A DNA stretch of 64,000 nt from Cyanidioschyzon merolae (GCA_000091205.1 AP006490.2), one strand, 5' to 3'; counted from the first letter of the stretch, positions 1 to 64,000 are shown. Notes: a model not told the origin generated them from the letters alone. A program made the numbers and translations.

Positions 1-786
1 ATGATGGACCAGGAGACATGGTTGCCTCCGCGCCTTCGATCGCCGAACATGGGCCTTCGTTTCCACACCCGCGATCTTGCAACCTATGGCGATGAGGCAG
101 CGGAGGATGCACGGGCACTGGCTTCAGCATCATCAGCAGCACATGGTAGCTCGAAAGCGCAGCTACCTCCGGCGTACGTGCTGTCCACAAGCGCACCAGC
201 ATTCGCTCTGCACGAGCGTGCCGGTGACGAGGCGGCTTCGCTGCCTGCTGCAGCCTCCGATGCCACCGCCAGGGAGCAGCGCACGCGCAGACTCGCACGA
301 CCCCGCCAGGACAGCTCCATGATGCAATCGCTCAGTGCGACACTGGAGCAGGCGCTGCAAACCGTCCAAGATTGTCAGCGAATGGAGCGCACGCCCCAGC
401 AGTCGAACGCTCAATGCTCCATCGCCTCCGGTGCGAGCCGCACATTCGTCGAGGGCAATCCAATGCTTGCCAGTTCGCCTGGTATGCTGGCAGACATTGC
501 TGCATGCACATCGAGCGCGCTGTACGATGCCGCATGGAATCCATTCGCCATTGAGGAGGCGGTAGAGCCCACGAACGCCTACATGTTGGGTGACGCTTCA
601 TCCAACATGCCGCACGATCCTGAGATTCCCGAAGACGATGCAGATATCGTGCCACCCGCTGTACCAAAGGCACCGACCACGGCTCTGGACTCAGGCGCTG
701 TGGCTGCGGCGAGCGCACCAGAGCCGGGCGGTTTAGCGAGCAATGTCCGAATATGGCCGTTTGCGGGCCAAGGACGCGGCCACTAA
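1..786 (+). CDS. hypothetical protein, 5'-partial at window edge (may be spurious)
   Basis: Open frame from position 1; Ala/Ser-rich, no recognisable motif; overlaps stop of convergent UTP25 gene by 3 bp. Confidence 0.2.
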   Translation: MMDQETWLPPRLRSPNMGLRFHTRDLATYGDEAAEDARALASASSAAHGSSKAQLPPAYVLSTSAPAFALHERAGDEAASLPAAASDATAREQRTRRLARPRQDSSMMQSLSATLEQALQTVQDCQRMERTPQQSNAQCSIASGASRTFVEGNPMLASSPGMLADIAACTSSALYDAAWNPFAIEEAVEPTNAYMLGDASSNMPHDPEIPEDDADIVPPAVPKAPTTALDSGAVAAASAPEPGGLASNVRIWPFAGQGRGH

Positions 787-2966
787 TCGCAAACGCGTGC
801 ACCGAAAGAAACTGGTGCCGGAAACTCGAACTCGCGACGCAGTTGATTCGCGGTGATGTATGCCATGCGCTGTGATCCGACAATGCGGTGCAACGCCAGG
901 GCATCATCTGGCATGATGAACAGCGTGCATGCTTGTCGGAAACTCGACCCAGAGGCTTCTAAACTCGCAACGAGCTCGGTGTAGAACTGGGGGAATTGAG
1001 GAACTCCGTAGAAGAAGATGTACTGGGAGCCTCGAAGATGATAGCGGCGATAGAAATGGAAACGCTCGGTAACGAGGAGGAAGCGTACGCGCCCTTCGAA
1101 GAAAAGCAGGCGATAGCGACTGATATCCTGAGGTTTGCTGTACTCGGAGCAGGCTGCGAAACTGAGTTTCGAGGCCGGGTAGACCGCTTGCTCTGTCCAT
1201 TTGCGGAAGAGGTTGCGCACCCGCACAAAATCGAAATACGAGGGAATGTAGATTAGAATGTGCGTGTGCGTACTCTGGACAAGTTTCGGTAACCAGTCGT
1301 GGGAAAACGCAGCAAATCGCAGCTCTGCCGCCTCCACCGCCGAAAGTGTGTTCGTTGCAGCGCCTTCGCGTCCCGACCCGGTGCCGTGCGGTGTCGCGAG
1401 CCGGCGGAACACATGACGGACTCGTCTGGGTGCTGGAATATCCGCGATCACCCCAGCGTGCCGTGTTCGAAGTAGTTTTAGCACGCCACTTACATTACCT
1501 TGGTGATCTCTTCGCGCTAGACGGAACCATGCATGGCATTCGGGAAAATCAAATGCCGACAAGAGAATATCCTGGCGGTAGGCCGCAGCGTGGTCTTCAA
1601 GAAAGCGCTGCTCCACTCGTGAAAAGTCTGTCTTTTGCGGCACCTGAGCCGGCATTCTGTTCACGGCCTCTCGCACAACGCGCAGCAAATGGTCCCAGTT
1701 CTGCATGAGCATCATATGCGACCGTAAAATCACCGCGATTTCAATACTGGAAAGTGGATCTGCTGCACCGCCTCGCATGCCGCCCTTGTCGGGATCGTCG
1801 AGCACACGCTGGAGGCCCAGCGGGGACACAACCACAAAGTCAGAGTCCGCGAAATCCGCGAAAAAGTGGAGGGATCGGCGCTCAACGCGAACCCCCAGAC
1901 GAAAGTCATCATCGATATTGCCTTTGAATGCGGCTCGGTGGTCGCGAGGTTTTGCACGCCAATGTCGAGCGCGGCTGGTATCTGCACCTGGATCAGGCAC
2001 CGGTTCCGTAGGCGGCACCAGTAAAGTGTTCGGCTCTTCGGAGACAGTCCCATCGTCTGCGTCGGGTCCGAATGCTCCCTCAAAGCGCTGCGCGTGCCCG
2101 ATCTGCCGTGGGTTCAGGTATCTGAGCACCGCAGACAGGAACGCATACGCTACCTGCCGGGTTGGCGCAAAGACAAGCACTCGAGCGCGACTGAGGCCCC
2201 GGTCACGGTACTGATCCCAGTCGTCGTCGACGACAGACGCACCCGGCCGCTGTGCCAGCTGCACATTGTGCTGCTCCTGTCGCGCCTGTGCCTGCAGAAT
2301 GTGCGCACAAGTGTAGGCCGCAACGATCTCCAGGTGAAGCTGCTCCTCGTCAACGGAATCGATACAAGCAAGCAGAACATCGGCCTTGGTAACGAGAGCT
2401 CGAGCGAAGCACAGACCGCGCTGCAGGAGCAGGTCGCGCTCTCCGTAACGAAAAGGCGCCGAGGCGGCAACGTCCCCGGCACTAGGATCCACCAGTGCCG
2501 CGAGGCGCCGCTGGAGCATGGGCGTAGCCGCCACCAGGTCTGGTATGGAGCATAGTCGACGCTGCGCCTCTTCATAACGTTTTCTGGTGACGTGTCCTTT
2601 CACAGCGGACGCAAAAATGTCCGGTGCATCCCAGGAACGGGCGTGCGCTCCAGTGACTGGCTCCGTGTCCATGCAGTTCGCCTCGCAGCGTTGCCACGTA
2701 AGGGCATCTTCCGTGGCGTCCGCCGCCGTGGGGCTCAAGCTCAGGTGCTCGCGTAGCATCTGGACGCTCAGGTGCTCAGAGGCGCTCTCCGGTGCAGGTC
2801 GCTGGCAAGTCTGGCGATCGGAAACAGACGAGCCTACGGTGTTCGCCTTTGAGGTAACACCACCAGCTTTCGTTGCTGTTTCGAAGGTCAGGGAGTCAGC
2901 TTCGTCGGCGCCGCGCTGATCGCCTACCACGACAGACGCCCGACGCTTCCCCGCTTCGGCGCGCAT
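783..2966 (-). CDS. UTP25: Utp25/DEF-like nucleolar SSU-processome protein (DUF1253)
   Basis: 727-aa ORF with ATG at 2966; motifs 'ILIYIPSYFDFVRVRNLF' and 'LLFFEGRVRFLLVTERFHFYRRY...FFYGVPQFPQFY' typical of Utp25/digestive-organ-expansion-factor family. Confidence 0.6.
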   Translation of the reverse strand: MRAEAGKRRASVVVGDQRGADEADSLTFETATKAGGVTSKANTVGSSVSDRQTCQRPAPESASEHLSVQMLREHLSLSPTAADATEDALTWQRCEANCMDTEPVTGAHARSWDAPDIFASAVKGHVTRKRYEEAQRRLCSIPDLVAATPMLQRRLAALVDPSAGDVAASAPFRYGERDLLLQRGLCFARALVTKADVLLACIDSVDEEQLHLEIVAAYTCAHILQAQARQEQHNVQLAQRPGASVVDDDWDQYRDRGLSRARVLVFAPTRQVAYAFLSAVLRYLNPRQIGHAQRFEGAFGPDADDGTVSEEPNTLLVPPTEPVPDPGADTSRARHWRAKPRDHRAAFKGNIDDDFRLGVRVERRSLHFFADFADSDFVVVSPLGLQRVLDDPDKGGMRGGAADPLSSIEIAVILRSHMMLMQNWDHLLRVVREAVNRMPAQVPQKTDFSRVEQRFLEDHAAAYRQDILLSAFDFPECHAWFRLARRDHQGNVSGVLKLLRTRHAGVIADIPAPRRVRHVFRRLATPHGTGSGREGAATNTLSAVEAAELRFAAFSHDWLPKLVQSTHTHILIYIPSYFDFVRVRNLFRKWTEQAVYPASKLSFAACSEYSKPQDISRYRLLFFEGRVRFLLVTERFHFYRRYHLRGSQYIFFYGVPQFPQFYTELVASLEASGSSFRQACTLFIMPDDALALHRIVGSQRMAYITANQLRREFEFPAPVSFGARVCD

Positions 2967-3103
2967 GGCAGCAAGCGCCCAAAACTAGGCCCTCCTGATA
3001 CCAGGCGCCGCTCACTGGTCCGCAGCACTCCACGAGCAAGAGCTCTGAACGTCGTCTGTGAAACCGCTGCGGTACCAGAAACAACAGCTTCGTAAAATAC
3101 TGC

Positions 3104-3108
3104 TATTG

Positions 3109-3147
<39 letters not shown>
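3104..3147. repeat. (CTG)n microsatellite, about 14 units
   Basis: ctgctgctg... run seen directly upstream of UTP25 start. Confidence 0.9.
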
Positions 3148-3149
<2 letters not shown>

Positions 3150-3842
3150 GCCATCGATCCTGCGTTCGCGAATCGCCACCGAGACGCCGCTGCGGTGACG
3201 TCGGCGGAAGCGCGCTGTCGGCTGGGAGCGTCCACAGGGACACGCACCCGTATCGCCTGGATCGCTATTGGGGAGTGTGGGTCATGGAACTTGGAGATAG
3301 AATGTGGAACGATAGCTGCTTTACCAGTTTCTAATACCAAACGCGCCATCGGAAATCCCCTGGTCTACTTAAACGCTCTTTCTACAATGGAGCGGTGCAC
3401 AAGCATCGCCTGGATCTTTTGGAGCGGCGATTCACTCGCTGGAGACCGCCACCGCCGTCGCGCGCCGGCAGCGCAGGCGTCCCGCGACTCCCGAAACTGC
3501 CTCGTGCGCTACATATTCTTTTGACCAAACGCGGCACTGAACGTCGTTCGAAAGAGGCGTCCTGTTTGACCGCGAACGTCGGGTTCTTGCCAGAACTTTC
3601 TCCCACGCTTAGTAGAACCGCAAAACGCTGTATGAACGCGTTGGTTGCGGTGTGCAGCGAACGCAGCGAGCGAAACTGGCGAACGCTTCGTACGAACATA
3701 GCGCTGGAGCGGGGAGTGCGGGTCTCGAAACTGCCGCGTTACCGGTGGCGATGCGCATGGACTTGCACGTGAACTGCCTGCTTGGAGAATAGACTATCAA
3801 CTACGGCTCTGATAAGAGAGAATCCGTTTCGAGTTTCACGTC

Positions 3843-5717
3843 ATGGAGCTGGGAGGATCTTCCGGACTCGTCAATATCGGAGGCGGTAGTGAAGATGCGC
3901 ACTACCGCTACAAGATGCCTCGCATCATGGGCAAGATTGAGGGCAGGGGGAACGGCATCAAAACAAGAATCGTGAACTGCTCCCAAATTGCCAAGGCGCT
4001 GCACCGGCCGCCGGGGTATATCTGCAAGTTCTTCGGCTGTGAGCTCGGAGCGCAGACCAAGATCAGCGATGATGAAGATGTATACATCGTGAACGGCGCG
4101 CATGATCAGAAACTGTTAGCCGACACGCTTGACAAATTCGTGCGGATGTTTGTTTTGTGTCCAAGCTGCAATATGCCGGAGACGGACCTCGTCATCGATA
4201 AGCGCGGCAACATATACCACGTCTGTAACGCGTGCGGTGCGCAACATCTCGTTGACATGAGCCACCGCGTGACCACCTACATGTTGAACAACCCCCCTGA
4301 TGGCGCTAGATCGAAGAAATCTGGCAAGTCGAAAAAGGAGCGGAAGGAGTCGAAGAAAAAGAAAGGGCACGAAAAAGGCTCAAATGTACACGAGGAGGCA
4401 CCGGATGCGGACGACGCACCTGATTCCGGAACGGACGGCAAAACGAAAAAGAAAAAATCGAGCAAGCGGCGAGATGGGGAAACAGAAGAGGCGTACCGCG
4501 AGCGCCGAGCGGCAGAGAAGGCGGCGCGTCGTCAGGAACGTGCTGCGCAAAAGGCTGGTGCGTCTGCTCCCTGGCACGCAAATGGAACCGAAGCGCTCGT
4601 TGCACCCACGGATTTGGACGCGTTGGCTCAAGAAGCGGAGGCCATGAACGCTGCACTGAATCAGAGACGTCGCCAGACAAATGCTACCGGCCAGGAGGAC
4701 TCTGAGCTGGACGAATCCGGTAGCGGCGATACCAGCCCGAGCTCACCAGCCGCTGCGCAGCCGCATGGATTCCCGTCTGATGCGGCTCAGCGGCACGCTG
4801 GCGATCGCGGCATGCGCACGGCATCCCACAAGTCCGGTGGGCATCTCGAGAGCGATCGCAATGCGTTGCGTCCAAATGGTGACCACCACTACAACGACGA
4901 TGACGACCATGAAGATGATGATGACGACGATGACGACGACGGCGAAGACCCGCAAGCAGACGGCGACTGGACTGCACACGACGATCAGACGACGTCCCAA
5001 ATGAAACTGGCGGCTGCGAGAGCAGCGGCGCTCCTGACCAATGCCGGAGTGAATGGCAACGGGGAATCGCCTCAGCGTGCCGTGAGCAAGACAACGTCGA
5101 AACTGGACGAACTGCACCTCGTCAGTAGCAAAGGAACAGTGCAACGCGCTACCACAGATGTGTCCGTGGACGACGAGAAGCTGGATCGTTTTGAAGCGTG
5201 GCTTCGCCAAGGTCACCATTCTCCCGCGTCCATTGCCAGCGAAGCGCGCAAATATTTCCCGAACGATAGCGCCAGTGCTGCGCAAGCGATCTTTTGTGCT
5301 GTTGTTGCGCACGCCGCGCATCCGGAATGCAGACCCGGAGAATCCCCCGCGCGGCACGCAGTGCACGCAGTCGATGCGCTGCGTGCGCTTTCGCTCAATC
5401 ACGCAGCACAGGCGCGCCTGTTGGATGCGTTCGAGGCATTGGCGGGGGTCGGATCGGACGAGGCGCGCAACCTAGCGCCCTCGGATGTGCAGCGTGGAGC
5501 CAAGCTTAGTCTCCAGAGTCGTCTGAATTCGATACCCCACATCCTGAAACTGTTTTATGATGAGGATATTCTGGATGAACAGGTGATTATCGATTGGTTT
5601 ACTCGGAGATCGCCAGGTTCATCGACCGCGGCGGGCGAGCGGGCACGGGATGCGGCCAAGCCGCTCGTTGAATGGCTGCAGCAACCCAGCGAGGCAGAGG
5701 ACAGTACTGAGGAATAG
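3843..5717 (+). CDS. EIF5: eukaryotic translation initiation factor 5 (eIF5)
   Basis: N-terminal 'YRYKMPRIMGKIEGRGNGIKTRIVN...KFFGCELGAQT...VLCPSCNMPETDL' matches eIF5/eIF2beta-type zinc-binding domain; acidic tract and C-terminal W2-like region; ATG at 3843. Confidence 0.9.
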   Translation: MELGGSSGLVNIGGGSEDAHYRYKMPRIMGKIEGRGNGIKTRIVNCSQIAKALHRPPGYICKFFGCELGAQTKISDDEDVYIVNGAHDQKLLADTLDKFVRMFVLCPSCNMPETDLVIDKRGNIYHVCNACGAQHLVDMSHRVTTYMLNNPPDGARSKKSGKSKKERKESKKKKGHEKGSNVHEEAPDADDAPDSGTDGKTKKKKSSKRRDGETEEAYRERRAAEKAARRQERAAQKAGASAPWHANGTEALVAPTDLDALAQEAEAMNAALNQRRRQTNATGQEDSELDESGSGDTSPSSPAAAQPHGFPSDAAQRHAGDRGMRTASHKSGGHLESDRNALRPNGDHHYNDDDDHEDDDDDDDDDGEDPQADGDWTAHDDQTTSQMKLAAARAAALLTNAGVNGNGESPQRAVSKTTSKLDELHLVSSKGTVQRATTDVSVDDEKLDRFEAWLRQGHHSPASIASEARKYFPNDSASAAQAIFCAVVAHAAHPECRPGESPARHAVHAVDALRALSLNHAAQARLLDAFEALAGVGSDEARNLAPSDVQRGAKLSLQSRLNSIPHILKLFYDEDILDEQVIIDWFTRRSPGSSTAAGERARDAAKPLVEWLQQPSEAEDSTEE

Positions 5718-5999
5718 AGGAAAGCATGACTCCACCGAAAGTGAATGCGAAAAACGGATCTGCAAGGAGCGTAAAACGATTGTCGACGGCTTGATTGCGG
5801 GTCGCGTGTCGCTGGCGCGCATTCCATATCCCGATATCCGTTCCGAGTCCGTGCAAAGCGCTGCGTTTGAGCATGTCATGGAGCGGAAGCGAGACACTTT
5901 TCATTTTGAGGCCGCTTATTCTCGATTCCCTACATAGACGAAGAGCGGTGATTCACGGTCTGTTTAGGTGATCGCGGTCCACGGATCGTCCCGGTCGCG

Positions 6000-8264
6000 C
6001 TAGTGACTGCGTTCGACACCGGCGAGGCGCTCAGCGAGACTGAGCGGACGCGGCGGCAGTACCGGCATCGTGTCGGGCGCCTGCGAGAGACGGGCGTATT
6101 GCTCGCTGTCCAGGCGTTGTTGTTGTTGTTGTTTCTCTTGGGCTTTGCGTTGTTCGCTCTCGCGCTGCTGTCGTGCTTGTTCTTTCTGCGCGAACGCAGC
6201 GGCGGTGGCGGCGAGGCGATCCCTTTGGATGCGACGGTACAAGCTGACTTGTTCACCAAGTCTCGGGATATTGCGTAGGAAATAGTCCTCTGGACGTTTG
6301 CCCGTGCGCGTTTCAAACACATCGACCATGCCGACGTCGTCGATAACGAATTCGGTGTCGTTCGTACCGATATATTCGCTGTCCATCGCAGTGCCAAGCG
6401 CGGGTGATCCGGAAGCAGAGGCGGTTGCGGCGCGATGCCTGAGCAGCGCCCGGTACTTGAGACAGAAAAGCGCAGCGAGCACTTGTTCGGTGCTGTGGTC
6501 CGCAGACCCGCCCAAACCTAGGTATTGTGAGAGCTTCTGTACGTCTATGGTGCGATAGATGCGTAGATAGGAGCTCAGCTGCGCAGGCAGACCTGATTCG
6601 CTCTGTGCAACTTGCTGCAGAAACACCTCACGACAGGTGTTCGCAACGCTCGGTTGCAGAAACTTGGGACACGCATGATTATAAAGTTCTTCGAAAGCAC
6701 TCAGATCGCCCTGTCGTATGCGCGTGGTGCGATCGCCGAGTTTTTCTCTCAGCCAACTGTTCATGGAATCGTCGAGACGGTTCCGCCCTAGGCACTGAGC
6801 TAACGAGAGGAGCGCAAGCATCTGATCAATCCGCTTGTTCACCTGTTCATATTGGAAGGATCGGACGTGGATATGTTTGGTGCGCGTGATGTGCACGATG
6901 GTCGGCTGCAACGCTCTAATCGCCTCCTCGTAGCGTCGAAGCATCAGCGCGCTGAATCCTATGTAGTAGTACACGGCTACATGGCAGGCGGTAACGTGGG
7001 TATGCAGCCGCAAACGGAGGTCTGTTGATTGCATGAGGCTGCCTTCGGTTCCCGCAGGCTCTGCGTTAGCGGCACTGGGGATAGGTTTTTCTCGCGAAGC
7101 CCTGGCAACTGCGGAAATGGTTACAGAGCGAATCCACTCGGTTTCAAATAGTGATGGAGGATCTAAAACTGAAAGCGCCGCGAAGAAATCTCCCGTGGCA
7201 CAGTGCAAGCGTAATAAACCGACCATCGCAAAATAACCGAGGTAGCGATACAGCAGCGAGTCGGCAGCCAGACAGCGTTCAGGGGCGAGTGTACCTAGAT
7301 CCTCATCCGCATCCGTTAGGCTCTGGTCTTCAGAATCGTTGGCCATGTCTTCTTCATCTTCTTCTGCAGCTCCAGGTGCACCGCGAAAGTCTTCAGCATC
7401 ATCCTCGTGGACGCCGATATTGTCAGGGCTCGCCTCCCCAGCTCCGCCCCCGGTATCTTTGGCAGTTTCCTCGGCAGAGTCGCCTCTTGCAGCCGGCGCG
7501 ATGGAGCCCGTAGCGGCTGTCGCTGCGCGTGCGCCCTCTGCTGTTGCTGTTGCTGCTGCTGCGTTATTCACCGATGCAAATGGGTAGTTGTCATCGGGTT
7601 TGGGAGCACCGACCGCTTCTCGCAGCCAGCCGACGATGCCACTCTTCTCTACTAGTGTACTCAGTATCTCTAGAGTTGTTCGGACATTCCACATCGAATT
7701 CATGTTCTCCGTTTCGAGCTCTTCAAGCGTGTGCCCATCTTGGCTTCGGGCGCGATACTGATGGTAGTCCTCAAACTGGTAGAGAAACTCGTCGATCAGA
7801 TCCCAGAGCCAGGAGGCTGGCAGCGCACACTCCTGCAGGTGCCCCTGGGCAAAATGCGCAAACAGAGCAAGATAGTTTGACCACGACTGGGACCTCTGTT
7901 TCAGGGTCGGGTGCAGCCTCATGTGCATATGTCTATATCCCAGTTCTTGGTAAAGCAGCATGAATAGCTCGATGTAACTAGGGGCATGCCCAGCAGCAGC
8001 GTTCGCCGATTCGTCGTCGTCGTCAGCTTCGGTACCGCGCTGCACCTTGGCCTCCAAATCTCGCAGTAGCTCACGCACAACAGATGATTGCGGCAGCAGG
8101 CAACTTTTGTAGAAGCGCTCAGCGATACGCGTGAAGCCACTCTCGTAGAGGCCGTGTACTGCCACGCTGTCACCGTCCACGAACTTGTTATAAAAGTTTA
8201 CCAAGTACTGCGATACCTCTTCGGGGAGCGTTGATTTCCGCGGATCAACGATTGTTTCAACCAT
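6000..8264 (-). CDS. EIF3L: eukaryotic translation initiation factor 3 subunit L (eIF3L), with an acidic insertion
   Basis: 754 aa; 'ALPASWLWDLIDEFLYQFEDYHQYR', 'YLGYFAMVGLLRLHCATGDFFAALSVLD', 'YYYIGFSALMLRRYEEAIRAL', 'CPKFLQP' align with human eIF3L; ATG at 8264. Confidence 0.85.
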   Translation of the reverse strand: MVETIVDPRKSTLPEEVSQYLVNFYNKFVDGDSVAVHGLYESGFTRIAERFYKSCLLPQSSVVRELLRDLEAKVQRGTEADDDDESANAAAGHAPSYIELFMLLYQELGYRHMHMRLHPTLKQRSQSWSNYLALFAHFAQGHLQECALPASWLWDLIDEFLYQFEDYHQYRARSQDGHTLEELETENMNSMWNVRTTLEILSTLVEKSGIVGWLREAVGAPKPDDNYPFASVNNAAAATATAEGARAATAATGSIAPAARGDSAEETAKDTGGGAGEASPDNIGVHEDDAEDFRGAPGAAEEDEEDMANDSEDQSLTDADEDLGTLAPERCLAADSLLYRYLGYFAMVGLLRLHCATGDFFAALSVLDPPSLFETEWIRSVTISAVARASREKPIPSAANAEPAGTEGSLMQSTDLRLRLHTHVTACHVAVYYYIGFSALMLRRYEEAIRALQPTIVHITRTKHIHVRSFQYEQVNKRIDQMLALLSLAQCLGRNRLDDSMNSWLREKLGDRTTRIRQGDLSAFEELYNHACPKFLQPSVANTCREVFLQQVAQSESGLPAQLSSYLRIYRTIDVQKLSQYLGLGGSADHSTEQVLAALFCLKYRALLRHRAATASASGSPALGTAMDSEYIGTNDTEFVIDDVGMVDVFETRTGKRPEDYFLRNIPRLGEQVSLYRRIQRDRLAATAAAFAQKEQARQQRESEQRKAQEKQQQQQRLDSEQYARLSQAPDTMPVLPPRPLSLAERLAGVERSH

Positions 8265-8809
8265 ATTTCCGATTCCTGACTACGATCCGGCAACGGGTGG
8301 CGTGCGAAGAAACCGAGTCGTTATGCTAGGAGCAAACTGATGGAAGCAGAGTTGCCCCAGTGCGTCGAAGTGCGCACAGTCAGGCAACCGAAAAGAACGC
8401 TCTCCAAGGAAACGCGTCTGTAACAGTCTCCGTCTACCCTAGCAACCGACAAACGTTCGCCAGGAACAAGTGCTTGTGAGCGGTATATCGCGAAACTCAG
8501 CGATGAGGCGAAGAGCGCAACGTCGACGTTGACTCCGAAGCATGCATCTCGCAACACGCAGCTCTCCCTGCGGCACATCGCGGCGCGCTACGATCATCCA
8601 AGTGGCAATGCAAGCGGGATCGCGCGGCGCGCGGCATGCCATCGCAGCGTCACGTGACACCTGAGGAAGGAAACGACGGCGCCTGACTCGGAGACGCTGC
8701 TGCATGCGTGCTGCGGCGTTGCTGTCCAAGCACGTGCGTGCAACGCAGTTTGTAGACACGAGGCAAGGCTCCCATAGTCTACCACTGCGGCAACGTTTTC
8801 ACTATCTTC

Positions 8810-11800
8810 ATGAGTGGTGCTTACCCAGGGCGTTACGGTAGTATGAGCCGCGGTGGTGGTACTGGTGGTGGTGGTGGTGGTGGTGGTGGCTACGGTGGTC
8901 ACCGCGGCCGTAACCAACGGTTCGGTTCGCGTTACGGCAGGCCGATCCTCAAGCCCGAGAACGCCCTGAACCGGGCAGAGCAGCTTCTGGCAGTGGGTCA
9001 AAAGTCTGCAGCTCACGAAGCGTTGTACACGTTGATAACTGAGCATACACCGATAAACGTCGGCGGCCGCGAAGCCCAAGCACTCGTCGCCCAGGCGCAA
9101 GCGCAAGCGCAGGCTGCTGCACAGGTGGCTGCGAACGCGGCTGCCGTCGCTCAGGAGCAGGATGAAGGCGGTGCTCGCAGCACAGCTGCTGCAGCTGCAG
9201 CTGCGGCCGCGGCCGCTGCCGCAGCTGCAAGCGCGATCCAGTCGTCAACCTCAGGCTGGAGCAAAGTCCACGAGGGTATCATGATGCGGCTGGTTGAGCT
9301 CAGCGTTGAGCTTCGCCGGCCACTGGCACTCAAGGAATCGCTACACCGTTACCGTGCGCTCTGCGGAGTCGCGAACACTGCTTCCCTTGAAGCCGTTGTG
9401 CTCCATGCAGTGGAGTGCTCTGAGGCGGCGGTGGACGCGGCAAGGACGCTGGCTATGGAGAGTTTCCACGCGAGCGCCGCTGCTCAGAGCCCAATTACGG
9501 AGGACGCTGGAGATGCGGAAGGCGACGGGAATGAACTGATATCCGAGGGCACGGACGACATCGTTGCCGATGAGGTTGCTGACAGCGACGACCGCGGCAA
9601 CGCCACCGACGACGATGCCCAGCCCGCATGGGGCGTTGAGGTGCCCCAAACGCTGCTGCTTGAGGCCAATGGTATGCTTGCGTCTCGCACACGAATAGAG
9701 AGACAGCTGCTCGCACCAACCCTTATGTTCGCATGGGAAGTTTTCCGCATGTGCCTGGATATTCTCAAAAATAATATTCGTGTAGAGAAAGCGTATAATG
9801 AAGTAGCAGAGCGAGCGCTGCTTTTCACGGCAAAGTTCAATCGGGCAACGGAGTTCCGCCGATTATGCGACATTCTTCGGCAGCACATGGCAGGTTTGGT
9901 GCGTACCATTGTGCGCTCGCCGCAGAGCGAGATCGACCAGGTTCATTGGCCGACCGTCCAGCGTATGATTCGGATCCGCTTTCAGCAGGCAGATCAAGCG
10001 ATGGCCAGTGGACACTGGCAGGAGGCCTATCGTACCATGGACGACCTGCATGAACTTTTGCGGATATGTACGCGAGGTCGCAGCCCTGAAATTTTGGCTG
10101 GTTACTTTGAGCGACTCGCAACTATCTTCGAAACGACTGACAATCTACTTCTGCATGCACTTGCGCTTTACAAGTTGTATCTGGTCCGGCAGGCTGCCGC
10201 AGAGGCTCTCCAGAACCAGGATCCGAACCAGGATGCGGACGGGCAGGTTCCAGGACCCTCGTCGGAGACGCCACGAGACACAGCAGTTCGACTTTTGGTG
10301 GCGACGCTTTCCATCCCCGTCAAGGAGCTCTCTGCTCACAGTAAGGTCATGGAAGTCTTCGCCGATGCAGCGACGCTAACGAGCTTTGAGCAGGCGCGTC
10401 AGGCCAAAATGCTAGACCTGTTGCAGTGGCCAAGCGCGGCCTCTGCGGGCTCGAACGAGGCATGGGATCGCTTGATTTCAAATCCAACAAAATCGTGGCT
10501 GATCGGAGAAGTTATATCCAATGGTATTGAGGAGGCGTGCCCTGAAGCGCTTCGCGAATTGTTGTACGAATTCATCGATCCGGGACTGCTCCGCTGGAAG
10601 CAAGCGGGCAAAGCTCGACTTGGAACGCCACAGTCGCTGGCTGCTAAGGCACAGCGCTGGTTCACCAGTATGCATCTTGACGTCGGTTCCGAGGTCGCCG
10701 GAGTTACTGGCTCAGGCGGTGTCGATGGCACCGGTGGCGACTGTACCGGGGCGGGCGCACCCAGCAGCAAACCTGGCCAGAGCGCACGTGCCTCCATGAT
10801 GCCGCTGAGTCGTGCCATCATTGCTGAGCTTTTGTTACGAATCGCTCAGTACTACGACAGTTTCTTGCTGTGGGAGCTTCGCTCTATGGTGAATTTCCTT
10901 CCGTTTGTGCAGGTGCATGCCATCGTGCTCGAATTTCTTCGAGCGGAGCTGGTCCCATTTCGCCTGGATTTCCGAAAGGGTGTCCTCTATCGCTTCTGCA
11001 GAACCATAGAACAGGAGGAGCTGGGCGATGCTCTTTGTCGCATTGCCACGCGCCTGCAAGCAGCGGCTAGCACCATCACACAGCGAGCATCCACAGCGGA
11101 CGAGCATGAGATCCGTATTCTGAACGCCAAAGAGGCAGCATTTCCGTTGGAGCGCTTGGAGAGAGAGCAGCAGCGGCGCGTGACGCAGTTGGAAGTGCTG
11201 CAGTCATTCCTGAAGCAACTGGATGAGGTTGCACAACGCATGGAACGCGAGGAGCAACGCCAAGCGCAGCTTGAGGCCGCAAGACACGCCGAGGAAGAAA
11301 AGCGGCGCCTCGCAGAAGAGGCGCGTCGTCGCGAGCTCGAAGCGATCCGGCGCGAAATGGAAGAGAAAGAGCAGGCTGAATTGCGGCGTCTGAAAGCTGA
11401 AATGGATGCACGCCGAAGAGTCGGCCTCTCAGCGAGTGGTGCAGCGGCTGGGCTTGCGCTGCCCTCAAGTGTTGCTGGGATAGAATCCACCGCCGCCGGA
11501 GCGTCCCTAGGAACCGTTGGTATCGGAGTGGATAGCGTGGGCGGGGCTGGCGGGCCAGCGCGAAGCGTCTGGAGTCGCAGCGGATCCGGGACAGCGGCCG
11601 TGCTTTCCGGTGCTCGTGCAACAAGCGCGCTGCCTGGTGTTGCCGTCGACTCTGTGCCGGGCATCGGTGCCGGTGCAGCAGATGGCTTCACGGCGGTTGG
11701 CGCCGATGCACTGGATCATGACGGTGATCGCCTCAGTCGACAGGAGCTTTTGCAACAGCAGCAGCAGGAGCGTCTCCAGCAACGCAAGATGCTCGAACAA

Positions 11801-12775
11801 AAGATATTCCAGCTGTCTCGTCGAATGGACTATTTGGATCGTGCGCTCCACGAAAAGCAGGCGACGCATCTGGATCAGGTTCACAAGGAAATGGTACGCG
11901 AATTGATTGCACGTCGGCAGTCGGCAGCAACCTGCCGTCTGCGTCAGCTGCAGGAGCAGTTTGAGAGCGATCTTGCACGCCGTGCGCGGCTGGAGAGCAT
12001 TTTTAGGGATCCGCTTTACCAGAAGGCTGTCGATCACATCAAAGAGGAGGCTCGGGCACGTGCACTGCGTGAGTGGAAGCCGCGTCAAGGCAACGGTTCT
12101 CCGAATCAACAGACGCCTATAGGCAATGTATCCGCAGAAGAAACCCCTGCAGAGCAGACACCTGGTCGCACAGCAGCAGCAGCAGCAGCAGCAGAACAAC
12201 AACGACAACAACAACAACCACGGAGCGACACTGGGTCCAATGGAGTGCCTGCTTCTGCGTACGAGGCAGCGGCGGAACATTCGCCGACAGCGACTGTCCC
12301 GTATCCCAAACAGGTGCCTCTGGCGGGTACACCCACTGGCAATACCGTGAGCGCGACTCGCTCGAGCGGCGATAACCACTCGGGGCCTGAGCGGCCGGTG
12401 CCACCCGCTGGAGAAACAGTCTCCGAACGTGAACAACAAGCGCGGCACGCACCTGCACCTGCACTTGCACCTGTAGCGCCCCGTTCTGGCATTGTGACGA
12501 TCGTTCACGCTGCGGACAAGGGTCTCCTCGGTGATCAGCCGTTTGTCACGCCATCCACGGCGACGTCAGCTGGAATCCCGGCCCCGAAAGCGACAGGAAA
12601 TGAAGAGTCGAGCCAAAGGCGTGGCTACGTACCGCCACACTTACGCCGTCAGCAACAGGCACCACAGCGTCTAGCTGCAAACCAAGAACCAGAGCAACGA
12701 GCAGGGCTAGGTGCCAGGGCCGGGCCACGGCGCGGTTTTGGCTTCACGGACTCGAATCCACGCCCGTCTTCATAG
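8810..12775 (+). CDS. EIF3A: eukaryotic translation initiation factor 3 subunit A (eIF3A), long low-complexity C-terminus
   Basis: 1321 aa; N-terminus 'KPENALNRAEQLLAVGQKSAAHEALYTLI' matches eIF3a '[28 protein letters not shown]'; PCI region; Gly/Ala/Gln runs; Glu/Arg-rich coiled-coil region. Confidence 0.85.
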   Translation: MSGAYPGRYGSMSRGGGTGGGGGGGGGYGGHRGRNQRFGSRYGRPILKPENALNRAEQLLAVGQKSAAHEALYTLITEHTPINVGGREAQALVAQAQAQAQAAAQVAANAAAVAQEQDEGGARSTAAAAAAAAAAAAAAASAIQSSTSGWSKVHEGIMMRLVELSVELRRPLALKESLHRYRALCGVANTASLEAVVLHAVECSEAAVDAARTLAMESFHASAAAQSPITEDAGDAEGDGNELISEGTDDIVADEVADSDDRGNATDDDAQPAWGVEVPQTLLLEANGMLASRTRIERQLLAPTLMFAWEVFRMCLDILKNNIRVEKAYNEVAERALLFTAKFNRATEFRRLCDILRQHMAGLVRTIVRSPQSEIDQVHWPTVQRMIRIRFQQADQAMASGHWQEAYRTMDDLHELLRICTRGRSPEILAGYFERLATIFETTDNLLLHALALYKLYLVRQAAAEALQNQDPNQDADGQVPGPSSETPRDTAVRLLVATLSIPVKELSAHSKVMEVFADAATLTSFEQARQAKMLDLLQWPSAASAGSNEAWDRLISNPTKSWLIGEVISNGIEEACPEALRELLYEFIDPGLLRWKQAGKARLGTPQSLAAKAQRWFTSMHLDVGSEVAGVTGSGGVDGTGGDCTGAGAPSSKPGQSARASMMPLSRAIIAELLLRIAQYYDSFLLWELRSMVNFLPFVQVHAIVLEFLRAELVPFRLDFRKGVLYRFCRTIEQEELGDALCRIATRLQAAASTITQRASTADEHEIRILNAKEAAFPLERLEREQQRRVTQLEVLQSFLKQLDEVAQRMEREEQRQAQLEAARHAEEEKRRLAEEARRRELEAIRREMEEKEQAELRRLKAEMDARRRVGLSASGAAAGLALPSSVAGIESTAAGASLGTVGIGVDSVGGAGGPARSVWSRSGSGTAAVLSGARATSALPGVAVDSVPGIGAGAADGFTAVGADALDHDGDRLSRQELLQQQQQERLQQRKMLEQKIFQLSRRMDYLDRALHEKQATHLDQVHKEMVRELIARRQSAATCRLRQLQEQFESDLARRARLESIFRDPLYQKAVDHIKEEARARALREWKPRQGNGSPNQQTPIGNVSAEETPAEQTPGRTAAAAAAAEQQRQQQQPRSDTGSNGVPASAYEAAAEHSPTATVPYPKQVPLAGTPTGNTVSATRSSGDNHSGPERPVPPAGETVSEREQQARHAPAPALAPVAPRSGIVTIVHAADKGLLGDQPFVTPSTATSAGIPAPKATGNEESSQRRGYVPPHLRRQQQAPQRLAANQEPEQRAGLGARAGPRRGFGFTDSNPRPSS

Positions 12776-12828
12776 TCGTCGTCGTCGTCGTAGAAAGTGC
12801 TTCTCTTGGGCGCTTTCCCTCGTTACGA

Positions 12829-13713
12829 CTAGGCGGCGTCACGTCGAAGCGATCTTCGCTCGGTCTGTGCCATGAATCCCTGTCGAATCGGAGCCACCGA
12901 CCGAGAGGAGCCGCAGTTTTCGCACTTCATAAAGTAGAGCCGCGTATGGGCATCGCGCATGAGCACGGTCTCGGGGCTCTTGCAACTCGCACACATGACG
13001 TATTCGCGGATGTAACGCCGCAGCACACCCTCGAAACCAGCGGGCTGGAATCGCCCTTTGAGAACCAGACGGGCACTCTCCTGCAGATTCCCGGTGGTGC
13101 CGAGCTCAGCGGCCATGTAGGCTGCCAAGTGCTCCGGTTGTCGACGCAGTGACTGGCATATATCCCCAAAATTAAGGAAAACGGTACGCTTGGAGCCTTC
13201 TCGTGCAATCTGCGGAGGTCGTAGCGATAAGCGGCGACGACCGTCCGGGTTCCCGCCCAGACCCGGGTGCCGTCCGTGGAGCATGTCGAAGATGCGGCGA
13301 AGGAGCTCGTCGTAGGTGTAGTCACGATCCGTACCTTGCCACGGCTCCGCTGCCTCCATATTGTTTTCATGGCTAACGCTGCTGCTGGACGTCGTGATGG
13401 TGCCTGCGTTCACCGCTGTCCCGCTGTCGACAGGCGACGCCGCTCGATCGCCGTCGGATTCGACCTGGAAGTGCACGTGCCGTTCTGTCGGAGCCTGTTC
13501 CGAGTCAAGCGCAGTTGTCGTATCCCCGGCATTCGTTCCTTGTTCTACAGGTTTCTTCTTCTTCTTTTTCTTCATCGATGGGTCGAACAGCAGCGGCTCC
13601 GCTGTGTTCAAAGCAGCAGCGGTGTCCGCAGTTGCGCCGGCGCCAGTCGACGCGGACACCTCGGCAAGGTTCCCGCTCGACTCCTGGAAGGCACCATTTT
13701 CATTCGGGGGCAT
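12829..13713 (-). CDS. EIF2S2: eukaryotic translation initiation factor 2 beta subunit (eIF2-beta)
   Basis: Lys box 'KKKKKKKP'; 'YTYDELLRRIF...RPPQIAREGSKRTVFLNFGDICQSLRRQPEHLAAYMAAELGTTG...LKGRFQ'; C4 zinc finger 'CASCKSPET...CENCGS'; ORF track starts at TTG 13824, first ATG (MPPNENG) at 13713. Confidence 0.85.
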   Translation of the reverse strand: MPPNENGAFQESSGNLAEVSASTGAGATADTAAALNTAEPLLFDPSMKKKKKKKPVEQGTNAGDTTTALDSEQAPTERHVHFQVESDGDRAASPVDSGTAVNAGTITTSSSSVSHENNMEAAEPWQGTDRDYTYDELLRRIFDMLHGRHPGLGGNPDGRRRLSLRPPQIAREGSKRTVFLNFGDICQSLRRQPEHLAAYMAAELGTTGNLQESARLVLKGRFQPAGFEGVLRRYIREYVMCASCKSPETVLMRDAHTRLYFMKCENCGSSRSVAPIRQGFMAQTERRSLRRDAA

Positions 13714-14134
13714 GTTAGACGTCCAGGTGCACGTTTGGAAAACTGCTATCGAGACTTGCGGAAACGCCTGCACCGCAGTAAGCAGCTCTGTTTTTCCTCG
13801 CAGAACGCGTAGCGTACAGCGCAAAGCGTCAGCGCGGCGGTGGATGCGGCGGTGGCGGTGGCGGTGGCGGGCGCCCCGCCAGTGTGTGTGTGTGTGTTTG
13901 TGGGTGCTACCTGGGAGCCGAGTCCTAGTGTTGACTCCCGGGCATCGCTGTGACGATGTTTACCATGAAGGTTGTGATTCCTGGAATATCTATAACAGGG
14001 CTGGTGCTTGCCTCCGATAGTTTTTTCTCGATGGTATGCCCTCAAAGGAGCATATCGTGTAGACTGGGGTACCGCCATGGGGAAGCTGGATGCTAGAGCT
14101 GCTCTCTAGAATAAACCGAACTATTTTTTGATTT

Positions 14135-14548
14135 TTGTTGTGCATACGCGAGAAGCGTGCATTTGGGCACCTGTTCATGGAGTTGGAAAAGGAAACGACA
14201 GATACGTTGCGTCGCTTGGTGGTAGCGTATGGCGCTGGATTGCTAACGATCGGGAACAATTGCAGCACACCTGCACCGTTGACGTGCGTGTCCAATGCGT
14301 GCAAGCATCGATGCTGCACGATTCCCATCGATGTGTTCAGAATGCTATACAAGTATCACAAGCAACATTGCACGCTGAAACAGGTGGACCATACCTGCGT
14401 GAAACAGAGCTGGATGCACGGAATGGAGTGCGGCAAGCGGAGCGAACGTCAGACGGCGAGGCAGTGGAAGGTGACCGGCATTCTACGCTGCGATTCTCTG
14501 ACACCTAGTGCATGGTATCACTGTCTGCTCCGAAACTTGACCCTATAA
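14135..14548 (+). pseudogene. relic fragment of Fanzor/TnpB-like nuclease gene (RuvC-II to zinc-finger region)
   Basis: 'RRLVVAYGAGLLT...TPAPLT...CKHRCCTIPIDVF...YKYHKQHCTLKQVDHTCVKQ...KVTGILR' is co-linear with copy A 'QRLVVAYGAGRWK...TPAPTT...CARRFVTIPVHEF...YTHHELGCTLQRVEMEKCQR...KVRGLLA'; lacks RuvC-III motif; about 45% identity. Confidence 0.45.
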
Positions 14549-14969
14549 GATCAACGTCCGGTAATATCTTGTGTTTTCAGAGCGTCCAGCGGCTTTACGT
14601 CGAGCGCGCTTACCAGGGAATATGGGAGTACTCAGTATAGGCAGTGGTGTGAAGCGCGGAAGACTTGTGACTAAAAAATCAATGTGCTGGAGAAAGTGAT
14701 TGGAAACTCGTCTAGTGCGAGACACTGGTATCAGGTGGTTCAACAATCAAGCCCGAAAAACTGAAGCGCCGTCGATGCATACTCGGAACCATTTTCCTGC
14801 GCAACTGGTGTACCACACCATCGTGATCCATCATGATTCGATAGATACCAGGGAAAAGGCCTTGTGTACGTTGGGCACGTTCGCGTTTTGCTGCTGAACC
14901 GTGTGTGGGGCTCGTTGGTCTCGTAGGGAACCGGAGGATGGACGCGGGGAGCAGGTCGGTTTCCAAGAG

Positions 14970-15629
14970 ATGGACCTAGAGAGTGAGTGGCGAGAAAATC
15001 CACACGAAACTGCGCGGTTCGAAGTGCTGCTCGAGCGCGTACTCGGCAACGGCACTGACTCGGACACTGTGACGACTCCTGAACCGTCGTTGAAGGTACC
15101 AGCTTCCTCGTTGCGGTTGCAGCTGGCTCCACAAGCTGGCGAAAGACTTGACTGGGAATCAGAGGCGGACGCTGCACACCACAGAGGAAACGAGGCGTTT
15201 CGCGCGCGTTTCCTGTACTACGCGTGGCTCGAGTACACCCGTGCGTTGCTCTCTAAACCAACGAACGCAGCTGTGTATGCGAATCGAGCGCAGGTAGATT
15301 TGCTGCTGGCACAATCCGTTCCCGAACATTCGCTATCAACTGCTGTTGACTGGTACCAGCAAGCGCGGCGAGACGCACGACACGCGTGGGGTTGCCTCGG
15401 CGGGAGCGTTACCGCTGAAGGCAACCCTGACTGGGACGAGCGCTCTGCCACCGCGTCTATCCCTGAACCCAAACTAGCCCGTTTGCGATGGAAGGTGTGT
15501 TTACGGTACGCAGCAGCGGCTCGCGGACTAGGTTTGGTGGCTGAGGCAGACGCCGCAGCTGCGAGCGCCCAGCGCCTGAAACTTGCTGCGCGAGCGTCTC
15601 AGCAACGACAGCGAAACGCAAGCTTCTAG
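14970..15629 (+). CDS. TPR-repeat protein (function unknown)
   Basis: TPR consensus in 'AAHHRGNEAFRARFLYYAWLEYTRALLSKPTNAAVYANRAQ'; ORF track start 14901 is GTG, first ATG at 14970. Confidence 0.35.
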   Translation: MDLESEWRENPHETARFEVLLERVLGNGTDSDTVTTPEPSLKVPASSLRLQLAPQAGERLDWESEADAAHHRGNEAFRARFLYYAWLEYTRALLSKPTNAAVYANRAQVDLLLAQSVPEHSLSTAVDWYQQARRDARHAWGCLGGSVTAEGNPDWDERSATASIPEPKLARLRWKVCLRYAAAARGLGLVAEADAAAASAQRLKLAARASQQRQRNASF

Positions 15630-17429
15630 CGTATGGAAGAGCGCTGCGAATGGGCCGTTTGCTGATCCAGCGAAACCTGGTTGCATCTGCCGAAACCCAG
15701 ACGGCAACGCGTGACTTGACTCTTGCGATACCCCGAGCTGTGGATGAGGTCTGGGATCGCGTGCTCAGGATTCGTGTCAGTGGCGGCGCTTGTGTGCGAC
15801 ACGTGTGGACGCGCATCTGAGCATACTCGTGAAAGGCAACTGGCACAGAGAGCCCAGCTCGGCACCTGGCGAAGACTAATACCGCCGTCTCCGCAAGTCG
15901 TCGATGTGCCTTTCCTGGTATCAGCGAACGATACAGCGGTTTGCAACGCCTTCAAGTCCATGCATTGTACATGTATGCCGCACGGTGCAGAGTAGGATAG
16001 CCTAGTATTTCACGAGTTTGTTGCCCGACGCCGTCGATACCGACATGACTTTATATCGTGCGAGGACGTGCACCCGAACCTGCGGATTCTTGGCGAGGCC
16101 ATACCGCCGGTGTCAAGGCCCGCGTCATCGCCTGAGGCCGTTCGGTATGCGCTGCGACAGGTGTTGGCGGGATCATAGATCATTTGGGAGCACACGTCTT
16201 TCCATCCACATTCCGAGTGCCATTCCATTGATCAAACGCTATGAAGGAATAGAGTCGATGCTTCGATCAAGAATAACCGAGTATGCGGGCGCTCTCAAGC
16301 AGCAAGCAGTACATGACAGCGTACGCGCCAACTGCGCGTCTCGAATGGCTGCGTACCGAAGCTGTCGGCAGGAGGCGGTCGTGCCGCGATACCCGCGATT
16401 CCGGTCTATGGTCGCCGCCGTTGCCTTTTGGTGCCAAGTGCGGTGCCTCTAGCTGACACGTGCGTCCCGAAGACCCTGGTTCAACGCATACGTTACAAAA
16501 CCGAAAAAATTGGTAGGTTTCGCACCGCCACCAACGGCTGGTCGCTCGTTGGCTTCACCAGGGCCGCACCACGCGCTCAGTTGGCCACCTGCACCGAGGC
16601 CTCGGACGCTCACGAGCGCTCGGAAACGCTTCGGAGGAGCTGCTCTTCTCAACAGTTGACAGAGGGGCTTGCGAACTGTGCGGATGCAGTTATGTGCTTG
16701 TTTCCTACGCGAGTTGCTTGCGTGCGCGTGACGGAGGCGTTCTGTCACGGACACGGCGGGTTTTACCCGGCCGCAGCGCTGCTCGACCAAATCGTCGCAC
16801 TGATCGAAAGATGGCAACCCGGCTCGAAAGCAAACTTGCGAGGCGTCAACAGCCTGGTTGGTGGTTCACCCACAGGCACCTCGTGGACCGCTGAGGCTTC
16901 GTTGGTTGACAACCCCCAAACCGGGGCCCGGAGCACCGCGGTCACCTGCTCTCGGGGAAAGCGGCCGCTACTCCCCGAACGTATCAGTTCGGCAAACACC
17001 CCGTTTGAACTCGTGCAGGCACGCTTTCGGGAGATCGTACGACCACCATGTGATCTGGTTTTACGAATTGAGCGACACGAGGACGGTCCGCGAGGTCGCA
17101 TGGTATTCGTGACGGCTCGTAGCGCGTCACGACTAGTCGCGGATGTATGCTTCATGTTGCCCGCAGGGTCAGCGTAGAGCGTCATGCAATCCTCCAGGAG
17201 GAGCGCTTTGGTGTACGCGCACCAGCTGCTGCACGTGCACAAGGCGAGCAGCTGTTTCATCTGCGCATATAGCACTGAGGCCAAGCTCCTGGCCCGATGC
17301 ATAGAGCATGCGTATCTCTATGTCAGCATTGGGGTTGCTGCACGCCCTGGACACGCCATCACGTAAAAGCGCCTGTTCTGAATGGTGCTCGCTATGGCTC
17401 TGCTACCGTAATCGCAGTTCCCCGGTAGC

Positions 17430-18272
17430 TTATCGCTTGTCAAGCAGCAAACGACGATTACGATACCATCCGAGGAACCCAAGCGCAGCACTCAATGTGA
17501 ACCAGGTCATACTGTATCCAGCGTGTGTCTCCGGTGAAATGTAGAACTGACAGAGTTCAGCGGTTAACGGGCGGGAGACGGACAAGTCGTGGAGCGGATC
17601 GTTTTGCGCAGTCTCTCCTGGGATGGTGCTTGCCGGCTCTGCGAGCTCCGCAAGCAGCAGCTCGCCCCCAAGATCGGTAGGATCAAGACGAAACCACTTG
17701 TGCTCCGCGGGGTGGTTGCGAGGTATAAAGAATGTCGAGCGCTCTGTTTTCTGCAGAACGGCAATCAAGCTGTTCTGGTGTTCAACGTGACCGGTGAGGT
17801 TTTCCTCGACCTGCCGAACACGCTGCCAGTACTCATTGACTTCCAAGCGCGGAATCCAGCCCCGATTGACGAGGACAGGCCAGTTTATCAAACCGCCGTC
17901 CAGTTGAGGCACGTTCGGCTGTTCCGTGCCCGCCACACGGAAAGGTGTTACGACAAAATAGCCGTATGGATCAGCCGCAGACGCTTGTGCTCCTTGGTCG
18001 CCGCGTGGGCAGGGACGCGGCCCGACTAGACGAGTTTCGTGGTGAACCCACTCGCCCTGCAAACGAACCAACCGATAGGGTTGTGTTTCGAGTGTTCCCC
18101 TGTCCTGTGAAAAGATAGACTCATCGAGCGGTGGAAGTGCAACTTGCTCCCTGCAATCGTTGAGTTGTTCGATTTTCTCTCGACGACGATCGAGCTGCCA
18201 CAGTCCAAGACCAAGCGTTATACTCGCTGGTACATAGGAAATCAGTCTGCTCCATGCTCGAGGGTAAATCAT
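17430..18272 (-). CDS. SURF1: SURF1-like cytochrome oxidase assembly protein
   Basis: N-terminal TM with 'LGLGLWQLDRRREK', C-terminal TM 'WFTLSAALGFLGW' flanking a about 200-aa soluble domain; family architecture of SURF1/Shy1. Confidence 0.65.
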   Translation of the reverse strand: MIYPRAWSRLISYVPASITLGLGLWQLDRRREKIEQLNDCREQVALPPLDESIFSQDRGTLETQPYRLVRLQGEWVHHETRLVGPRPCPRGDQGAQASAADPYGYFVVTPFRVAGTEQPNVPQLDGGLINWPVLVNRGWIPRLEVNEYWQRVRQVEENLTGHVEHQNSLIAVLQKTERSTFFIPRNHPAEHKWFRLDPTDLGGELLLAELAEPASTIPGETAQNDPLHDLSVSRPLTAELCQFYISPETHAGYSMTWFTLSAALGFLGWYRNRRLLLDKR

Positions 18273-19384
18273 GCACGAGAGCCAAAAACCCCTGCCGCAT
18301 CACAGGGAGAAGCGCAGTCAACGCATTGTTGAACGTGCTCGCTGGCTGGGCGTGCTGTCGCCGCAGGACGCCGCCGCAGGAGCGCCAGCGCTCTGAACGC
18401 TGCCCGCAGGCCCTGCGGATACCCGGCACGCTTCTGGTGTGTATCGGGCAAAACAGGACGCTGAAACAGACCACAAACCGTTGCAAGGAACCGCAGCTGC
18501 AATGACGGAGACGACCTACGCGAGTCGAGTGTCCGGTGGAGGCGAGCTCATCCAGAAAAAAAAGCGTCTGCATGCGCAGTTGCTTCGATGCGGCGAGCTG
18601 TTCAACGAGTCCTAGGCGGAAACGCGTCTGTTGTCGTCGTTGCTGCATCCATGAAGTGCGATACCAGTATTGTCGTGGAAGCTGCACCCGCACACTGACT
18701 CCATGCATGCGCTTTGCGTTCACGAAACACGCTCGGGGAGCGGGTTGCGGCGGTGAACACGAATCGAAGGGACGTTGGTCATGTGCAAGTGGTACTGAGC
18801 AGCACAGGCGTCGCTACTTTGGTGCACGAGCGCGAGTGTCCAGATCGGATAGCGTTCCCGCGGACGTAGCGGGCAGCAGTGCGTATCGCGCTACCCACAA
18901 GTGCGTCGACGAGGTACCCGAAGGCGAGCAGCATGCCGTCGAGGTGCGCCCTAGGAGCAAGTGTACTCGCGCGCGCTCTCTCTCTCGCTCTCAAGTCGCA
19001 GGCAATGGATCCAGGAACGTGCGCTAGTCCGCGTATCTCTGCCGGCTCTGTTGACAGCATCGATTGTATACACCAGGATACGATTGGTTGCTTCGCTAAA
19101 CAAACTTTCAAAACAATGGAACACTGGCGCAGGCGTCAGGGCGTCGCGCACTGCAGCATAAGGGAAGAGTGCTTTTGGAGTCACTGCTGCAACATATGGA
19201 AATAAGGACTCCAGGTCGACTCGCGTAGCATGGCTGCGGTAAGGCCTGCCGCCCGCCATGCGCCTCTTCTGCCTCGTACGCAGCGGCGTTCGGACGCCGA
19301 ATTCTCGCGTCCAGTTCTTTTTTTCAGATTCCAAAACGTTTACATTGACCATGCGTCCCAGAATTCGCAATGGATAATGGCGCT

Positions 19385-19590
19385 CGGGAAAGCGTCCATC
19401 ATGAAGCACCAGCCTTCAAGTTCCATTACCCATACTTCCTCTCGGATAGACTGGTCGTTACGTATATTCTATCGTGTGCCGAGTGTCTGCCTCGAGCACC
19501 CGCCATAGCGCTTATATACCGCTGAAGCAGGTGCTGCACGGAGACAGAACGGCGCTGCCGTACCAGTCAGGGCGTCGGCTCGAGGCGTGA
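19385..19590 (+). repeat. about 200-bp dispersed repeat R2, copy a
   Basis: about 85% identical to 24205-24400 ('atacttcctctcggatagactggtcgt...ctatcgtgtgccgag...gctgcacggagacagaacggcgctgccgtacca...gggcgtcggctcgaggcgtg'). Confidence 0.5.
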
Positions 19591-19999
19591 TTCATCCGAC
19601 GCGGGGTCCGGGAACATAACCATTCTAGGAGCCTGCGACAGTGCGAACCGATCTACTAGGAGTCCACTGCGACCAGGGCGACGCCCGGATGCAGCTTTAC
19701 TGCGTCTATTCCCAGAATGAAATGCGTTGTAGAGGAGCTGCGCACGTCTCGCCACAGCACCTGCCACAGAGATAAGCATGAAGCACTAGCTAGCCCTGCA
19801 GACTCGTCCGGCTCGCGGGACCTTCCGCCGAGAAGGTAAACCTTCGAAGATACGGAAGCTTTTCCCCTATCAACGCTTATCATACAGGTCGAACGAAACT
19901 GTTATCGAGTTGCTAGTCAGTGGTTAGATTCTGTTCTTTCTTCCCCAGGAGAGTGCTCGCAGCTCAGGGGCAGGCACCCTCGCATCCACTGCTGCTGCA

Positions 20000-21637
20000 A
20001 TGCGATTCGCAGACCCGAAGCCGCAGGCGTCGATACAGACACCGTGCTGCGCCAGCCAGTCGCAGCCTGCTCGCTTCGAGGCGATACCACGTCCAGCGAG
20101 CCAGTCGTGCAGCGCGGGAGGCAAAGCGGTTTCCATGGCTCCCGCCAAGAGCGACGAGCAAGTGGTGCCAGACGTGGCTTCCGAACGAGGCACACCGCAG
20201 AGAACAAGTCTGGAAAGCTTGTTCGAGGAAGAGTCGCTCGCACAGGGAGAAAGGGTACGTTCGCAGGTATCCCGCCTGGGGCTGCGTCGAGCACCTCCCC
20301 TGGCTAGTCAAGGCGACGAAAGCATAGAAACTGCTGCGAGCCTTCCTGAGACGGAGGTTGAGTCTTCCGTCCAGACAGAGAGCAGGCAACGCAGCGAAAG
20401 CGTTGGCGTCACCGTGGACCTGGAGCAGGTCTATAACCGGTTGCGCGACTCGCAGACGGGTCTGCAGCTTGCTGACCGCCGCTGGCGACTAATCACGTAT
20501 TCCCGCTGCTTCGTCGGATCCGAGGCGGTTCAGTGGATGCAGATCAACCTGGGAATATCTCGTGAAGAGGCCATTGACCTGGGCCAGCGACTGATGGATG
20601 CTGGTTTGTTTCACCACGTGACCTACTCGGAGCCGTTTCGTGATGGAAACTTCTTTTACGCTTTCCAAGAGGACGAGGAATCGAACGTTCTGAATACGAA
20701 ACTAATATGGGATCCGACACGGCGGCCACGGGACCCGGTTGTCGTGGCAAAAGAGCTGATTACCCGCCTTGCGCTGCTCTGCGAGGTCTTTCGCCATCCA
20801 TCCAATGCGAACGAGGTCGACTTTGAAAGTCTCCGGTCGAGTGACGCGTTTCGCAAGTACACCTTTGCGGCAGCTGAACTCCAGCGGGTCGATTTAGGGC
20901 CGCTCAGCCCGGAAGAGCGCCTCTGCTTCTTTTGCAATGTGTACAACGCGCTCTGCCTGCATGCTCACGTCGTCCATGGACCACCGAATACCGTGCTTCG
21001 GCGATGGAGCTTCTTCAAGTCGCTTAGCTACCGAATAGCGGGAATGGACTTTACCCTTGATGACATTGAACACGGTGTTTTGCGCGGGAATCAAACCCGT
21101 CCCTATGGCTTGATCCGACAGTTCCGGCCGGGCGACCCCCGCATGCAGTACGTGCTGAGTCGCCGCGACCCGCGCATCCATTTTGTGATCAGCGCGGGTA
21201 CGCAGAGCGATCCGCCCATGCGCATTCTCGATGGCGAGAATATCGATGAAGAACTTCACTTTGCCACAGAATCGTTTCTCGAAGAGAGTTGCAAGGTATC
21301 CGCATCTGCTCTTGAGGTGACGTTGCCGCGAATTTTTTCTTGGTATCGAGACGACTTTGCCAAGGGGAATCTTGAGCTTTTACGATGGATTTTGCCGTAC
21401 CTGGGTCTGGAGAAGCGGCGAGCGCTGGAGTCGATGCTTGACAATGCCAAGAGTGACTCGAGCATATCGATACGATACGAGGCATTCACCTGGAATGCAG
21501 GGGCCCGCTTCAGTGCTGCCATTGTTCGCCGCAAACGCAGACGATTGGAGCAGGAGCGGGCGTCATCGCAGCCGCCTGCCGACGAGGAACCTGCTGCGGC
21601 TACTGCCGCAAGCCCTGTTTCGAGCAAGCCAGCGTAA
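20000..21637 (+). CDS. DEP-domain plus DUF547-domain protein
   Basis: 'RRWRLITYSRCFVGSEAVQWMQINLGISREEAIDLGQRLMDAGLFHHV' (DEP); 'FFCNVYNALCLHAHVVHGPPNT...FFKSLSYRIAGMDFTLDDIEHGVLRGN' (DUF547); ATG at 20000. Confidence 0.7.
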   Translation: MRFADPKPQASIQTPCCASQSQPARFEAIPRPASQSCSAGGKAVSMAPAKSDEQVVPDVASERGTPQRTSLESLFEEESLAQGERVRSQVSRLGLRRAPPLASQGDESIETAASLPETEVESSVQTESRQRSESVGVTVDLEQVYNRLRDSQTGLQLADRRWRLITYSRCFVGSEAVQWMQINLGISREEAIDLGQRLMDAGLFHHVTYSEPFRDGNFFYAFQEDEESNVLNTKLIWDPTRRPRDPVVVAKELITRLALLCEVFRHPSNANEVDFESLRSSDAFRKYTFAAAELQRVDLGPLSPEERLCFFCNVYNALCLHAHVVHGPPNTVLRRWSFFKSLSYRIAGMDFTLDDIEHGVLRGNQTRPYGLIRQFRPGDPRMQYVLSRRDPRIHFVISAGTQSDPPMRILDGENIDEELHFATESFLEESCKVSASALEVTLPRIFSWYRDDFAKGNLELLRWILPYLGLEKRRALESMLDNAKSDSSISIRYEAFTWNAGARFSAAIVRRKRRRLEQERASSQPPADEEPAAATAASPVSSKPA

Positions 21638-21654
21638 ATACGCGCTCATCACTC

Positions 21655-22077
21655 CTACGACGCAGAAGTCTTTGTTTCAGATCGGAGTCGTCCCAGTTCA
21701 TGTTTGATGAGCTGGCTGCGTCGCTTCCTTGCAACCATCACGCGAAACCGATCAAAGTCGGTTAACCGGGCACGCACTCGTTGCTTTTCAACCTTTTGAC
21801 CCCATGCAGTTTCCCGGAAACGCTGCACAGCCTGCTGCGCCTCAAGAGCTTTCCGTACGACGCTCGTTTTGCAAGCACGAGGCAACTTAACGACCACGTC
21901 CGTCAACTTCAAGCGCTTCACGTTGATGACCGTACGAGGGACTCCGGAGTCGGCCGTGGCATCAATCACAACATGACCCTGATCCTGGATATCCACGATA
22001 ACACAGATCTTGTCAGCATGCTCACCGTAGCTGATAATACACAGTCGGCCAACTTCCACAAACCTTTTGAAAGCCAT
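21655..22077 (-). CDS. RPL14: 60S ribosomal protein L14e (eL14)
   Basis: 'MAFKRFVEVGRLCIISYGEHADKICVIVDIQDQGHVVIDA...RARLTDFDRFRVMVARKRR' aligns with eL14 (MVFKRFVEIGRV...KMTDFDRFKVMKAKK). Confidence 0.9.
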   Translation of the reverse strand: MAFKRFVEVGRLCIISYGEHADKICVIVDIQDQGHVVIDATADSGVPRTVINVKRLKLTDVVVKLPRACKTSVVRKALEAQQAVQRFRETAWGQKVEKQRVRARLTDFDRFRVMVARKRRSQLIKHELGRLRSETKTSAS

Positions 22078-22344
22078 TCCTGTTCGTGTGAACTGCGTAC
22101 CAGCGAGGCAACGCGGTAAGGAGCTAGTTGCAAAAGCACGCGCGCCCGTCGTGGACGACCATGCAGGCGTCCGCCGATCGATCGGCGGCTCATGTGGGAT
22201 AAACCTGAATCTTTAGGAACAAAAATGATAATTGTGGAATGAAACTGACACACAGCACGTATGACGTCGACGGGTACTTCCAGCTGCGAGGCTTGACGTA
22301 CATGCTTCGTTTCGTGCGGGGCGTCACGCGTGACCACAGCGTTC

Positions 22345-23022
22345 ATGAACAGCGGGGCTGTCGGTCTCTGGCGGCGACAGACCTGGGCTCTTTCTGCGCT
22401 TTCACGGGCTGCTACAGGGCTATGTCCAGCCCTGCGGCCGCTTGCAACTGAGGCGACTGACACCAACGGCAGTAGCGTCGGCAGCGGCGGCAACGGCCAA
22501 ACGGCTGCAACGGGCAGGCCTGAGGACGTTTCCGCAGAACGAACGTCGGTCACTGCACCGCCACAGTCGTTCCCAGTAGCTGCGGAGCTCGTCGGCATAC
22601 CGCGAAACGTTTACGACTCGTTGCCAGAACCTGTGCAGACGGCACTGCTCGCGGAGTTCGCCACAGGGGAACAGCTCCAGACCTGGCGGGAGCGCGTTGC
22701 AGTGAGAGCCTTTCAGCGACACGAACTCGACACGGGCTCTCCCGAGGTGCAGATCGCTATTCTGACCACTCGCATAGCGAACCTGACCCGACACTTGCGA
22801 CTCCATAGGAAAGACGTGAGGACGAAACGAAGCCTGGAGCATATCGTCGCACAACGCCGAAGACTTTTGCGATACTTGTTTCGCACAGAACCAGGGCGCT
22901 ATGAGGACACCGTGGAGCGACTCGGTATTCGCTCGGGTTCTCTTGTGGATCCACAGACAGAACGTCGTGCACGTCGACCCGGTGATCTGAGTGTACCCAC
23001 CGGCAACCGTAATCGACCTTGA
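22345..23022 (+). CDS. MRPS15: mitochondrial ribosomal protein S15 (uS15m)
   Basis: 'FQRHELDTGSPEVQIAILTTRIANLTRHLRLHRKDVRTKRSLEHIVAQRRRLLRYL...RYEDTVERLGIR' = uS15 signature; N-terminal presequence; track start 22330 is GTG, first ATG 22345. Confidence 0.7.
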   Translation: MNSGAVGLWRRQTWALSALSRAATGLCPALRPLATEATDTNGSSVGSGGNGQTAATGRPEDVSAERTSVTAPPQSFPVAAELVGIPRNVYDSLPEPVQTALLAEFATGEQLQTWRERVAVRAFQRHELDTGSPEVQIAILTTRIANLTRHLRLHRKDVRTKRSLEHIVAQRRRLLRYLFRTEPGRYEDTVERLGIRSGSLVDPQTERRARRPGDLSVPTGNRNRP

Positions 23023-24204
23023 GCATGACACCACATGATCGCTGCAGGTCTCTAGATGAGGGCAGTACCGACCCACGTCGACGTCGTCGTGTTGGTAGAA
23101 AAAAAAGCCATGCGAAGAGAATGATGCGCTGATGAATGCGCTCCCAGCAAGAATGCATACTGCCGGGAGGCGTTTTGCGCTACGTTGGACGCCTACGAAA
23201 GGGGCGAGAGCGGCGGCCCTGGCAGTGAACCGTTGGCGCTGCTTCGGCGCTGTTGGATGAGGTGCTTTGAACCAATCCAAGCGCTTTCCAAGTCGGTCAG
23301 AGATGACGGCGACAACAGAATTGAATAGAATTGAGAGGTACTCGTGTCTACCCCGGTTGTCGTTCTGGTGCTGGCGGCAGGCAATATCGGTTTCAGCCGT
23401 AAACGCTTCGCTGCATTCCTGGTCGAGCAGCAGCAGACTCGCGTCGAGCTGATCTACGAGGTCGTTTCTGCCGCTCCAGACACAGACACACACACACACA
23501 GAGCCATATGCGCTGTGACTTTTCCCTGTCCAAGCTTTTGTTCTGCGTTCTTCGAGACAGTTATGGGCCAAATAGCTCCTGATGCTCTGTTGCAGTTCCT
23601 GTCGACGCCATTGTCGAGCATCCTTTGCCGCAGGTCAGGACGAGGATCGCTCGTCCTCAGAGTGAATCCGACGGCCGGTGGCGCCGCTCGTTGTGCCCAC
23701 TCGACCCTTCCCGTAGAGGTCGTTGCCACCGATGAGCACCAAGTCTGAAGCACCGGCGCCACGCACCGCCGGCGTTCGGCTGCGAGTGCTAGGTTTTCGC
23801 TCCCTCTCGGGTTTGTACACGAACCAGTAGAAAACTGCGCCCGCAATCGACCAAGCAAGCAGGTTCCTGCTAAGCGGAAGCTGAAACCCCATGGCCACGT
23901 CCAGCACGTTTACCAAACAAACTCTAGTTCTATTCAGGGACGCCTTTTTTCCTCGACAAAGCGAACGAGGTACCGCGACCAAACCCAGTTAGCCAGCGTA
24001 CGCTATCGCGTCGCTTGGTCGCTGCGTGAACCGCACGAAACCTGCTGCTCCTGTGGAAGTGTACTCGACTCGGACGAAAACTGACTGCCAGTGTCACGAG
24101 AACCCTGCGCGAATTATTTTCATGGACAAAACGTTTCCTTAGGCCAGCGATCTCCGATTATGCGCTTTTCCTTTCTTTTTGTGTTTTTTCTCAGTGCACG
24201 GTGA

Positions 24205-24400
24205 AGTATCCATCAAACCCCTACCTCCAATTTACATTTCCTATACTTCATCTCGGATATTCTGGTCATCTCACAAGTCCTATCGTGTGCCGAGCCTGCC
24301 GAAAGAGACCGCAATGGCGCGTGTAGCATCGGTGCGGTCGCTGCACGGAGACAGGACGGCGTTGCCGTACCACACAGAGGGCGTCGACTTGAGGCGTGGT
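24205..24400 (+). repeat. about 200-bp dispersed repeat R2, copy b
   Basis: see 19385-19590. Confidence 0.5.
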
Positions 24401-26189
24401 ATCGAGAGTGTCCCTGTTGTCTCGTCTTCTGGGGTCACCAGTATCATCCACTACGCAGGGATACCGTCGATGCCAGGTGTTTTGCGGTTGCTTGAGCATA
24501 GCACGGTCCGAACAGATTCAGGCCAGAAGATTGGGTCGTTCCATTCCGGTACCGGGTCGAGGCGCGGTAGTTGTGCAGCATATCGGTGCCAATAGATTCT
24601 GTCCTGGCAGTGCCCAGTTGCGTCTTCATGCAGCTCTGTCCAGTGGTCTGTGCAGGCCTCATTCACTGAGGCACTCTCCGTCCTCAGCGCCTCCTTTTAA
24701 CAGTTGGTGTGAGCCCCAGGCACTTTTTTGGTGGGTCCAGTCTCGATCGAATATAGCGCCAGGTCTCATTCTCGTTGGTGCTCTCTAGCATAGATTTCGC
24801 CAGGGAGGCGATTTTGCGGTTTCGATCCTCTCGTTTGTCTTCTCTGGGAAGTTTCTTCTTTCTTTTGATAGCATCCTCATGTTCCGCCTGTAGCGCCGGT
24901 AGCGCTGCCTTCGGTTCCTCTTCTCCGGCGTTGGCATGTATGGCGGTGCGGTTGACGATCTTGTTGAGTCGGTGGCATTCATCATTCCGAGTTTTGGTAC
25001 GTCGTTTCAAGAACTGAGGTTTGCAACTGTTGTGTTCTGGTCCAAGCAGTCCCAGCTCTCTGGCAATCTTCTGATTCCCATCTACAAACTCGCGTCCTAG
25101 TTGGTCTCAAAATCTGCATGCACGGCTTTTCGGATCTACAGCGCTGTGAGTAAGTGACTGGGTTTGGCGACGGCTTTCTTGGGTTCCCGCTGGGGCACTC
25201 TTTCAGGGGATCACTCATGATGGGTTCGTTCGGGAGTTCTTCTCTCTATTCTTCTGTTTTTTCTTGTTGGTCTTCTTCTTCTTCGGGCTCTTTCCTGAGC
25301 TGCTTTCTCTGGATATTTTGCATCTAGGTGGATCATGAGGTTTCTGTGCCTCCTTCTCCGTATCTGGTTGGGTCTCTTTACCTAACGCAGAGTCCTCCAC
25401 TTGTATCAGTTCTTCGTTACAGTACTGGTAATTCGATATCTCGTCGTCTAGTATCGAGGCTGTCCCACAAATATTCCATGATGCGAAACTTATCGAGTCG
25501 TGGCGCGTAAGGGAATAGGAGTAACGCTGCGGTGCTCCAGAGATACGTCGTCGATTTAGGTGCACCCTCGACGAGGTGTGTGAACGCACATGCCACAAGC
25601 GCCTCCCGCATTCCAGTCGTTCATTGAGTGCTTGGCGCAGCGCTAGCATAGAATCAGAAGTACTCTAGTCAAGGTCGATTCGAATGCGACCGTTACGCTG
25701 CCGGACGCGTGAAGCTACCCGCAACCACAGGGGATACTCTATGAACCACCCTTTCAGCAGCTTCGTGTCCGCTCCCCAAATACATAGGCGGGCAAGTCGC
25801 TTATTCCAGCTTCGACCGCGAACATGCTGCCAGCCGTCTTCCAAAATATCCGCCGAGATTGTTTCCAAAGTTGAGGTAGGTACCCATGGTAGGTGGTAAA
25901 ACGGAGCCCGAGTTCGAGGATGGATCTAGGATTTGCGCCCGAACCTGCAGCGTTATTTCGAGAGCAGCGGATAACTACTCAGAATTCTCGTCAATATTTT
26001 CTGCTGCTACTGCCTCCGCCCCTCCGTTCGTTGCGGTCAAGGTCCGTGTCGTGGGCTCCCTTCGTTGTCGCACGAACACCACGGTTTAACCCACTTTCAG
26101 AGCTTCTGCGGAAAAACTGGACCCCTTAGGCGGGCGTGATGTGTAGAGCTTTAAGATAGTTGGTCTTTAATAAATAGTTTGCGACTAGT

Positions 26190-28950
26190 TTGCATTGCGC
26201 TCGGTGAGCACGCCTGGGAGATCCGGCAGGCATGAGACACGACGCACATGTTGCCGTTGAAGGGGAACGTGATCCTGATCTCTAGCATGTAGATCTAATG
26301 TAAAAGTTGTAATTTCTTTAACTTCATAGCCAAGTACAGTTTTTCAGTTCATTTTTGTTTCAAACCTCAAGTAAAAATATTCAATTGATTTTTAGCAGTA
26401 TATAATAGAAGCGTTCAAAGAGCGTCCTTTTTCACAAAACAAAAAAGGAAAGTCATGAAAAAGCAAGTTCACGATTCTAGAGGCCCAGGGTCGCCGGCTG
26501 CCAGAAAAAAACAAAAAACAGTGCCGAGTCCAGAAGAAAAGGAAGAGAAGAAGGACCGAAAGGGGAGGTCGTACGTCGAAGGCGGCAAGATAGACGGCTG
26601 TACGACGAGATGGTGGTGAAAACCTTTCTTCTTGGACATATCAAGGATCCCTACAGAGAAAAGTTGCGAGACGCTATCAAAAAACGTGTCGACTCATACT
26701 CCAAGAGTATTGTCAAGGCGTCGTCAGGACTGATGCATTTGGCGAGGGAGATGTATCGCGACGTGACGGACATGGAAACGGTCGAGATTCCAGACGAGTT
26801 CTTCGACAAGACCTTTATTCGTCAGCTGATGCTTGGTACAGAGGAAACGCGGAAGGAAAATGAGCGGGTTCACGCTCTTCACGAAAACTTCGCGGAATTC
26901 CGCTTCGAGAGTAATCGATACAGAGGTGATCGGGATATTTAGACATACGGAGCGAAAACGCACATCACGAGTCTGAAGTACCATTTGACAGTGAACCTCG
27001 AACGTTTCATGATACGCGCCGTGGTTGCACTCTACCCGGGCATCTCTCGCAAAGGAATATGGGCGATTATCAATGGCATCACGAAAGATCGTAAGCATGA
27101 AGATGAGATCGAATGCGTCGACAAGCAGGCGTCAAACGAGGGCACGAATGAGGATTCTGTAATCCGTGCGGCTAAACAAGAGCATCGTGCGGTACTGGGG
27201 CTGGCGAATCCAACAGACAAGATATCGGAGTTGAAAAAAGAAAGATATTATCGCCTCGTCCTGCTCTATTTCGTGTTTCTGGACCGAGAGCTCGAACGCA
27301 AAGCAGAGATGAAGCTGAGCGAAGAGATAAATGAAGAGTGGGAGAGACGGAAGGCTGTCCTAATGGGGAAGCGCTTCAACGTGGTTCCAATGTCAAATAT
27401 CAAGTCACATTTTGTGACGATCGACTCCAGAGTCCTTTATGGCATCATGAAGGAGATCAGTCCGGAGTTCGATGTTAGCAGGGAGGAGTTCACCAGCGGA
27501 AACCGGCAGACATGCTGGAAGAGTATCTTCGATTTCAAACGTCTCAAAGTCAGCAAACGAAAGGTATTCACTGGGATGATCGAGACCGATGGAGTAGCCT
27601 TGTGTGTACACTATCGGCGATTGAAGAAAGATCGTCCAGTTCCGCCCTCGGCTGCGCCTGTGACGAAGGATGCAGAAAACAAAGAGGAAGATCCTGCGAC
27701 GCAGGAGGTGGAGGATAACGACATTGTCGTTGACGTGACGAAGGATGAAGATGAGAAGGTGACGGATCCTGCGACACAGGAGGTGCAAGATAACGACCAT
27801 GTCGTTGATGCGGCGAAGCATGAAGATGAGAAGGAGGAGGATACCGCGACGCAGAAAGTGCAGGATAACGACTTTGTCGTTGACGTGGCGCAGCATGAAG
27901 ATGAGAAGGAGGCGGATCCTGCGGTGCAGAAAGTGCAAGATAACGGCTTTGTTGCTGGCGCGGACCCCGGGAATACGAATATCATCACCATCGCAGCACC
28001 GAGGCGTGCGGAAGATGGTACTGACGGTTCCTTGCGTCAGAAAGACTTGCGTCTTTTGAGGTTCTCGAGAGCAAGATACTATCGAGAATCGGGAATCATG
28101 AATGCGAGGAAGAAAATTCCTGCATGGAATGCAGGAATGAAGGATCACCTGGAAGCTTTGAGCGAGGTGACGAGCCGAGGAGCAGACTTTCAAGCTTTTC
28201 GGAAATTCATGGAAGTTCGCATTGCGCGTTGGCATGCACTGTGGGAGGAGTATACCAAGCCTCTGTGGGCTCGTCTGCGAATGAGTCTATACGGCGGGAG
28301 GCAGCGCGCGCTCGCGAACTTTTTCAATGAGTTGAGCGCACTCAAAGAGGATGAGAGTCAGAGGCTCGTAGTAGCATACGGAGCAGGGCGCTGGAAGACC
28401 CAAAAAGGGACTACGCCAGCTCCAACGACAAGAACTTACAAGGAGTGTGCAAGGCGTTTTGTTACGATACCTGTACATGAGTTTCGAACGTCCTATACAC
28501 ACCATGAACTGGGGTGTACACTTCAGAGGGTCGAGATGGAAAAGTGCCAACGGGGTCCTGAGGAAATAGGAAAGCACGGAGAGGTGACTGAGCAGCAAAT
28601 GGAAAGGAGGGCGAAAGTGCGAGGGCTACTTGCATTAGCAAATACAACCACTGATGGCAAGGAACGTATGGAGTTTGTGAATCGTGACCTTAATGCCGCT
28701 ATCAATATAAGGTGATGTGCGGTGCTCGAGAGCAGATCTCCAGAGTCGACAAAAGAAAACGTTATTGGCCAGCCTCTAAAAGTTGAACTATATGAGAAAC
28801 AATTGGAAGCAGTGGCAGGTGGCCGCTCCAAAAAGACTGGCAGCCATCAGCACGTCAGTTGGAGATGTCTAGCCTAGGGCGCGGTTGCCGCCACTACTGT
28901 ACCACAGGCAGCAACGTTTTTCTTTTGAAAGACGTTTGTTTCCAGGGGTA
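26190..28950 (+). mobile_element. Fanzor/TnpB-like (IS605 OrfB-type) element, copy A, about 2.75 kb
   Basis: Left end defined by alignment with copy D ('GCATYGCGCTCGGTGAGC...ATGAGACACGACGC...'), right end by shared '...GCAGCAACGTTTTTCTTTTGAAAG...'; AT-rich 5' leader; single nuclease ORF; lower GC than flanks. Confidence 0.6.
26610..28715 (+). pseudogene. Fanzor/TnpB-like RuvC nuclease gene, copy A (one in-frame stop at about 26943, N-terminal ATG lost)
   Basis: RuvC-I '[16 protein letters not shown]'; 'QRLVVAYGAGRWK'; degenerate Zn finger 'CARRFVTIPVHEFRTSYTHHELGCTLQ...EKCQ'; RuvC-III 'ERMEFVNRDLNAAINIR'; four about 23-aa acidic tandem repeats before RuvC-I. Confidence 0.6.
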
Positions 28951-29146
28951 CGCTCTCGTACACCACCGTTCAGTACAGTGCAGTGCAGTGCAGTTTGGTA
29001 CAGAGTACTGCTCATCAAGTGAACACAAGGTCTAGCTACGCTCTTCGTGCACAGGCACTACGCAGAGCTACCGAAGAAAGTGTAGGAACCCTGTACAGAC
29101 TCAGAGCGCTGGAAGAGAGAAAAGGCTCTGACACGTAGTCGGCAAT

Positions 29147-31003
29147 ATGCTCGTGAAGGCTCCGCTTCCGACTGCTGAGGAGCTGCCGCAGGCCAAGGGC
29201 GCAGCGCACACGGTTGGGAGCAGCACGCCCACCGATGTGCAGGATACAGACCGTGCACTGGACCTGGAGAACCTGAACCTGGACTCCAACACGGAAGTGT
29301 CTCTGATAGCCGCGGACTTGCCCCCAGAAAGCGACGAGGGTAACACGGAGTACAAGCGGCAGCTGGTGCAGCCGTCACCCCAACGTTTCGCAGAGCTGGT
29401 GACACAACTCAAGTACCGCATGGCAGCGGGGCACGGGGAAGCTATGTACCAGCTAGGGTACGACGATGACGGACGCGCACGTGGTGTTCCAGAGGACGTT
29501 TTGGAGGCCTCAATTGAGACCGTGGAACGCATGGCTGCAGAGCTCCGAGCAGACGCCACCGTGTGGCGACGGGCTCGCGGACGCGACGGCTGGGTCGCAC
29601 AGCTGCTCATTCGAGCGCGACCGCGAAGCTGCGAAGAGTTTACGGATACTCGTATTTGTGTATCTGGCAATGTGGACGCGGGCAAGTCCTCTCTTCTCGG
29701 TGTATTGTGCGGAACCGGCCAACTCGATAACGGACGAGGTCTGGCACGAGCGCAGGTCCTGACACATAAACACGAGCTGGAGAGCGGGCGCACCTCGGCG
29801 ATTAGCATGCAGCTCATGGGATTCGACAGCGCCGGTCATGTGGTGAACTACACGAACGTTACCACGAATCGCCAGCTATCCTGGGCTGAGATCGTCACAA
29901 ATTCATCCAAACTAATCACGTTTTGTGATCTCGCCGGGCACGAAAAGTACCTCAAAACGACAATGTTCGGCCTAACGGCACATGCACCAGACTATTGTAT
30001 GATGGTCGTTGCCTTGAATCAAGGCGTGCTGCGAATGACCCAGGAACACTTTGCTATAGCACTTGCGCTCAAGATTCCAGTTTTTGTTGTTTTCTCCAAG
30101 AGTGACCTGGCACCTGCCAACGTTGCCGAGCATACCATCAGCGTCATGACGCGTATGCTCAAGTCGAGCGGTGCTCGCAAAATCCCCGTCCTGGTGAACT
30201 CCCTGGATGAGGTGAGCATCTGCGCGCGAAATATCCCGAACGACCGCATGGTACCGATGTTTGTGGTCAGCAATGTTACCGGAGCCGGACTCGATCTACT
30301 GCGAGCGTTTCTGAACCTGTTGCCATGGCGTCACGACTGGAACGAGCGGAAGAAGAGCGCTTTTGCCGAGTTCACCGTCGATGATCACTTCAGCGTACCA
30401 GGAGTTGGCACAGTTGTTTCGGGCGTGTGCCTGCGCGGTGTTCTCCAGCAGGGACAGAGCGTTTTTCTGGGACCCGATCGACATGGTCATTTCGCGCGCA
30501 TTGCGATCAAGTCCATCCACTACAAAAGGGTCCCTGTGCAGCGACTATATGCCGGTCAGTCGGGATCGTTGGCGCTCAAGAAAATTCGCCGTGAGCGTGT
30601 TCGCAAAGGCATGGTGGTGCTGAGCACCGCTGGCTTCTCCAACGGAGCCAAGTCGGGGTCGTCACCGGCAGCGTCCGGAAACGGGAATACGCCGACGACG
30701 CCCGTATCTGTCATCGAGTTCGAAGCGGATGTTGCGCTCATGTACCACAGCACGAGCGTCCGGGCGGGCTACCAACCGATCGTTCACTGCAGTACGATCC
30801 GGCAGGCCGCCCAGGTGACCTGGATGGATCGCGACGTGGTGCGCATGGGTGAGCGTGCACGCGCTCAGTTTCGCTTCCTCTACCGCCCTGAATGGCTCCG
30901 GGTCGGTGATCGTTTCTGTTTTCGTGAAGGAAGGACCAAAGGTATTGGTCATGTGACGCGCCTTGTGGAGTGCTGGACTCGTGACCTCATCACGATAAAT
31001 TGA
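29147..31003 (+). CDS. GTPBP1-family translational GTPase
   Basis: 'DEGNTEYKRQL' N-terminal signature of GTPBP1/2; G1 'GNVDAGKSSLLG', G3 'DLAGHEKY', G4 'SKSD'; beta-barrel domains 2/3. Confidence 0.8.
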   Translation: MLVKAPLPTAEELPQAKGAAHTVGSSTPTDVQDTDRALDLENLNLDSNTEVSLIAADLPPESDEGNTEYKRQLVQPSPQRFAELVTQLKYRMAAGHGEAMYQLGYDDDGRARGVPEDVLEASIETVERMAAELRADATVWRRARGRDGWVAQLLIRARPRSCEEFTDTRICVSGNVDAGKSSLLGVLCGTGQLDNGRGLARAQVLTHKHELESGRTSAISMQLMGFDSAGHVVNYTNVTTNRQLSWAEIVTNSSKLITFCDLAGHEKYLKTTMFGLTAHAPDYCMMVVALNQGVLRMTQEHFAIALALKIPVFVVFSKSDLAPANVAEHTISVMTRMLKSSGARKIPVLVNSLDEVSICARNIPNDRMVPMFVVSNVTGAGLDLLRAFLNLLPWRHDWNERKKSAFAEFTVDDHFSVPGVGTVVSGVCLRGVLQQGQSVFLGPDRHGHFARIAIKSIHYKRVPVQRLYAGQSGSLALKKIRRERVRKGMVVLSTAGFSNGAKSGSSPAASGNGNTPTTPVSVIEFEADVALMYHSTSVRAGYQPIVHCSTIRQAAQVTWMDRDVVRMGERARAQFRFLYRPEWLRVGDRFCFREGRTKGIGHVTRLVECWTRDLITIN

Positions 31004-31448
31004 GATGGAGTTGCGAAGCGGGCTGCAGCACATTTTGAGCAGCGCTCCAGAGAAGCTACGCTGGCGGTGGCACGCTTACCACGAATGCAGCGCAGAACGG
31101 TAATTGATGCGGGAAGCACGACGCTGTGAAGCTTTGTGTTGCATGATGCGGCATGTATCCGGGGCTTTGGTTGTGAGGAAAATGCGGGTTCAGGCGCTCT
31201 TGAGGCGTTGACAGTGCAAAGCATGTTCATTCGAGGTACATTGTCCGTGCGATATGGTTGCGGGCTCGCACATCTGGAGGAGGACTCTACGGGACTCGAG
31301 CTATCGGTGATGCAAGACCCGGGGGTACGAAAGCTAGCTGGCTAGCTAGCTGGCTGAGCGCCGAGGCCCCCTGCAGGACAACCTGGTGCATATTTGTGCA
31401 AGTCCTCGCAAATCGCTCGACAAGACATGCGGCCTCGTGTCTGGAACT

Positions 31449-32236
31449 GCACGCGTATCAGATGCCGCGGGAATACCAGACCGCTGGCTCTATTCCTGCT
31501 TTGCGATCTTTTCGGAGCCTGTTCAGACTTATTGTCTCTATTTTCAAATTTAAGCGATAAGGGCTTACGGATTCAGATGCAGTTCTAGGATGCTGTGTCG
31601 TCGTTTCGGAGACGTTCGTTCGAGTCTCTCTGCCACTGCAACTCGTTACGTCAGTGGAATCAAGATGCTACGCGGCATTCCGGAATGTGCGTTCGTAAAA
31701 TAACCGACAGCATGATGCCGTGCATGTGAGCAAGCTTCCGTGCTTCTTGTTGCTCCATGAAACACCGCCATGAACTCGTTCACATGGGTCATCGCAGCGA
31801 TAACTTCCAGCAGGGCGTGCGTCGACGTTTTGCATGAAGCGACCAGAGACGCATCGAAGTTTCGTGACGTGGTATCCAGCGTGGATTCCCATTCCTCTAC
31901 CAGTTCTATCATGGGCAACGTCGAGTTTCACAAATCCTCGGTCGAATTGAATGGAGCGTGCTTGCGCGTGCAGCTGGCACAGTGCTCGCCGAACAGATCG
32001 CCCAGAGGCGTCCCGTGATCACGGGGTACTCCAGCGGGCGCGGCAACGGAGCGGGGGCATCCACGGAATCCTTCCGTGCTCGTCGAGGGCATGGATCGAC
32101 TGTTAGCACAGGCGTTCATGTGTCACAGGGCGGTGTTCAGAAGAGGAGATGCGGCGAACGCGTGAGAACACCAGACCCCAGTCAAGCGCTGCGGATGCAT
32201 ATGGCGCACTGAGGCCGTCTACAACGAGAAATACAT
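31449..32236 (+). repeat. about 790-bp dispersed repeat R1, copy 1
   Basis: Near-identical (a handful of mismatches) to 48079-48856, same orientation, offset 16630 bp; ORF track shows identical short ORFs in both copies. Confidence 0.8.
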
Positions 32237-32709
32237 GGACCTAAACAGACAACATAGCACAGTTTGAAGCAGTCATGACGCGCCAACGTGCCGTGCGTAT
32301 GCGTCGCAGCAGCTCAGCGCCCAATGTTTTCCGCGTTACGAAATCGACGTTTCTTATCCTGGCAACCCTGGATGTGCGCTGGTTATCGATAGCTATGGAC
32401 GCTCCAGCGTAGACCGCCTCAGCGCTGGCTAGTAGACGCTATCGTCACGAGAGCGCCTACCGCCGCAGCACACTTGTTTGACAGATCTGAATCTTATTGT
32501 AACATTACGTATAAAAATATATCTTATGGTCACGGGTGCATTGCGGCGGCGGCGATCGTCGGCGTCGATGCCCCTTGTCTCCCGTAGCCTGCATCGGCAG
32601 CCTGTCTGGCGTTTGCACGAGCTTTGTTTCGAGCGCGCTGCACCACCCTAGGACACGAGGTGTCGACAACGTACCTCGTTCCGTGAGCAGTGTCTAGAGA
32701 TCGAACGTC

Positions 32710-33606
32710 ATGGCGTTCGTCAAAGTCGTCAAAAACAAGGCATACTTCAAGCGGTTCCAAGTCAAGCCTCGACGCCGGCGGGAAGGGAAGACTGACTACC
32801 ACGCTCGAAGGGCCTTGATCATCGTTGACAAAACCAAGTATAACACCCCAAAGTATCGTCTTGTCGTTAGGATTACGAACTCGGATGTGATCTGCCAGAT
32901 TGTAACGGCTCGTGTTGAAGGAGACAAAGTGATAGCAGCGGCGTACGCGCACGAGCTCCCTCGTTATGGCATCAAGGTTGGTCTGACGAACTTTGCTGCA
33001 GCCTATGCCACTGGTTTACTCGTAGCCCGGCGGACGCTGACGATTCTCGGGCTTGCCGATGCATACCAGGGTAAGGTTGAGGCGGACGGCGAGCTTTACC
33101 AGGTGGAGCCGGTCGGGGAGACCCGCCCCTTCCGAGCGGTGCTGGACGTCGGGCTCGTGCGAACGACGACTGGCCATCGGGTGTTCGCGGCGATGAAAGG
33201 CGCGGTTGATGGAGGAATCGATATTCCACACAGCGAGAAACGTTTCCCAAAGTATAAGAAGGGATCCGAGTTCGACCCTGAGGAGCTGAAAGCACGCATA
33301 TATGGTAACCACGTGGCCGACTACATGCGAATGCTACGAGAGGAAGATCCCGAAAAGTACCAGCGGCAGTTCTCTCGTTATATTCAAGCAGGAATTGATC
33401 CCGATCAGTTGGAGGACATGTATCGGGAGGCCCATCGACGCATCCGAGAAGATCCACGCGCGGTTCTAACCGACAAGTCTCGTGTAACGAAGCGCCCACG
33501 AAAGACACCTAAGTTGAGTCGCGAAGAGAAGCAGGCGCGGCTGGCGGCGCGGTTAGCAGCGCTCGCCCGCTCTGGCGCCACGGAATCGATGGTAACCGTT
33601 TCATGA
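32710..33606 (+). CDS. RPL5: 60S ribosomal protein L5 (uL18)
   Basis: '[59 protein letters not shown]...' nearly co-linear with eukaryotic RPL5. Confidence 0.95.
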
Positions 33607-34586
33607 AATGGCAACACAGGCGTACCAAAAATGCTTACCGACGAGCACGGTCAGTCGGGTCGCGCGCTTCACCAAGGACAATGCGCAGCTAGCGCAACTC
33701 CCAAAACCGCACCAGACGCAGCGAAAGCTAAAGGAGTATCGTTGCCGTTCAAGAAGCTCGAGATGCTCCTTCTGTGTATCCAAGTTTTCAGCGCAGCCGC
33801 AACCTCGTCACAAACGGTACTCGATTCAGAGCGCAAAGACGCAGATTGCCATAGTACTTGAGCGCTCGTAAACCTGCCTGCTTTACGAGCCTACAACGAA
33901 CGCACATGGAATAGCCTTGAGCATGCCGCCTCCAGCGCTGTGGTGAAGAGCCCGATACGCGGTAGCGACTCCGATCGATGGACGCACACTGCTAGTCTAC
34001 AGCATCCAGCCAGGTTAGCTGAATCGATTGCTTGATCTACTGATTGACCGATTGATTGATTCTGTACGCCCGTCCGGAATACTCATGCGGCGCTGGTGGA
34101 ATCTAGAAGCGTCCGCAGACCAAAAGACGATGCTTTGACCGGTTCAGGAGCACGCGCATCTCGCGGGAATTCTGGGTATTTCCATCCATACGGTACCGTT
34201 CGAAAAACGCATCTATGCGGTGATTCTCAATGGTGCACGATCCAAACATATTTGTTGAGACTGCCGCGAGCGCTTGCAGTGCTTTCGAGAGCCTCGAAAG
34301 ACACCAGCGTAACTCGATAGGAAGAAAGCTGCGTTCGACAAACATCAGCCGGCATTCCCGCTGCGAAACTAGGTTCGCTCGATCCAGCTGCCTTTCTGGT
34401 GTCGAGCACGACGCAGGCGCTTGTCCCAGCACCGGATGCACTGTTGCCATAGTCGCGCTATGCAACTAGGACGTTGTTTCGGTACCGTAGAGGGGGTGTC
34501 GGGTCGCGGATCCAGGGGCGATACCCCTGTTTGGAATACCCCACCACGAAGCCGGTGCTGTCGTCGGGTATCCCCACAGGACACCC

Positions 34587-35360
34587 TTAGTTCAGCGGGA
34601 GCAGCGAGGCACGCAACTTCTCGATGTACGCCTGTGGACGTGGAACGTAGCCTGCACGGTGCTGCTCTACTGCTGCCAAATACTCAGAAAGAGGCATCCA
34701 TCGAACCTGCTCCACCTCTTCTTTTTGAAGGAGAAAAGTGTGCGACGTCGCTGACGTGCCGAGCGCATCGGCTTCATCGGCGTTGGCGGTGGCGGTAGCG
34801 GCCCCTGGGATGCACACAACGTAAACGCTCTGAACCTCGCGGTCCCGGAGGTGATCGTCGACGTACTCGCTCCGTACAGTAAACAAGAGTTCCGGCTCGA
34901 CGCTCCCAATACCGAGTTCTTCTTCGAGTTCCCGCTTAGCAGCTGTCGAGAGGTCGTGTTCGCCACTATGCAAGTGCCCAGCAGCAGACACATCCCAACA
35001 GAGCGGGTGCGTATCCTTAGCCGCACTTCGGAGCTGGAGGAGCACTGCATCAGACGCGGGGTCGTACAACCATACGTGCACCGCGCGATGCCAGTCGCCG
35101 TCCCGATGAACCTCGTGCCGCAACTTTTTCCCGACAATTGTATGCAAGTCAGTCTGGTCGAGAACATCGAACCACTCGGGCTTGCTGGTACCTCTATGAC
35201 GTATGTCGGTGTAGTGGCCGCGTAAGCCGCGAGCACCGCACGAGCGCTGCACGCGGTAAAAGCCACGCCACGACAAACCTGACAGCAAACCGCACCTTGC
35301 AGGAAGACTCGCCGGACCTGAAACACCGACACCCGACAGCTGCACAAAACCTGCTTGCAT
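34587..35360 (-). CDS. Nudix hydrolase
   Basis: Nudix box 'GHLHSGEHDLSTAAKRELEEELGI'; track start 35450 is GTG, first ATG 35360. Confidence 0.65.
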   Translation of the reverse strand: MQAGFVQLSGVGVSGPASLPARCGLLSGLSWRGFYRVQRSCGARGLRGHYTDIRHRGTSKPEWFDVLDQTDLHTIVGKKLRHEVHRDGDWHRAVHVWLYDPASDAVLLQLRSAAKDTHPLCWDVSAAGHLHSGEHDLSTAAKRELEEELGIGSVEPELLFTVRSEYVDDHLRDREVQSVYVVCIPGAATATANADEADALGTSATSHTFLLQKEEVEQVRWMPLSEYLAAVEQHRAGYVPRPQAYIEKLRASLLPLN

Positions 35361-35550
35361 AAAAGCGGATCGGAAACCAAAACCCGGAGCTCGTTCCAGG
35401 CCAAACAAGCGCTCAGTTCCACAGTAGGGCAGTTGCAGCAACGCCAGCACGCTGGCACGAAGTTTTCGCGCACTCGTCGGTGGTGCCTCCTGTTACCAGA
35501 TAACGGCAGCGTTGTAGCGCGAGAGCCGATACCTCGGTAACGACGCGCTC

Positions 35551-36507
35551 ATGCTCCGTCAACTGTCACTGGTCGTGACAAGTAGATCAACGAGCTCAAG
35601 GCTCTTCGTCTCTCTAACCAAGAGAAGAGGACTGGCGTCGGCGGGAAACGACGGCACCGAAGAACCGCCCAAGTCGCCGAAACCCCAGGTACCACCGGCT
35701 GACGTCCTCGACGAGGACCTGCTCACCGAGTTGTTCGCTGCTGATGAAGACCTGCGCAGGCTTGAGAAGCAGCGCCAGCTTGAAAGCGTCCAAGAAGAGG
35801 GTCAACGGCGTCAGGAGCAGGTCTCACCTGCTGCTACCTTCTTTGGTCCAGCGTTCGCAACGGACCTGGCGCCGGCGGAGGTAGCGGCGTTGCTCACGGA
35901 GCTGGAGAAGCGCATTACGCAGGACGTCGACCCGGATACGAAAACACCTGTATCCAGACTACACGTTTCACTGTTACCCCTGCTGCACTATGGAACTCGT
36001 CTCACGACGCATCGTATGTACGTTGCGGGGCACGAGCTGGGCGAGCACCCGATGGAACACAAAGCCTCCCTCGAGGTCGATACCGACGCACTCGTGCAAC
36101 GCGGCCTGATATCGCAGAGCTTGCGTAGAGCGATGGAGGTTATCGCGGGGCAGCGCTTTCAACCGCCGTCATGCATACGTCTAACATGTGGTCGTTTCGC
36201 AAGTCGTGCGGAAAACGTCCGCTGGCTTCTTTATGTTTTCGACTCGCTGGTACAACACGCACGCTACGCAGTAGGCGAATGGGACAGACAGCAGCTCCAG
36301 CGATGGCGGTATCCAGGCGGTACCGCGGATGCTCCATCATCACACGAGATGGACTGGTTGCAGTCGCGCTGGGACGCGTCCTCTGAGCGCCAATTGAACG
36401 GATATCTGGAAGGTCTGCCTCAGATCCTGGTCAACGAGCGGCAACGCTGGTTGCGTATTGATCGCGATCTCGGTGAGCCTTTTCCCTATCCAGGAAGCGA
36501 GCCCTGA
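35551..36507 (+). CDS. hypothetical protein with mitochondrial-type presequence
   Basis: ATG at 35551; 'MLRQLSLVVTSRSTSSRLFVSLTKRRGLAS' Arg/Ser-rich amphipathic N-terminus; no recognised domain. Confidence 0.3.
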   Translation: MLRQLSLVVTSRSTSSRLFVSLTKRRGLASAGNDGTEEPPKSPKPQVPPADVLDEDLLTELFAADEDLRRLEKQRQLESVQEEGQRRQEQVSPAATFFGPAFATDLAPAEVAALLTELEKRITQDVDPDTKTPVSRLHVSLLPLLHYGTRLTTHRMYVAGHELGEHPMEHKASLEVDTDALVQRGLISQSLRRAMEVIAGQRFQPPSCIRLTCGRFASRAENVRWLLYVFDSLVQHARYAVGEWDRQQLQRWRYPGGTADAPSSHEMDWLQSRWDASSERQLNGYLEGLPQILVNERQRWLRIDRDLGEPFPYPGSEP

Positions 36508-36607
36508 GGCCCCGCTCCGAACCGCGCCGATATCGACCAGTGCCGGTGATCCAGGCGCGGCGTTCAATGACGATGATGAGACGATGATGATGGCGAAGCG
36601 ATCCGTC

Positions 36608-39052
36608 CTAGAGCGACGATGCTGGTGCCGTGTCTCGATGACCGTTGGGTTGTTCTCGGTCGAGTCGGCGTTGGTAGAAGAGAATATATGCAGAGGGCGA
36701 TACAATGCGTTTCGCGACCTCCTCTGGATCTTCGGGAAGCGCAGAGACGTAGGCATCATCGAAGTAGAACCAACGTGAACACGAAGCCCGATAGCAAGAC
36801 GCCGTGTAGTGGCCGCTACCAAGGCCGCCCATGTGATGGCTCACCGCATACAGGTCGTAGACGACGCGGTTGCCCGCAAAATCCAGCTCCAAATTGCGGA
36901 GCGGAAACTCTACGAGCACATCGAGTTTGTCCCGGAACCATGACGTGTACTGGAAACGCTTCAAATGAATGATAAGAATCGATGGTGCTCGATAGAGCGA
37001 CAGCTGCTTCCAGGCGCGTTGGTGCTTCTTGCACCGCGGACAATACCACAGATTGTCGTCATCGAGTTGCTCGGTTTCACTCCACAGATGGAGACACTGG
37101 TGGAGATCGATGGCGCCGTTCGAGTTCCGCCGATTGCCTCCGTTCGATTCACTGGCAGGGTTCAGTGCCAGAAAGCGATCGACCTGGGCAGCGTCTTCTG
37201 CGCGATGCCACTCCAGCTCGAACAAGAGCGCGCTATGCGGTGTGTGCGTTCGCGGACGAAGCGTATAGGCGTCAGCGTCGAGTTGCGGGAGTGCGCCTCG
37301 TAAACGCTCGTTGATCGACTTGCAGACTGAACGTTCATCGAGCGCATCCTGGGGTAGCGTGAACAGCAGGGGAATGCCAACGGGATCCCGATTCGGGCTG
37401 TACTGGTGTACTTCAACGAGTTTGGCGTCAGCGCCTGGGATCGCACCATTACCACACGCGGTTGCTCGCACCGCTTCCGGAATGGCGCTGAGAAGGCCTT
37501 TGCTTCCGCTCTGTGATCGCGTTCCGCGGCCCTCAAGCTGGGCCAAGGCGTCAGGGTCCTCAACTTGGATCGCTGCCAACTCCTCGACATCGCTCGCTTT
37601 CTCGATGCGTCTGCGGGCGGCTACGAGGCAACTCGTATCGAGGGCCAGACTCGCAGCCCCGCAATCCACCACAGCTATATCATCAGCATCGATGCCGGCT
37701 ACTTGCTGGAGTCGCTCTTTGAGCATGCGAATATTCGCCCGCCGTGGGATGCGCAAATCCAAACACTGTGGTGGCTTTCGATTCTGCATGTCGTCTAGAG
37801 TCCACAGTCGAATGGTGACCAGGCGTTCGCGTCGTCCTGGCAGTGGCAATGACAGATACATGAAGGGATCGTGTGTTACGCTGATTTTGTCGCATTCGGG
37901 ACACTGCACTCGAGAGCGGTACTGGCCGTGGAACAAATCGACGATAACCGAGTCATTTCGCGCCTTGTGATATCGCCATGCTTCATCCGGTGGAACGTCT
38001 TGGTCGGGATCCAGCGGTATGTACGGTTTTCGCCGTACTCGATTAAGGTCTTCGTGCAGACCGTCTAGCAGGAAAGTTATCCATTCTTGCGCATCGTGCT
38101 GGCCGTATCCCGAGAACTGGGGTGCATATCGAGAGACCTGGTACTTGAAGCGCCGCGGCGCCACCGTTCCCTGGCTCGTCGACCATAACTGGCGTACGAG
38201 CGCCGCGAACTCCTCCGCCAGCACACCGCCCGTTCCCAGTGGGTTGCTGCGGTTGAGATCCTTTCGATATTCGCCGGAGAGAAAGAACTCAGCCAACGGC
38301 ACTGTAGATGCCAAGCACTGAATAGCCGAATTCATGAAGCATGTGTTTCCCAGGTTACTGAGGCCAACAAGGCCTGTCGCCCGAGTTGCAGCGATCGCGT
38401 TTGTCTCTGTGGAGAGTTTTCGTACCCTCGCCCGTCGAAGACTCTCTTCACTCGAATACAATTCCGTATTATCCGTGATCATCGCATCGCGTACGGTGCC
38501 AGTAGCAGGTAGCGGCTCGGCGGAGTCCGCTAAGAAGAGCGGACCAGCGTGGAGACTCTGGATATCTGCCTCCTGGGAGATAAACCGCTCTTCGCCGTCG
38601 ACTAGGACACGCAGTGGGCGAACTTCAACAAGACCGTTGCTCATCAGAGGCAGCGGGTCTGGAAGCGGTGCGTCTGTGCCGTATTCCTCGGCGAGTTGCC
38701 GGTACTCGGAGTCCGGAATCAGTATAAAGTCCTCGTATTCAACGAGACCCGCGCGCAGGAGCTGGGGCCGCTGTGGATCCGTTAGTGTTGAAATAGGCAT
38801 CGCCTCCGGGTGTTCAACACGCTGTTGGACCTGCTCACGGTACCAAGTCGCTGGTACAGCCCCGTAATAGCGCGTTGGTGCAGCGCCGTTGTGCTTGGGG
38901 CCGGCGGGCTCCGCCTCGGTAGGCGCCTCGTGCGTGCAGCCGCCGTCACCAACAGGGGAAGCGCGCACTGCCCCGTTCAAGTCCGTTGCACTTTCCTGAC
39001 GTGCTGCACTCGCATTTGGTCGCTTGCTTTCCGGTTCCTGATAAAGTGTCAT
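36608..39052 (-). CDS. ubiquitin carboxyl-terminal hydrolase (USP family, DUSP-containing, USP4/15-like)
   Basis: Cys box 'GLSNLGNTCFMNSAIQCL'; His box 'YDLYAVSHHMGGLGSGHYTASCY'; N-terminal DUSP-like region. Confidence 0.9.
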   Translation of the reverse strand: MTLYQEPESKRPNASAARQESATDLNGAVRASPVGDGGCTHEAPTEAEPAGPKHNGAAPTRYYGAVPATWYREQVQQRVEHPEAMPISTLTDPQRPQLLRAGLVEYEDFILIPDSEYRQLAEEYGTDAPLPDPLPLMSNGLVEVRPLRVLVDGEERFISQEADIQSLHAGPLFLADSAEPLPATGTVRDAMITDNTELYSSEESLRRARVRKLSTETNAIAATRATGLVGLSNLGNTCFMNSAIQCLASTVPLAEFFLSGEYRKDLNRSNPLGTGGVLAEEFAALVRQLWSTSQGTVAPRRFKYQVSRYAPQFSGYGQHDAQEWITFLLDGLHEDLNRVRRKPYIPLDPDQDVPPDEAWRYHKARNDSVIVDLFHGQYRSRVQCPECDKISVTHDPFMYLSLPLPGRRERLVTIRLWTLDDMQNRKPPQCLDLRIPRRANIRMLKERLQQVAGIDADDIAVVDCGAASLALDTSCLVAARRRIEKASDVEELAAIQVEDPDALAQLEGRGTRSQSGSKGLLSAIPEAVRATACGNGAIPGADAKLVEVHQYSPNRDPVGIPLLFTLPQDALDERSVCKSINERLRGALPQLDADAYTLRPRTHTPHSALLFELEWHRAEDAAQVDRFLALNPASESNGGNRRNSNGAIDLHQCLHLWSETEQLDDDNLWYCPRCKKHQRAWKQLSLYRAPSILIIHLKRFQYTSWFRDKLDVLVEFPLRNLELDFAGNRVVYDLYAVSHHMGGLGSGHYTASCYRASCSRWFYFDDAYVSALPEDPEEVAKRIVSPSAYILFYQRRLDREQPNGHRDTAPASSL

Positions 39053-39797
39053 ACTTCAGTACGCAGTTTATCACACCCGTGTGTGTCTGCAACGTCGAGC
39101 AACACAGCGTTCGCTGAGACGGCTACGCAAGCGCCCCGCGACTGGAGGAGTCCCTCTGCCAACGCAGGCGGCTCGTACGCGTGGCGTGTCGTCTGGGGCG
39201 GCAGCGGCTTCGCGAAACGCGCGTCGATGCCCTGTTGCCGCCGCGCTACACAGCGCGTCCGCACAAGCGATCTGCGGCAGCGGCCTGCGGAGCGCGGGTG
39301 CTGATCAGCGAATCGTCCAATGGATCTCTATGTCCACTTATAACAAACATGTATAGATACGTTCTACGTTAGACAACTTGTTAAGCGGATGCTGCCGTGG
39401 GCTTCCCTGTCCGTCTAGCACCATAATATACATTTATATTCTATATTGTATAGTTGTTTTAGAGCGTTCATGCCTGGATGGAGCATGCGCCTCGGTGTCG
39501 CGGCGTGCGGGCAACAGCGCGCGCCCGCTGCCTGTGGCAGCCTGCGCACAGATGGCAGCTGCAGCCACGGCCGCAGGTATGCGCCACCATGGACCGGTCG
39601 GTACGCTATACCGTACACGTTGACGCGCAAGCGATATACGGTGCAGGTGCGAAAAGCGTATTGCACCTGCACGAAGGGAGCTTGGCTACGGTTCCATTCA
39701 GGTGGTCGGGCTGGTTCGGTAGTGGGCGCGGACTGACGTCTGAGGATAGGTTCTCCTGTTGCTGCGTCGGTTGTCCAAAAGGGAACGCGCCTGTGCT

Positions 39798-40889
39798 ATG
39801 AGCTCGGCAGACTCCCGAGAGCATAAGCGGCTTGCCAACTTTTTGGCTGGTGCACTGTCGGGGCTAACGACCACGTTGGCGCTTCAACCGCTAGATGTCG
39901 TGAAGACGCGCATGCAACAGACGATGCTGTTCTCGAAGACCGTCGGGCTGCTGGACGAGAGCCGCGTTCGGTTCGATCCGAACCGCGCCCAGCTGCGGAA
40001 GCCGCCTTTTCGCCCAGGCAAGGCCTGGCGAGCTGCCCGCAGTGTCGTTGAAGAAAACGGTTTACTGGGTCTTTGGCGGGGCACAACGCCTACAATCCTG
40101 CGGAACATGATGGGCGTAGGCGTTTACTTTGTGACGCTAAACCAGCTCGCTACTCGCCTACGAGGCTCGGATCCGGAGCTTGCCCCACAATATGCGCTCC
40201 TGGCCGGTGCAACTGCCCGCTCCGTTTCCGCGACGCTGCTTTGCCCGCTGACCGTCATCAAGGCGCGATTCGAAGCTGCCGGGCCGCGCGAGTACCGACA
40301 TGTGTTTGATGCTCTCTACAAGATCGGTCGCTACGAGGGTATTCGGGGACTGTTCTCGGGGCTTTTGCCAACGGTTCTACGCGACGCCCCGTACTCGGCG
40401 CTTTATGTATTCATTTACTTGCGAACTCGCGATCGCGCCCAGGAACTCGCTCCCAATGTGAACAGCATGGTGATTAGTTTCACTTCGGGGTTTGTTGGTG
40501 GCGGCCTCAGCACGCTTCTGACTCAACCACAAGACGTTGTGAAAACTCGAATGCAGCTCGCTCGACATGTCGAACTAGAGCGCGATCAGTACGCAACGGT
40601 ACGAATGGCCATTAGACGCATCTGGCGCGAGGAAGGCATGTTCGGGTTTTTCCGAGGAGCATCGCCGCGAATACTAAAACGTTGCCTGGGATCCGCCATT
40701 ACGTGGATGATATACGAAGAGGTCGTCGTGGTGATCGACAGGTTGCTCGGGGCAGCGATTCCGGCGCCGGGAACATCGCCCGCTGCATTAGGTACGAGTG
40801 CGGACACCAAGACACGGCATGGTGGCACACGCCAGACTGCCGCTGCCGCCGCCGCCGTTGTTGGCTCGCCAGGTGCTTCGCAACGATGA
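39798..40889 (+). CDS. mitochondrial carrier protein (SLC25 family)
   Basis: Three 'PxDxxKTRMQ'-type repeats ('PLDVVKTRMQQ', 'PLTVIKARFE', 'PQDVVKTRMQL'); track start 39759 is TTG, first ATG 39798. Confidence 0.85.
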   Translation: MSSADSREHKRLANFLAGALSGLTTTLALQPLDVVKTRMQQTMLFSKTVGLLDESRVRFDPNRAQLRKPPFRPGKAWRAARSVVEENGLLGLWRGTTPTILRNMMGVGVYFVTLNQLATRLRGSDPELAPQYALLAGATARSVSATLLCPLTVIKARFEAAGPREYRHVFDALYKIGRYEGIRGLFSGLLPTVLRDAPYSALYVFIYLRTRDRAQELAPNVNSMVISFTSGFVGGGLSTLLTQPQDVVKTRMQLARHVELERDQYATVRMAIRRIWREEGMFGFFRGASPRILKRCLGSAITWMIYEEVVVVIDRLLGAAIPAPGTSPAALGTSADTKTRHGGTRQTAAAAAAVVGSPGASQR

Positions 40890-41368
40890 CTGGCGAATCG
40901 TCCGTATCCAAAAACGTTGCAAACCTCCTTGATTCTACCAGGATGGGACGTGCACGCCCCAAGTTTGTGATTTGAAAGGAAATCAAAGCTCTGTGTACAT
41001 ATATGAATAGGAAATAGACCCACTCTCGATCGCTCCGACAGGCAACTCTTTCCCAGAGACCATTCATAGGTGCGAATCGGATGTCCCTGTCGCAGCAATA
41101 CCCCAAATACGTGGCATCCGCGGAACGAAAGCTGGGCGCTGTTCGAGCGATACGCAGCGTAGAGCGACCCGCTTACGGAATTATCGATACACGGATTCCT
41201 GCTCGATGCGGATAACTGGTTCACGTTTCTGCACAATTCCGTGCCTATGCGCTTGTTACACGATGCAATATGATCGCGACAAACGCACGGCTACGTGCAA
41301 CATATCAGCCGCAGAGGGATTCTCATGAATCGCTTCCACTTCCACACCCGAGTCCAGCGAGCGTTCGT

Positions 41369-41872
41369 CTACGTACTGGGCACGAAGTCGAGCAGTTCGA
41401 CCTCGAACTCGAGTGCTGCCGACGGAGGAATCACGCCGGGTATCCCGCGCTCGCCATACGCCTCACTGGGATCGCAGTAAATCCGAGCAAGTTCGCCTCT
41501 ATGCATGGAACTTATCGCGCGATCCCAGCAGGGAATCACTTGACCGATTCCGAGTTCGAAGGTAAAAGGCTTCCCTCGTTTGTATGAAGAGTCAAACTCC
41601 CGACCGGTATTGACAATAAAGCCGCGATAGTGCACAGTAACGATGCTATTCGCGGCGGGCTGCGAGCTCCTCGGGTCGCTGCCGGCGGCAGGTTCACCGG
41701 GTCGTAAAACCCGCTTTCGAACTCGTCTCGAAACGATCACGAAGTTGGTCACTCGGTTGAGTAGAATGATGAAACACACAACGACAAGGACCACGCGTAC
41801 GGTGTTTGCTCGCGTCCAGAAGCGGTTTGCAGTGCGCGCGGCGCTGGACGTGCCCCGCACAACCGAGGCCAT
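41369..41872 (-). CDS. FKBP-type peptidyl-prolyl cis-trans isomerase with N-terminal signal anchor
   Basis: 'VTVHYRGFIVNTGREFDSSYKRGKPFTFELGIGQVIPCWDRAISSMHRGELARIYCDPSEAYGERGIPGVIPPSAALEFEVELLD'. Confidence 0.85.
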   Translation of the reverse strand: MASVVRGTSSAARTANRFWTRANTVRVVLVVVCFIILLNRVTNFVIVSRRVRKRVLRPGEPAAGSDPRSSQPAANSIVTVHYRGFIVNTGREFDSSYKRGKPFTFELGIGQVIPCWDRAISSMHRGELARIYCDPSEAYGERGIPGVIPPSAALEFEVELLDFVPST

Positions 41873-43403
41873 CAGTGGAGGCGAATGAACTGGAACACGT
41901 CTCCTTCGCGACTGTTGAAGCTGTACTTATAGCAAAGCTTAGATGTTACGGATATATCTATGAAAATCGTTCTCTCGTACTTGTTCTTTTTCTAGTTGAA
42001 CACGGGGCACGCTTTCTGCAGTGGCAGATTCGCCTGGAGTCGTTGGTAGCGAACAACGCGGCGCGAGCGCAATGGTGTTTGCATTCGGATGCACTCGGAA
42101 GGATGGACAAGCCGGTGCAGGTGAGGTGTTTCTGGGCTACGACCTTGGCGTACTCTCGCTGAGCGTTTTCCAGTGGTCGCAGTATGCGCTTCCGTGCCGA
42201 CATTGGGAGCTTACGCTCGAGATTGTTTCATGTGAGACCTGTTATTCCCGCTGGGCAGAGCGTTCGCACGACAGTCGCATCCAACGTGACACATCGAGCA
42301 GACGCCCCTGCACACGAGGGTACTTTATAGTCGTTCTGTCTCCGCGCGGTGCGCACAGCAAGCACTCGGCATTCAGAGGGTCGTACGAACGGACCACGAC
42401 CCCCAAAGGCAAGTCTGGGTGACGGCTGCTGGCCCGCTGAGCTCTAGCGCTGGTTGATGCCTGCTTTCCTAGATGTCGATAGCTGACGCGCACTCGATGC
42501 TCCCTGCATAGATATAACGAGCCTGCACATTGAAGACTCCAAGGTAGCTCAGCGCTGGTGATAATGGAATTGGTCCTGATAATATGCCTCTTGTCTGGAG
42601 GCGTGCGTCGTACAACTCGTCTATGGAATGCACGCATATCTGGATCGGTCTCTTTCATGGTGTTTACATCTGTCCACAATGGACGCTATACGATGCCACG
42701 TGCGCTGCGCTTATCGAATCCATAACTCCACACGAATTCTGGGGTGCTTGCCTGCCTGCCTGCTGCCGGTAACCAGGGAGCAGTCCTCCGTTTCTCTGCG
42801 GACGATTCCGGAGTTCACGCGCTCCGGTCCACGATGTCCATCTAAAATCGCGGCTCGATGGATCCAGCAATGTTGTGGGTACCGAGCCTGTCGAGGGCGT
42901 TCGTCGCGGTGACGGATACGACAACGCAGTTTCCGTGTGGAGACGGCATCGCCGACGACGACGACGACGCCATATGGGCATGCGGCACCTCTAGTTGTAT
43001 GCGCTGCCGTCATTCCACCCAGACAGCTAGGTGCATTTCTGCATAGGAACGTTGCGTGCTCGTTTCAAACCGTGGTGCATTACGCGCGGACGCTCCTCCC
43101 GATGCGATCAAAAAGGCTGTCGCATTCACGATACCTGCTGGATCTATGGTCAATCGGTGAGCGCGCTCTGCCCACCGGAATCGAACAGGTTCCTGCATGA
43201 ACGATGCGTGGTGGACACGTCGCAAGCGGAACAGATCATGTGGATTAGTTTCCAGGGGTTCAATGCAGGTTTCAGTGGGCGCGTGGCCGTCCGTTCGCGC
43301 CCATGCCAAAGCGAGGAGCTGCTGGTGTCCCGTGCGCTCACGATGCAAGCCTCCACAAACGAGACGAAGCTTCACGGCGCGAAACGCATGTTTATATGGC
43401 CTG

Positions 43404-44495
43404 TTATCGCCAGAGGTCTGGAAACAGACGCTGTCGAGCTCGTTGCACATAGACGAGATCCTCGCCGGGGAAGCGTTCAAGGAACCATTCCGGAGTACGT
43501 GACGGGTCACCGAGTTGTCTCCTCCGGGTCGCTCGATAATAATGGCATTCATAGAGTTCGCGATTCTTTCGTCGATCAAAAATGGTGCTTCCCGACGGAT
43601 ACGGCGGCATAATGATATCGAGCATAGCGCACGGCTCTCGAACTGCAACGAGCTCGTGAATATTGCCTCCAGACCTGGGGTAAAGCGCCCAGGCGTCACC
43701 AGCTTCGCGCTCTGAGCGCTGAATTGTCGACTCTGCCCAGCCTCCATTGCAGTGCATCCATTCCAACTCTTCGTAGTTGGTGTAATGATCCGTCGCAAAA
43801 TCAAACGCGCGCATAACAAGTGAGCCCCAGAGCACACGCGAGACGACCACCATTCCAAAGTGGTCATGCAGTGGCAAGTACGCTCCCTTCGGCAGGTAAA
43901 ATACCCCGACGGAAAATAGATCAGACTGCTCGGCACCGAAGACGTACTGGATACGGCGAGTTGGCCACCTGCACTCCTCTGGCCAGCTGGCCTCCGGGAG
44001 CGACACGTCTTGGCTATGCTCCGCACCGTCCACAGCGCTAACTAGGTCCGATTCGGAAAGTTCGAACTGCGCAACGTCCACACTATTTACAACGGCCATG
44101 AGAGCGCTCACGTGCTGTCTAGCTTCGGCTTCGTACGCGTCGCTGAGAACGTGCGGCGTGCGCTGGCGTGCGTGTCGGAGCTCCAGCGCGACTCGCTGGA
44201 CGCTCTCCACGAGCACTTCCGCATCGCGCCTATGACTCGTGCCTTTACTCGCAGTGCCGCCCATGTACGGCCCGCAGTGACGCGAGCGTATACGAGTGCT
44301 TCTCAAACGAAACACGCTCCGAAAGCGAGGCACGGCAACGCGTACCCAAGACAGCATACCACGAGCGTCAACGATGAACGTCGGTACGCGCAGGCCACGT
44401 GCGTCGTCGCAGTGCGAAGCGCCCGGCATGCGCTGCCACCGCGGCAAAGCTACGAGGTAGAGTGTTTCGGAGGGGTTCAGAAGGAGGACACCCAT
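43404..44495 (-). CDS. ADO: 2-aminoethanethiol (cysteamine) dioxygenase / PCO-type thiol dioxygenase (cupin)
   Basis: 'FSVGVFYLPKGAYLPLHDHFGMVVVSRVLWGSLVMRAFD' = PCO/ADO core motif. Confidence 0.75.
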   Translation of the reverse strand: MGVLLLNPSETLYLVALPRWQRMPGASHCDDARGLRVPTFIVDARGMLSWVRVAVPRFRSVFRLRSTRIRSRHCGPYMGGTASKGTSHRRDAEVLVESVQRVALELRHARQRTPHVLSDAYEAEARQHVSALMAVVNSVDVAQFELSESDLVSAVDGAEHSQDVSLPEASWPEECRWPTRRIQYVFGAEQSDLFSVGVFYLPKGAYLPLHDHFGMVVVSRVLWGSLVMRAFDFATDHYTNYEELEWMHCNGGWAESTIQRSEREAGDAWALYPRSGGNIHELVAVREPCAMLDIIMPPYPSGSTIFDRRKNRELYECHYYRATRRRQLGDPSRTPEWFLERFPGEDLVYVQRARQRLFPDLWR

Positions 44496-45482
44496 GTGGT
44501 CGTTTTTCTGCGGCAGTGAACACGTTGCCTAGTCTTCCGGAAAGTCTGAAGCCAACTGGAAAACGCTGCGTTGCTGCACTACTGCAGCGAGTCCTGTTTG
44601 AGAGCACGGGCCTGTGCTGGGTGTTGTTGTGGCTGCGCAAGGTGTCAGTGCCGGGTGTTGTTGTGTGATGCTTTCCGCGAAGAGGCGATGCAGAGCGCTG
44701 TAACTTGGGCTATTATGAGTCCAGAACCAGGGTCGTCACGCTAGAGCTTTCTTTGGAACAAGTCAGTTCCAAGATTGTACAGTATGATGTGCGGAACAGC
44801 GCTGCTGCGCGCGTTGTAACCTGTTCAACTTCTTTTCCAGAAACGCAGTGTTGAACGTGCGTGAAGAGTTTTGGGCTTCGATGAGCCTTGCTTGCGCTGC
44901 ACTAGTTCTGGTGCTACGATTGAAACCGGACCGGGTACAATACTCTATGCCAAAGGCGGCTCGGAACCGAGACTTGACCACAGCATAGCGAGCCCTCGAG
45001 GCCTTTTGCGGGTACGCGCTTGCCGCTTCTTGCGGACCGGGCCAACGCAACGCTTGCACGTGCAAACGTACCGTTGTGTTTCGTGACGTGACGTCGTCGC
45101 AGGAAAGAAACTCGAATCCCAGACTCGGGTGCGTACCGTTTCGGCGATATGGATACGAGGGCGTGTAGTCTTTCAACCCGAGTGCGATTCACCCCCAGGT
45201 GCATGATTTCAAATGCTTTTTCGCGGTTTATAGCAGATGCGTTCCAAGTGCGTGCATTTTGAAGAAATAATTATCTAATGAAAAGGCATGGAGATGGAAG
45301 GCGGGGGATCCTAGAGGGCCGGTGTCATCGGGGGCCGGAAAAGTAACGAAAAGAAATCCACTTCTCGCCGGCCAACGAGCGACAAAGAGCAAGGAATGAA
45401 GAAGAAGAAAGAGAAGCGGCGCGAGAGACGGGAATGTATTGGTACACAGGGCACGAGGTCCCGGCATCCTTGTAATGGTGCG

Positions 45483-45700
45483 TTCCATCAGCGGCAAGAA
45501 ACGGATGGAGTTCGTGAACCAAGACTTCAACGCAGTCATCAAAATCAGACGGTGTGCAGTGCTGAAGAGAAGAGACTCGAGGAACTGACGCAATCCAATT
45601 TTGCGGGGTTACCTTTCAGAGTCGAAGTGTACAACGAGAAACTCAAGCCGATAGCAGCCGGCCGGTCAAACAAGACTGGGAGGCGTCTGCGGGTGCGTAT
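45483..45700 (+). mobile_element. 3'-terminal fragment of Fanzor/TnpB-like element
   Basis: Encodes '...GKKRMEFVNQDFNAVIKIRRCAVL...RVEVYNEKLKPIAAGRSNKTGRRLRV' matching the C-terminus and downstream conserved region ('GCCGGTC.AAA..GGGAGGCGTCTGC') of copies A-D. Confidence 0.5.
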
Positions 45701-46327
45701 GTGTATATACCCTCCATGGTCGTGAAACGTTGTTCGTTTTAATGGTCACATATAGCATGCGACTCAACGGAATGCTGCGACGCAGAAACGACCTACCGAC
45801 CTCAGTATCCATCATGCGTACTCTGCAAGCGTGGTCGGAACAGGTTCGTGGCGGGCCAGTCATGGACCATTGCATACGCTGCCACGAAGCTGAACGGGAT
45901 ACTGGACCCTTGTCGATGTATTCGACGACGACGTACGACTTGAAACTGTGATGATATTTGGTTTTACAAATGCCGCTGGTACATCCATGCCTGCGCACTT
46001 GAGCTTGTCTCTGCAATGTTCCCCGAATACCATCGCGCGCTTTAGATCATCAATACCTGTATTGCCAGAGATAAGCATATCGTATAAATTCGGATCATGT
46101 CTTCACATGGTTTGCATTGATTTCGATATCAACAGCTCGCACAGCGTGCCCCAGGCTGAGGCGTCGAGCGTCGCCTCGAGGTCGCGAGACGCTGCCAAGA
46201 GGTGCCGATGTGCCTTTGCGCAGCGTCTTCGCAGCGGGCCCAGCGCGTACCATACGTAACCGGCAACGCTGCACATGAATCCATGCCCTGCCACAGACCG
46301 ATGAACACATGACCTGTTTAACGAATC

Positions 46328-47908
46328 TTAGCTGTTCGGCCAGGCAACTGGAATCCGCAGCCTCGCCAAAACCGCAGAATGATCCGAGAGCGAAAAGTCC
46401 TCTTCAGGAAAAATGCGGGTTCGTGCCGCCTCCGGCACCGTGTAGCGATAGATGCGCACCGCACCGTTTTCGTCGCCATGCGCTATAACGGGTCCCTGCC
46501 GCGGATCAAACAGCAAATAATCGATACACTTTCCGTCATCAGTGATGGGATGCATCCCGCTGTGGGCAAGGCTGACTAGGTCGACGACCTGGAGGGCAGC
46601 GCCTTGTCGCGGTGCGCTTCCAAAGCGCTGCATCAGCTCCCGATACCAACGACTTTCATGCGGATTCTCCGGCGAGATTCGGGCGTTGATGTTGAAATCG
46701 CCAGTGATGAGTACCGGCCCTGCGTCATCCGCGACCTTGCGTGCGATAAAGTCACGCATTTCCTCCGCTTGATGAAAGCGAATCTCGGCGTGGTAGGCCT
46801 CCGGTTCATAGCCCGGTCGATCACCTGCTTGCATGTGCGTGCTGAAGATATGCAAGTAGCGTGCATTGGTCTGGCTCTCGACCCGCTTCGCTTGAACTGT
46901 GCTTGAAGGAAACGCGGAGCGATTCCATTTGCGCGGGAAGTCGGCAGGCCAGTACACTGGCAACTCAATGCGCGCATAGAGCACGCCCTTACCAACCAGC
47001 GCGTCGATCGTGTGGTACACCACGTTTCGATAGTGAATATAGTCCCATGCAACGATCGGGAAACGGCTGAAGATGCTGACGCCTCCATCGACGAATTTCG
47101 GAGGTATGCCAAGGATCCGCTTTGGCAGATAGACATGGTGGCGCAGGCCGTATTCCTTGAGCGCCGCCTGCATGGCTGAACGGCGATTGCTGTAGGCATC
47201 AAAGAGCTCTTGGAAGCATATGATGTCGAAGGAGGCAAGCTCAGGGAGCAGAAGTTTGAGGCGCTCATCTTTCAAGTCGTCACCGCTGGAGCCGGACACA
47301 CCTGGCGGCCGTACGCATATATTGTATGAGAGGAGGCGTACCGGCAGGCCCCGGCTACATACGTCATCCAACGCCGGGTCGGCGAAGAGGCGCGCTCTGT
47401 GCTGCCGCGCCACAGCGATGTATTCGCGGGTCCGGCGTCGATAGCTGTTCACCAACGTTGCTGCACCGAGCAGGAGCAATGCAAGGCCGAACGCCAGGGC
47501 AACAATATTCACCTTGGTCCGGTGAGTCTGCAAAAACCCTCTGCCACCACCAGTATTCGACAGGAAAAAATACGCAGCACCAGAGTCGAGAAACGCTTCG
47601 CTCGAGTCGCTATTCGCACGTGCTCCGAAGTACACAAGACCCAGGCTTGCGGCAGGTAGAGTTAACATAAGAACAGGAAACAGCTTGCGCACACTGACGC
47701 CAAGAAGTGTGGCCTTTCGCACCTGCTGGAACGAGAAGAACAAGGCCAGCAGCAGCTCAGAGATAACGGTGACGCCAAGTGCGAGCCAACAACCTCTTTG
47801 TGTTATCCACTTTCTCCACCAGGTGCTCCAACGTTCCACAGCATGAGACACAGCCGATGCTAATCCAATGCATACCTGAGTTGCATATGTACTCGCATCT
47901 GATTCCAT
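46328..47908 (-). CDS. EEP-superfamily phosphodiesterase, neutral-sphingomyelinase-like, two N-terminal TM helices
   Basis: 'LLSYNICVRPPG...FDIICFQELF' and 'ITGDFNINAR' EEP catalytic motifs. Confidence 0.5.
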   Translation of the reverse strand: MESDASTYATQVCIGLASAVSHAVERWSTWWRKWITQRGCWLALGVTVISELLLALFFSFQQVRKATLLGVSVRKLFPVLMLTLPAASLGLVYFGARANSDSSEAFLDSGAAYFFLSNTGGGRGFLQTHRTKVNIVALAFGLALLLLGAATLVNSYRRRTREYIAVARQHRARLFADPALDDVCSRGLPVRLLSYNICVRPPGVSGSSGDDLKDERLKLLLPELASFDIICFQELFDAYSNRRSAMQAALKEYGLRHHVYLPKRILGIPPKFVDGGVSIFSRFPIVAWDYIHYRNVVYHTIDALVGKGVLYARIELPVYWPADFPRKWNRSAFPSSTVQAKRVESQTNARYLHIFSTHMQAGDRPGYEPEAYHAEIRFHQAEEMRDFIARKVADDAGPVLITGDFNINARISPENPHESRWYRELMQRFGSAPRQGAALQVVDLVSLAHSGMHPITDDGKCIDYLLFDPRQGPVIAHGDENGAVRIYRYTVPEAARTRIFPEEDFSLSDHSAVLARLRIPVAWPNS

Positions 47909-48078
47909 CAGTTCTAGTTGGCTACAAAGGATATTACGGCTTAACGGAATCCATGGTTAACGCGGCTATCATGGTGTTCCGGAAGGTCGGCTCCGATCCA
48001 GAGCCGCAACCCGCGATCTGGACGGCGCGATTTGATCCGTTTTGTTCGCCGATCGTTGCGCGATCGTCAACGGTATCT

Positions 48079-48856
48079 GCACGCGTTTCAGATGCCGCGG
48101 GAATACCAGACCGCTGGCTCTATTCCGGCTTTGCGATCTTTTCGGAGCCTGTTCAGACTTATTGTCTCTATTTTCAAATTTAAGCGATAAGGGCTTACGG
48201 ATTCAGATGCAGTTCTAGGATGCTGTGTCGTCGTTTCGGAGACGTTCGTTCGAGTCTCTCTGCCACTGCAACTCGTTACGTCAGTGGAATCAAGATGCTA
48301 CGCGGCATTCCGGAATGTGCGTTCGTAAAATAACCGACAGCATGATGCCGTGCATGTGAGCAAGCTTCCGTGCTTCTTGTTGCTCCATGAAACACCGCCA
48401 TGAACTCGTTCACATGGGTCATCGCAGCGATAACTTCCAGCAGGGCGTGCGTCGACGTTTTGCATGAAGCGACCAGAGACGCATCGAAGTTTCGTGACGT
48501 GGTATCCAGCGTGGATTCCCATTCCTCTACCAGTTCTATCATGGGCAACGTCGAGTTTCACAAATCCTCGGTCGAATTGAATGGAGCGTGCTTGCGCGTG
48601 CAGCTGGCACAGTGCTCGCCGAACAGATCGCCCAGAGGCGTCCCGTGATCACGGGGTACTCCAGCGGGCGCGGCAACGGAGCGGGGGCATCCACGGAATC
48701 CTTCCGTGCCCGTCGAGGGCATGGATCGACTGTTAGCACAGGCGTTCATGTGTCACAGGGCGGTGTTCAGAAGAGGAGATGCGGCGAACGCGTGATGACA
48801 CCAGACCCCAGTCAAGCGCTGCGGATGCATATGGCGCACTGAGGCCGTCTACAACG
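48079..48856 (+). repeat. about 790-bp dispersed repeat R1, copy 2
   Basis: see 31449-32236. Confidence 0.8.
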
Positions 48857-49842
48857 GAGATGAATACAGCAGGCGTGGCGTGGATCGCAACTTGCTGCTT
48901 TGCACGAAATGCGTGAAAAATCACCCAAAGCAGCGGAATCGGGATTTGGACCATGCCATCGACACGCTGCGACTGTTGACATCGGAGCTGGAGGGTGGGG
49001 AGAGATCGGTGTATTTAAAGGCAGGGGAAAAGAGAAACAGAAAACAGGGGTCTCAGAACAGGCGCACAAAGGCTGATATTGATGGCCTCGCGAAGACGAG
49101 ACACAACCTTAGTCGTACACAACCGAGTCAGAGGGTACGACCCTTTCTATTTCATCCTGCTATGTACATAGAACAGTGTCGATTCTTCAGCACCAGACCT
49201 GAATAGATTCGATTTAGCGTTGAGCGCGTCTAGTGACGGGCAACGCCTACCGTCCACGACACCAAGATTGCGTTTTACGATCTGGGACAGAGGTCCTGCG
49301 GACTAGACACGTCCGCAGGGCTCGTGCTGTGTGCGCCACCACGGCAGCGACTGCAGAGGCGGTGCAGGCGCAGTCCCAATGCAGCGCATCTCAGTCAGGC
49401 TGACCCCGCTGGAACGAGGGAGAGTGGCGTCTCCATCGTCGCCGGGATTTCTCCAGCATACCGCTCCGTGCAGCCAGCACGAGATCTGCATGCACCAACG
49501 GTTTGGTCCTAGGAAGAAGTCGAATTCTGCCCTTGAATGGTATCACTCACTCCAGAATCCGAAGGCTGCGATGTTTCGCAAAGCCGCAGTATCACCAGGG
49601 TATGACCGCGACGACGCGTAGCGTAGCGCAGCGAGCGCGCACGGCAGGCTCCTGTTCAAGGAGGCTGCAGGGTCCAGCGTACATATTCTCCTCAGAAACA
49701 CTGCTCTACGGTTGAAGTAAGCAGAAACGTATTTGCAGCGATAAAATCTCTTCCAAATTCACCAGCAGCGTCTACGTACCTCAAAGAATCCGGTTCAAAA
49801 TATCCATCTCATTGCTTGATAACATTCAAACGAAACTTTTTG

Positions 49843-52152
49843 ATGCTCTTTGCACATGAGGCAACCTGTCGAAGCGCGTCGCAGATGCACACAGCCGGAT
49901 CGACATATTACCGGAAGCGCTATTCCGCTTCGTGGCGCGAGAACAGAGCGGCTGGTTTGTGGACGTGGCTGCGGATGTCGGTGGACCCCCAGACGCGAGT
50001 TTTGGTCGATGAGCTTCATAGACTGGGATTTGTTGTAGAACCAGCTGCTGTTTACTTGCTGCAGGAACGATTTTGCTCTGATCTTGAGCTTAGTCTTCTG
50101 GATGAAGAGGAACGAGTCGCGGCACTAGCAAGCCTTGTGCAGCGCTTGCGGGAAACTGCACTCGAGCAGGGAACGCGAACAATATCCACGGAGGCAGTGG
50201 AGCGAACACTGAAACTGGGTTCAGGCGGCAGTTTCGGAACGGATCGGAGTGGGACTGGCGCTGGCATAACGAAACACGGGCGCGTGAACGTGGCGAACGG
50301 GTGGAAGCTCCATGTTACCCGAGAGTTGAAGGAAACAGACTTGCTGCAACTGCCGCCCATAGCCAAACGCAGGGAAGCGCTAGCGTTTCGATATCAGACG
50401 CTTTACAAAGATCTTGAGCGTTGTTTGCAGATATCTGCTCTACGTAGGGAAGGTACAACACAGGAGAGTCCCTGGCCAAGGCAAGTCGTTCCTGTTGGCG
50501 TTTTGCGATCTGCCCGTGCGAGCGAAAACCGCCTGCAGATCGTGATGGGCATGCTCAGTGCTCAGGGTGTGGATGAGTGGTTGCTCGAAGATCCGACTGG
50601 ATCGATCGCTCTTCGGCTACATGGAGAACGTTCTGCTGTGGACGATTACCGGCTCTGTGGCACGAAATCGTGCTCGCTCGTGTGCGCAGGATGTATGCTC
50701 GTTGTAATTGGCGTTTACGACCCGATAGGAGATGCGATTGTCGTGCGCGAGCTTCGACAACCTCCGCTTTGTCCTGACTGGAGCATGAAGTTGCTGCCGC
50801 TGGAAGAGACTCCGGAATCATCAGCACCGCTGAGCCATGCGGGCGACCTGAGATTCACTGGGACCACAACTCTGGATGCTTCGCTGGACGCGCACGCCAG
50901 CGATTGCTCGGTCAGGTTGCCTCACCCAGAGTCACCGCAGGTAATGGATGCTTCTCGCGGGAATCTATTGGCCGCGAAGGATTTTCCTGAGGTACATGGC
51001 GACGTATCCGTGGCGCAGGAATTACAAGGCAATGTATCTCTTCCTCGAGCGGATCCTGAGAGCGAGGTCGAATCCCTGGACGACCCGGACGGCGAACTGC
51101 ATATTCTGTTTGCGGCCGATTTGGCCCTTGATGACAGCACCTCGTACGCAAAGTGGCGAAAGCTGCTCAGGGAACTCTACCTACCGAACGAAGCCTCAAC
51201 GATGCAGGGGACGAGCACACTGCCTCCGACCGATGAAGCGGCCGAACACCCTTCCAGGCCAGAGGCCTCCTTGCCTCACTGCATTTTTGTCCTTTGCGGG
51301 CCATTCCTAGGTTCAAAATGCATGTCGTGGCCGCCAGTCACGGAGCCTGCCCATGAAGATGCACCAACGGCTGGTGCTGTGCAAGGCGAGTCCTCGCTCA
51401 CGCCGAACGAGCAAGCGTTGCTTCTGGCTTTGCGACGTTTTGGGAAGATGCTGGCAGCGTTCCGAGCCCCATTGCGGTCGTCTGGCTCTGAGTTCATTCT
51501 GATCCCAGCGGAGCGGGATATGGATTGCTTTGGTGAGGTGTTGCCGCGGCCGCCTCTGTCGAACCTCTTTGTGGAAACGTTGAGAGTGCATAGTGGACTC
51601 CGAACTGAGCAGATCCGCACGCTCTCGGATCCAGCACGATTCGATGTGCTGCGGGGAGAGCGCTGCCGCTACAGCGTCCTCGTCCACGCAACGGAACGCC
51701 TGTGTGAACGTCTAGCTGCAGAAGCACTTCCATGGCCAGCGGAACGTGAGCAGCGCAACTACGCTGCGGATATGCAGCAGTTCGCTTCCAATGTTTTCCG
51801 CACGATTCTTCACCAGCGTCATGTCGCCCCGTTGCCTGTATACAAGCAGCCTATATTTTGGACGTTTGACCGGCAATATTTATGGACGCTCACAGACCCT
51901 AACCGTTTTGTTGATTTTCTCGTGCTCGCCGACAATACGCTTCCGTTGTGCATGGAGACATATGCAGTTGGCGGCTTCGCATCTCTCGCGGGCGGTCTCG
52001 AACCCAGCATGGTTCTCTGCATTGCCCCGGGAAGCTTTTCACGTGATGGAACTGCAGTATGGATTCGGCTTACTGGTCAGGCGCAGCAGCGTATTCAGCC
52101 ACGATCGCTGCATCTCGTTGCAGGGCAACAAGCAGAGCCGAGCGACCTGTAG
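49843..52152 (+). CDS. hypothetical large protein (no recognised domain)
   Basis: Long uninterrupted ORF; track start 49816 is TTG; first ATG 49843, true start may be later (MSVDPQT). Confidence 0.3.
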   Translation: MLFAHEATCRSASQMHTAGSTYYRKRYSASWRENRAAGLWTWLRMSVDPQTRVLVDELHRLGFVVEPAAVYLLQERFCSDLELSLLDEEERVAALASLVQRLRETALEQGTRTISTEAVERTLKLGSGGSFGTDRSGTGAGITKHGRVNVANGWKLHVTRELKETDLLQLPPIAKRREALAFRYQTLYKDLERCLQISALRREGTTQESPWPRQVVPVGVLRSARASENRLQIVMGMLSAQGVDEWLLEDPTGSIALRLHGERSAVDDYRLCGTKSCSLVCAGCMLVVIGVYDPIGDAIVVRELRQPPLCPDWSMKLLPLEETPESSAPLSHAGDLRFTGTTTLDASLDAHASDCSVRLPHPESPQVMDASRGNLLAAKDFPEVHGDVSVAQELQGNVSLPRADPESEVESLDDPDGELHILFAADLALDDSTSYAKWRKLLRELYLPNEASTMQGTSTLPPTDEAAEHPSRPEASLPHCIFVLCGPFLGSKCMSWPPVTEPAHEDAPTAGAVQGESSLTPNEQALLLALRRFGKMLAAFRAPLRSSGSEFILIPAERDMDCFGEVLPRPPLSNLFVETLRVHSGLRTEQIRTLSDPARFDVLRGERCRYSVLVHATERLCERLAAEALPWPAEREQRNYAADMQQFASNVFRTILHQRHVAPLPVYKQPIFWTFDRQYLWTLTDPNRFVDFLVLADNTLPLCMETYAVGGFASLAGGLEPSMVLCIAPGSFSRDGTAVWIRLTGQAQQRIQPRSLHLVAGQQAEPSDL

Positions 52153-52810
52153 GACGTTCCCGGCAAACGGTCCTGAACTGCAAGATGCAACGCATCAACG
52201 ACGAGGCGGCGTTGAGCGCGCCAGCTCGGTTGGCGGAATAATCTGTCAAAGAGAGGTTGCTGCACTGGTCGGGCGCATGCATTTGCGCGATGATCTCTGA
52301 TGATAAACATTTTGTTCGGCGAAGCGTACGGAATACAAGTTTCCTGACGATGATTAGGGGAGCGAAAATTTCGCTACTGCATGGTTCATACAGCTGAGAC
52401 CCAGCATGGTCACCATTCAATACTTGTTTGCAGCATACCCATGTTGATCGTGGCATGCAGCAGGCTTTCATTACCGAAGCTGACTTTTCAACATACGAGT
52501 AGCCGCCCAAAAGTGACAGGTAGTCCCAGCAGCACGATGCTACGGAGCTCGTTGAGGATGCACTGCGAGCAAACCGCCCAGCAGCGCTCTTTTGCACGTA
52601 CCGTAACTTGCAGGCGTATGCGATGACCAAAGTGATTTGGATGGCGTGCGTTGTTGCCTGACAAGAAGCTCGACTGTTCACGGAGGCGTCGCAGACCCGT
52701 CGTCGTTCACAAGATGTATGCACACGTACGAGCACAGTGTCCATCGCTATTCGATTTCTACGCATGCTGCTGAACAGGAATGCATGCATCCGAGCACACG
52801 CATCGATTCG

Positions 52811-52882
<72 letters not shown>
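52811..52882. repeat. (TGCG)18 microsatellite
   Basis: Perfect tetranucleotide run in intergenic DNA. Confidence 0.95.
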
Positions 52883-52883
<1 letters not shown>

Positions 52884-53335
52884 GGTTTCAAGCAGACTGC
52901 GACTTTTGCACGAACGACGAGTGAAGGTCGTTGTCGCATATGCTGTAAGCGTGTCTGCACGGTTCGGGAGTGGAATGCTGACAGACGCAGATTTATTGCG
53001 CTTAACGTTGCGGTTAGGTTTCTTCGTCTGGATCTGCGTCGTTCTTTACGTTTTTCTCGCGGTACCTCTTCCGTCAAAGCAAACAAGCGAGGCCAAGGGT
53101 CGTGCAGTGACTCTCGCAAGTGCGGCAGGCCCAGCGAGCTCGCGAGACAAGTCTGGGCGGCGCTGACGCTCCTGTTCTAGGTGAACGGTTACAGCATACT
53201 GAGCTAACGCTTGCTCTTTGATATACTAGGACGGATCAGTACTGTGTCCGAGGCGGTGCGGAGATAGGTCGACGAGTATCTGCAGACTCGCGTATCCACC
53301 GGAATACTCCTGAGACGGCCACAAAATATTTCGTC

Positions 53336-54004
53336 ATGGTCTATCTGCGTTCGTTGAAAGTCCCAAGAGGATACGCGGCGGCCTTTATGGTGGCTGGACC
53401 ATACGCAAGGTCGGGTTGCTGCTCCCGTGGGGCGTGCGTGCATCGTCGAACAACCGTACGAGGGTGCGAGACCAGTAGCGCGCCGCTGGCGCCTCGCGTT
53501 GCTGTATCCTCTGTGGTCTGGCAGCTGCCGGAGGCGGCCGCGCAGGCGTTTCAGGAGCGCAACTGGCAGGACTGTGCTTCTATTCTCGTGGAGACTCCCG
53601 TTCAGACTGCACAGTGCTTGTTAGTACAGCGCACGAAAGAGCCGGCAGCGAACCTTTGGTCTTTTCCCGGTGGCAGTTTGCACTTCGGCGAGTCAGTGCT
53701 CGACGGCATAGCTCGTGAGCTCTTTGAAGAGACTGGCCTCGCCCGGTCTGACGTCATGCTTGGATCAGAATACGAGGTGTATGAGTACATTGCACGTGAA
53801 TGGCACTACATTATCTTGACTGCAGTTGGGCTGGCGCGCCACGGTGTAGAGCCTGTTGCCGGTGATGATGCTCGCCGAGCTTGCTGGGTGCCGCTTCGTG
53901 ATCTGATGAATCCGAACTTTCCGAGTACAACACGCTGTCTGGAAACAGCGAGGAAGCTTTGGGACCGACTAAGAGTACATTCTACTTCAGCCCGACATAG
54001 TTAA
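53336..54004 (+). CDS. Nudix hydrolase with N-terminal presequence
   Basis: Nudix box 'GGSLHFGESVLDGIARELFEETGLA'; ATG at 53336. Confidence 0.7.
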   Translation: MVYLRSLKVPRGYAAAFMVAGPYARSGCCSRGACVHRRTTVRGCETSSAPLAPRVAVSSVVWQLPEAAAQAFQERNWQDCASILVETPVQTAQCLLVQRTKEPAANLWSFPGGSLHFGESVLDGIARELFEETGLARSDVMLGSEYEVYEYIAREWHYIILTAVGLARHGVEPVAGDDARRACWVPLRDLMNPNFPSTTRCLETARKLWDRLRVHSTSARHS

Positions 54005-54686
54005 TTGGGGGAAGGTGCGTGGGATCGTCGAGACGTTTCGCTGGAAAGCGCCCATTTGGTCTGTATGAGGCGTTTGCGCACTGCTCGTCCGCCCATAACT
54101 CCGCCATGGCTTTCTCCAGTGAATCCTTTGACGCCAGCCTCCAAGCGCGGCCAAGTTAGAACGGGATAGCCTCCTGGTCCAATGGACAGGATTATCGCGG
54201 GACAATGCTCGACTGTCTCCGTGTTGTTCGTTTGCAGGAATGTAGGTGATCGAGGCAGACACCCAGTTGTGCTCGCTCTATTGGAAACAGAGGTTTCGAT
54301 TACGTGCTCGGTTTCGCTCTGTCCAGAGCTGCGAAAGATCCACGACGGCCGCGGCTGCTATGGTGCGTACAGTGTCTGCGATCGTCAGAATACGTAAAAA
54401 TCAGGGTGCGGAAAGATTGCTGGAAACGTTTTCTGGCGTCATAGCGCCTATGAGACCCCTTTTCCCTGGGAGTCGAGCGACAAGCGGTGGCGCGTTCCCT
54501 TGGCTGTCTATCGGACAAGGAAGATAGGTTGAAAGCAAGTCTCGAGCATGACGGTAAAGGGGACGTATATGTTCAAGTGCTCAAGAGCTTTCTCGGCTGT
54601 AAGGCTATAGCACTATTGCCACGTGCACGGTGGACTTTTAGCGGGTAGTGAAAGTAGGTGAAGCGACTTGGCTTCTGACAAAAGGT

Positions 54687-54821
54687 TGCCATCGCGCGGG
54701 ATCGAACCGCGGACCTTTGCATCGCTCGACCGATTGCTGACGATCGTTGCGAGTGCCTTCAGTGCAACGCTTTCGGGCGAGCATCGAATGATGACTCCTC
54801 TCCCTGCTGAGCTACAATGGC
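54687..54821 (-). tRNA. tRNA-Phe(GAA) gene interrupted by two introns (28 nt in D-arm near pos 24/25, plus coordinates 54770-54797; 34 nt at canonical 37/38, plus 54723-54756)
   Basis: Spliced product is 73 nt: GCCATTG-TA-GCTCAGCAGGGAGAGC-G-TTGCA-CTGAAGA-TGCAA-AGGTC-CGCGG-TTCGATC-CCGCG-CGATGGC-A; close to eukaryotic tRNA-Phe; A box TAGCTCAGCAGGG, B box GGTTCGATCC, downstream TTTT. Confidence 0.75.
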
Positions 54822-55353
54822 AACATTCATGTGATATCGATTGCATAAATTGGATATAAAGGCTTGTTGGCGTCCGCTCCCACGCGCAGTTGGACAATCA
54901 TGACTTTAGCGTATATTTATGTATTAAACGGACACACTTCTCTGCATTCCGTTTTGCGGCTCTCCGCATGGGTGTCGATCACGGCTAGGCGAGCCCATTC
55001 CGAGCAACTAGGCGTCAATCGCTGGCGCTGCGACCCACGGACTGATAGGACGCGCTTTAGACAGAATGGCCCATTGTCTTGCTCCTAGCGCGCTGCGTGC
55101 CGCGTCTCCATACGCGTCGGACTCGTCGCGGCAACGTTGCGAAGACCCGTCGCCTCCGCGGCTGTTCGTTTTGTACACGGCAGAGCGGCGACTCGGTCCT
55201 GGACCATGCGCGTGATGCCTGTCGTCGCCCCGCAAAACGGCTGTCTCTCTAAGCGCTACACGTTTGCGCATTGTTTGCGTGTCGGCATGACGCGCAACTG
55301 GCAGAACAGCGCCGTATAGCACTCGCACAGACGCGAGCGTGGACAGAAAAGCA

Positions 55354-55422
55354 GGTACAGGCATAGGTACAGGCATAGGTACAGGCATAGGTACAGGCAT
55401 AGGTACAGGCATAGGTACAGGT
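55354..55422. repeat. 12-bp tandem repeat (GGTACAGGCATA) x about 5.7
   Basis: Direct observation; right palindrome arm has only about 1.5 units (59098-59122, inverted). Confidence 0.9.
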
Positions 55423-55620
55423 GTGGGCTCCAGGTCGGCCCCGGAGAAGGAAGCGTGTGCAAGTACCATGGCGGCTAAAAATCGTTCGCAAAATATCACT
55501 TTATAGGCATCGAGGCTACGCATCAACGCACGGACGATCACTCACTCGCTTTCCATAGGTCGTATCCTTCCTCCATTGCATCCGGTCTTCCTTACATCAA
55601 GGCTTTCACCGCTCTCCGCT

Positions 55621-55914
55621 TTAGTTCCCCTGGAACTTTTCCTTGGTGGCATCTGCTGCGTGCTCTATTCCTTTCTTCGCAGACTGACCGGTTTCCTTCA
55701 GGTGATCCACTGCATCACCCGCCTTGTCTTGAGCTTTCTCCTGTGCGGACTTTTGCCCGGTGAGATCACGGAACTTGTCAGAGATCGTCTCCTTCGCCGA
55801 TGAAAACGCACCAGTGACAGACTCTTTCGCAGAATCCAAAGCGCCACCCGCTTTCTTCTCCGTATCTTTGAGAGCCGACTGTGCTGAGCTTGTATCTTGA
55901 GCTCCGGAAGACAT
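55621..55914 (-). CDS. small hydrophilic LEA/CsbD-like protein (97 aa)
   Basis: 'MSSGAQDTSSAQSALKDTEKKAGGALDSAKESVTGAFSSAKETISDKFRDLTGQKSAQEKAQDKAGDAVDHLKETGQSAKKGIEHAADATKEKFQGN'; paralog at 58606-58899. Confidence 0.5.
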   Translation of the reverse strand: MSSGAQDTSSAQSALKDTEKKAGGALDSAKESVTGAFSSAKETISDKFRDLTGQKSAQEKAQDKAGDAVDHLKETGQSAKKGIEHAADATKEKFQGN

Positions 55915-56019
55915 ATCACAATTTATAATGCTTTCGTAAACTCGAAAAATGCATATGCAAATGAGGTACCACGGCGCGCGCGGTGGCCGCACAGCCACAA
56001 ACACAGGAGATTTTACCGC

Positions 56020-57366
56020 AACAGGACCCGCACGCACCGCAGTTTGAAAGTCGAACGACGGCGGTGTACAGTAGCGGCGAACGATGCGCCCTAGACGACG
56101 TCTCCAACTGAGGTGCAGACGCCTCCCGGCCTTTTTGGACCGGCCACCCGCTACTGCTTCCAACTTTTTCTCAAATAATTCCACTTTGGGAGGTTGTCCA
56201 ATAACGTTCTCTCGTGGCAACTCTGGAGGTCTGCTCTCGAGCACCGCACATGTCGTTATCTTGATAGCGGCGTTAAAGTCTCGGTTCACAAACTCCATAC
56301 GTTCCGTGCCATCATTGGTTGTACTTACTAATGCAAGCAGTCCCCGAACTTTCGCCCTCCTTTCCATTTGCGCTTCCGTCAGCGGTCCGTACTTTGCTAT
56401 TCCCTCAGGGCTGCTCCGACACTTTTCTATCTCGACACTTTGAAGTGTACACCCCAGTTCATGGTGTGTATACGATGTTCGGAACTCATCTATCGATATC
56501 GTAACAAAACGTCGTGCACACTCTATGTACGTTCTCGTCGTTAGAGCTGGTGTACACCTTTTTTGGGTCTTCCAGCGCCCTGATCCGTACGCTACTACCA
56601 GCCTTTGGCTCTCGTCCTCCTTCAGGGCGTTCAACTCATTGAAAAAGTTCGCGAGCACGCGCTGCCTCCCACCGTATAGACTCATTCGCAGACGAGCCCA
56701 CCGGGGCTTTGTATACTCCTCCCGTAGCGCCTCCCGATGAGGAACACGAACTTCCATGACTTTCCGAGAAGCTTGAAAGTGTGCTCCGCGGCCCGTCACC
56801 TCGCTCAAAGCTTCCAGGTGATCCTTCATTCCTGCATCCCATGCAGGAATTTTCTTCCTCGCATTCATGACTCCCGATTCTCGATAGTATCTTGCTCTCG
56901 GGAACCTCAAAAGACGCATGTCTTTCTGACGCAAGGAACCGTCAGTACTATCTTCCGCACGCTACGCTGCGCGATGGTTATGATACTCGTATTCTCAGGG
57001 TCCGCGCCAACGACAAAGCCGTTATCTTGCACTTTCTGCACCGCAGGATCCGCCTCCTTCTCATCTTCATGCTGCACCACGTCAACGACAAAGTCGTTAT
57101 CCTGCACTTTCTGCGTCGCGGTACCCGCCTCCTTCTCATCTTCTTGCTGCGCCACGTCAACGACAAAGTAGTTATCCTGCACTTCCTGTGTGGCAGGATC
57201 CGCCTCTTTGTTTTCTGCATCCTTCGTCACGGGCGGAGCCGAGGGCGGAACTGGCCGATCTGTCTTCAACCGCCGATAGTGTACACACAAGGCTACTCCA
57301 TCGGTTTCGATCATCCCAGTGAACAACTTTTGTTTGCTGACTTTGAGCCGTTCGAAACTGAAGATA
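56020..57366 (-). pseudogene. Fanzor/TnpB-like nuclease element, copy B (5'-truncated; 3' boundary approximate)
   Basis: Encodes from '[22 protein letters not shown]' through RuvC-I 'VVGADPENTSIITIA', 'LVVAYGSGRWK', Zn finger and 'FVNRDFNAAIKI'; no stop before downstream LEA-like ORF. Confidence 0.55.
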
Positions 57367-58570
57367 TTCTTCGTTGGGATGATCGAAACCGATGGAGCAG
57401 CCTTGTGTGTACACTATCGGCGGTTTCAGGCGGATCATCCAGCTCCGTCTTCGACTTCGCCGGGACGGAGCATGAAGCGAAGAAAGAGGCGGATCGTGCC
57501 ACGCAGAAAGTGCAGGATAAAGAATTTCCCATTGACGCTACGAAGCATGAAGATGAGATGGAGGCGGATACCGCGACGCAGGAGATGCAGGATAACGACT
57601 TTGTCGTTGGCGCGGACCCTTGGAACACGAATATCATTGGCATGGCTGTACCCAAGCGTGCGGAAGATGGTATCAACGACAGCCCATTTCAGAGAGACAT
57701 GCGTCTGTTGAGATTCTCGAGAGCAAGATACTACCTAGAATTGGGAATCATGAATGCAAGGAAGGAAATTGAGGCATGGAATGCGGAAGTGAAAGAGCAT
57801 CAGGAAGCTTTGAGCGAGGTGACAAGCCGAGGAGCGGGCTTTCAAGCTTTTCTGAAATTCATGGAAGTTCGCATTGCGCACTGGGATGCATTGTGGGAGG
57901 AGTATACAAAGCCCCGGTGGGCTCGTTTGCAAATGAATCTATACGTTGGGAAGCAGCGGGCCTTCGCGAGTTTTTTCAATCAGTTGAGTGCCCTGAAGGA
58001 GGATGAAAATCAGAGGCTCGTAGTAGCGTATAGAGCAGGGCGCTGGGCGCCCAAGAAAGGCACTACGCCAGCTCCAACGACGGGGGCGTACAAGGAGTGC
58101 GCACGGCGTTTCGTCGCGATACCGATAGATGAGTTCCGTTCGTCCTATACACTCCATGAACTGGGGTGTACACTTCAGAGAGTGGAGATGGAAAAGTGCC
58201 AACGGAGCCCTGAGGAAATAGCAAAGTACGGACCTCTGACGGAAGAGCAAATGGAAAGGAGGGCGAAACTTCGGGGGCTACTTGCATTAGTAAGTACAAC
58301 CAGTGATGGCAAGGAACGTATGGAGTTTTTAAACCGAGACTTTAACGTCGCTATCAATTTAAGGAGATGTGCGGTGCTGGAGACGAGACCTCCAGAGCTG
58401 ACAAGAGAGAACTTTGTTGGACAACCGCCCAAAGTAGAACTATATGAGAAAATATGGAATCAGTAGTAGGTGGCCGGTCCAAAAAGGCTGGGAGGCGTCT
58501 GCACGTCAGTGGGAGATGTTTCGTCTAGGGCGCGTGCTTCGCCACTATTGTACACCGTTGGCGTCGTTCG
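57366..58570 (+). pseudogene. Fanzor/TnpB-like nuclease element, copy C (5'-truncated; 3' boundary approximate)
   Basis: '[17 protein letters not shown]' ... 'VVGADPWNTNIIGMA' ... 'LVVAYRAGRWA' ... 'EFLNRDFNVAINLR'; stop at 58466. Confidence 0.55.
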
Positions 58571-58605
58571 AGTGCGAAAGGTGTTCCCTTAGCGTCGCAG
58601 TGACA

Positions 58606-58899
58606 ATGTCTTCTGGGTCGCAGGATACCTCTTCTGGTCAATCAGTTCTCAAAGATGCCGAGGCGAAGGTAGGCAGTGCATGGGAATCCACGAAGGAGTC
58701 AGTTTCTGAAGCGTTCACTTCGGCCAAGGAGACTATCTCTGACAAGTATCGTGATCTCACCGGCCAAAAGTCCGCGCAGGAGAAAGCCCAAGACAAGGCG
58801 AGCGAGGCGGTGGATCACCTAAAGGAAACCGGTCAGTCCGCGAAGGAGAGTTTGCAGCACGCTGCAGATGCAGCCTCGGAAAAGTTAAAGGACGGCTAA
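58606..58899 (+). CDS. small hydrophilic LEA/CsbD-like protein (97 aa)
   Basis: ATG at 58606; about 80% identical to 55621-55914 product. Confidence 0.5.
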   Translation: MSSGSQDTSSGQSVLKDAEAKVGSAWESTKESVSEAFTSAKETISDKYRDLTGQKSAQEKAQDKASEAVDHLKETGQSAKESLQHAADAASEKLKDG

Positions 58900-59417
58900 C
58901 GGAGAGAGCGTAGAAAGACTTGAGTGAAGGATGCACGGAAGTAAAACAGGAAGGATACGACCTATGGACAGCGAGTGAGTGATCGTCCGTGCGTTGATGC
59001 GTAGCCTCGATGCCTATAAAGTGATGTTTTGCGAACGATTTTTAGCCGCCATGGTACTTGCACACGCGTCCCGCTCCGGGGCCGACCCGCAGCCCACACC
59101 TGTACCTATGCCTGTACCTGCTTTCCTGTCCACGCCCGCGTCTGTGTGAGTGCTATACGGCGCTGTTCTGCCAGTTGCGCGTCATGCCGACACCCAAACA
59201 ATGCGCAAACGTATAGCGCTTATAGAGAGATAGTTGTTCCGCGGGGCGAGCGCCCGCAATCGCAGTCGAGGGCACAATCGACTCGATCGCTGCCGCACGG
59301 GGCGCGACGCATCGCACGCTGTGGTGCAGCGCAGCGCGTACCGGCCTCTGGAAGCAAGTTGTGCGCAGCAGCGATCTGAGGCCTTTATCCATCGGTGCAG
59401 CGTCTCGCGCGGTGCAC

Positions 59418-62120
59418 GCATCGCGCTCGGTGAGCGTACCCGGGAGATCAGGCAGATATGAGACACGACGCGCATGTCGCCGCTGAAGGGAAACGCGATC
59501 CTGACCATTCGTTGACGTGTTGTTCTAACGTAAAACTTGTATTTGCATTGGAATCGTAACAGAATATATTGTTTCATCTCAGTCGTGTTTCAACCTTCAA
59601 GTAAAAATACTCGAGCGCTTTTTCGCGGTTTAGAGCAGAGACGTTAATAGTGCGTTCTAAATCAAAAAAAAAAAACTAAAAAAGGAAAGTTCTGGACAGC
59701 GAAGTGGAGGACCCTGGAGGGTCAGTATCGCTGGCAGGCGAGAAAAAAGGAGCAAAAGAGCCAAACATAGAAGAACGAGACAAGACGAAGAAGCAGACGG
59801 GGGAGGTCCTACGTCAATGGCTGCAAGAAAGACGACAGTACGACGAGATGGAGGTGAAAACCTGTCTTCTCGGCTATAGCAAGGATTCGTAGAAGAAAAA
59901 ATTGCGAGAGTCCATCAGAAACTGTGACGAGTCGGACTCCATGAGTTTTCGTAAGACTTCTTTAGGAATGATGCATCTAGCGAGGGAGATGTATCGCGAC
60001 GTGACGCACATGGAAACAGTCGATGTTCCAGAAAAATTTTGCAACAGGAACTTTATTCTTCACCTGATGCTTGGTACAGGGGAAACATCGAGGAGAAATG
60101 AGCGGGTTCACGCCCTCCACGAAAACTTCGCGGAATTCCGCTTCGAGGGTACTCGGTACAGAGGTGACTCGAATATTTACATATACGGGGCGATGAAGTA
60201 CCTCACGAATCTGAAGAACCATTTGACAGTGAACCTTGAACGTTTCATGAGACGCTCGGTGTTTGCACTCTACCGGGGCATCTCTCGCACAGGAATACGG
60301 GCGATTACCAATGGCATCACCAACGAGCACCAGAATGAAGATGAAGTCGAATTTGTCGACAAGAAGGCGTCAAACGAGCGCACGAATGAAGCCTCTGTAA
60401 TCCGTGCGGTTATACAAGAGCGCCGTGCAATCTTGGGGTTGGCGGATCCAATAGACAAGATACCAGAGTTGAAAAAAAATATAAGGAAAGACACTATCGC
60501 CTCATCCTGCGATATTTCGTGTTTTTGCACCGAGAGCCCGAACGCAGTGCGCAGATGAAGCCGAGTGAGGAAAAAATATGAAGAGTGGGAGAGACGGAAA
60601 GCTTTCCTAATGGGGAAGCGCTTCAACGTCGTTCCAATGTGCAGCATCAAGTCACATTTTGTGACTGTCGACCCAACGTACGTTACAGCAAATTGAAGGA
60701 GATCTGTCCGGAGTTCAATGTAAGGAAGACAGAGTTCGCCGGTGAAAACCGGGAGACGTACTGGAAGAACATCTTCAATTTCAAACGGCTCAAAGTCAGC
60801 AAACAAAAGTTGTTCACTGGGATGATCGAAACCGATGGAGTAGCCTTGTGTGTACACTATCGGCGGTTGAAGACAGATCGGCCAGTTCCGCCCTCGGCTC
60901 CGCCCGTGACGAAGGATGCAGAAAACAAAGAGGCGGATCCTGCCACACAGGAAGTGCAGGATAACGACCTTGTCTTGACGTGGAGCAGCATGAAGATGAG
61001 AAGGAGGCGGATACCGCGACGCAGAAAGTGCAGGATAACGACTTTGTCGTTGACGTGGTGCAGCATGAAGATGAGAAGGAGGCGGATCCTGCGGTGCAGA
61101 AAGTGCAAGATAACGGCTTTGTTGCTGGCGCGGACCCCGGGAATACGAATATCATCACCATCGCAGCACCGAGGCGTGCGGAAGATGGTACTGACGGTTC
61201 CTTGCGTCAGAAAGACATGGGTCTTTTGAGGTTCCGGAGAGCAAGATACTATCGAGAATCGGGAGTCATGAATGCGAGGAAGAAAATTCCTGCATGGGAT
61301 GCAGGAATGAAGGATCACCTGGAAGCTTTGAGCGAGGTGACGGGCCGCGGAGCACACTTTCAAGCTTCTCGGAAAGTCATGGAAGTTCGTGTTCCTCATC
61401 GGGAGGCGCTACGGGAGGAGTATACAAAGCCCCGGTGGGCTCGTCTGCGAATGAGTCTATACGGTGGGAGGCAGCGCGTGCTCGCGAACTTTTTCAATGA
61501 GTTGAACGCCCTGAAGGAGGACGAGAGCCAAAGGCTGGTAGTAGCGTACGGATCAGGGCGCTGGAAGACCCAAAAAAGGTGTACACCAGCTCTAACGACG
61601 AGAACGTACATAGAGTGTGCACGACGTTTTGTTACGATATCGATAGATGAGTTCCGAACATCGTATACACACCATGAACTGGGGTGTACACTTCAAAGTG
61701 TCGAGATAGAAAAGTGCCAGAGCAGCCCTGAGGGAATAGCAAAGTACGGACCGCTGACGGAAGCGCAAATGGAAAGGAGGGCGAAAGTTCGGGGACTGCT
61801 TGCATTAGTAAGTACAACCAATGATGGCACGGAACGTATGGAGTTTGTGAACCGAGACTTTAACGCCGCTATCAAGATAACGACATGTGCGGTGCTCGAG
61901 AGCAGACCTCCAGAGTTGCCACGAGAGAACGTTATTGGACAACCTCCCAAAGTGGAGTTATTTGAGAAAAAGTTGGAGGCAGTAGCGGGTGGCCGGTCCA
62001 AAAAGGCCGGGAGGCGTCTGCACCTCAGTTGGAGACGTCGTCTAGGGCGCATCGTTCGCCGCTACTGAACCACTGGCGGCAGCGTTTTTCTTTTGAAAAG
62101 CGTTTGCTGCTCGGGGTGCT
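59418..62120 (+). mobile_element. Fanzor/TnpB-like element, copy D, about 2.7 kb
   Basis: Both ends align with copy A; right end 12 bp upstream of the CysRS ATG. Confidence 0.6.
59704..62068 (+). pseudogene. Fanzor/TnpB-like RuvC nuclease gene, copy D (at least 3 frameshifts/stops; GTG at 59704 in ORF track)
   Basis: Fragments 59704-59892, 59902-60558, 60585-61229, 60980-62068 are co-linear with copy A; retains '[16 protein letters not shown]', 'LVVAYGSGRWK', 'FVNRDFNAAIKI'; 1-nt deletion near 60975 and homopolymer indel near 60480. Confidence 0.6.
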
Positions 62121-62132
62121 AGCGTTCCTGAA

Positions 62133-64000
62133 ATGGAACCGAAACCTACTGTGTTCAACTCTTTAACTCGTGAAAAGGAGCAGATTACCCTTTCATCGGA
62201 TCGCAGCTTTCTGAGCTGGTATATCTGCGGACCAACGGTCTACGATGCCGCACACGTGGGGCACGCGCGGAACTACGTCTCTTTCGACATCGTTCGACGC
62301 TTGCTCGTTGATTATTTCGGCATACCGGTACTTTATCAAATGAACATAACGGATGTTGACGATAAAATCATTCAAAAGTCGTTTGATTCTGGGGAGAGCT
62401 TCACAAACATAGCGCGTCGGTTCGAGGCGGACTTTTTCGACGACCTGGAAGCGCTGCACTGCCTGCCACCGGACGTTGTTACCCGAGTGACCGAGTACAT
62501 TCCTGAGATAACGGCATATGTTCGCAAACTTATGGAACGTGGATATGCCTACGAGGCGGCCTCTGGTTCCGTCTACTTTGACGTGGAAGCGTTTGAGCGA
62601 AGTGGACGACACCGTTTTGGGAAGCTCAGGCCTGCCGCTGCCGCAGCAGCAACGAGCGTTGAGACCCGACCGCATGCGGGTGCAAACGGGGTCGATCCTC
62701 CCAGCCTTGAGCAGCTCTCTGTCCAGGAAGAAAAACGGAACCCTCGAGACGCTGCTCTGTGGAAAGCCTCCAAGTCAGCAATGGAGCCAGGTTGGGAAAG
62801 TAACGGTCTAGCGCGGGGGCGTCCCGGCTGGCACATTGAATGTGCGGTCATGGCGTCGCTGGTCAGCTGTGCGGGTACGACACACTTGGATATTCACACC
62901 GGTGGTATCGATCTCGAGTTTCCGCATCATGACAATGAGATCGCGGAAGCGGAAGCGTACTTCGAGACCGACCTGTGGTCACGCTACTTTCTCCATTCGG
63001 GGCATTTGAATATTGAGGGCCTCAAAATGTCCAAATCGCTGAAAAATTTCATTACCATTCGTGAAGTTCTCCGTCGATGGAATTGGCGCCAACTACGTGT
63101 TCTGTTTCTCATGCACCATTACCAGACGACCATGAACTATTCTGAAGAGAGCATGACACATGCGGCAGCAGTCGAAAGGACCATCCAGGAATTTATGCGT
63201 TCTACAGAGGCAGAGCTGCGGGCGCACTTGCCCGAGGAACGCCATCGGAAGCCCACAAAAGTCGATCTAGAGCTCTTATACCAGGTACTGCCTGCAACTG
63301 AGGCCACTGTTCGTGCCCACCTGAGCGACAACTTCAACACACAGGACGCGTTGCAGGACTTGCTTACACTGATTCGCACGGTGAATCTCCATCGGCATGA
63401 AACACCGGGGGGCGTTGGATACGCCACTCTACATCACATACGCAGCTCCGTCGGTCGTATACTATCTTGTTTCGGTCTTGACTACGACGTCAAGGATGAT
63501 GTCGCGTCCCAGGGCGGAGCTGCACTGGCCTCCGTCGAACCGTGGATTCAGGGGGCCGTGCGCCTCCGCGACCAGATTCGCGAAGTTGTACTTTCGGCGG
63601 ATGCAAATACTGACGCGAACGCCCTCAAAGAAAGTATTCTTGCGGTGTGCGACGAGTTTCGGGATGCGGTATTACCGCCTCTGGGGGTACGGCTCGAGGA
63701 TCGGACGTATCCGAAACCAGCAATCTGGAAATACGATGATCCTGCGGCTATTCAGGCGGACATCGAGCAGCGGCGGCAAGCCGAAGCTGCGCGAGCAGCG
63801 GAGAAAGAGGCCCGTCGTAGAGAAGCGGAACAGCGGCTCTTGAAAGAGCTCGAACAAGGTCGCACGCATCCTAGTCAAATGTTCCTGGACCCGAGTCTCT
63901 ATTCCCAATGGCGAGAGGACGGCATTCCGACGCATGACGCCGAGGGTCGCGAACTCGAAAAATCTCGCGTGAAGCGACTCTTGAAAGAGCAACAGCGTCA
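62133..64000 (+). CDS. CARS: cysteine--tRNA ligase (CysRS), 3'-partial, runs off window
   Basis: My own translation from ATG 62133: 'SWYICGPTVYDAAHVGHARNYVSFDIVRRLL' (HIGH-type) and 'LKMSKSLKNF' (KMSKS); ORF absent from track because no stop inside window. Confidence 0.9.
   Translation, partial: MEPKPTVFNSLTREKEQITLSSDRSFLSWYICGPTVYDAAHVGHARNYVSFDIVRRLLVDYFGIPVLYQMNITDVDDKIIQKSFDSGESFTNIARRFEADFFDDLEALHCLPPDVVTRVTEYIPEITAYVRKLMERGYAYEAASGSVYFDVEAFERSGRHRFGKLRPAAAAAATSVETRPHAGANGVDPPSLEQLSVQEEKRNPRDAALWKASKSAMEPGWESNGLARGRPGWHIECAVMASLVSCAGTTHLDIHTGGIDLEFPHHDNEIAEAEAYFETDLWSRYFLHSGHLNIEGLKMSKSLKNFITIREVLRRWNWRQLRVLFLMHHYQTTMNYSEESMTHAAAVERTIQEFMRSTEAELRAHLPEERHRKPTKVDLELLYQVLPATEATVRAHLSDNFNTQDALQDLLTLIRTVNLHRHETPGGVGYATLHHIRSSVGRILSCFGLDYDVKDDVASQGGAALASVEPWIQGAVRLRDQIREVVLSADANTDANALKESILAVCDEFRDAVLPPLGVRLEDRTYPKPAIWKYDDPAAIQADIEQRRQAEAARAAEKEARRREAEQRLLKELEQGRTHPSQMFLDPSLYSQWREDGIPTHDAEGRELEKSRVKRLLKEQQR

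Follow-up and report, generated by a model that had tools for sequence, protein, structure and literature searches.

A head-to-head pair of truncated Fanzor1 pseudogenes between two LEA-like genes of Cyanidioschyzon merolae, a possible composite of layers of different age

A real inverted repeat (positions 55225-59249, axis 57327-57372, by self-comparison of the window) lies on the 739,753-bp chromosome of Cyanidioschyzon merolae 10D, which carries the CMH locus tags. The window is the whole stretch of 64,000 nucleotides that we analysed. At the centre of the repeat, two degenerate Fanzor1 copies meet head-to-head, each upstream of its own LEA-like gene. In this work we establish the anatomy of the repeat, the ages of its parts, its family membership and the reality of its junction. 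Its segments differ several-fold in divergence, and we give roughly an even chance to the reading that it is a composite, degenerate inverted repeat whose layers of different age arose by insertions, a central deletion and gene conversion. It is an ordinary repeat rearrangement.

Anatomy of the inverted repeat and its junction

The original prediction described a 4-kb head-to-head palindrome of two 5'-truncated Fanzor-like copies. Two inverted self-matches, both with E ~0, bear this out: an inner one (56051-57151 against 58571-57466; 81.7% over 1111 nt) and an outer one (55225-55914 against 59249-58606; 77.7% over 692 nt). Gene order is identical in both arms, and the mirror symmetry extends, as proposed, through the LEA-like gene (a 97-codon ORF) and about 330 bp of flank on each side. 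The features discussed below are as follows.

26192..28949, plus strand: copy A, full-length Fanzor1 element with two in-frame stops, used as comparator
55225..55570, minus strand: left outer block, the 3' flank of LEA-B, 96-98% identical to 58950-59249 except for a 48-nt difference in array length
55353-55421: array of the 12-mer AGGTACAGGCAT, 5.8 copies, within the left outer block
55621-55914, minus strand: LEA-B, intact 97-codon LEA-like ORF
55915..56019, minus strand: spacer of ~105 nt from the tip of Fanzor fragment B to the LEA-B start codon
56020..57372, minus strand: copy B, 5'-truncated Fanzor1 pseudogene fragment
57008-57206: 75-bp tandem repeats in copy B
57280..57413, no strand: central snap-back hairpin, ~38-bp stem and ~56-nt loop; DNA fold -50.5 kcal/mol, z = -14.2
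57327..57372, no strand: asymmetric centre and junction, 46 nt of Fanzor sequence found only in arm B
57367..58590, plus strand: copy C, 5'-truncated Fanzor1 pseudogene fragment with a type-2 3' tip
58606-58899, plus strand: LEA-C, intact 97-codon LEA-like ORF
58950..59249, plus strand: right outer block, 96-98% identical to 55225-55570
59418..62117, plus strand: copy D, full-length, frameshifted Fanzor1 element
60930-61122: 75-bp tandem repeats in copy D

Copies B and C both lack roughly the N-terminal half of the protein. Homology ends sharply at ~55225 on the left and stops at ~59249 on the right, 168 bp ahead of copy D. The 12-mer array has 5.8 copies in one arm and ~1.8 in the other, a difference that had been anticipated; the tandem repeat announced as 69 bp long has a measured period of 75 bp. 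The stretches that separate the tip of the element from the LEA start codon (~105 nt in one arm, ~20 nt in the other) do not align with each other.

The arms meet at 57366-57372, in agreement with the expected position of about 57366. Here the end of arm B, GAAGATATTCTTC, is joined to GTTGGGATG... of arm C, with a possible microhomology of 3-6 nt (TTC to TTCTTC). B is homologous to D up to D 60764 and C begins at about D 60810-60813, which places the two truncation points 46 nt (15 codons) apart, rather than at the same internal position as originally supposed, and leaves a 40-nt asymmetric centre (57327-57366). The motif GAAGA-TAT-TCTTC, inside which the junction had been placed, lies entirely within arm B and is ancestral to the family (GAAGA-GTA-TCTTC in copy A); the junction coincides with the outer edge of this 5-bp mini inverted repeat. 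The stem of the much larger central hairpin consists of the conserved protein-coding core of both Fanzor copies. Matches of the centre to the Rfam microRNA precursors MIR4227 (56 bits, gathering threshold 100) and MIR6136 (35 bits, threshold 99), found on both strands, were rejected as a generic consequence of a long hairpin.

The junction is real and not an artefact of this assembly. The window matches the finished C. merolae 10D genome, and the identical junction is present in two independent metagenome contigs, Ga0123519_10053270 (L004; 98.9% identity over window positions 57159-61368) and Ga0080006_1231026 (L006; 98.5% over 56308-60984). A collapsed or chimeric join might be suspected at so repeat-rich a locus, where short-read contigs break at repeat borders (Ga0078972_1000926 has its aligned end at ~56190, L010 ends at 56052 and L004 starts at 57159) and where at least one contig, L007, is chimeric. 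However, finished 10D and the two independent assemblies share the junction across strains 1-1.5% divergent, and the two assemblies cover up to 1 kb of each arm. The arms are ~18% divergent and therefore cannot collapse onto each other, and the adjacency of LEA-B and copy B is reproduced in three further contigs (L008, L009 and L020). An assembly artefact is already largely refuted, and we regard it as extremely improbable.

Fanzor1 copies and LEA-like genes

The repeated gene is a degenerate Fanzor1, and copies A-D belong in, or very close to, the CMe-1A family. The Fanzor-like nature of the copies, read originally from the DNA alone, is upheld by family profile matches and a conserved D-E-D triad. 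Searched against 177,635 PDB sequences, a 43-member family profile matched only Fanzor1 chains: Parasitella Fz1 (9cf0, 1.4e-16), Spizellomyces Fz1 (8gkh, 2.1e-14) and Guillardia Fz1 (9cer, 3.1e-8). The top match of a narrower profile was again 8gkh (E = 0.064). The family has a split RuvC domain with the triad in the order RuvC-I, II, III; D484 and E656 are invariant and D725 is conserved in at least 90% of the 43 members. The motif NRDxNAAxNI occurs in the family, and RuvC motifs are recognisable at the sequence level in copies B, C and D, those of C reading GADPWNTNI, IDEFRSSYT and NRDFNVAINLR. None of the curated TnpB domains (Cas12f1-like_TNB / OrfB_Zn_ribbon; guided_TnpB) scored above its cut-off. 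PF07282 gave sub-threshold matches (E 0.23-1.1 for P0001 and for the window; 19.4 bits for the distant member P0292, where the cut-off is 26.3), as did NF040570 (E 0.14). These scores reflect model coverage and do not outweigh the profile matches to Fanzor1 structures. The AlphaFold2 model of P0001 (mean pLDDT 50.3, pTM 0.37) was too poor for a fold search.

CMe-1A is a Fanzor1 family known in C. merolae (Bao and Jurka, 2013; PMC3627910). As described in the available part of that paper, it resembles the copies studied here in its host, its Fanzor1-type protein with a split RuvC, its element length of ~2.7-3 kb, its copies ~80-87% identical and the absence of visible terminal inverted repeats. 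The available part treats the family and not the present locus, and mentions neither the head-to-head truncated pair, the homogenised tract of B and D, the 3'-terminal hairpin variants nor the position directly upstream of host genes.

None of the copies A-D retains an intact ORF able to encode an active nuclease, copy D carrying several frameshifts. All Fanzor copies in the window are pseudogenes, and the palindrome is therefore without nuclease function. The 3' tip of B (56020-56066) is a type-2 variant, unlike the type-1 tip of D. The type-2 tip that B and C have in common is characteristic of a subfamily and recurs in the unrelated copies L026, L029 and L007-E. A 3'-terminal hairpin is conserved in the family and has two compensatory variants.

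A positional rule emerges from 11 independent loci: at 10 of them the family copy sits immediately upstream of a host gene, in the orientation of that gene (binomial P = 0.006), the exception being a relic at 45448-45573. The 3' end of copy D lies 16 nt before the start of CysRS at 62133, and that of copy A 198 nt before a GTPase gene at 29147. Copies B and C take up the family's usual position, each directly upstream of its own LEA gene and in the same orientation. A speculative and quite improbable extension is that CMe-1A Fanzor1 elements are not placed at random but integrate, or are retained, only directly upstream of host genes in sense orientation, 16 to ~550 nt from the start codon, and then supply or shape the promoter and 5' UTR. 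If so, two conserved, unannotated LEA-like stress genes would share a bidirectional promoter of transposon origin at the centre of the palindrome, and the inverted repeat of B and D would bound an invertible 3.4-kb segment.

The two 97-aa LEA-like genes are divergently transcribed, unannotated and kept under purifying selection: LEA-B and LEA-C share 73% amino acid identity, with dS 1.05, dN 0.16 and dN/dS 0.155. None of the LEA-B ORF versions searched for occurs in the part of the protein collection that comes from NCBI. LEA-C gave only sub-threshold model scores (Apolipoprotein 1e-4, HSP9_HSP12 0.08, YtxH 0.08), and P0296, a divergent, 62%-identical homologue, has a faint precomputed match to PF27970 (LEA1_2_D7_KIN2). 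'LEA-like' is a label for composition and repeat style, not for family membership.

Unequal ages of the arm segments

The original prediction attributed the whole palindrome to one fold-back or template switch followed by simple divergence. This account does not fit, because one event makes arms of a single age and the observed ages are unequal. Between LEA-B and LEA-C, 20 of 35 four-fold sites are different (57%), whereas 127 differences in 764 sites separate Fanzor arms B and C (16.6%; Fisher p = 1.7e-7) and the outer blocks diverge by 2-4%. Identity along the arms is very uneven: it lies at 73-89% in places and reaches 96-98% in the outermost 0.3 kb.

Nor are the Fanzor arms each other's closest relatives. 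A 911-bp block gave identities of 82.5% for C with B, 83.1% for C with A and 84.4% for C with L026, against 98.7% for B with D. The distance of copy C from B is thus no smaller than its distance from A, an unlinked copy, or from family members at other loci (82.5-84.4%), and no closer donor for C was found among the family copies compared.

Both this unevenness and the near-identity of arm B to the 3' half of D had been overlooked. Positions 56066-57372 of B are 97.9-99% identical to D 62070-60764, forming a 1.3-kb inverted repeat, and all other copy pairs are 82-87% identical. The tract is bounded on one side by the change from type-2 to type-1 tip and on the other by the junction. Near-identity of this kind, flanked by divergent or non-homologous sequence in a family whose other members are divergent, is the pattern of ectopic gene conversion. 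Gene conversion among the copies is clearly active, so that copy C may itself have been overwritten; in that case the argument from age would no longer hold for the Fanzor part.

Origin of the repeat and comparison with known systems

We infer the following order of events and mechanism of deletion. The oldest layer would be a divergent pair of LEA-like genes. One Fanzor1 element would then have inserted independently upstream of each gene, bringing the two copies head-to-head. Snap-back pairing of the copies may have favoured the loss of both 5' halves between near-symmetric points 46 nt apart, the ends being rejoined at 3-6 nt of microhomology to give the junction at 57366-57372. Later, gene conversion or repeated exchange would have homogenised the 1.3 kb shared by B and D as well as the outer 0.3 kb of the two arms, now 96-98% identical.

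The strong snap-back hairpin at the centre (z = -14) supports the deletion step. No intermediate state, such as full-length head-to-head copies or a LEA pair without Fanzor, was found among the recovered contigs, of which the sole divergent relative, L018/L019, is short and carries one LEA gene. The inverted LEA pair still requires an older inverted duplication, and the 46-nt near-coincidence of the truncation points, which would be automatic in a fold-back, here needs a snap-back-assisted deletion.

Alternatively, a single hairpin-primed fold-back or template switch may have duplicated a 5'-truncated Fanzor together with the LEA gene and flank, followed by divergence and several later conversions. 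The contiguous inverted repeat with a single junction, its 40-46 nt asymmetric centre and the possible 3-6 nt microhomology (5'-GAACAA-3' against a 3'-CTTCTT-5' end) are consistent with such an event, as are the shared gene order and the type-2 tips of both elements. Active conversion, of B with D and of the outer block, can produce uneven identity secondarily, and an event dating back to dS ~1 should leave spacers that no longer align. However, an event as old as the LEA pair (57% at four-fold sites) predicts barely alignable pseudogene arms, and C shares 82-84% identity with all family members. The GAAGA-N3-TCTTC mini-hairpin was rejected as a primer, since it predicts AGTTTCGAAC after the junction and GTTGGGATG is observed there, and the small ancestral hairpins are not significant (z = -1.5). 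A fold-back is feasible only with several later gene conversions, and we consider it unlikely. The microhomology and the 40-46 nt spacer are compatible with it and fit equally well a deletion between head-to-head copies.

The mirror could also be secondary. Two tandem LEA units (block, LEA and Fanzor in direct orientation) and a truncated copy upstream of CysRS, head-to-head with C, would have been the starting arrangement, and recombination between the 3' parts of B and D would have flipped 57373-60763 (3.4 kb) into the 10D order; both isomers may coexist in populations. B on the minus strand and the 3' part of D on the plus strand are indeed 98-99% identical inverted repeats around 3.4 kb. 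With the segment flipped, the two LEA units run as direct repeats, and C and the D 3' part occupy the intergenic region between the divergent LEA-C and CysRS genes, each of the two copies upstream of its own gene. The 5' part of D is 80% and its 3' part 87% identical to A, suggesting a recombinant D. Contig L007 links CysRS, a B/D-like arm that is a mosaic of B and D alleles, the junction and C, which is the linkage of the flipped isomer. This contig is, however, chimeric at its other end, where it is joined at the most conserved core to Kri1 and MAPKKK (on the 1.62-Mb chromosome in 10D), and its linkage may therefore stem from a collapsed repeat. The finished 10D sequence shows one order only, and the head-to-head junction would need a separate explanation. 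We regard this origin as distinctly unlikely.

Very improbable, in our judgement, is a recent, one-step origin of arm B by abortive ectopic repair, in which a break next to a short type-2 tip upstream of LEA-B invaded D, copied the 3' part of D as far as position 60764, came away from D and was then end-joined to C at its 5' end. The D-like tract (98-99%) exactly fills the interval from the type-2 tip (56066) to the junction (57372), the junction shows microhomology only, and short 3' remnants of family members occur at other places, such as L022b and 45448-45573. Yet the 46-nt near-coincidence of breakpoints would arise by chance in only ~3% of cases (uniform breakpoints in a 2.7-kb element), and a tract bounded by shared homology is equally expected from ordinary concerted evolution.

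Under the composite origin that we prefer, the likely consequences of the palindrome are structural: its centre can form a hairpin, and the 1.3-kb inverted repeat could flip the 3.4 kb between B and D.

Three known types of rearrangement resemble parts of this locus. Fold-back inverted duplications, primed by microhomology and leaving a short spacer, include human inverted duplications and yeast palindromic amplifications. They share with the present repeat its inverted arms, one junction, a spacer some tens of nucleotides long and a microhomology of a few nucleotides. Their arms, however, are born identical and of equal age, whereas divergence here varies several-fold from segment to segment and neither Fanzor arm has the other as its closest relative. 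Deletion of the interior of an inverted repeat between short repeats in its stems occurs in the nearly precise excision of Tn10 and Tn5 and in centre-break deletions of palindromes. As proposed here, inverted copies snap back, and the interior is lost between near-symmetric points with short homology, leaving an inverted repeat that is shorter, more stable and asymmetric at its centre. Those systems are bacterial, mammalian or transgenic, while here ~1.35 kb would have been lost per copy and no intermediate was observed. Lastly, gene conversion between arms or repeats is known from the palindromes of the human Y chromosome and the inverted repeats of plastids. The likeness lies in near-identity confined to shared homology (the 1.3 kb of B and D, the outer 0.3-kb blocks) beside divergent sequence. 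Unlike those systems, only patches are homogenised at this locus, and the best-matched pair is B and D, separated by a 3.4-kb spacer, and not the abutting arms.

Layout of the palindrome and identity of its repeated gene

We compared the window with itself and with its reverse complement and found four members of a ~2.7-kb gene family, two of which form a 4-kb palindrome essentially where the original prediction had placed it. An inner inverted match pairs 56051-57151 with 58571-57466 (1111 nt, 81.7% identity) and an outward one pairs 55225-55914 with 59249-58606 (692 nt, 77.7% identity); both have E values of about 0, which excludes chance. As had been proposed, the mirror symmetry runs out through a LEA-like gene into the flank of each arm.

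Features of the palindrome and related copies (copies A-D from self-comparison)
26192-28949, + strand: copy A
55621-55914, - strand: LEA-B, intact 97-codon ORF with about 330 bp of symmetry beyond it
about 56020-57372, - strand: copy B, abutting copy C and inverted relative to it
57367 to about 58590, + strand: copy C, abutting copy B
58606-58899, + strand: LEA-C, intact 97-codon ORF with about 330 bp of symmetry beyond it
59418-62117, + strand: copy D

The predicted differences in repeat number between the arms are present: a 12-mer array has 5.8 versus about 1.8 copies, and B exceeds C by one unit of a tandem repeat inside the Fanzor ORF. The period of the latter is 75 bp (25 codons) and not 69 bp as first given. 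This repeat lies just before RuvC-I (27660-27963, 57008-57206 and 60930-61122), and its unit number differs among copies and among homologues, ranging in the protein alignment from zero to about 5. The window also holds a dispersed repeat of approximately 780 bp (31447-32229 and 48077-48856, about 99% identity), which overlaps an 88-aa ORF called in metagenome contigs, and two much older Fanzor1 relics at 14153-14512 (+) and 45448-45573 (+), short C-terminal stretches with 36% and 60% amino acid identity to the full-length homologue P0001.

Scans of the Fanzor-like ORFs against Pfam and NCBIfam gave no match above cut-off, and the AlphaFold2 model of P0001 is of low confidence (pLDDT 50). A KKT4 match from a single-sequence PDB search was discarded as spurious, being due to low complexity. 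The family comprises 273 word-indexed matches, or 2,303 clusters by exhaustive search. A profile of 43 diverse members matched only three PDB sequences, all of them Fanzor1 (Parasitella, 1.4e-16; Spizellomyces, 2.1e-14; Guillardia, 3.1e-8), and the D-E-D residues of RuvC show little or no variation, which upholds the initial 'Fanzor-like' label. Bao and Jurka (PMC3627910) describe CMe-1A as a Fanzor1 element of roughly 3 kb that lacks terminal inverted repeats and has about 150 copies in C. merolae, each with about 80% identity to the consensus. Copies A-D match this description and belong to, or lie very close to, this already known family. The four copies are pseudogenes, with A interrupted by two in-frame stops, D frameshifted, and the N-terminal half absent from B and C.

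A short hairpin, which occurs in two compensatory variants, lies at the 3' end of the element (28880-28949, 62050-62117, 56020-56070 and 58553-58590 in the window; metagenome loci L022, L026 and L029). Type 1 reads AACGTTTTTC-TTTT-GAAAGACGTT in A, D and L022; type 2 reads CGTTCGA-CTT-TCGAACG in L029 and is degenerate in B, C and L026. The hairpin could represent a conserved structure at the element end or belong to the guide-RNA region.

Recovery of the junction in independent contigs

Two housekeeping proteins in the window exactly match the C. merolae 10D proteins BAM79763.1 and BAM79773.1 (739,753-bp record). Copy D adjoins the cysteinyl-tRNA synthetase (CysRS) gene, BAM79775.1, whose neighbour is tagged CYME_CMH091C. 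The 10D genome is a finished sequence, a relevant point given that the sole hard repeat here is 1.3 kb. Scanning with a short junction pattern recovered two junction-bearing metagenome contigs: the 4208-bp Ga0123519_10053270 (98.9% identity to 57159-61368) and part of the 88-kb Ga0080006_1231026 (98.5% identity to 56308-60984). Since both carry the identical junction, it is exceedingly improbable that an assembly artefact explains the palindrome. The adjacency of LEA-B and B recurs in three further contigs (L008, L009 and L020).

The outer linkage of the 88-kb contig (L007) differs from 10D, running from CysRS through a B/D-like arm to the junction. Towards its other end, identity drops from about 100% to about 80% at about D 60800, followed by Kri1 and a MAPKKK, which lie on the 1.62-Mb chromosome in 10D. 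This switch falls in a core of roughly 40 nt that is nearly identical across all copies, and B and D alleles form a mosaic in the B-like arm. Because two chromosomes are joined at that core and the arm is mosaic, we do not accept this contig as decisive proof of a different arrangement or translocation. Its sequence has the look of a collapsed or chimeric short-read assembly, and it thus neither contradicts the 10D order nor excludes a flipped isomer.

Offset junction and unequal ages of the arms

To place the truncation points, we aligned the junction against copies A and D. B is homologous to D up to D 60764 and C starts only at about D 60810-60813, with coding for (F)VGMIETDG, so that the points are 46 nt apart. 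The proposed head-to-head fusion of B and C is therefore correct, but not its placement at the same internal position in both. The repeat finder leaves an unpaired centre of 40 nt (57327-57366) between the innermost arms. The mini inverted repeat GAAGA-TAT-TCTTC, thought to contain the junction, lies wholly within arm B with the junction just after it, and it is ancestral in the family (GAAGA-ACA-TCTTC in D, GAAGA-GTA-TCTTC in A). Self-priming from this mini-hairpin predicts AGTTTCGAAC past the junction; GTTGGGATG is observed. An alternative end pairing of TTCTTC with GAACAA (5/6) predicts the observed continuation except for two substitutions, making a microhomology of 3-6 nt at the junction possible. 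The present palindrome centre folds at -50.5 kcal/mol (z = -14); the Rfam scan returned sub-threshold, miRNA-shaped matches only. Among 281 family proteins, a screen insensitive to short antisense parts found no ORF spanning another head-to-head junction (an antisense plus a sense segment).

LEA-B and LEA-C differ at 70 of 291 sites, 42 of them third positions, and at 20 of 35 four-fold sites (57%). With a dS of 1.05, a dN of 0.16 and a dN/dS of 0.155, they look like real genes, and these rates point to an old duplicate pair with both members under purifying selection. Both appear to be missing from the 10D reference annotation: none of the ORF versions tried occurs in the NCBI-sourced (NCBI-named) part of the protein collection. 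Accession numbering (BAM79773 for NUDIX, BAM79775 for CysRS) implies one annotated 10D gene between 54005 and 62132, and none of 10 candidate ORFs was found under an NCBI name in the collection. Several of the metagenome 'proteins' P0297-P0302 are chimeras broken inside the LEA-like ORFs. The pre-duplication locus was not recovered from the only 8 LEA homologues, the contig of a divergent relative being too short.

The Fanzor arms differ at 127 of 764 sites (16.6%), far from the 57% of the LEA four-fold sites (Fisher p = 1.7e-7), and over the outermost 0.3 kb the two palindrome arms share 96-98% identity, the 12-mer array aside. The arms are thus not of one age, and a single fold-back followed by simple divergence is not supported; mirror symmetry alone neither dates nor explains a palindrome. 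The outer block (55225-55570 versus 58950-59249) lies downstream of each LEA gene, next to coding sequence only about 78% identical, and its 12-mer array codes for PVPM in one frame. It has no Rfam match, and its identity reflects a recent conversion between the arms or an element under constraint.

C is 82.5% identical to B, 83.1% to the unlinked copy A and 81.6-84.4% to copies from other loci, and the family tree is star-like. A single fold-back as old as the LEA pair, with both Fanzor arms later overwritten by other copies, is somewhat unlikely; the comparison yielded no donor for C. Between element tip and LEA start codon, the spacers of the two arms (about 105 nt for B, about 20 nt for C) cannot be aligned. 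Copies at unrelated loci (L026, L029 and L007-E) have the same 3'-tip variant as B and C, which makes this variant a subfamily mark and not a sign of common descent from one insertion. We found no strong directional, RIP-like mutation bias between B and C (75 transitions, 52 transversions).

B 56066-57372 and D 62070-60764 share 97.9-99% identity. The tract is limited by the junction on one side and on the other by the 3' tip of B, which switches to a non-D variant; the identity matrix of the copies gives no direction of conversion. Divergence between 10D and the metagenome strain is 0.4% for C and 1.3% for B and D, which places both the junction and the B/D homogenisation before the strain split. 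That one-step abortive repair copied D into the B position is very unlikely, as it leaves the near-coincident breakpoints to chance. The two tracts, 56066-57372 (-) and 60764-62070 (+), form a 1.3-kb inverted repeat (98-99% identity) around 3.4 kb (57373-60763), a predicted substrate for flip inversion. The linkage in L007, itself chimeric, is that expected of the flipped isomer. It is unlikely that the mirror image arose by such a flip from an originally tandem layout.

Placement upstream of genes and proposed history of the locus

At 10 of 11 independent loci a host gene in the same orientation follows directly downstream of the Fanzor copy (binomial P about 0.006), at distances of 16 to about 550 nt. 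Only the short relic at 45448-45573 departs from this pattern.

Fanzor copies and their downstream genes in the window (end of copy/start of gene)
Copy A, GTPase gene: 28949/29147, same orientation, 198 nt
Copy D, CysRS gene: 62117/62133, same orientation, 16 nt
Copy C, LEA-C: 58590/58606, same orientation
Copy B, LEA-B: 56020/55914, same orientation

Elsewhere (L021, L022, L023/L026, L007 at about 11355/11594, L029, L033 and L034) the downstream genes encode a DEAD_2 helicase, a Macro-domain protein, IF-2, Kri1, a DAO-family dehydrogenase, an ABC transporter and a PI3/4-kinase. This placement suggests targeted integration or selective retention of CMe-1A at the 5' side of genes, a lead on how Fanzor1 elements in this alga choose, or survive at, sites. 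The fuller reading, in which elements so targeted or retained also contribute to the promoters of these genes, is a speculation we consider quite unlikely; if true, the two stress-type genes would share a bidirectional promoter at the palindrome centre.

At face value, the palindrome would offer, from a finished eukaryotic genome of very small size, a clean natural case of fold-back inverted duplication. Our analysis shows a more ordinary mosaic, in which relics of a known Fanzor1 transposon are combined with old gene duplicates, deletion and gene conversion. The inverted repeat derives from transposon copies, and the deletion and gene conversion that shaped it are all known kinds of event; this specific locus appears to be undescribed so far. 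It documents active ectopic gene conversion between C. merolae transposon copies and reveals two conserved small genes, apparently absent from the reference annotation.

The history that we favour, with about even confidence, is composite. An old divergent LEA pair would have attracted one Fanzor1 insertion upstream of each gene, which automatically sets the two elements head-to-head. This pair would then have snapped back, as the present centre can still fold, and lost its interior between nearly symmetric points sharing a few bases, accounting for both the 46-nt offset and the microhomology. Later homogenisation would have involved the entire region that B has in common with the nearby inverted copy D, as well as the outer block of the arms. 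Interior loss from inverted repeats at such nearly symmetric points with few shared bases is a well-known outcome, and the proposed deletion resembles the nearly precise excision of Tn10 and the centre-break deletions of palindromes, in which the interior of an inverted repeat is likewise lost.

Follow-up and report, generated by a model that had tools for sequence, protein, structure and literature searches.

Genes and Fanzor1 elements in the window

The window analysed here, a stretch of 64,000 nucleotides from Cyanidioschyzon merolae 10D, carries five copies of one repeat, four of which (A to D) lie next to genes for a GTPBP1-like GTPase, two LEA-like proteins and cysteinyl-tRNA synthetase (CysRS) (Table 1). 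The repeat is CMe-1A, a known Fanzor1 (TnpB-like RNA-guided nuclease) transposon family of this alga. Bao & Jurka (2013) described CMe-1A as an element of ~3 kb that encodes one Fanzor1 protein, has no TIR and no TSD that could be determined, and is present in copies ~80% identical to the consensus; they also noted that its 5' ~635 bp also occur in the separate repeat TE-N2_CMe (PMC3627910). The same repeat is the "253-copy novel interspersed repetitive element" of Nozaki et al. (2007) (PMC1955436). The published accounts describe the copies as randomly distributed and the element as unclassified (PMC3627910, PMC1955436).

The window element agrees with this description in organism, in length (~3 kb), in carrying one Fanzor1/WSV486-like ORF, in an identity of ~80% between copies and consensus, in lacking a TIR or a recognisable TSD, and in coding capacity kept in some copies. 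Its core spans 2.76 kb and holds the one ORF, whose ATG is preceded within the element by ~260 nt that include a TATA-like box; a search of the element ends found neither TIR nor TSD. A profile of 28 family members matched the PDB chains of PpFz1 (E = 5e-20), SpuFz1 (2.5e-11) and GtFz1 (2e-5), an earlier profile of 15 sequences matched SpuFz1 at 6.6e-4, and five of the 28 members matched Pfam Cas12f1-like_TNB. The RuvC catalytic residues D484, E656 and D725 (P0001 numbering) are invariant across the 28 homologues, and the RuvC-region motifs GADPG, (D/H)EFRTS and NRD(F/L)NAA were found in copies A, C and D, with GADPG, EFRTS and NRDLNAAINI borne by the copy A ORF (26985-28715). The C4 zinc-finger interval between the TS and RD motifs holds only HH...C...C in the consensus (EFRTSYTHHELGCTLQRVEMEKC) and no CxxC pairs, and this sequence may represent a metal site that has degenerated. 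For the family protein, the structure model was poor (pLDDT 35). Third codon positions are less conserved than first and second ones, indicating that the family ORF evolved under purifying selection, and all Fanzor copies in the window are pseudogenes.

Table 1. Elements, right-end features and neighbouring genes in the window
Feature	Coordinates	Strand	Remarks
Copy A	26192..28947	+	Near full-length CMe-1A; ORF broken by frameshifts and a stop; from self-alignment
Copy A terminal hairpin, variant 2	28903..28947	+	AACGTTTTTC-TTTT-GAAAGACGTT plus outer pairs
GTPBP1-like GTPase gene	29147..31003	+	100% identical to a C. merolae 10D protein
Fifth copy	45163..45751	+	Short, internally deleted, degenerate; promoter/N-terminal piece fused to C-terminal and right-end piece
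LEA-like gene after copy B	55621..55914	-	97 aa; single minus-strand orthologue in relatives
Copy B	56031..57372	-	5'-truncated; from self-alignment
Copy C	57367..58587	+	5'-truncated; head-to-head with B
LEA-like gene after copy C	58606..58899	+	97 aa
Copy D	59382..62116	+	Near full-length CMe-1A; ORF frameshifted; core left end 59418
Conserved 3' segment, putative omega-RNA scaffold	61979..62072	+	Overlaps the ORF end of D
Copy D terminal hairpin	62073..62115	+	~18-21 bp, many G.U pairs
Spacer	62116..62132	+	Unique, between D right end and CysRS ATG; homology with other copies ends here
Cysteinyl-tRNA synthetase (CysRS) gene	62133..64000	+	Runs past the window end

Copy B is 98% identical to positions 60764-62070 of copy D (1.3 kb) up to the right-end anchor described below, after which it has a variant-1 hairpin; judging from this identity, copy B was overwritten (converted) by copy D sequence. 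In the self-alignment, B with its LEA-like gene and C with its LEA-like gene are 78-83% identical around a centre near 57370, and on this evidence they are the two arms of one old inverted duplication and represent a single event. On the left side, a module of ~640-690 nt is common to several related loci, of which copy D retains ~36 nt and copy A none; by its length, this module may correspond to the part found in TE-N2_CMe. The fifth copy points at the 3' end of a minus-strand gene ~580 nt away and is followed by no same-strand gene.

Anatomy of the right end

Right ends were set by self-alignment and by reference to 62 others from related genomes. All copies contain a conserved block ending in ACTACTG(T/A)AC, which serves as an anchor and ends at 28902 in A, 62070 in D, 58553 in C and 56066 (minus strand) in B. 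Next to the anchor comes a long terminal hairpin, at the end of which homology between copies stops. The hairpin variants are unlike in sequence, yet all of them pair, with G.U accounting for 20% of the pairs. The fold is strand-specific: the copy A hairpin has an MFE of -23.3 kcal/mol (z = -5.2) against just -15.6 on the minus strand, for copy D the two values are -27.4 (plus) and -12.5 kcal/mol (minus), and the plus strand was the stabler one in 40 of 47 copies (mean -21.2 vs -15.3 kcal/mol). The left end of the element has merely a short GCGCTC-GGT-GAGCGC hairpin.

The non-coding 3' segment is conserved to the same degree as the coding sequence. In copy D, this putative scaffold would be closed by a stem of GCAGTAGCGG paired with CCGCTACTG, with internal hairpins inside, and the MFE helices recur; alignment-based covariation of the internal stems was not significant, and an Rfam search of the segment returned no match. 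Between 62068 and 62140, the decayed Fanzor ORF reaches its stop codon, and the hairpin, the spacer of ~17 nt and the CysRS start follow in turn. In SpuFz1-type Fanzor1 loci, the omega-RNA scaffold is encoded by the right end, and the guide consists of the 14-15 nt of flank that come next (PMC10432273); by analogy with SpuFz1, the spacer at 62116-62132 would occupy the guide position. None of the nucleotides flanking the left or right ends is conserved, and the occupied sites showed no sign of a TAM adjoining the flank.

Placement relative to downstream genes

The sequence-only reading had placed the right ends of copies A to D immediately upstream of same-strand genes, and element and gene are indeed co-oriented in all four cases. 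For copy A the expected distance of ~200 bp was also recovered, with ~200 nt between its right end (~28943-28949) and the GTPBP1-like ATG. Copy D does end very close to the CysRS ATG, with a gap of ~17 nt in place of the ~12 bp first given, and copies B and C lie on the same strand as their LEA-like genes at ~116 nt (right end ~56031) and ~18 nt (right end ~58587), outside the proposed 40-100 bp. The four cases cannot be counted as independent owing to the inverted duplication; within the window three of four events are co-oriented (p = 0.25), which is not significant.

The CysRS start MEPKPTVFNSLTR (MEP...) is conserved in three species, two of them relatives, and an in-frame TGA sits ahead of it in the loop of the copy D hairpin. 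The gaps of ~17-18 nt between the D and C right ends and a conserved ATG leave no room for an independent promoter, and transcription of CysRS and the LEA-like gene must therefore begin inside the element, at its edge or further upstream. Initiation before the hairpin would be awkward, because a structure of ~-25 kcal/mol in the 5' leader would impede translation.

Orthologous sites were compared as had been suggested, and at both loci (GTPBP1 and LEA/CysRS) two relatives are without the element. Their GTPBP1 locus has no element-sized insertions. LEA(-) and CysRS(+) are divergent neighbours there, 1.15-1.5 kb apart, and the 20 kb examined around them contain no Fanzor sequence. In C. merolae, the same region has the right end of one element aimed at LEA and that of another at CysRS.

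Placement was also analyzed at 41 independent insertion sites, all from related hot-spring metagenome-assembled genomes, with gene models taken from ORF heuristics. The sampled loci were the 80 best-scoring of 310, a choice biased toward intact copies, and most copies in this best-scoring set are full length. Within it, the next gene lies on the same strand in 35 of the 41 sites, against 46% expected from random intergenic insertion (p = 1.5e-7). In 25 of the 41 sites, again from the best 80 of 310 loci, the ATG is no more than ~100 nt from the right end, where random intergenic insertion predicts a same-strand gene with its ATG within 100 nt in 6.4% (p = 6e-20). Only six of the 41 right ends face the 3' end of a gene, none of them from less than 350 nt, and several of these six exceptions have a same-strand ORF of 88-99 aa directly after the right end. 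The downstream genes are not paralogous to each other, and 17 of the 19 downstream ORFs tested have strong Pfam domains of unrelated housekeeping families. Beyond the left end, the closest long ORF is divergent in 15 of 22 cases (14 of 17 if only ORFs of 300 aa or more are counted), at a median distance of ~900-1000 nt and with no start proximity. Short degenerate derivatives (~8 sites) and the fifth copy of the window do not show start-proximal, co-oriented placement.

Fairly intact copies of the family are placed non-randomly, with the right end ~0-150 nt before a co-oriented ATG and usually within a divergent intergenic region. Instead of the random orientation and unremarkable distances that the sequence-only reading had set against its own proposal, the 41 sites showed the pattern strongly. 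The very short intergenic spacers named as its setting do not account for it, given the 46% and 6% of the random model; the genome is compact, with median intergenic spacers of 340-520 nt. Promoter-proximal placement is supported, and the sequence does not tell apart the two readings offered for it, an insertion preference and a right end acting as promoter or being read through. Start-proximal placement, the strand-specific hairpin and empty orthologous sites do not appear in the published descriptions (PMC3627910, PMC1955436), and we found no report in the literature of this placement bias.

Comparison with known systems

The closest characterized systems are the Fanzor1 OMEGA nucleases such as SpuFz1 (Saito et al. 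2023, PMC10432273; 8gkh, 9cf0, 9cer), which are homologous to the CMe-1A protein and share its RuvC D/E/D residues. SpuFz1-type loci and CMe-1A are alike in having a conserved non-coding right-end segment that overlaps or follows the ORF, identified in CMe-1A from sequence, and unique flank right after the right end, at the position of the 14-15 nt guide. Spu-1 has 33-bp TIRs and TA TSDs of the Tc/mariner type; both are absent from CMe-1A, which terminates in a long hairpin, and the C4 zinc finger of characterized Fanzor1 proteins is not recognisable in it. No report of gene-proximal placement was found in the literature for Spu-1.

In end structure, CMe-1A resembles IS200/IS605 TnpB and HUH (Rep) transposons, which also have no TIR, no TSD and a subterminal right-end hairpin, and in IS200/IS605 elements, as in CMe-1A, the TnpB sense strand is the top strand of the element. 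Their orientation-specific insertion, linked to single-stranded DNA (PMC10288648), may likewise be compared with that of CMe-1A. Unlike IS200/IS605 elements, CMe-1A has one ORF and hence no Y1/Y2 HUH, TnpA or Rep gene inside, no TnpA or Rep gene came to light in the window or in the sampled loci of related genomes, no conserved target tetranucleotide was found for it, and its orientation follows the direction of transcription of the neighbouring gene rather than replication. A canonical Helitron, which starts with TC, ends in CTRR behind a hairpin 10-12 nt away and inserts between A and T, was rejected, as the right ends finish in G/T-rich hairpin arms (...GGTG, ...GGGG) and not in CTRR, and the flanks show no A|T target.

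Among other mobile elements, Tf1 of fission yeast, P elements, Mutator and bat Helitrons target promoters and insert into a narrow 5' zone of genes, and Dictyostelium TRE5-A inserts upstream of tRNA genes in a fixed orientation relative to the target gene. Insertion of these elements is catalysed by integrases or DDE transposases or proceeds by target-primed reverse transcription, and their tethering factors are known. CMe-1A shares with them the focus on gene 5' ends in a compact genome; it differs in that its cargo is an RNA-guided nuclease and its targets are Pol II protein-coding genes.

Possible mechanism and alternatives

To the explanation that we prefer, we give about an even chance: CMe-1A would integrate in an orientation-specific, promoter-proximal manner, and outward transcription across the right end would keep the host gene expressed. 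Integration would be aimed at the transcription-start-proximal region, most economically through one strand becoming accessible at the 5' end of a gene under transcription, for example the displaced non-template strand. Such access would fit the hairpin-ended architecture without TIR or TSD that is common to the TnpB-carrying IS200/IS605-type elements; no transposase, target motif, TAM, TIR or TSD was identified, and the integration step is conjecture. The omega-RNA would need transcription across the right end to gain a flank-derived guide, and because the SpuFz1 guide comes from the flank (PMC10432273), read-through of the right end would be expected here by analogy. The severed host promoter and 5' leader would be replaced by this outward transcription or by a start site at the right-end edge, so that co-oriented insertions could be tolerated even before essential genes (CysRS, FtsZ, Tim17). 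Since the flank is the 5' leader of the host gene, the guide-equivalent sequence of each copy would be that leader.

A wider form of this proposal, which we consider rather unlikely, is that Fanzor1 elements integrate by a transcription-coupled, strand-specific route at Pol II gene starts, that the omega-RNA guide is the host 5' leader, often of an essential gene, and that a sizeable set of host genes is expressed from right ends.

It is likewise unlikely that selection alone created the pattern, through random insertion followed by purging of all copies except those lying co-oriented just upstream of genes whose expression the outward-reading right end would restore. The short spacers of this compact genome (median 340-520 nt) and the age of the copies (~80% identical to the consensus, PMC3627910), which left ample time for selection, are consistent with it, and an orientation bias would be expected if the right end alone can drive the neighbouring gene. 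However, insertions in convergent spacers or far from starts would be the least harmful and should dominate, yet only 6 of 41 sites face a 3' end, several of them with the 88-99 aa same-strand ORF after the right end, and more sites (25 of 41, where 6% was expected) lie no further than 100 nt from the ATG, the most disruptive place, than anywhere else.

We regard as distinctly improbable an RNA-mediated origin, in which a non-LTR reverse transcriptase runs along a host mRNA as far as the 5' end and jumps from there to the 3' end of the Fanzor transcript, the chimeric cDNA then recombining homologously with the host gene. In its favour, homologous recombination is the main route of DNA integration in C. 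merolae, and such an origin would explain a co-oriented right end at the transcription start, the lack of TSD and TIR, gaps resembling 5' UTR lengths, and ragged left junctions with variable repeated modules (90-690 nt and 70-1170 nt) that are joined at one constant position. Non-LTR retrotransposons also occur in the genome, and the reverse transcriptase ORF is intact in three of them (PMC1955436). In contrast, the mobile unit includes its own promoter (the ~260 nt before the ATG with the TATA-like box), which would be missing from a cDNA of its own mRNA; poly(A) remnants are absent, the copies sampled from the best 80 of 310 loci are mostly full length, and the retroelement nature of the left-hand modules is an assumption.

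That the host has recruited Fanzor and its omega-RNA, with the 5' leader as guide, to regulate the neighbouring gene in cis or in trans is very unlikely. This idea draws on the guide-equivalent position of the leader, on purifying selection on the family ORF and, by analogy, on TnpB-derived RNA-guided transcription factors; domesticated TnpB relatives are reported to repress promoters in bacteria (PMC10705468). Against it, the catalytic D/E/D residues are kept, the family acts as a multicopy mobile element, the window contains only pseudogene copies, and occupied sites gave no evidence of a TAM beside the flank. Finally, chance and non-independence could explain the window, where B and C are arms of one duplication, B was converted by D and three of four independent events give p = 0.25, but are scarcely credible for 41 further sites with unrelated downstream genes (orientation p = 1.5e-7, proximity 6e-20).

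Implications

CMe-1A makes up ~5% of the genome of a model alga and its right ends systematically abut co-oriented gene starts, in contradiction to the published account of randomly distributed repeats. Their placement offers a concrete, testable link among Fanzor elements, transcription and target choice, and since C. merolae can be transformed by homologous recombination, deletion and reporter tests are feasible. If the wider proposal is true, a guide lying on constrained essential sequence would create a homing drive that is hard to resist, in a group of algae for which a sexual cycle has been reported (PMC13353863). The preferred mechanism predicts that many host genes, the essential CysRS among them, rely on transposon-derived 5' regions. 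Under the wider proposal and by extrapolation, if most of the 253 copies behave like the sample, on the order of a few hundred genes would be expressed from CMe-1A right ends.

Identification of the repeat as a Fanzor1 transposon

Downstream of copy A, the gene at 29147-31003 encodes a GTPBP1-like protein that matches a Cyanidioschyzon merolae 10D protein at 100% identity. The ORF of the repeat contains GADPG, DEFRTS and NRDxNAAINI motifs. Direct searches of single window ORFs against Pfam and PDB gave no significant match, so profiles were needed. A 15-sequence profile matched Spizellomyces Fanzor1 (E = 6.6e-4), and 2627 relatives were found among 1.84 billion representative proteins. A 28-sequence profile matched the solved Fanzor1 proteins PpFz1 (5e-20), SpuFz1 (2.5e-11) and GtFz1 (2e-5), and the D/E/D positions were invariant in this set of 28 homologues. 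The AlphaFold model of P0001, the family protein used as numbering reference, was built from a shallow alignment and had a pLDDT of only 35. The consensus of 35 copies gives an intact ORF of 784 aa, and codon positions 1 and 2 are more conserved than position 3 in its C-terminal half. These profile comparisons identify the repeat as a Fanzor1 transposon.

The element family, CMe-1A, has already been published. It was described as having ~150 copies of ~3 kb with ~80% identity to the consensus, without TIR, with TSD undetermined and unclassified, and with its 5' 635 bp also present in TE-N2_CMe (Bao & Jurka 2013, PMC3627910). Nozaki et al. 2007 (PMC1955436) reported a transcribed 3.2-kb interspersed repeat with a WSV486-like ORF, present in 253 copies that were "distributed randomly" and accounted for 5% of the genome.

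Element copies in the window and their orthologous sites

Five copies of the repeat were delimited from the window sequence and its self-alignment, and the element copies in the window are pseudogenes.

Coordinates of element copies, associated features and other repeats (window positions unless a locus from hot-spring metagenomes is named)
Feature	Coordinates	Strand	Remarks
Copy A	26192-28947	+	self-alignment
Copy D	59382/59418-62116	+	self-alignment
Copy B, 5'-truncated	57372-56031	-	self-alignment
Copy C, 5'-truncated	57367-58587	+	self-alignment
Fifth copy, short, degenerate, internally deleted	~45163-45751	+	self-alignment
TGA ending the decayed copy D ORF	62066-62068	+	within 62068-62140
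Long terminal hairpin of copy D	62073-62115	+	within 62068-62140
Spacer, copy D hairpin to CysRS ATG	62116-62132		unique sequence, ~17 nt
CysRS ATG	62133	+	within 62068-62140
75-nt in-frame repeats	27644-27963; 57002-57231 (-); 57449-57646; 60905-61133
Open frame, copy B to LEA-like gene	55621-56934	-	437 aa
Open frame, copy C to LEA-like gene	58444-58899	+
ORF with (PMPV)n stretch	55008-55541	-	counterpart on other duplication arm near 59029-59379
Left-hand module	L067 ~5020-5660		upstream of core left end
Left-hand module	L016 ~4546-5670		upstream of core left end
Left-hand module	L023 ~5000-5700		upstream of core left end
792-nt direct repeat	31447-32235; 48077-48868		99% identical, 16.6 kb apart
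~290-nt repeat	19400-19589; 24108-24400		73% identical
Repeat upstream of copy A	~24900-26192		1.3 kb

As the sequence-only reading had claimed, the downstream gene lies on the same strand in all four of copies A (GTPBP1-like), B and C (LEA-like) and D (CysRS, cysteinyl-tRNA synthetase). Its distance of ~200 nt from right end to ATG also stands for copy A, whereas copy D is separated by ~17 rather than ~12 nt, and copies B and C, placed at 40-100 nt, lie at ~116 and ~18 nt, respectively. The CysRS start (MEP...NSLT) is kept in two relatives, and CysRS is not fused to the element because the loop of the copy D hairpin contains an in-frame stop. The gene faced by the fifth copy is on the minus strand, with its 3' end towards the element.

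Copies B and C belong to an old inverted duplication (55225-59249, centre near 57370), whose arms are ~78-83% identical and joined head-to-head, each consisting of a LEA-like gene and a 5'-truncated element. The two pairs therefore represent one event, and in the window alone three of four events fit the pattern, which is not significant. Copies B (56066-57372, minus strand) and D (60764-62070, plus strand) share 98% identity over 1.3 kb, compared to 78-87% for other copy pairs. This identity ends exactly at the ACTACTG(T/A)AC anchor, and copy B has a terminal-hairpin variant different from that of copy D. This pattern suggests that D recently converted B, with the conversion halted where homology ends.

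Several further features were observed in these copies. Tandem repeats of 75 nt keep the reading frame of the Fanzor ORF and lie shortly before its RuvC-I GADPG motif; they encode acidic 25-aa units in varying number (~2-4 in window copies, more in the related locus L016). In copy B, the Fanzor C-terminal remnant, the right end and the LEA-like gene all lie in one open frame with no stop between them, and in copy C the LEA-like frame is likewise open back into the right end; these joined frames are probably a coincidence. It is doubtful whether the ORF containing low-complexity (PMPV)n sequence, found on both duplication arms, is coding.

The orthologous sites were compared in a JGI metagenome genome and Cyanidiococcus yangmingshanensis, and no element was detected at either the GTPBP1 or the LEA/CysRS site in these two relatives. 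Coding parts align with C. merolae at ~70-77%; intergenic DNA is not alignable, and the sites were therefore scored by presence or absence rather than by exact junctions. The GTPBP1 surroundings are syntenic in both relatives with an upstream interval of 0.5-1.2 kb, versus 5.3 kb in the window, and no element sequence was detected in this interval. In both relatives a single LEA gene (minus strand) and CysRS (plus strand) are divergently arranged and separated by 1.15-1.5 kb, and the 20 kb examined there contain no Fanzor sequence. The C. merolae LEA-CysRS spacer has gained two elements, one aimed at LEA and the other at CysRS.

Placement of right ends in related loci

The placement of right ends was analyzed using 80 related loci from hot-spring metagenomes (the best 80 of 310), collapsed to distinct flanks, with 41 usable sites after exclusion of window sites and with ORFs of at least 120 aa taken as genes. 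In this best-80 set, the next gene was on the same strand in 35 of 41 sites (85%, p = 1.5e-7), compared to 46% in simulated random intergenic insertion scored with the same ORF heuristic, and the co-orientation noted in the window persists outside it. The median distance to the ATG was 112 nt from the anchor, or ~60 nt from the right end. The ATG was found within ~100 nt of the right end in 25 of the 41 sites (p = 6e-20). Simulated insertions were both same-strand and within 100 nt of an ATG in 6.4% of cases, which rules out short spacers as an explanation.

The ORFs downstream of right ends are unrelated among themselves, and 17 of 19 tested contain strong Pfam domains, including Tim17, FtsZ, ATP synthase, M18 peptidase, TPT, Macro, Rpr2 and ABC transporter. 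Opposite-strand next genes lie 350-1100 nt from the right end. Four of the scored exceptions (L059, L065, L071 and the second copy in L041) have a same-strand ORF of 88-99 aa located 54-212 nt past the anchor, so the true co-oriented share may exceed 35/41. No tRNA genes were found downstream of the six exception sites. Short degenerate derivatives (~8 sites), used as a second test set, showed no clear placement pattern.

At the left end, the nearest long ORF is divergent in 15 of 22 cases, or in 14 of 17 when only ORFs of 300 aa or more are counted, and lies ~900-1000 nt away. Together with the proximity at the right end, this places the elements in divergent spacers with the right end pressed against one gene.

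Structure of the element termini

Comparison of 62 distinct right ends from related loci revealed a common conserved block closing in ACTACTGTAC and, after it, a terminal hairpin in several sequence variants, including GGCGTCGTTCGA-CTT-TCGAACGGCGTT, AACGTTTTTC-TTTT-GAAAGRCGTT, GGCGAGCACGCG-CTCGTG-CGCGTGCTCGCC and others. The segment from the end of protein homology to the hairpin is as conserved as coding sequence, in contrast to the hairpin sequence itself. Because MAFFT misaligns the variants, hairpins were folded copy by copy, revealing a terminal stem of up to 19-22 bp and a G/T-rich tail pairing with the bases preceding the hairpin. The hairpin is strand-specific, with mean energies of -21.2 kcal/mol on the plus and -15.3 kcal/mol on the minus strand, the plus strand folding more stably in 40 of 47 copies; G.U pairs account for 174 of 888 pairs. 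Flanks past the hairpin are unique and share no common motif.

A closing stem GCAGTAGTGG/CCACTACTG around smaller hairpins recurs in single-sequence folds. RNAalifold on 44 right ends gave weak, conservation-driven stems, covariation on the structure derived from copy D was not significant (0.141 vs 0.134, reached by 48 of 500 shuffles), and an Rfam scan of the whole window found no family at gathering score. In SpuFz1, the right end contains the omega-RNA scaffold and the guide corresponds to 14-15 nt of flank (PMC10432273). By analogy, the spacer between the copy D hairpin and CysRS would occupy the position of the SpuFz1 guide.

At its core left end, GCATCGCGCTCGGTGAGCGC..., the element joins one of three recurring repeat modules at a fixed junction, with varying amounts of the module present (90-690 nt, 70-1170 nt and ~700 nt). 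This layout resembles 5' truncation, or other repeats having inserted more than once at a single spot. One module has the length published for TE-N2_CMe (635 bp), a match by length alone. No TIR or TSD was found at the element ends, and neither end showed a target motif or TAM. The termini are not of Helitron type.

Other repeats were also observed in the window. Both copies of a 792-nt direct repeat lie in spacers upstream of plus-strand genes (RPL5-like at 32710 and an ORF at 49843) and show only weak similarity to sequences in the related loci. A ~290-nt repeat adjoins the Fanzor left end in reversed orientation in many related loci (e.g. L016 5375-5678), and the 1.3-kb stretch preceding copy A is itself a repeat, with 86-89% identity in L006, L014, L039 and L041.

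Origin of the placement bias

The bias in placement is real and polar, and only the right end shows it. We favour an integration mechanism that would prefer the start-proximal region of genes in a fixed orientation. A route through chimeric cDNA and recombination is a weaker alternative. Short degenerate derivatives do not follow the bias. Random insertion followed by selection alone appears to fit poorly: the commonest positions are the most disruptive, and convergent spacers, presumably harmless, are rare, which favours an integration preference over selection alone.

Under such a preference, outward transcription across the right end would make start-proximal insertions tolerable, and an omega-RNA with a flank-derived guide would itself require transcription through the right end. 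Orientation might be sensed because a gene being transcribed exposes its displaced non-template strand, one possibility that fits the hairpin-ended architecture lacking TIR and TSD.

No earlier report of start-proximal, co-oriented placement or of the strand-specific terminal hairpin was found in the searched literature. The start-proximal bias of this family opposes the random distribution stated previously (Nozaki et al. 2007, PMC1955436).
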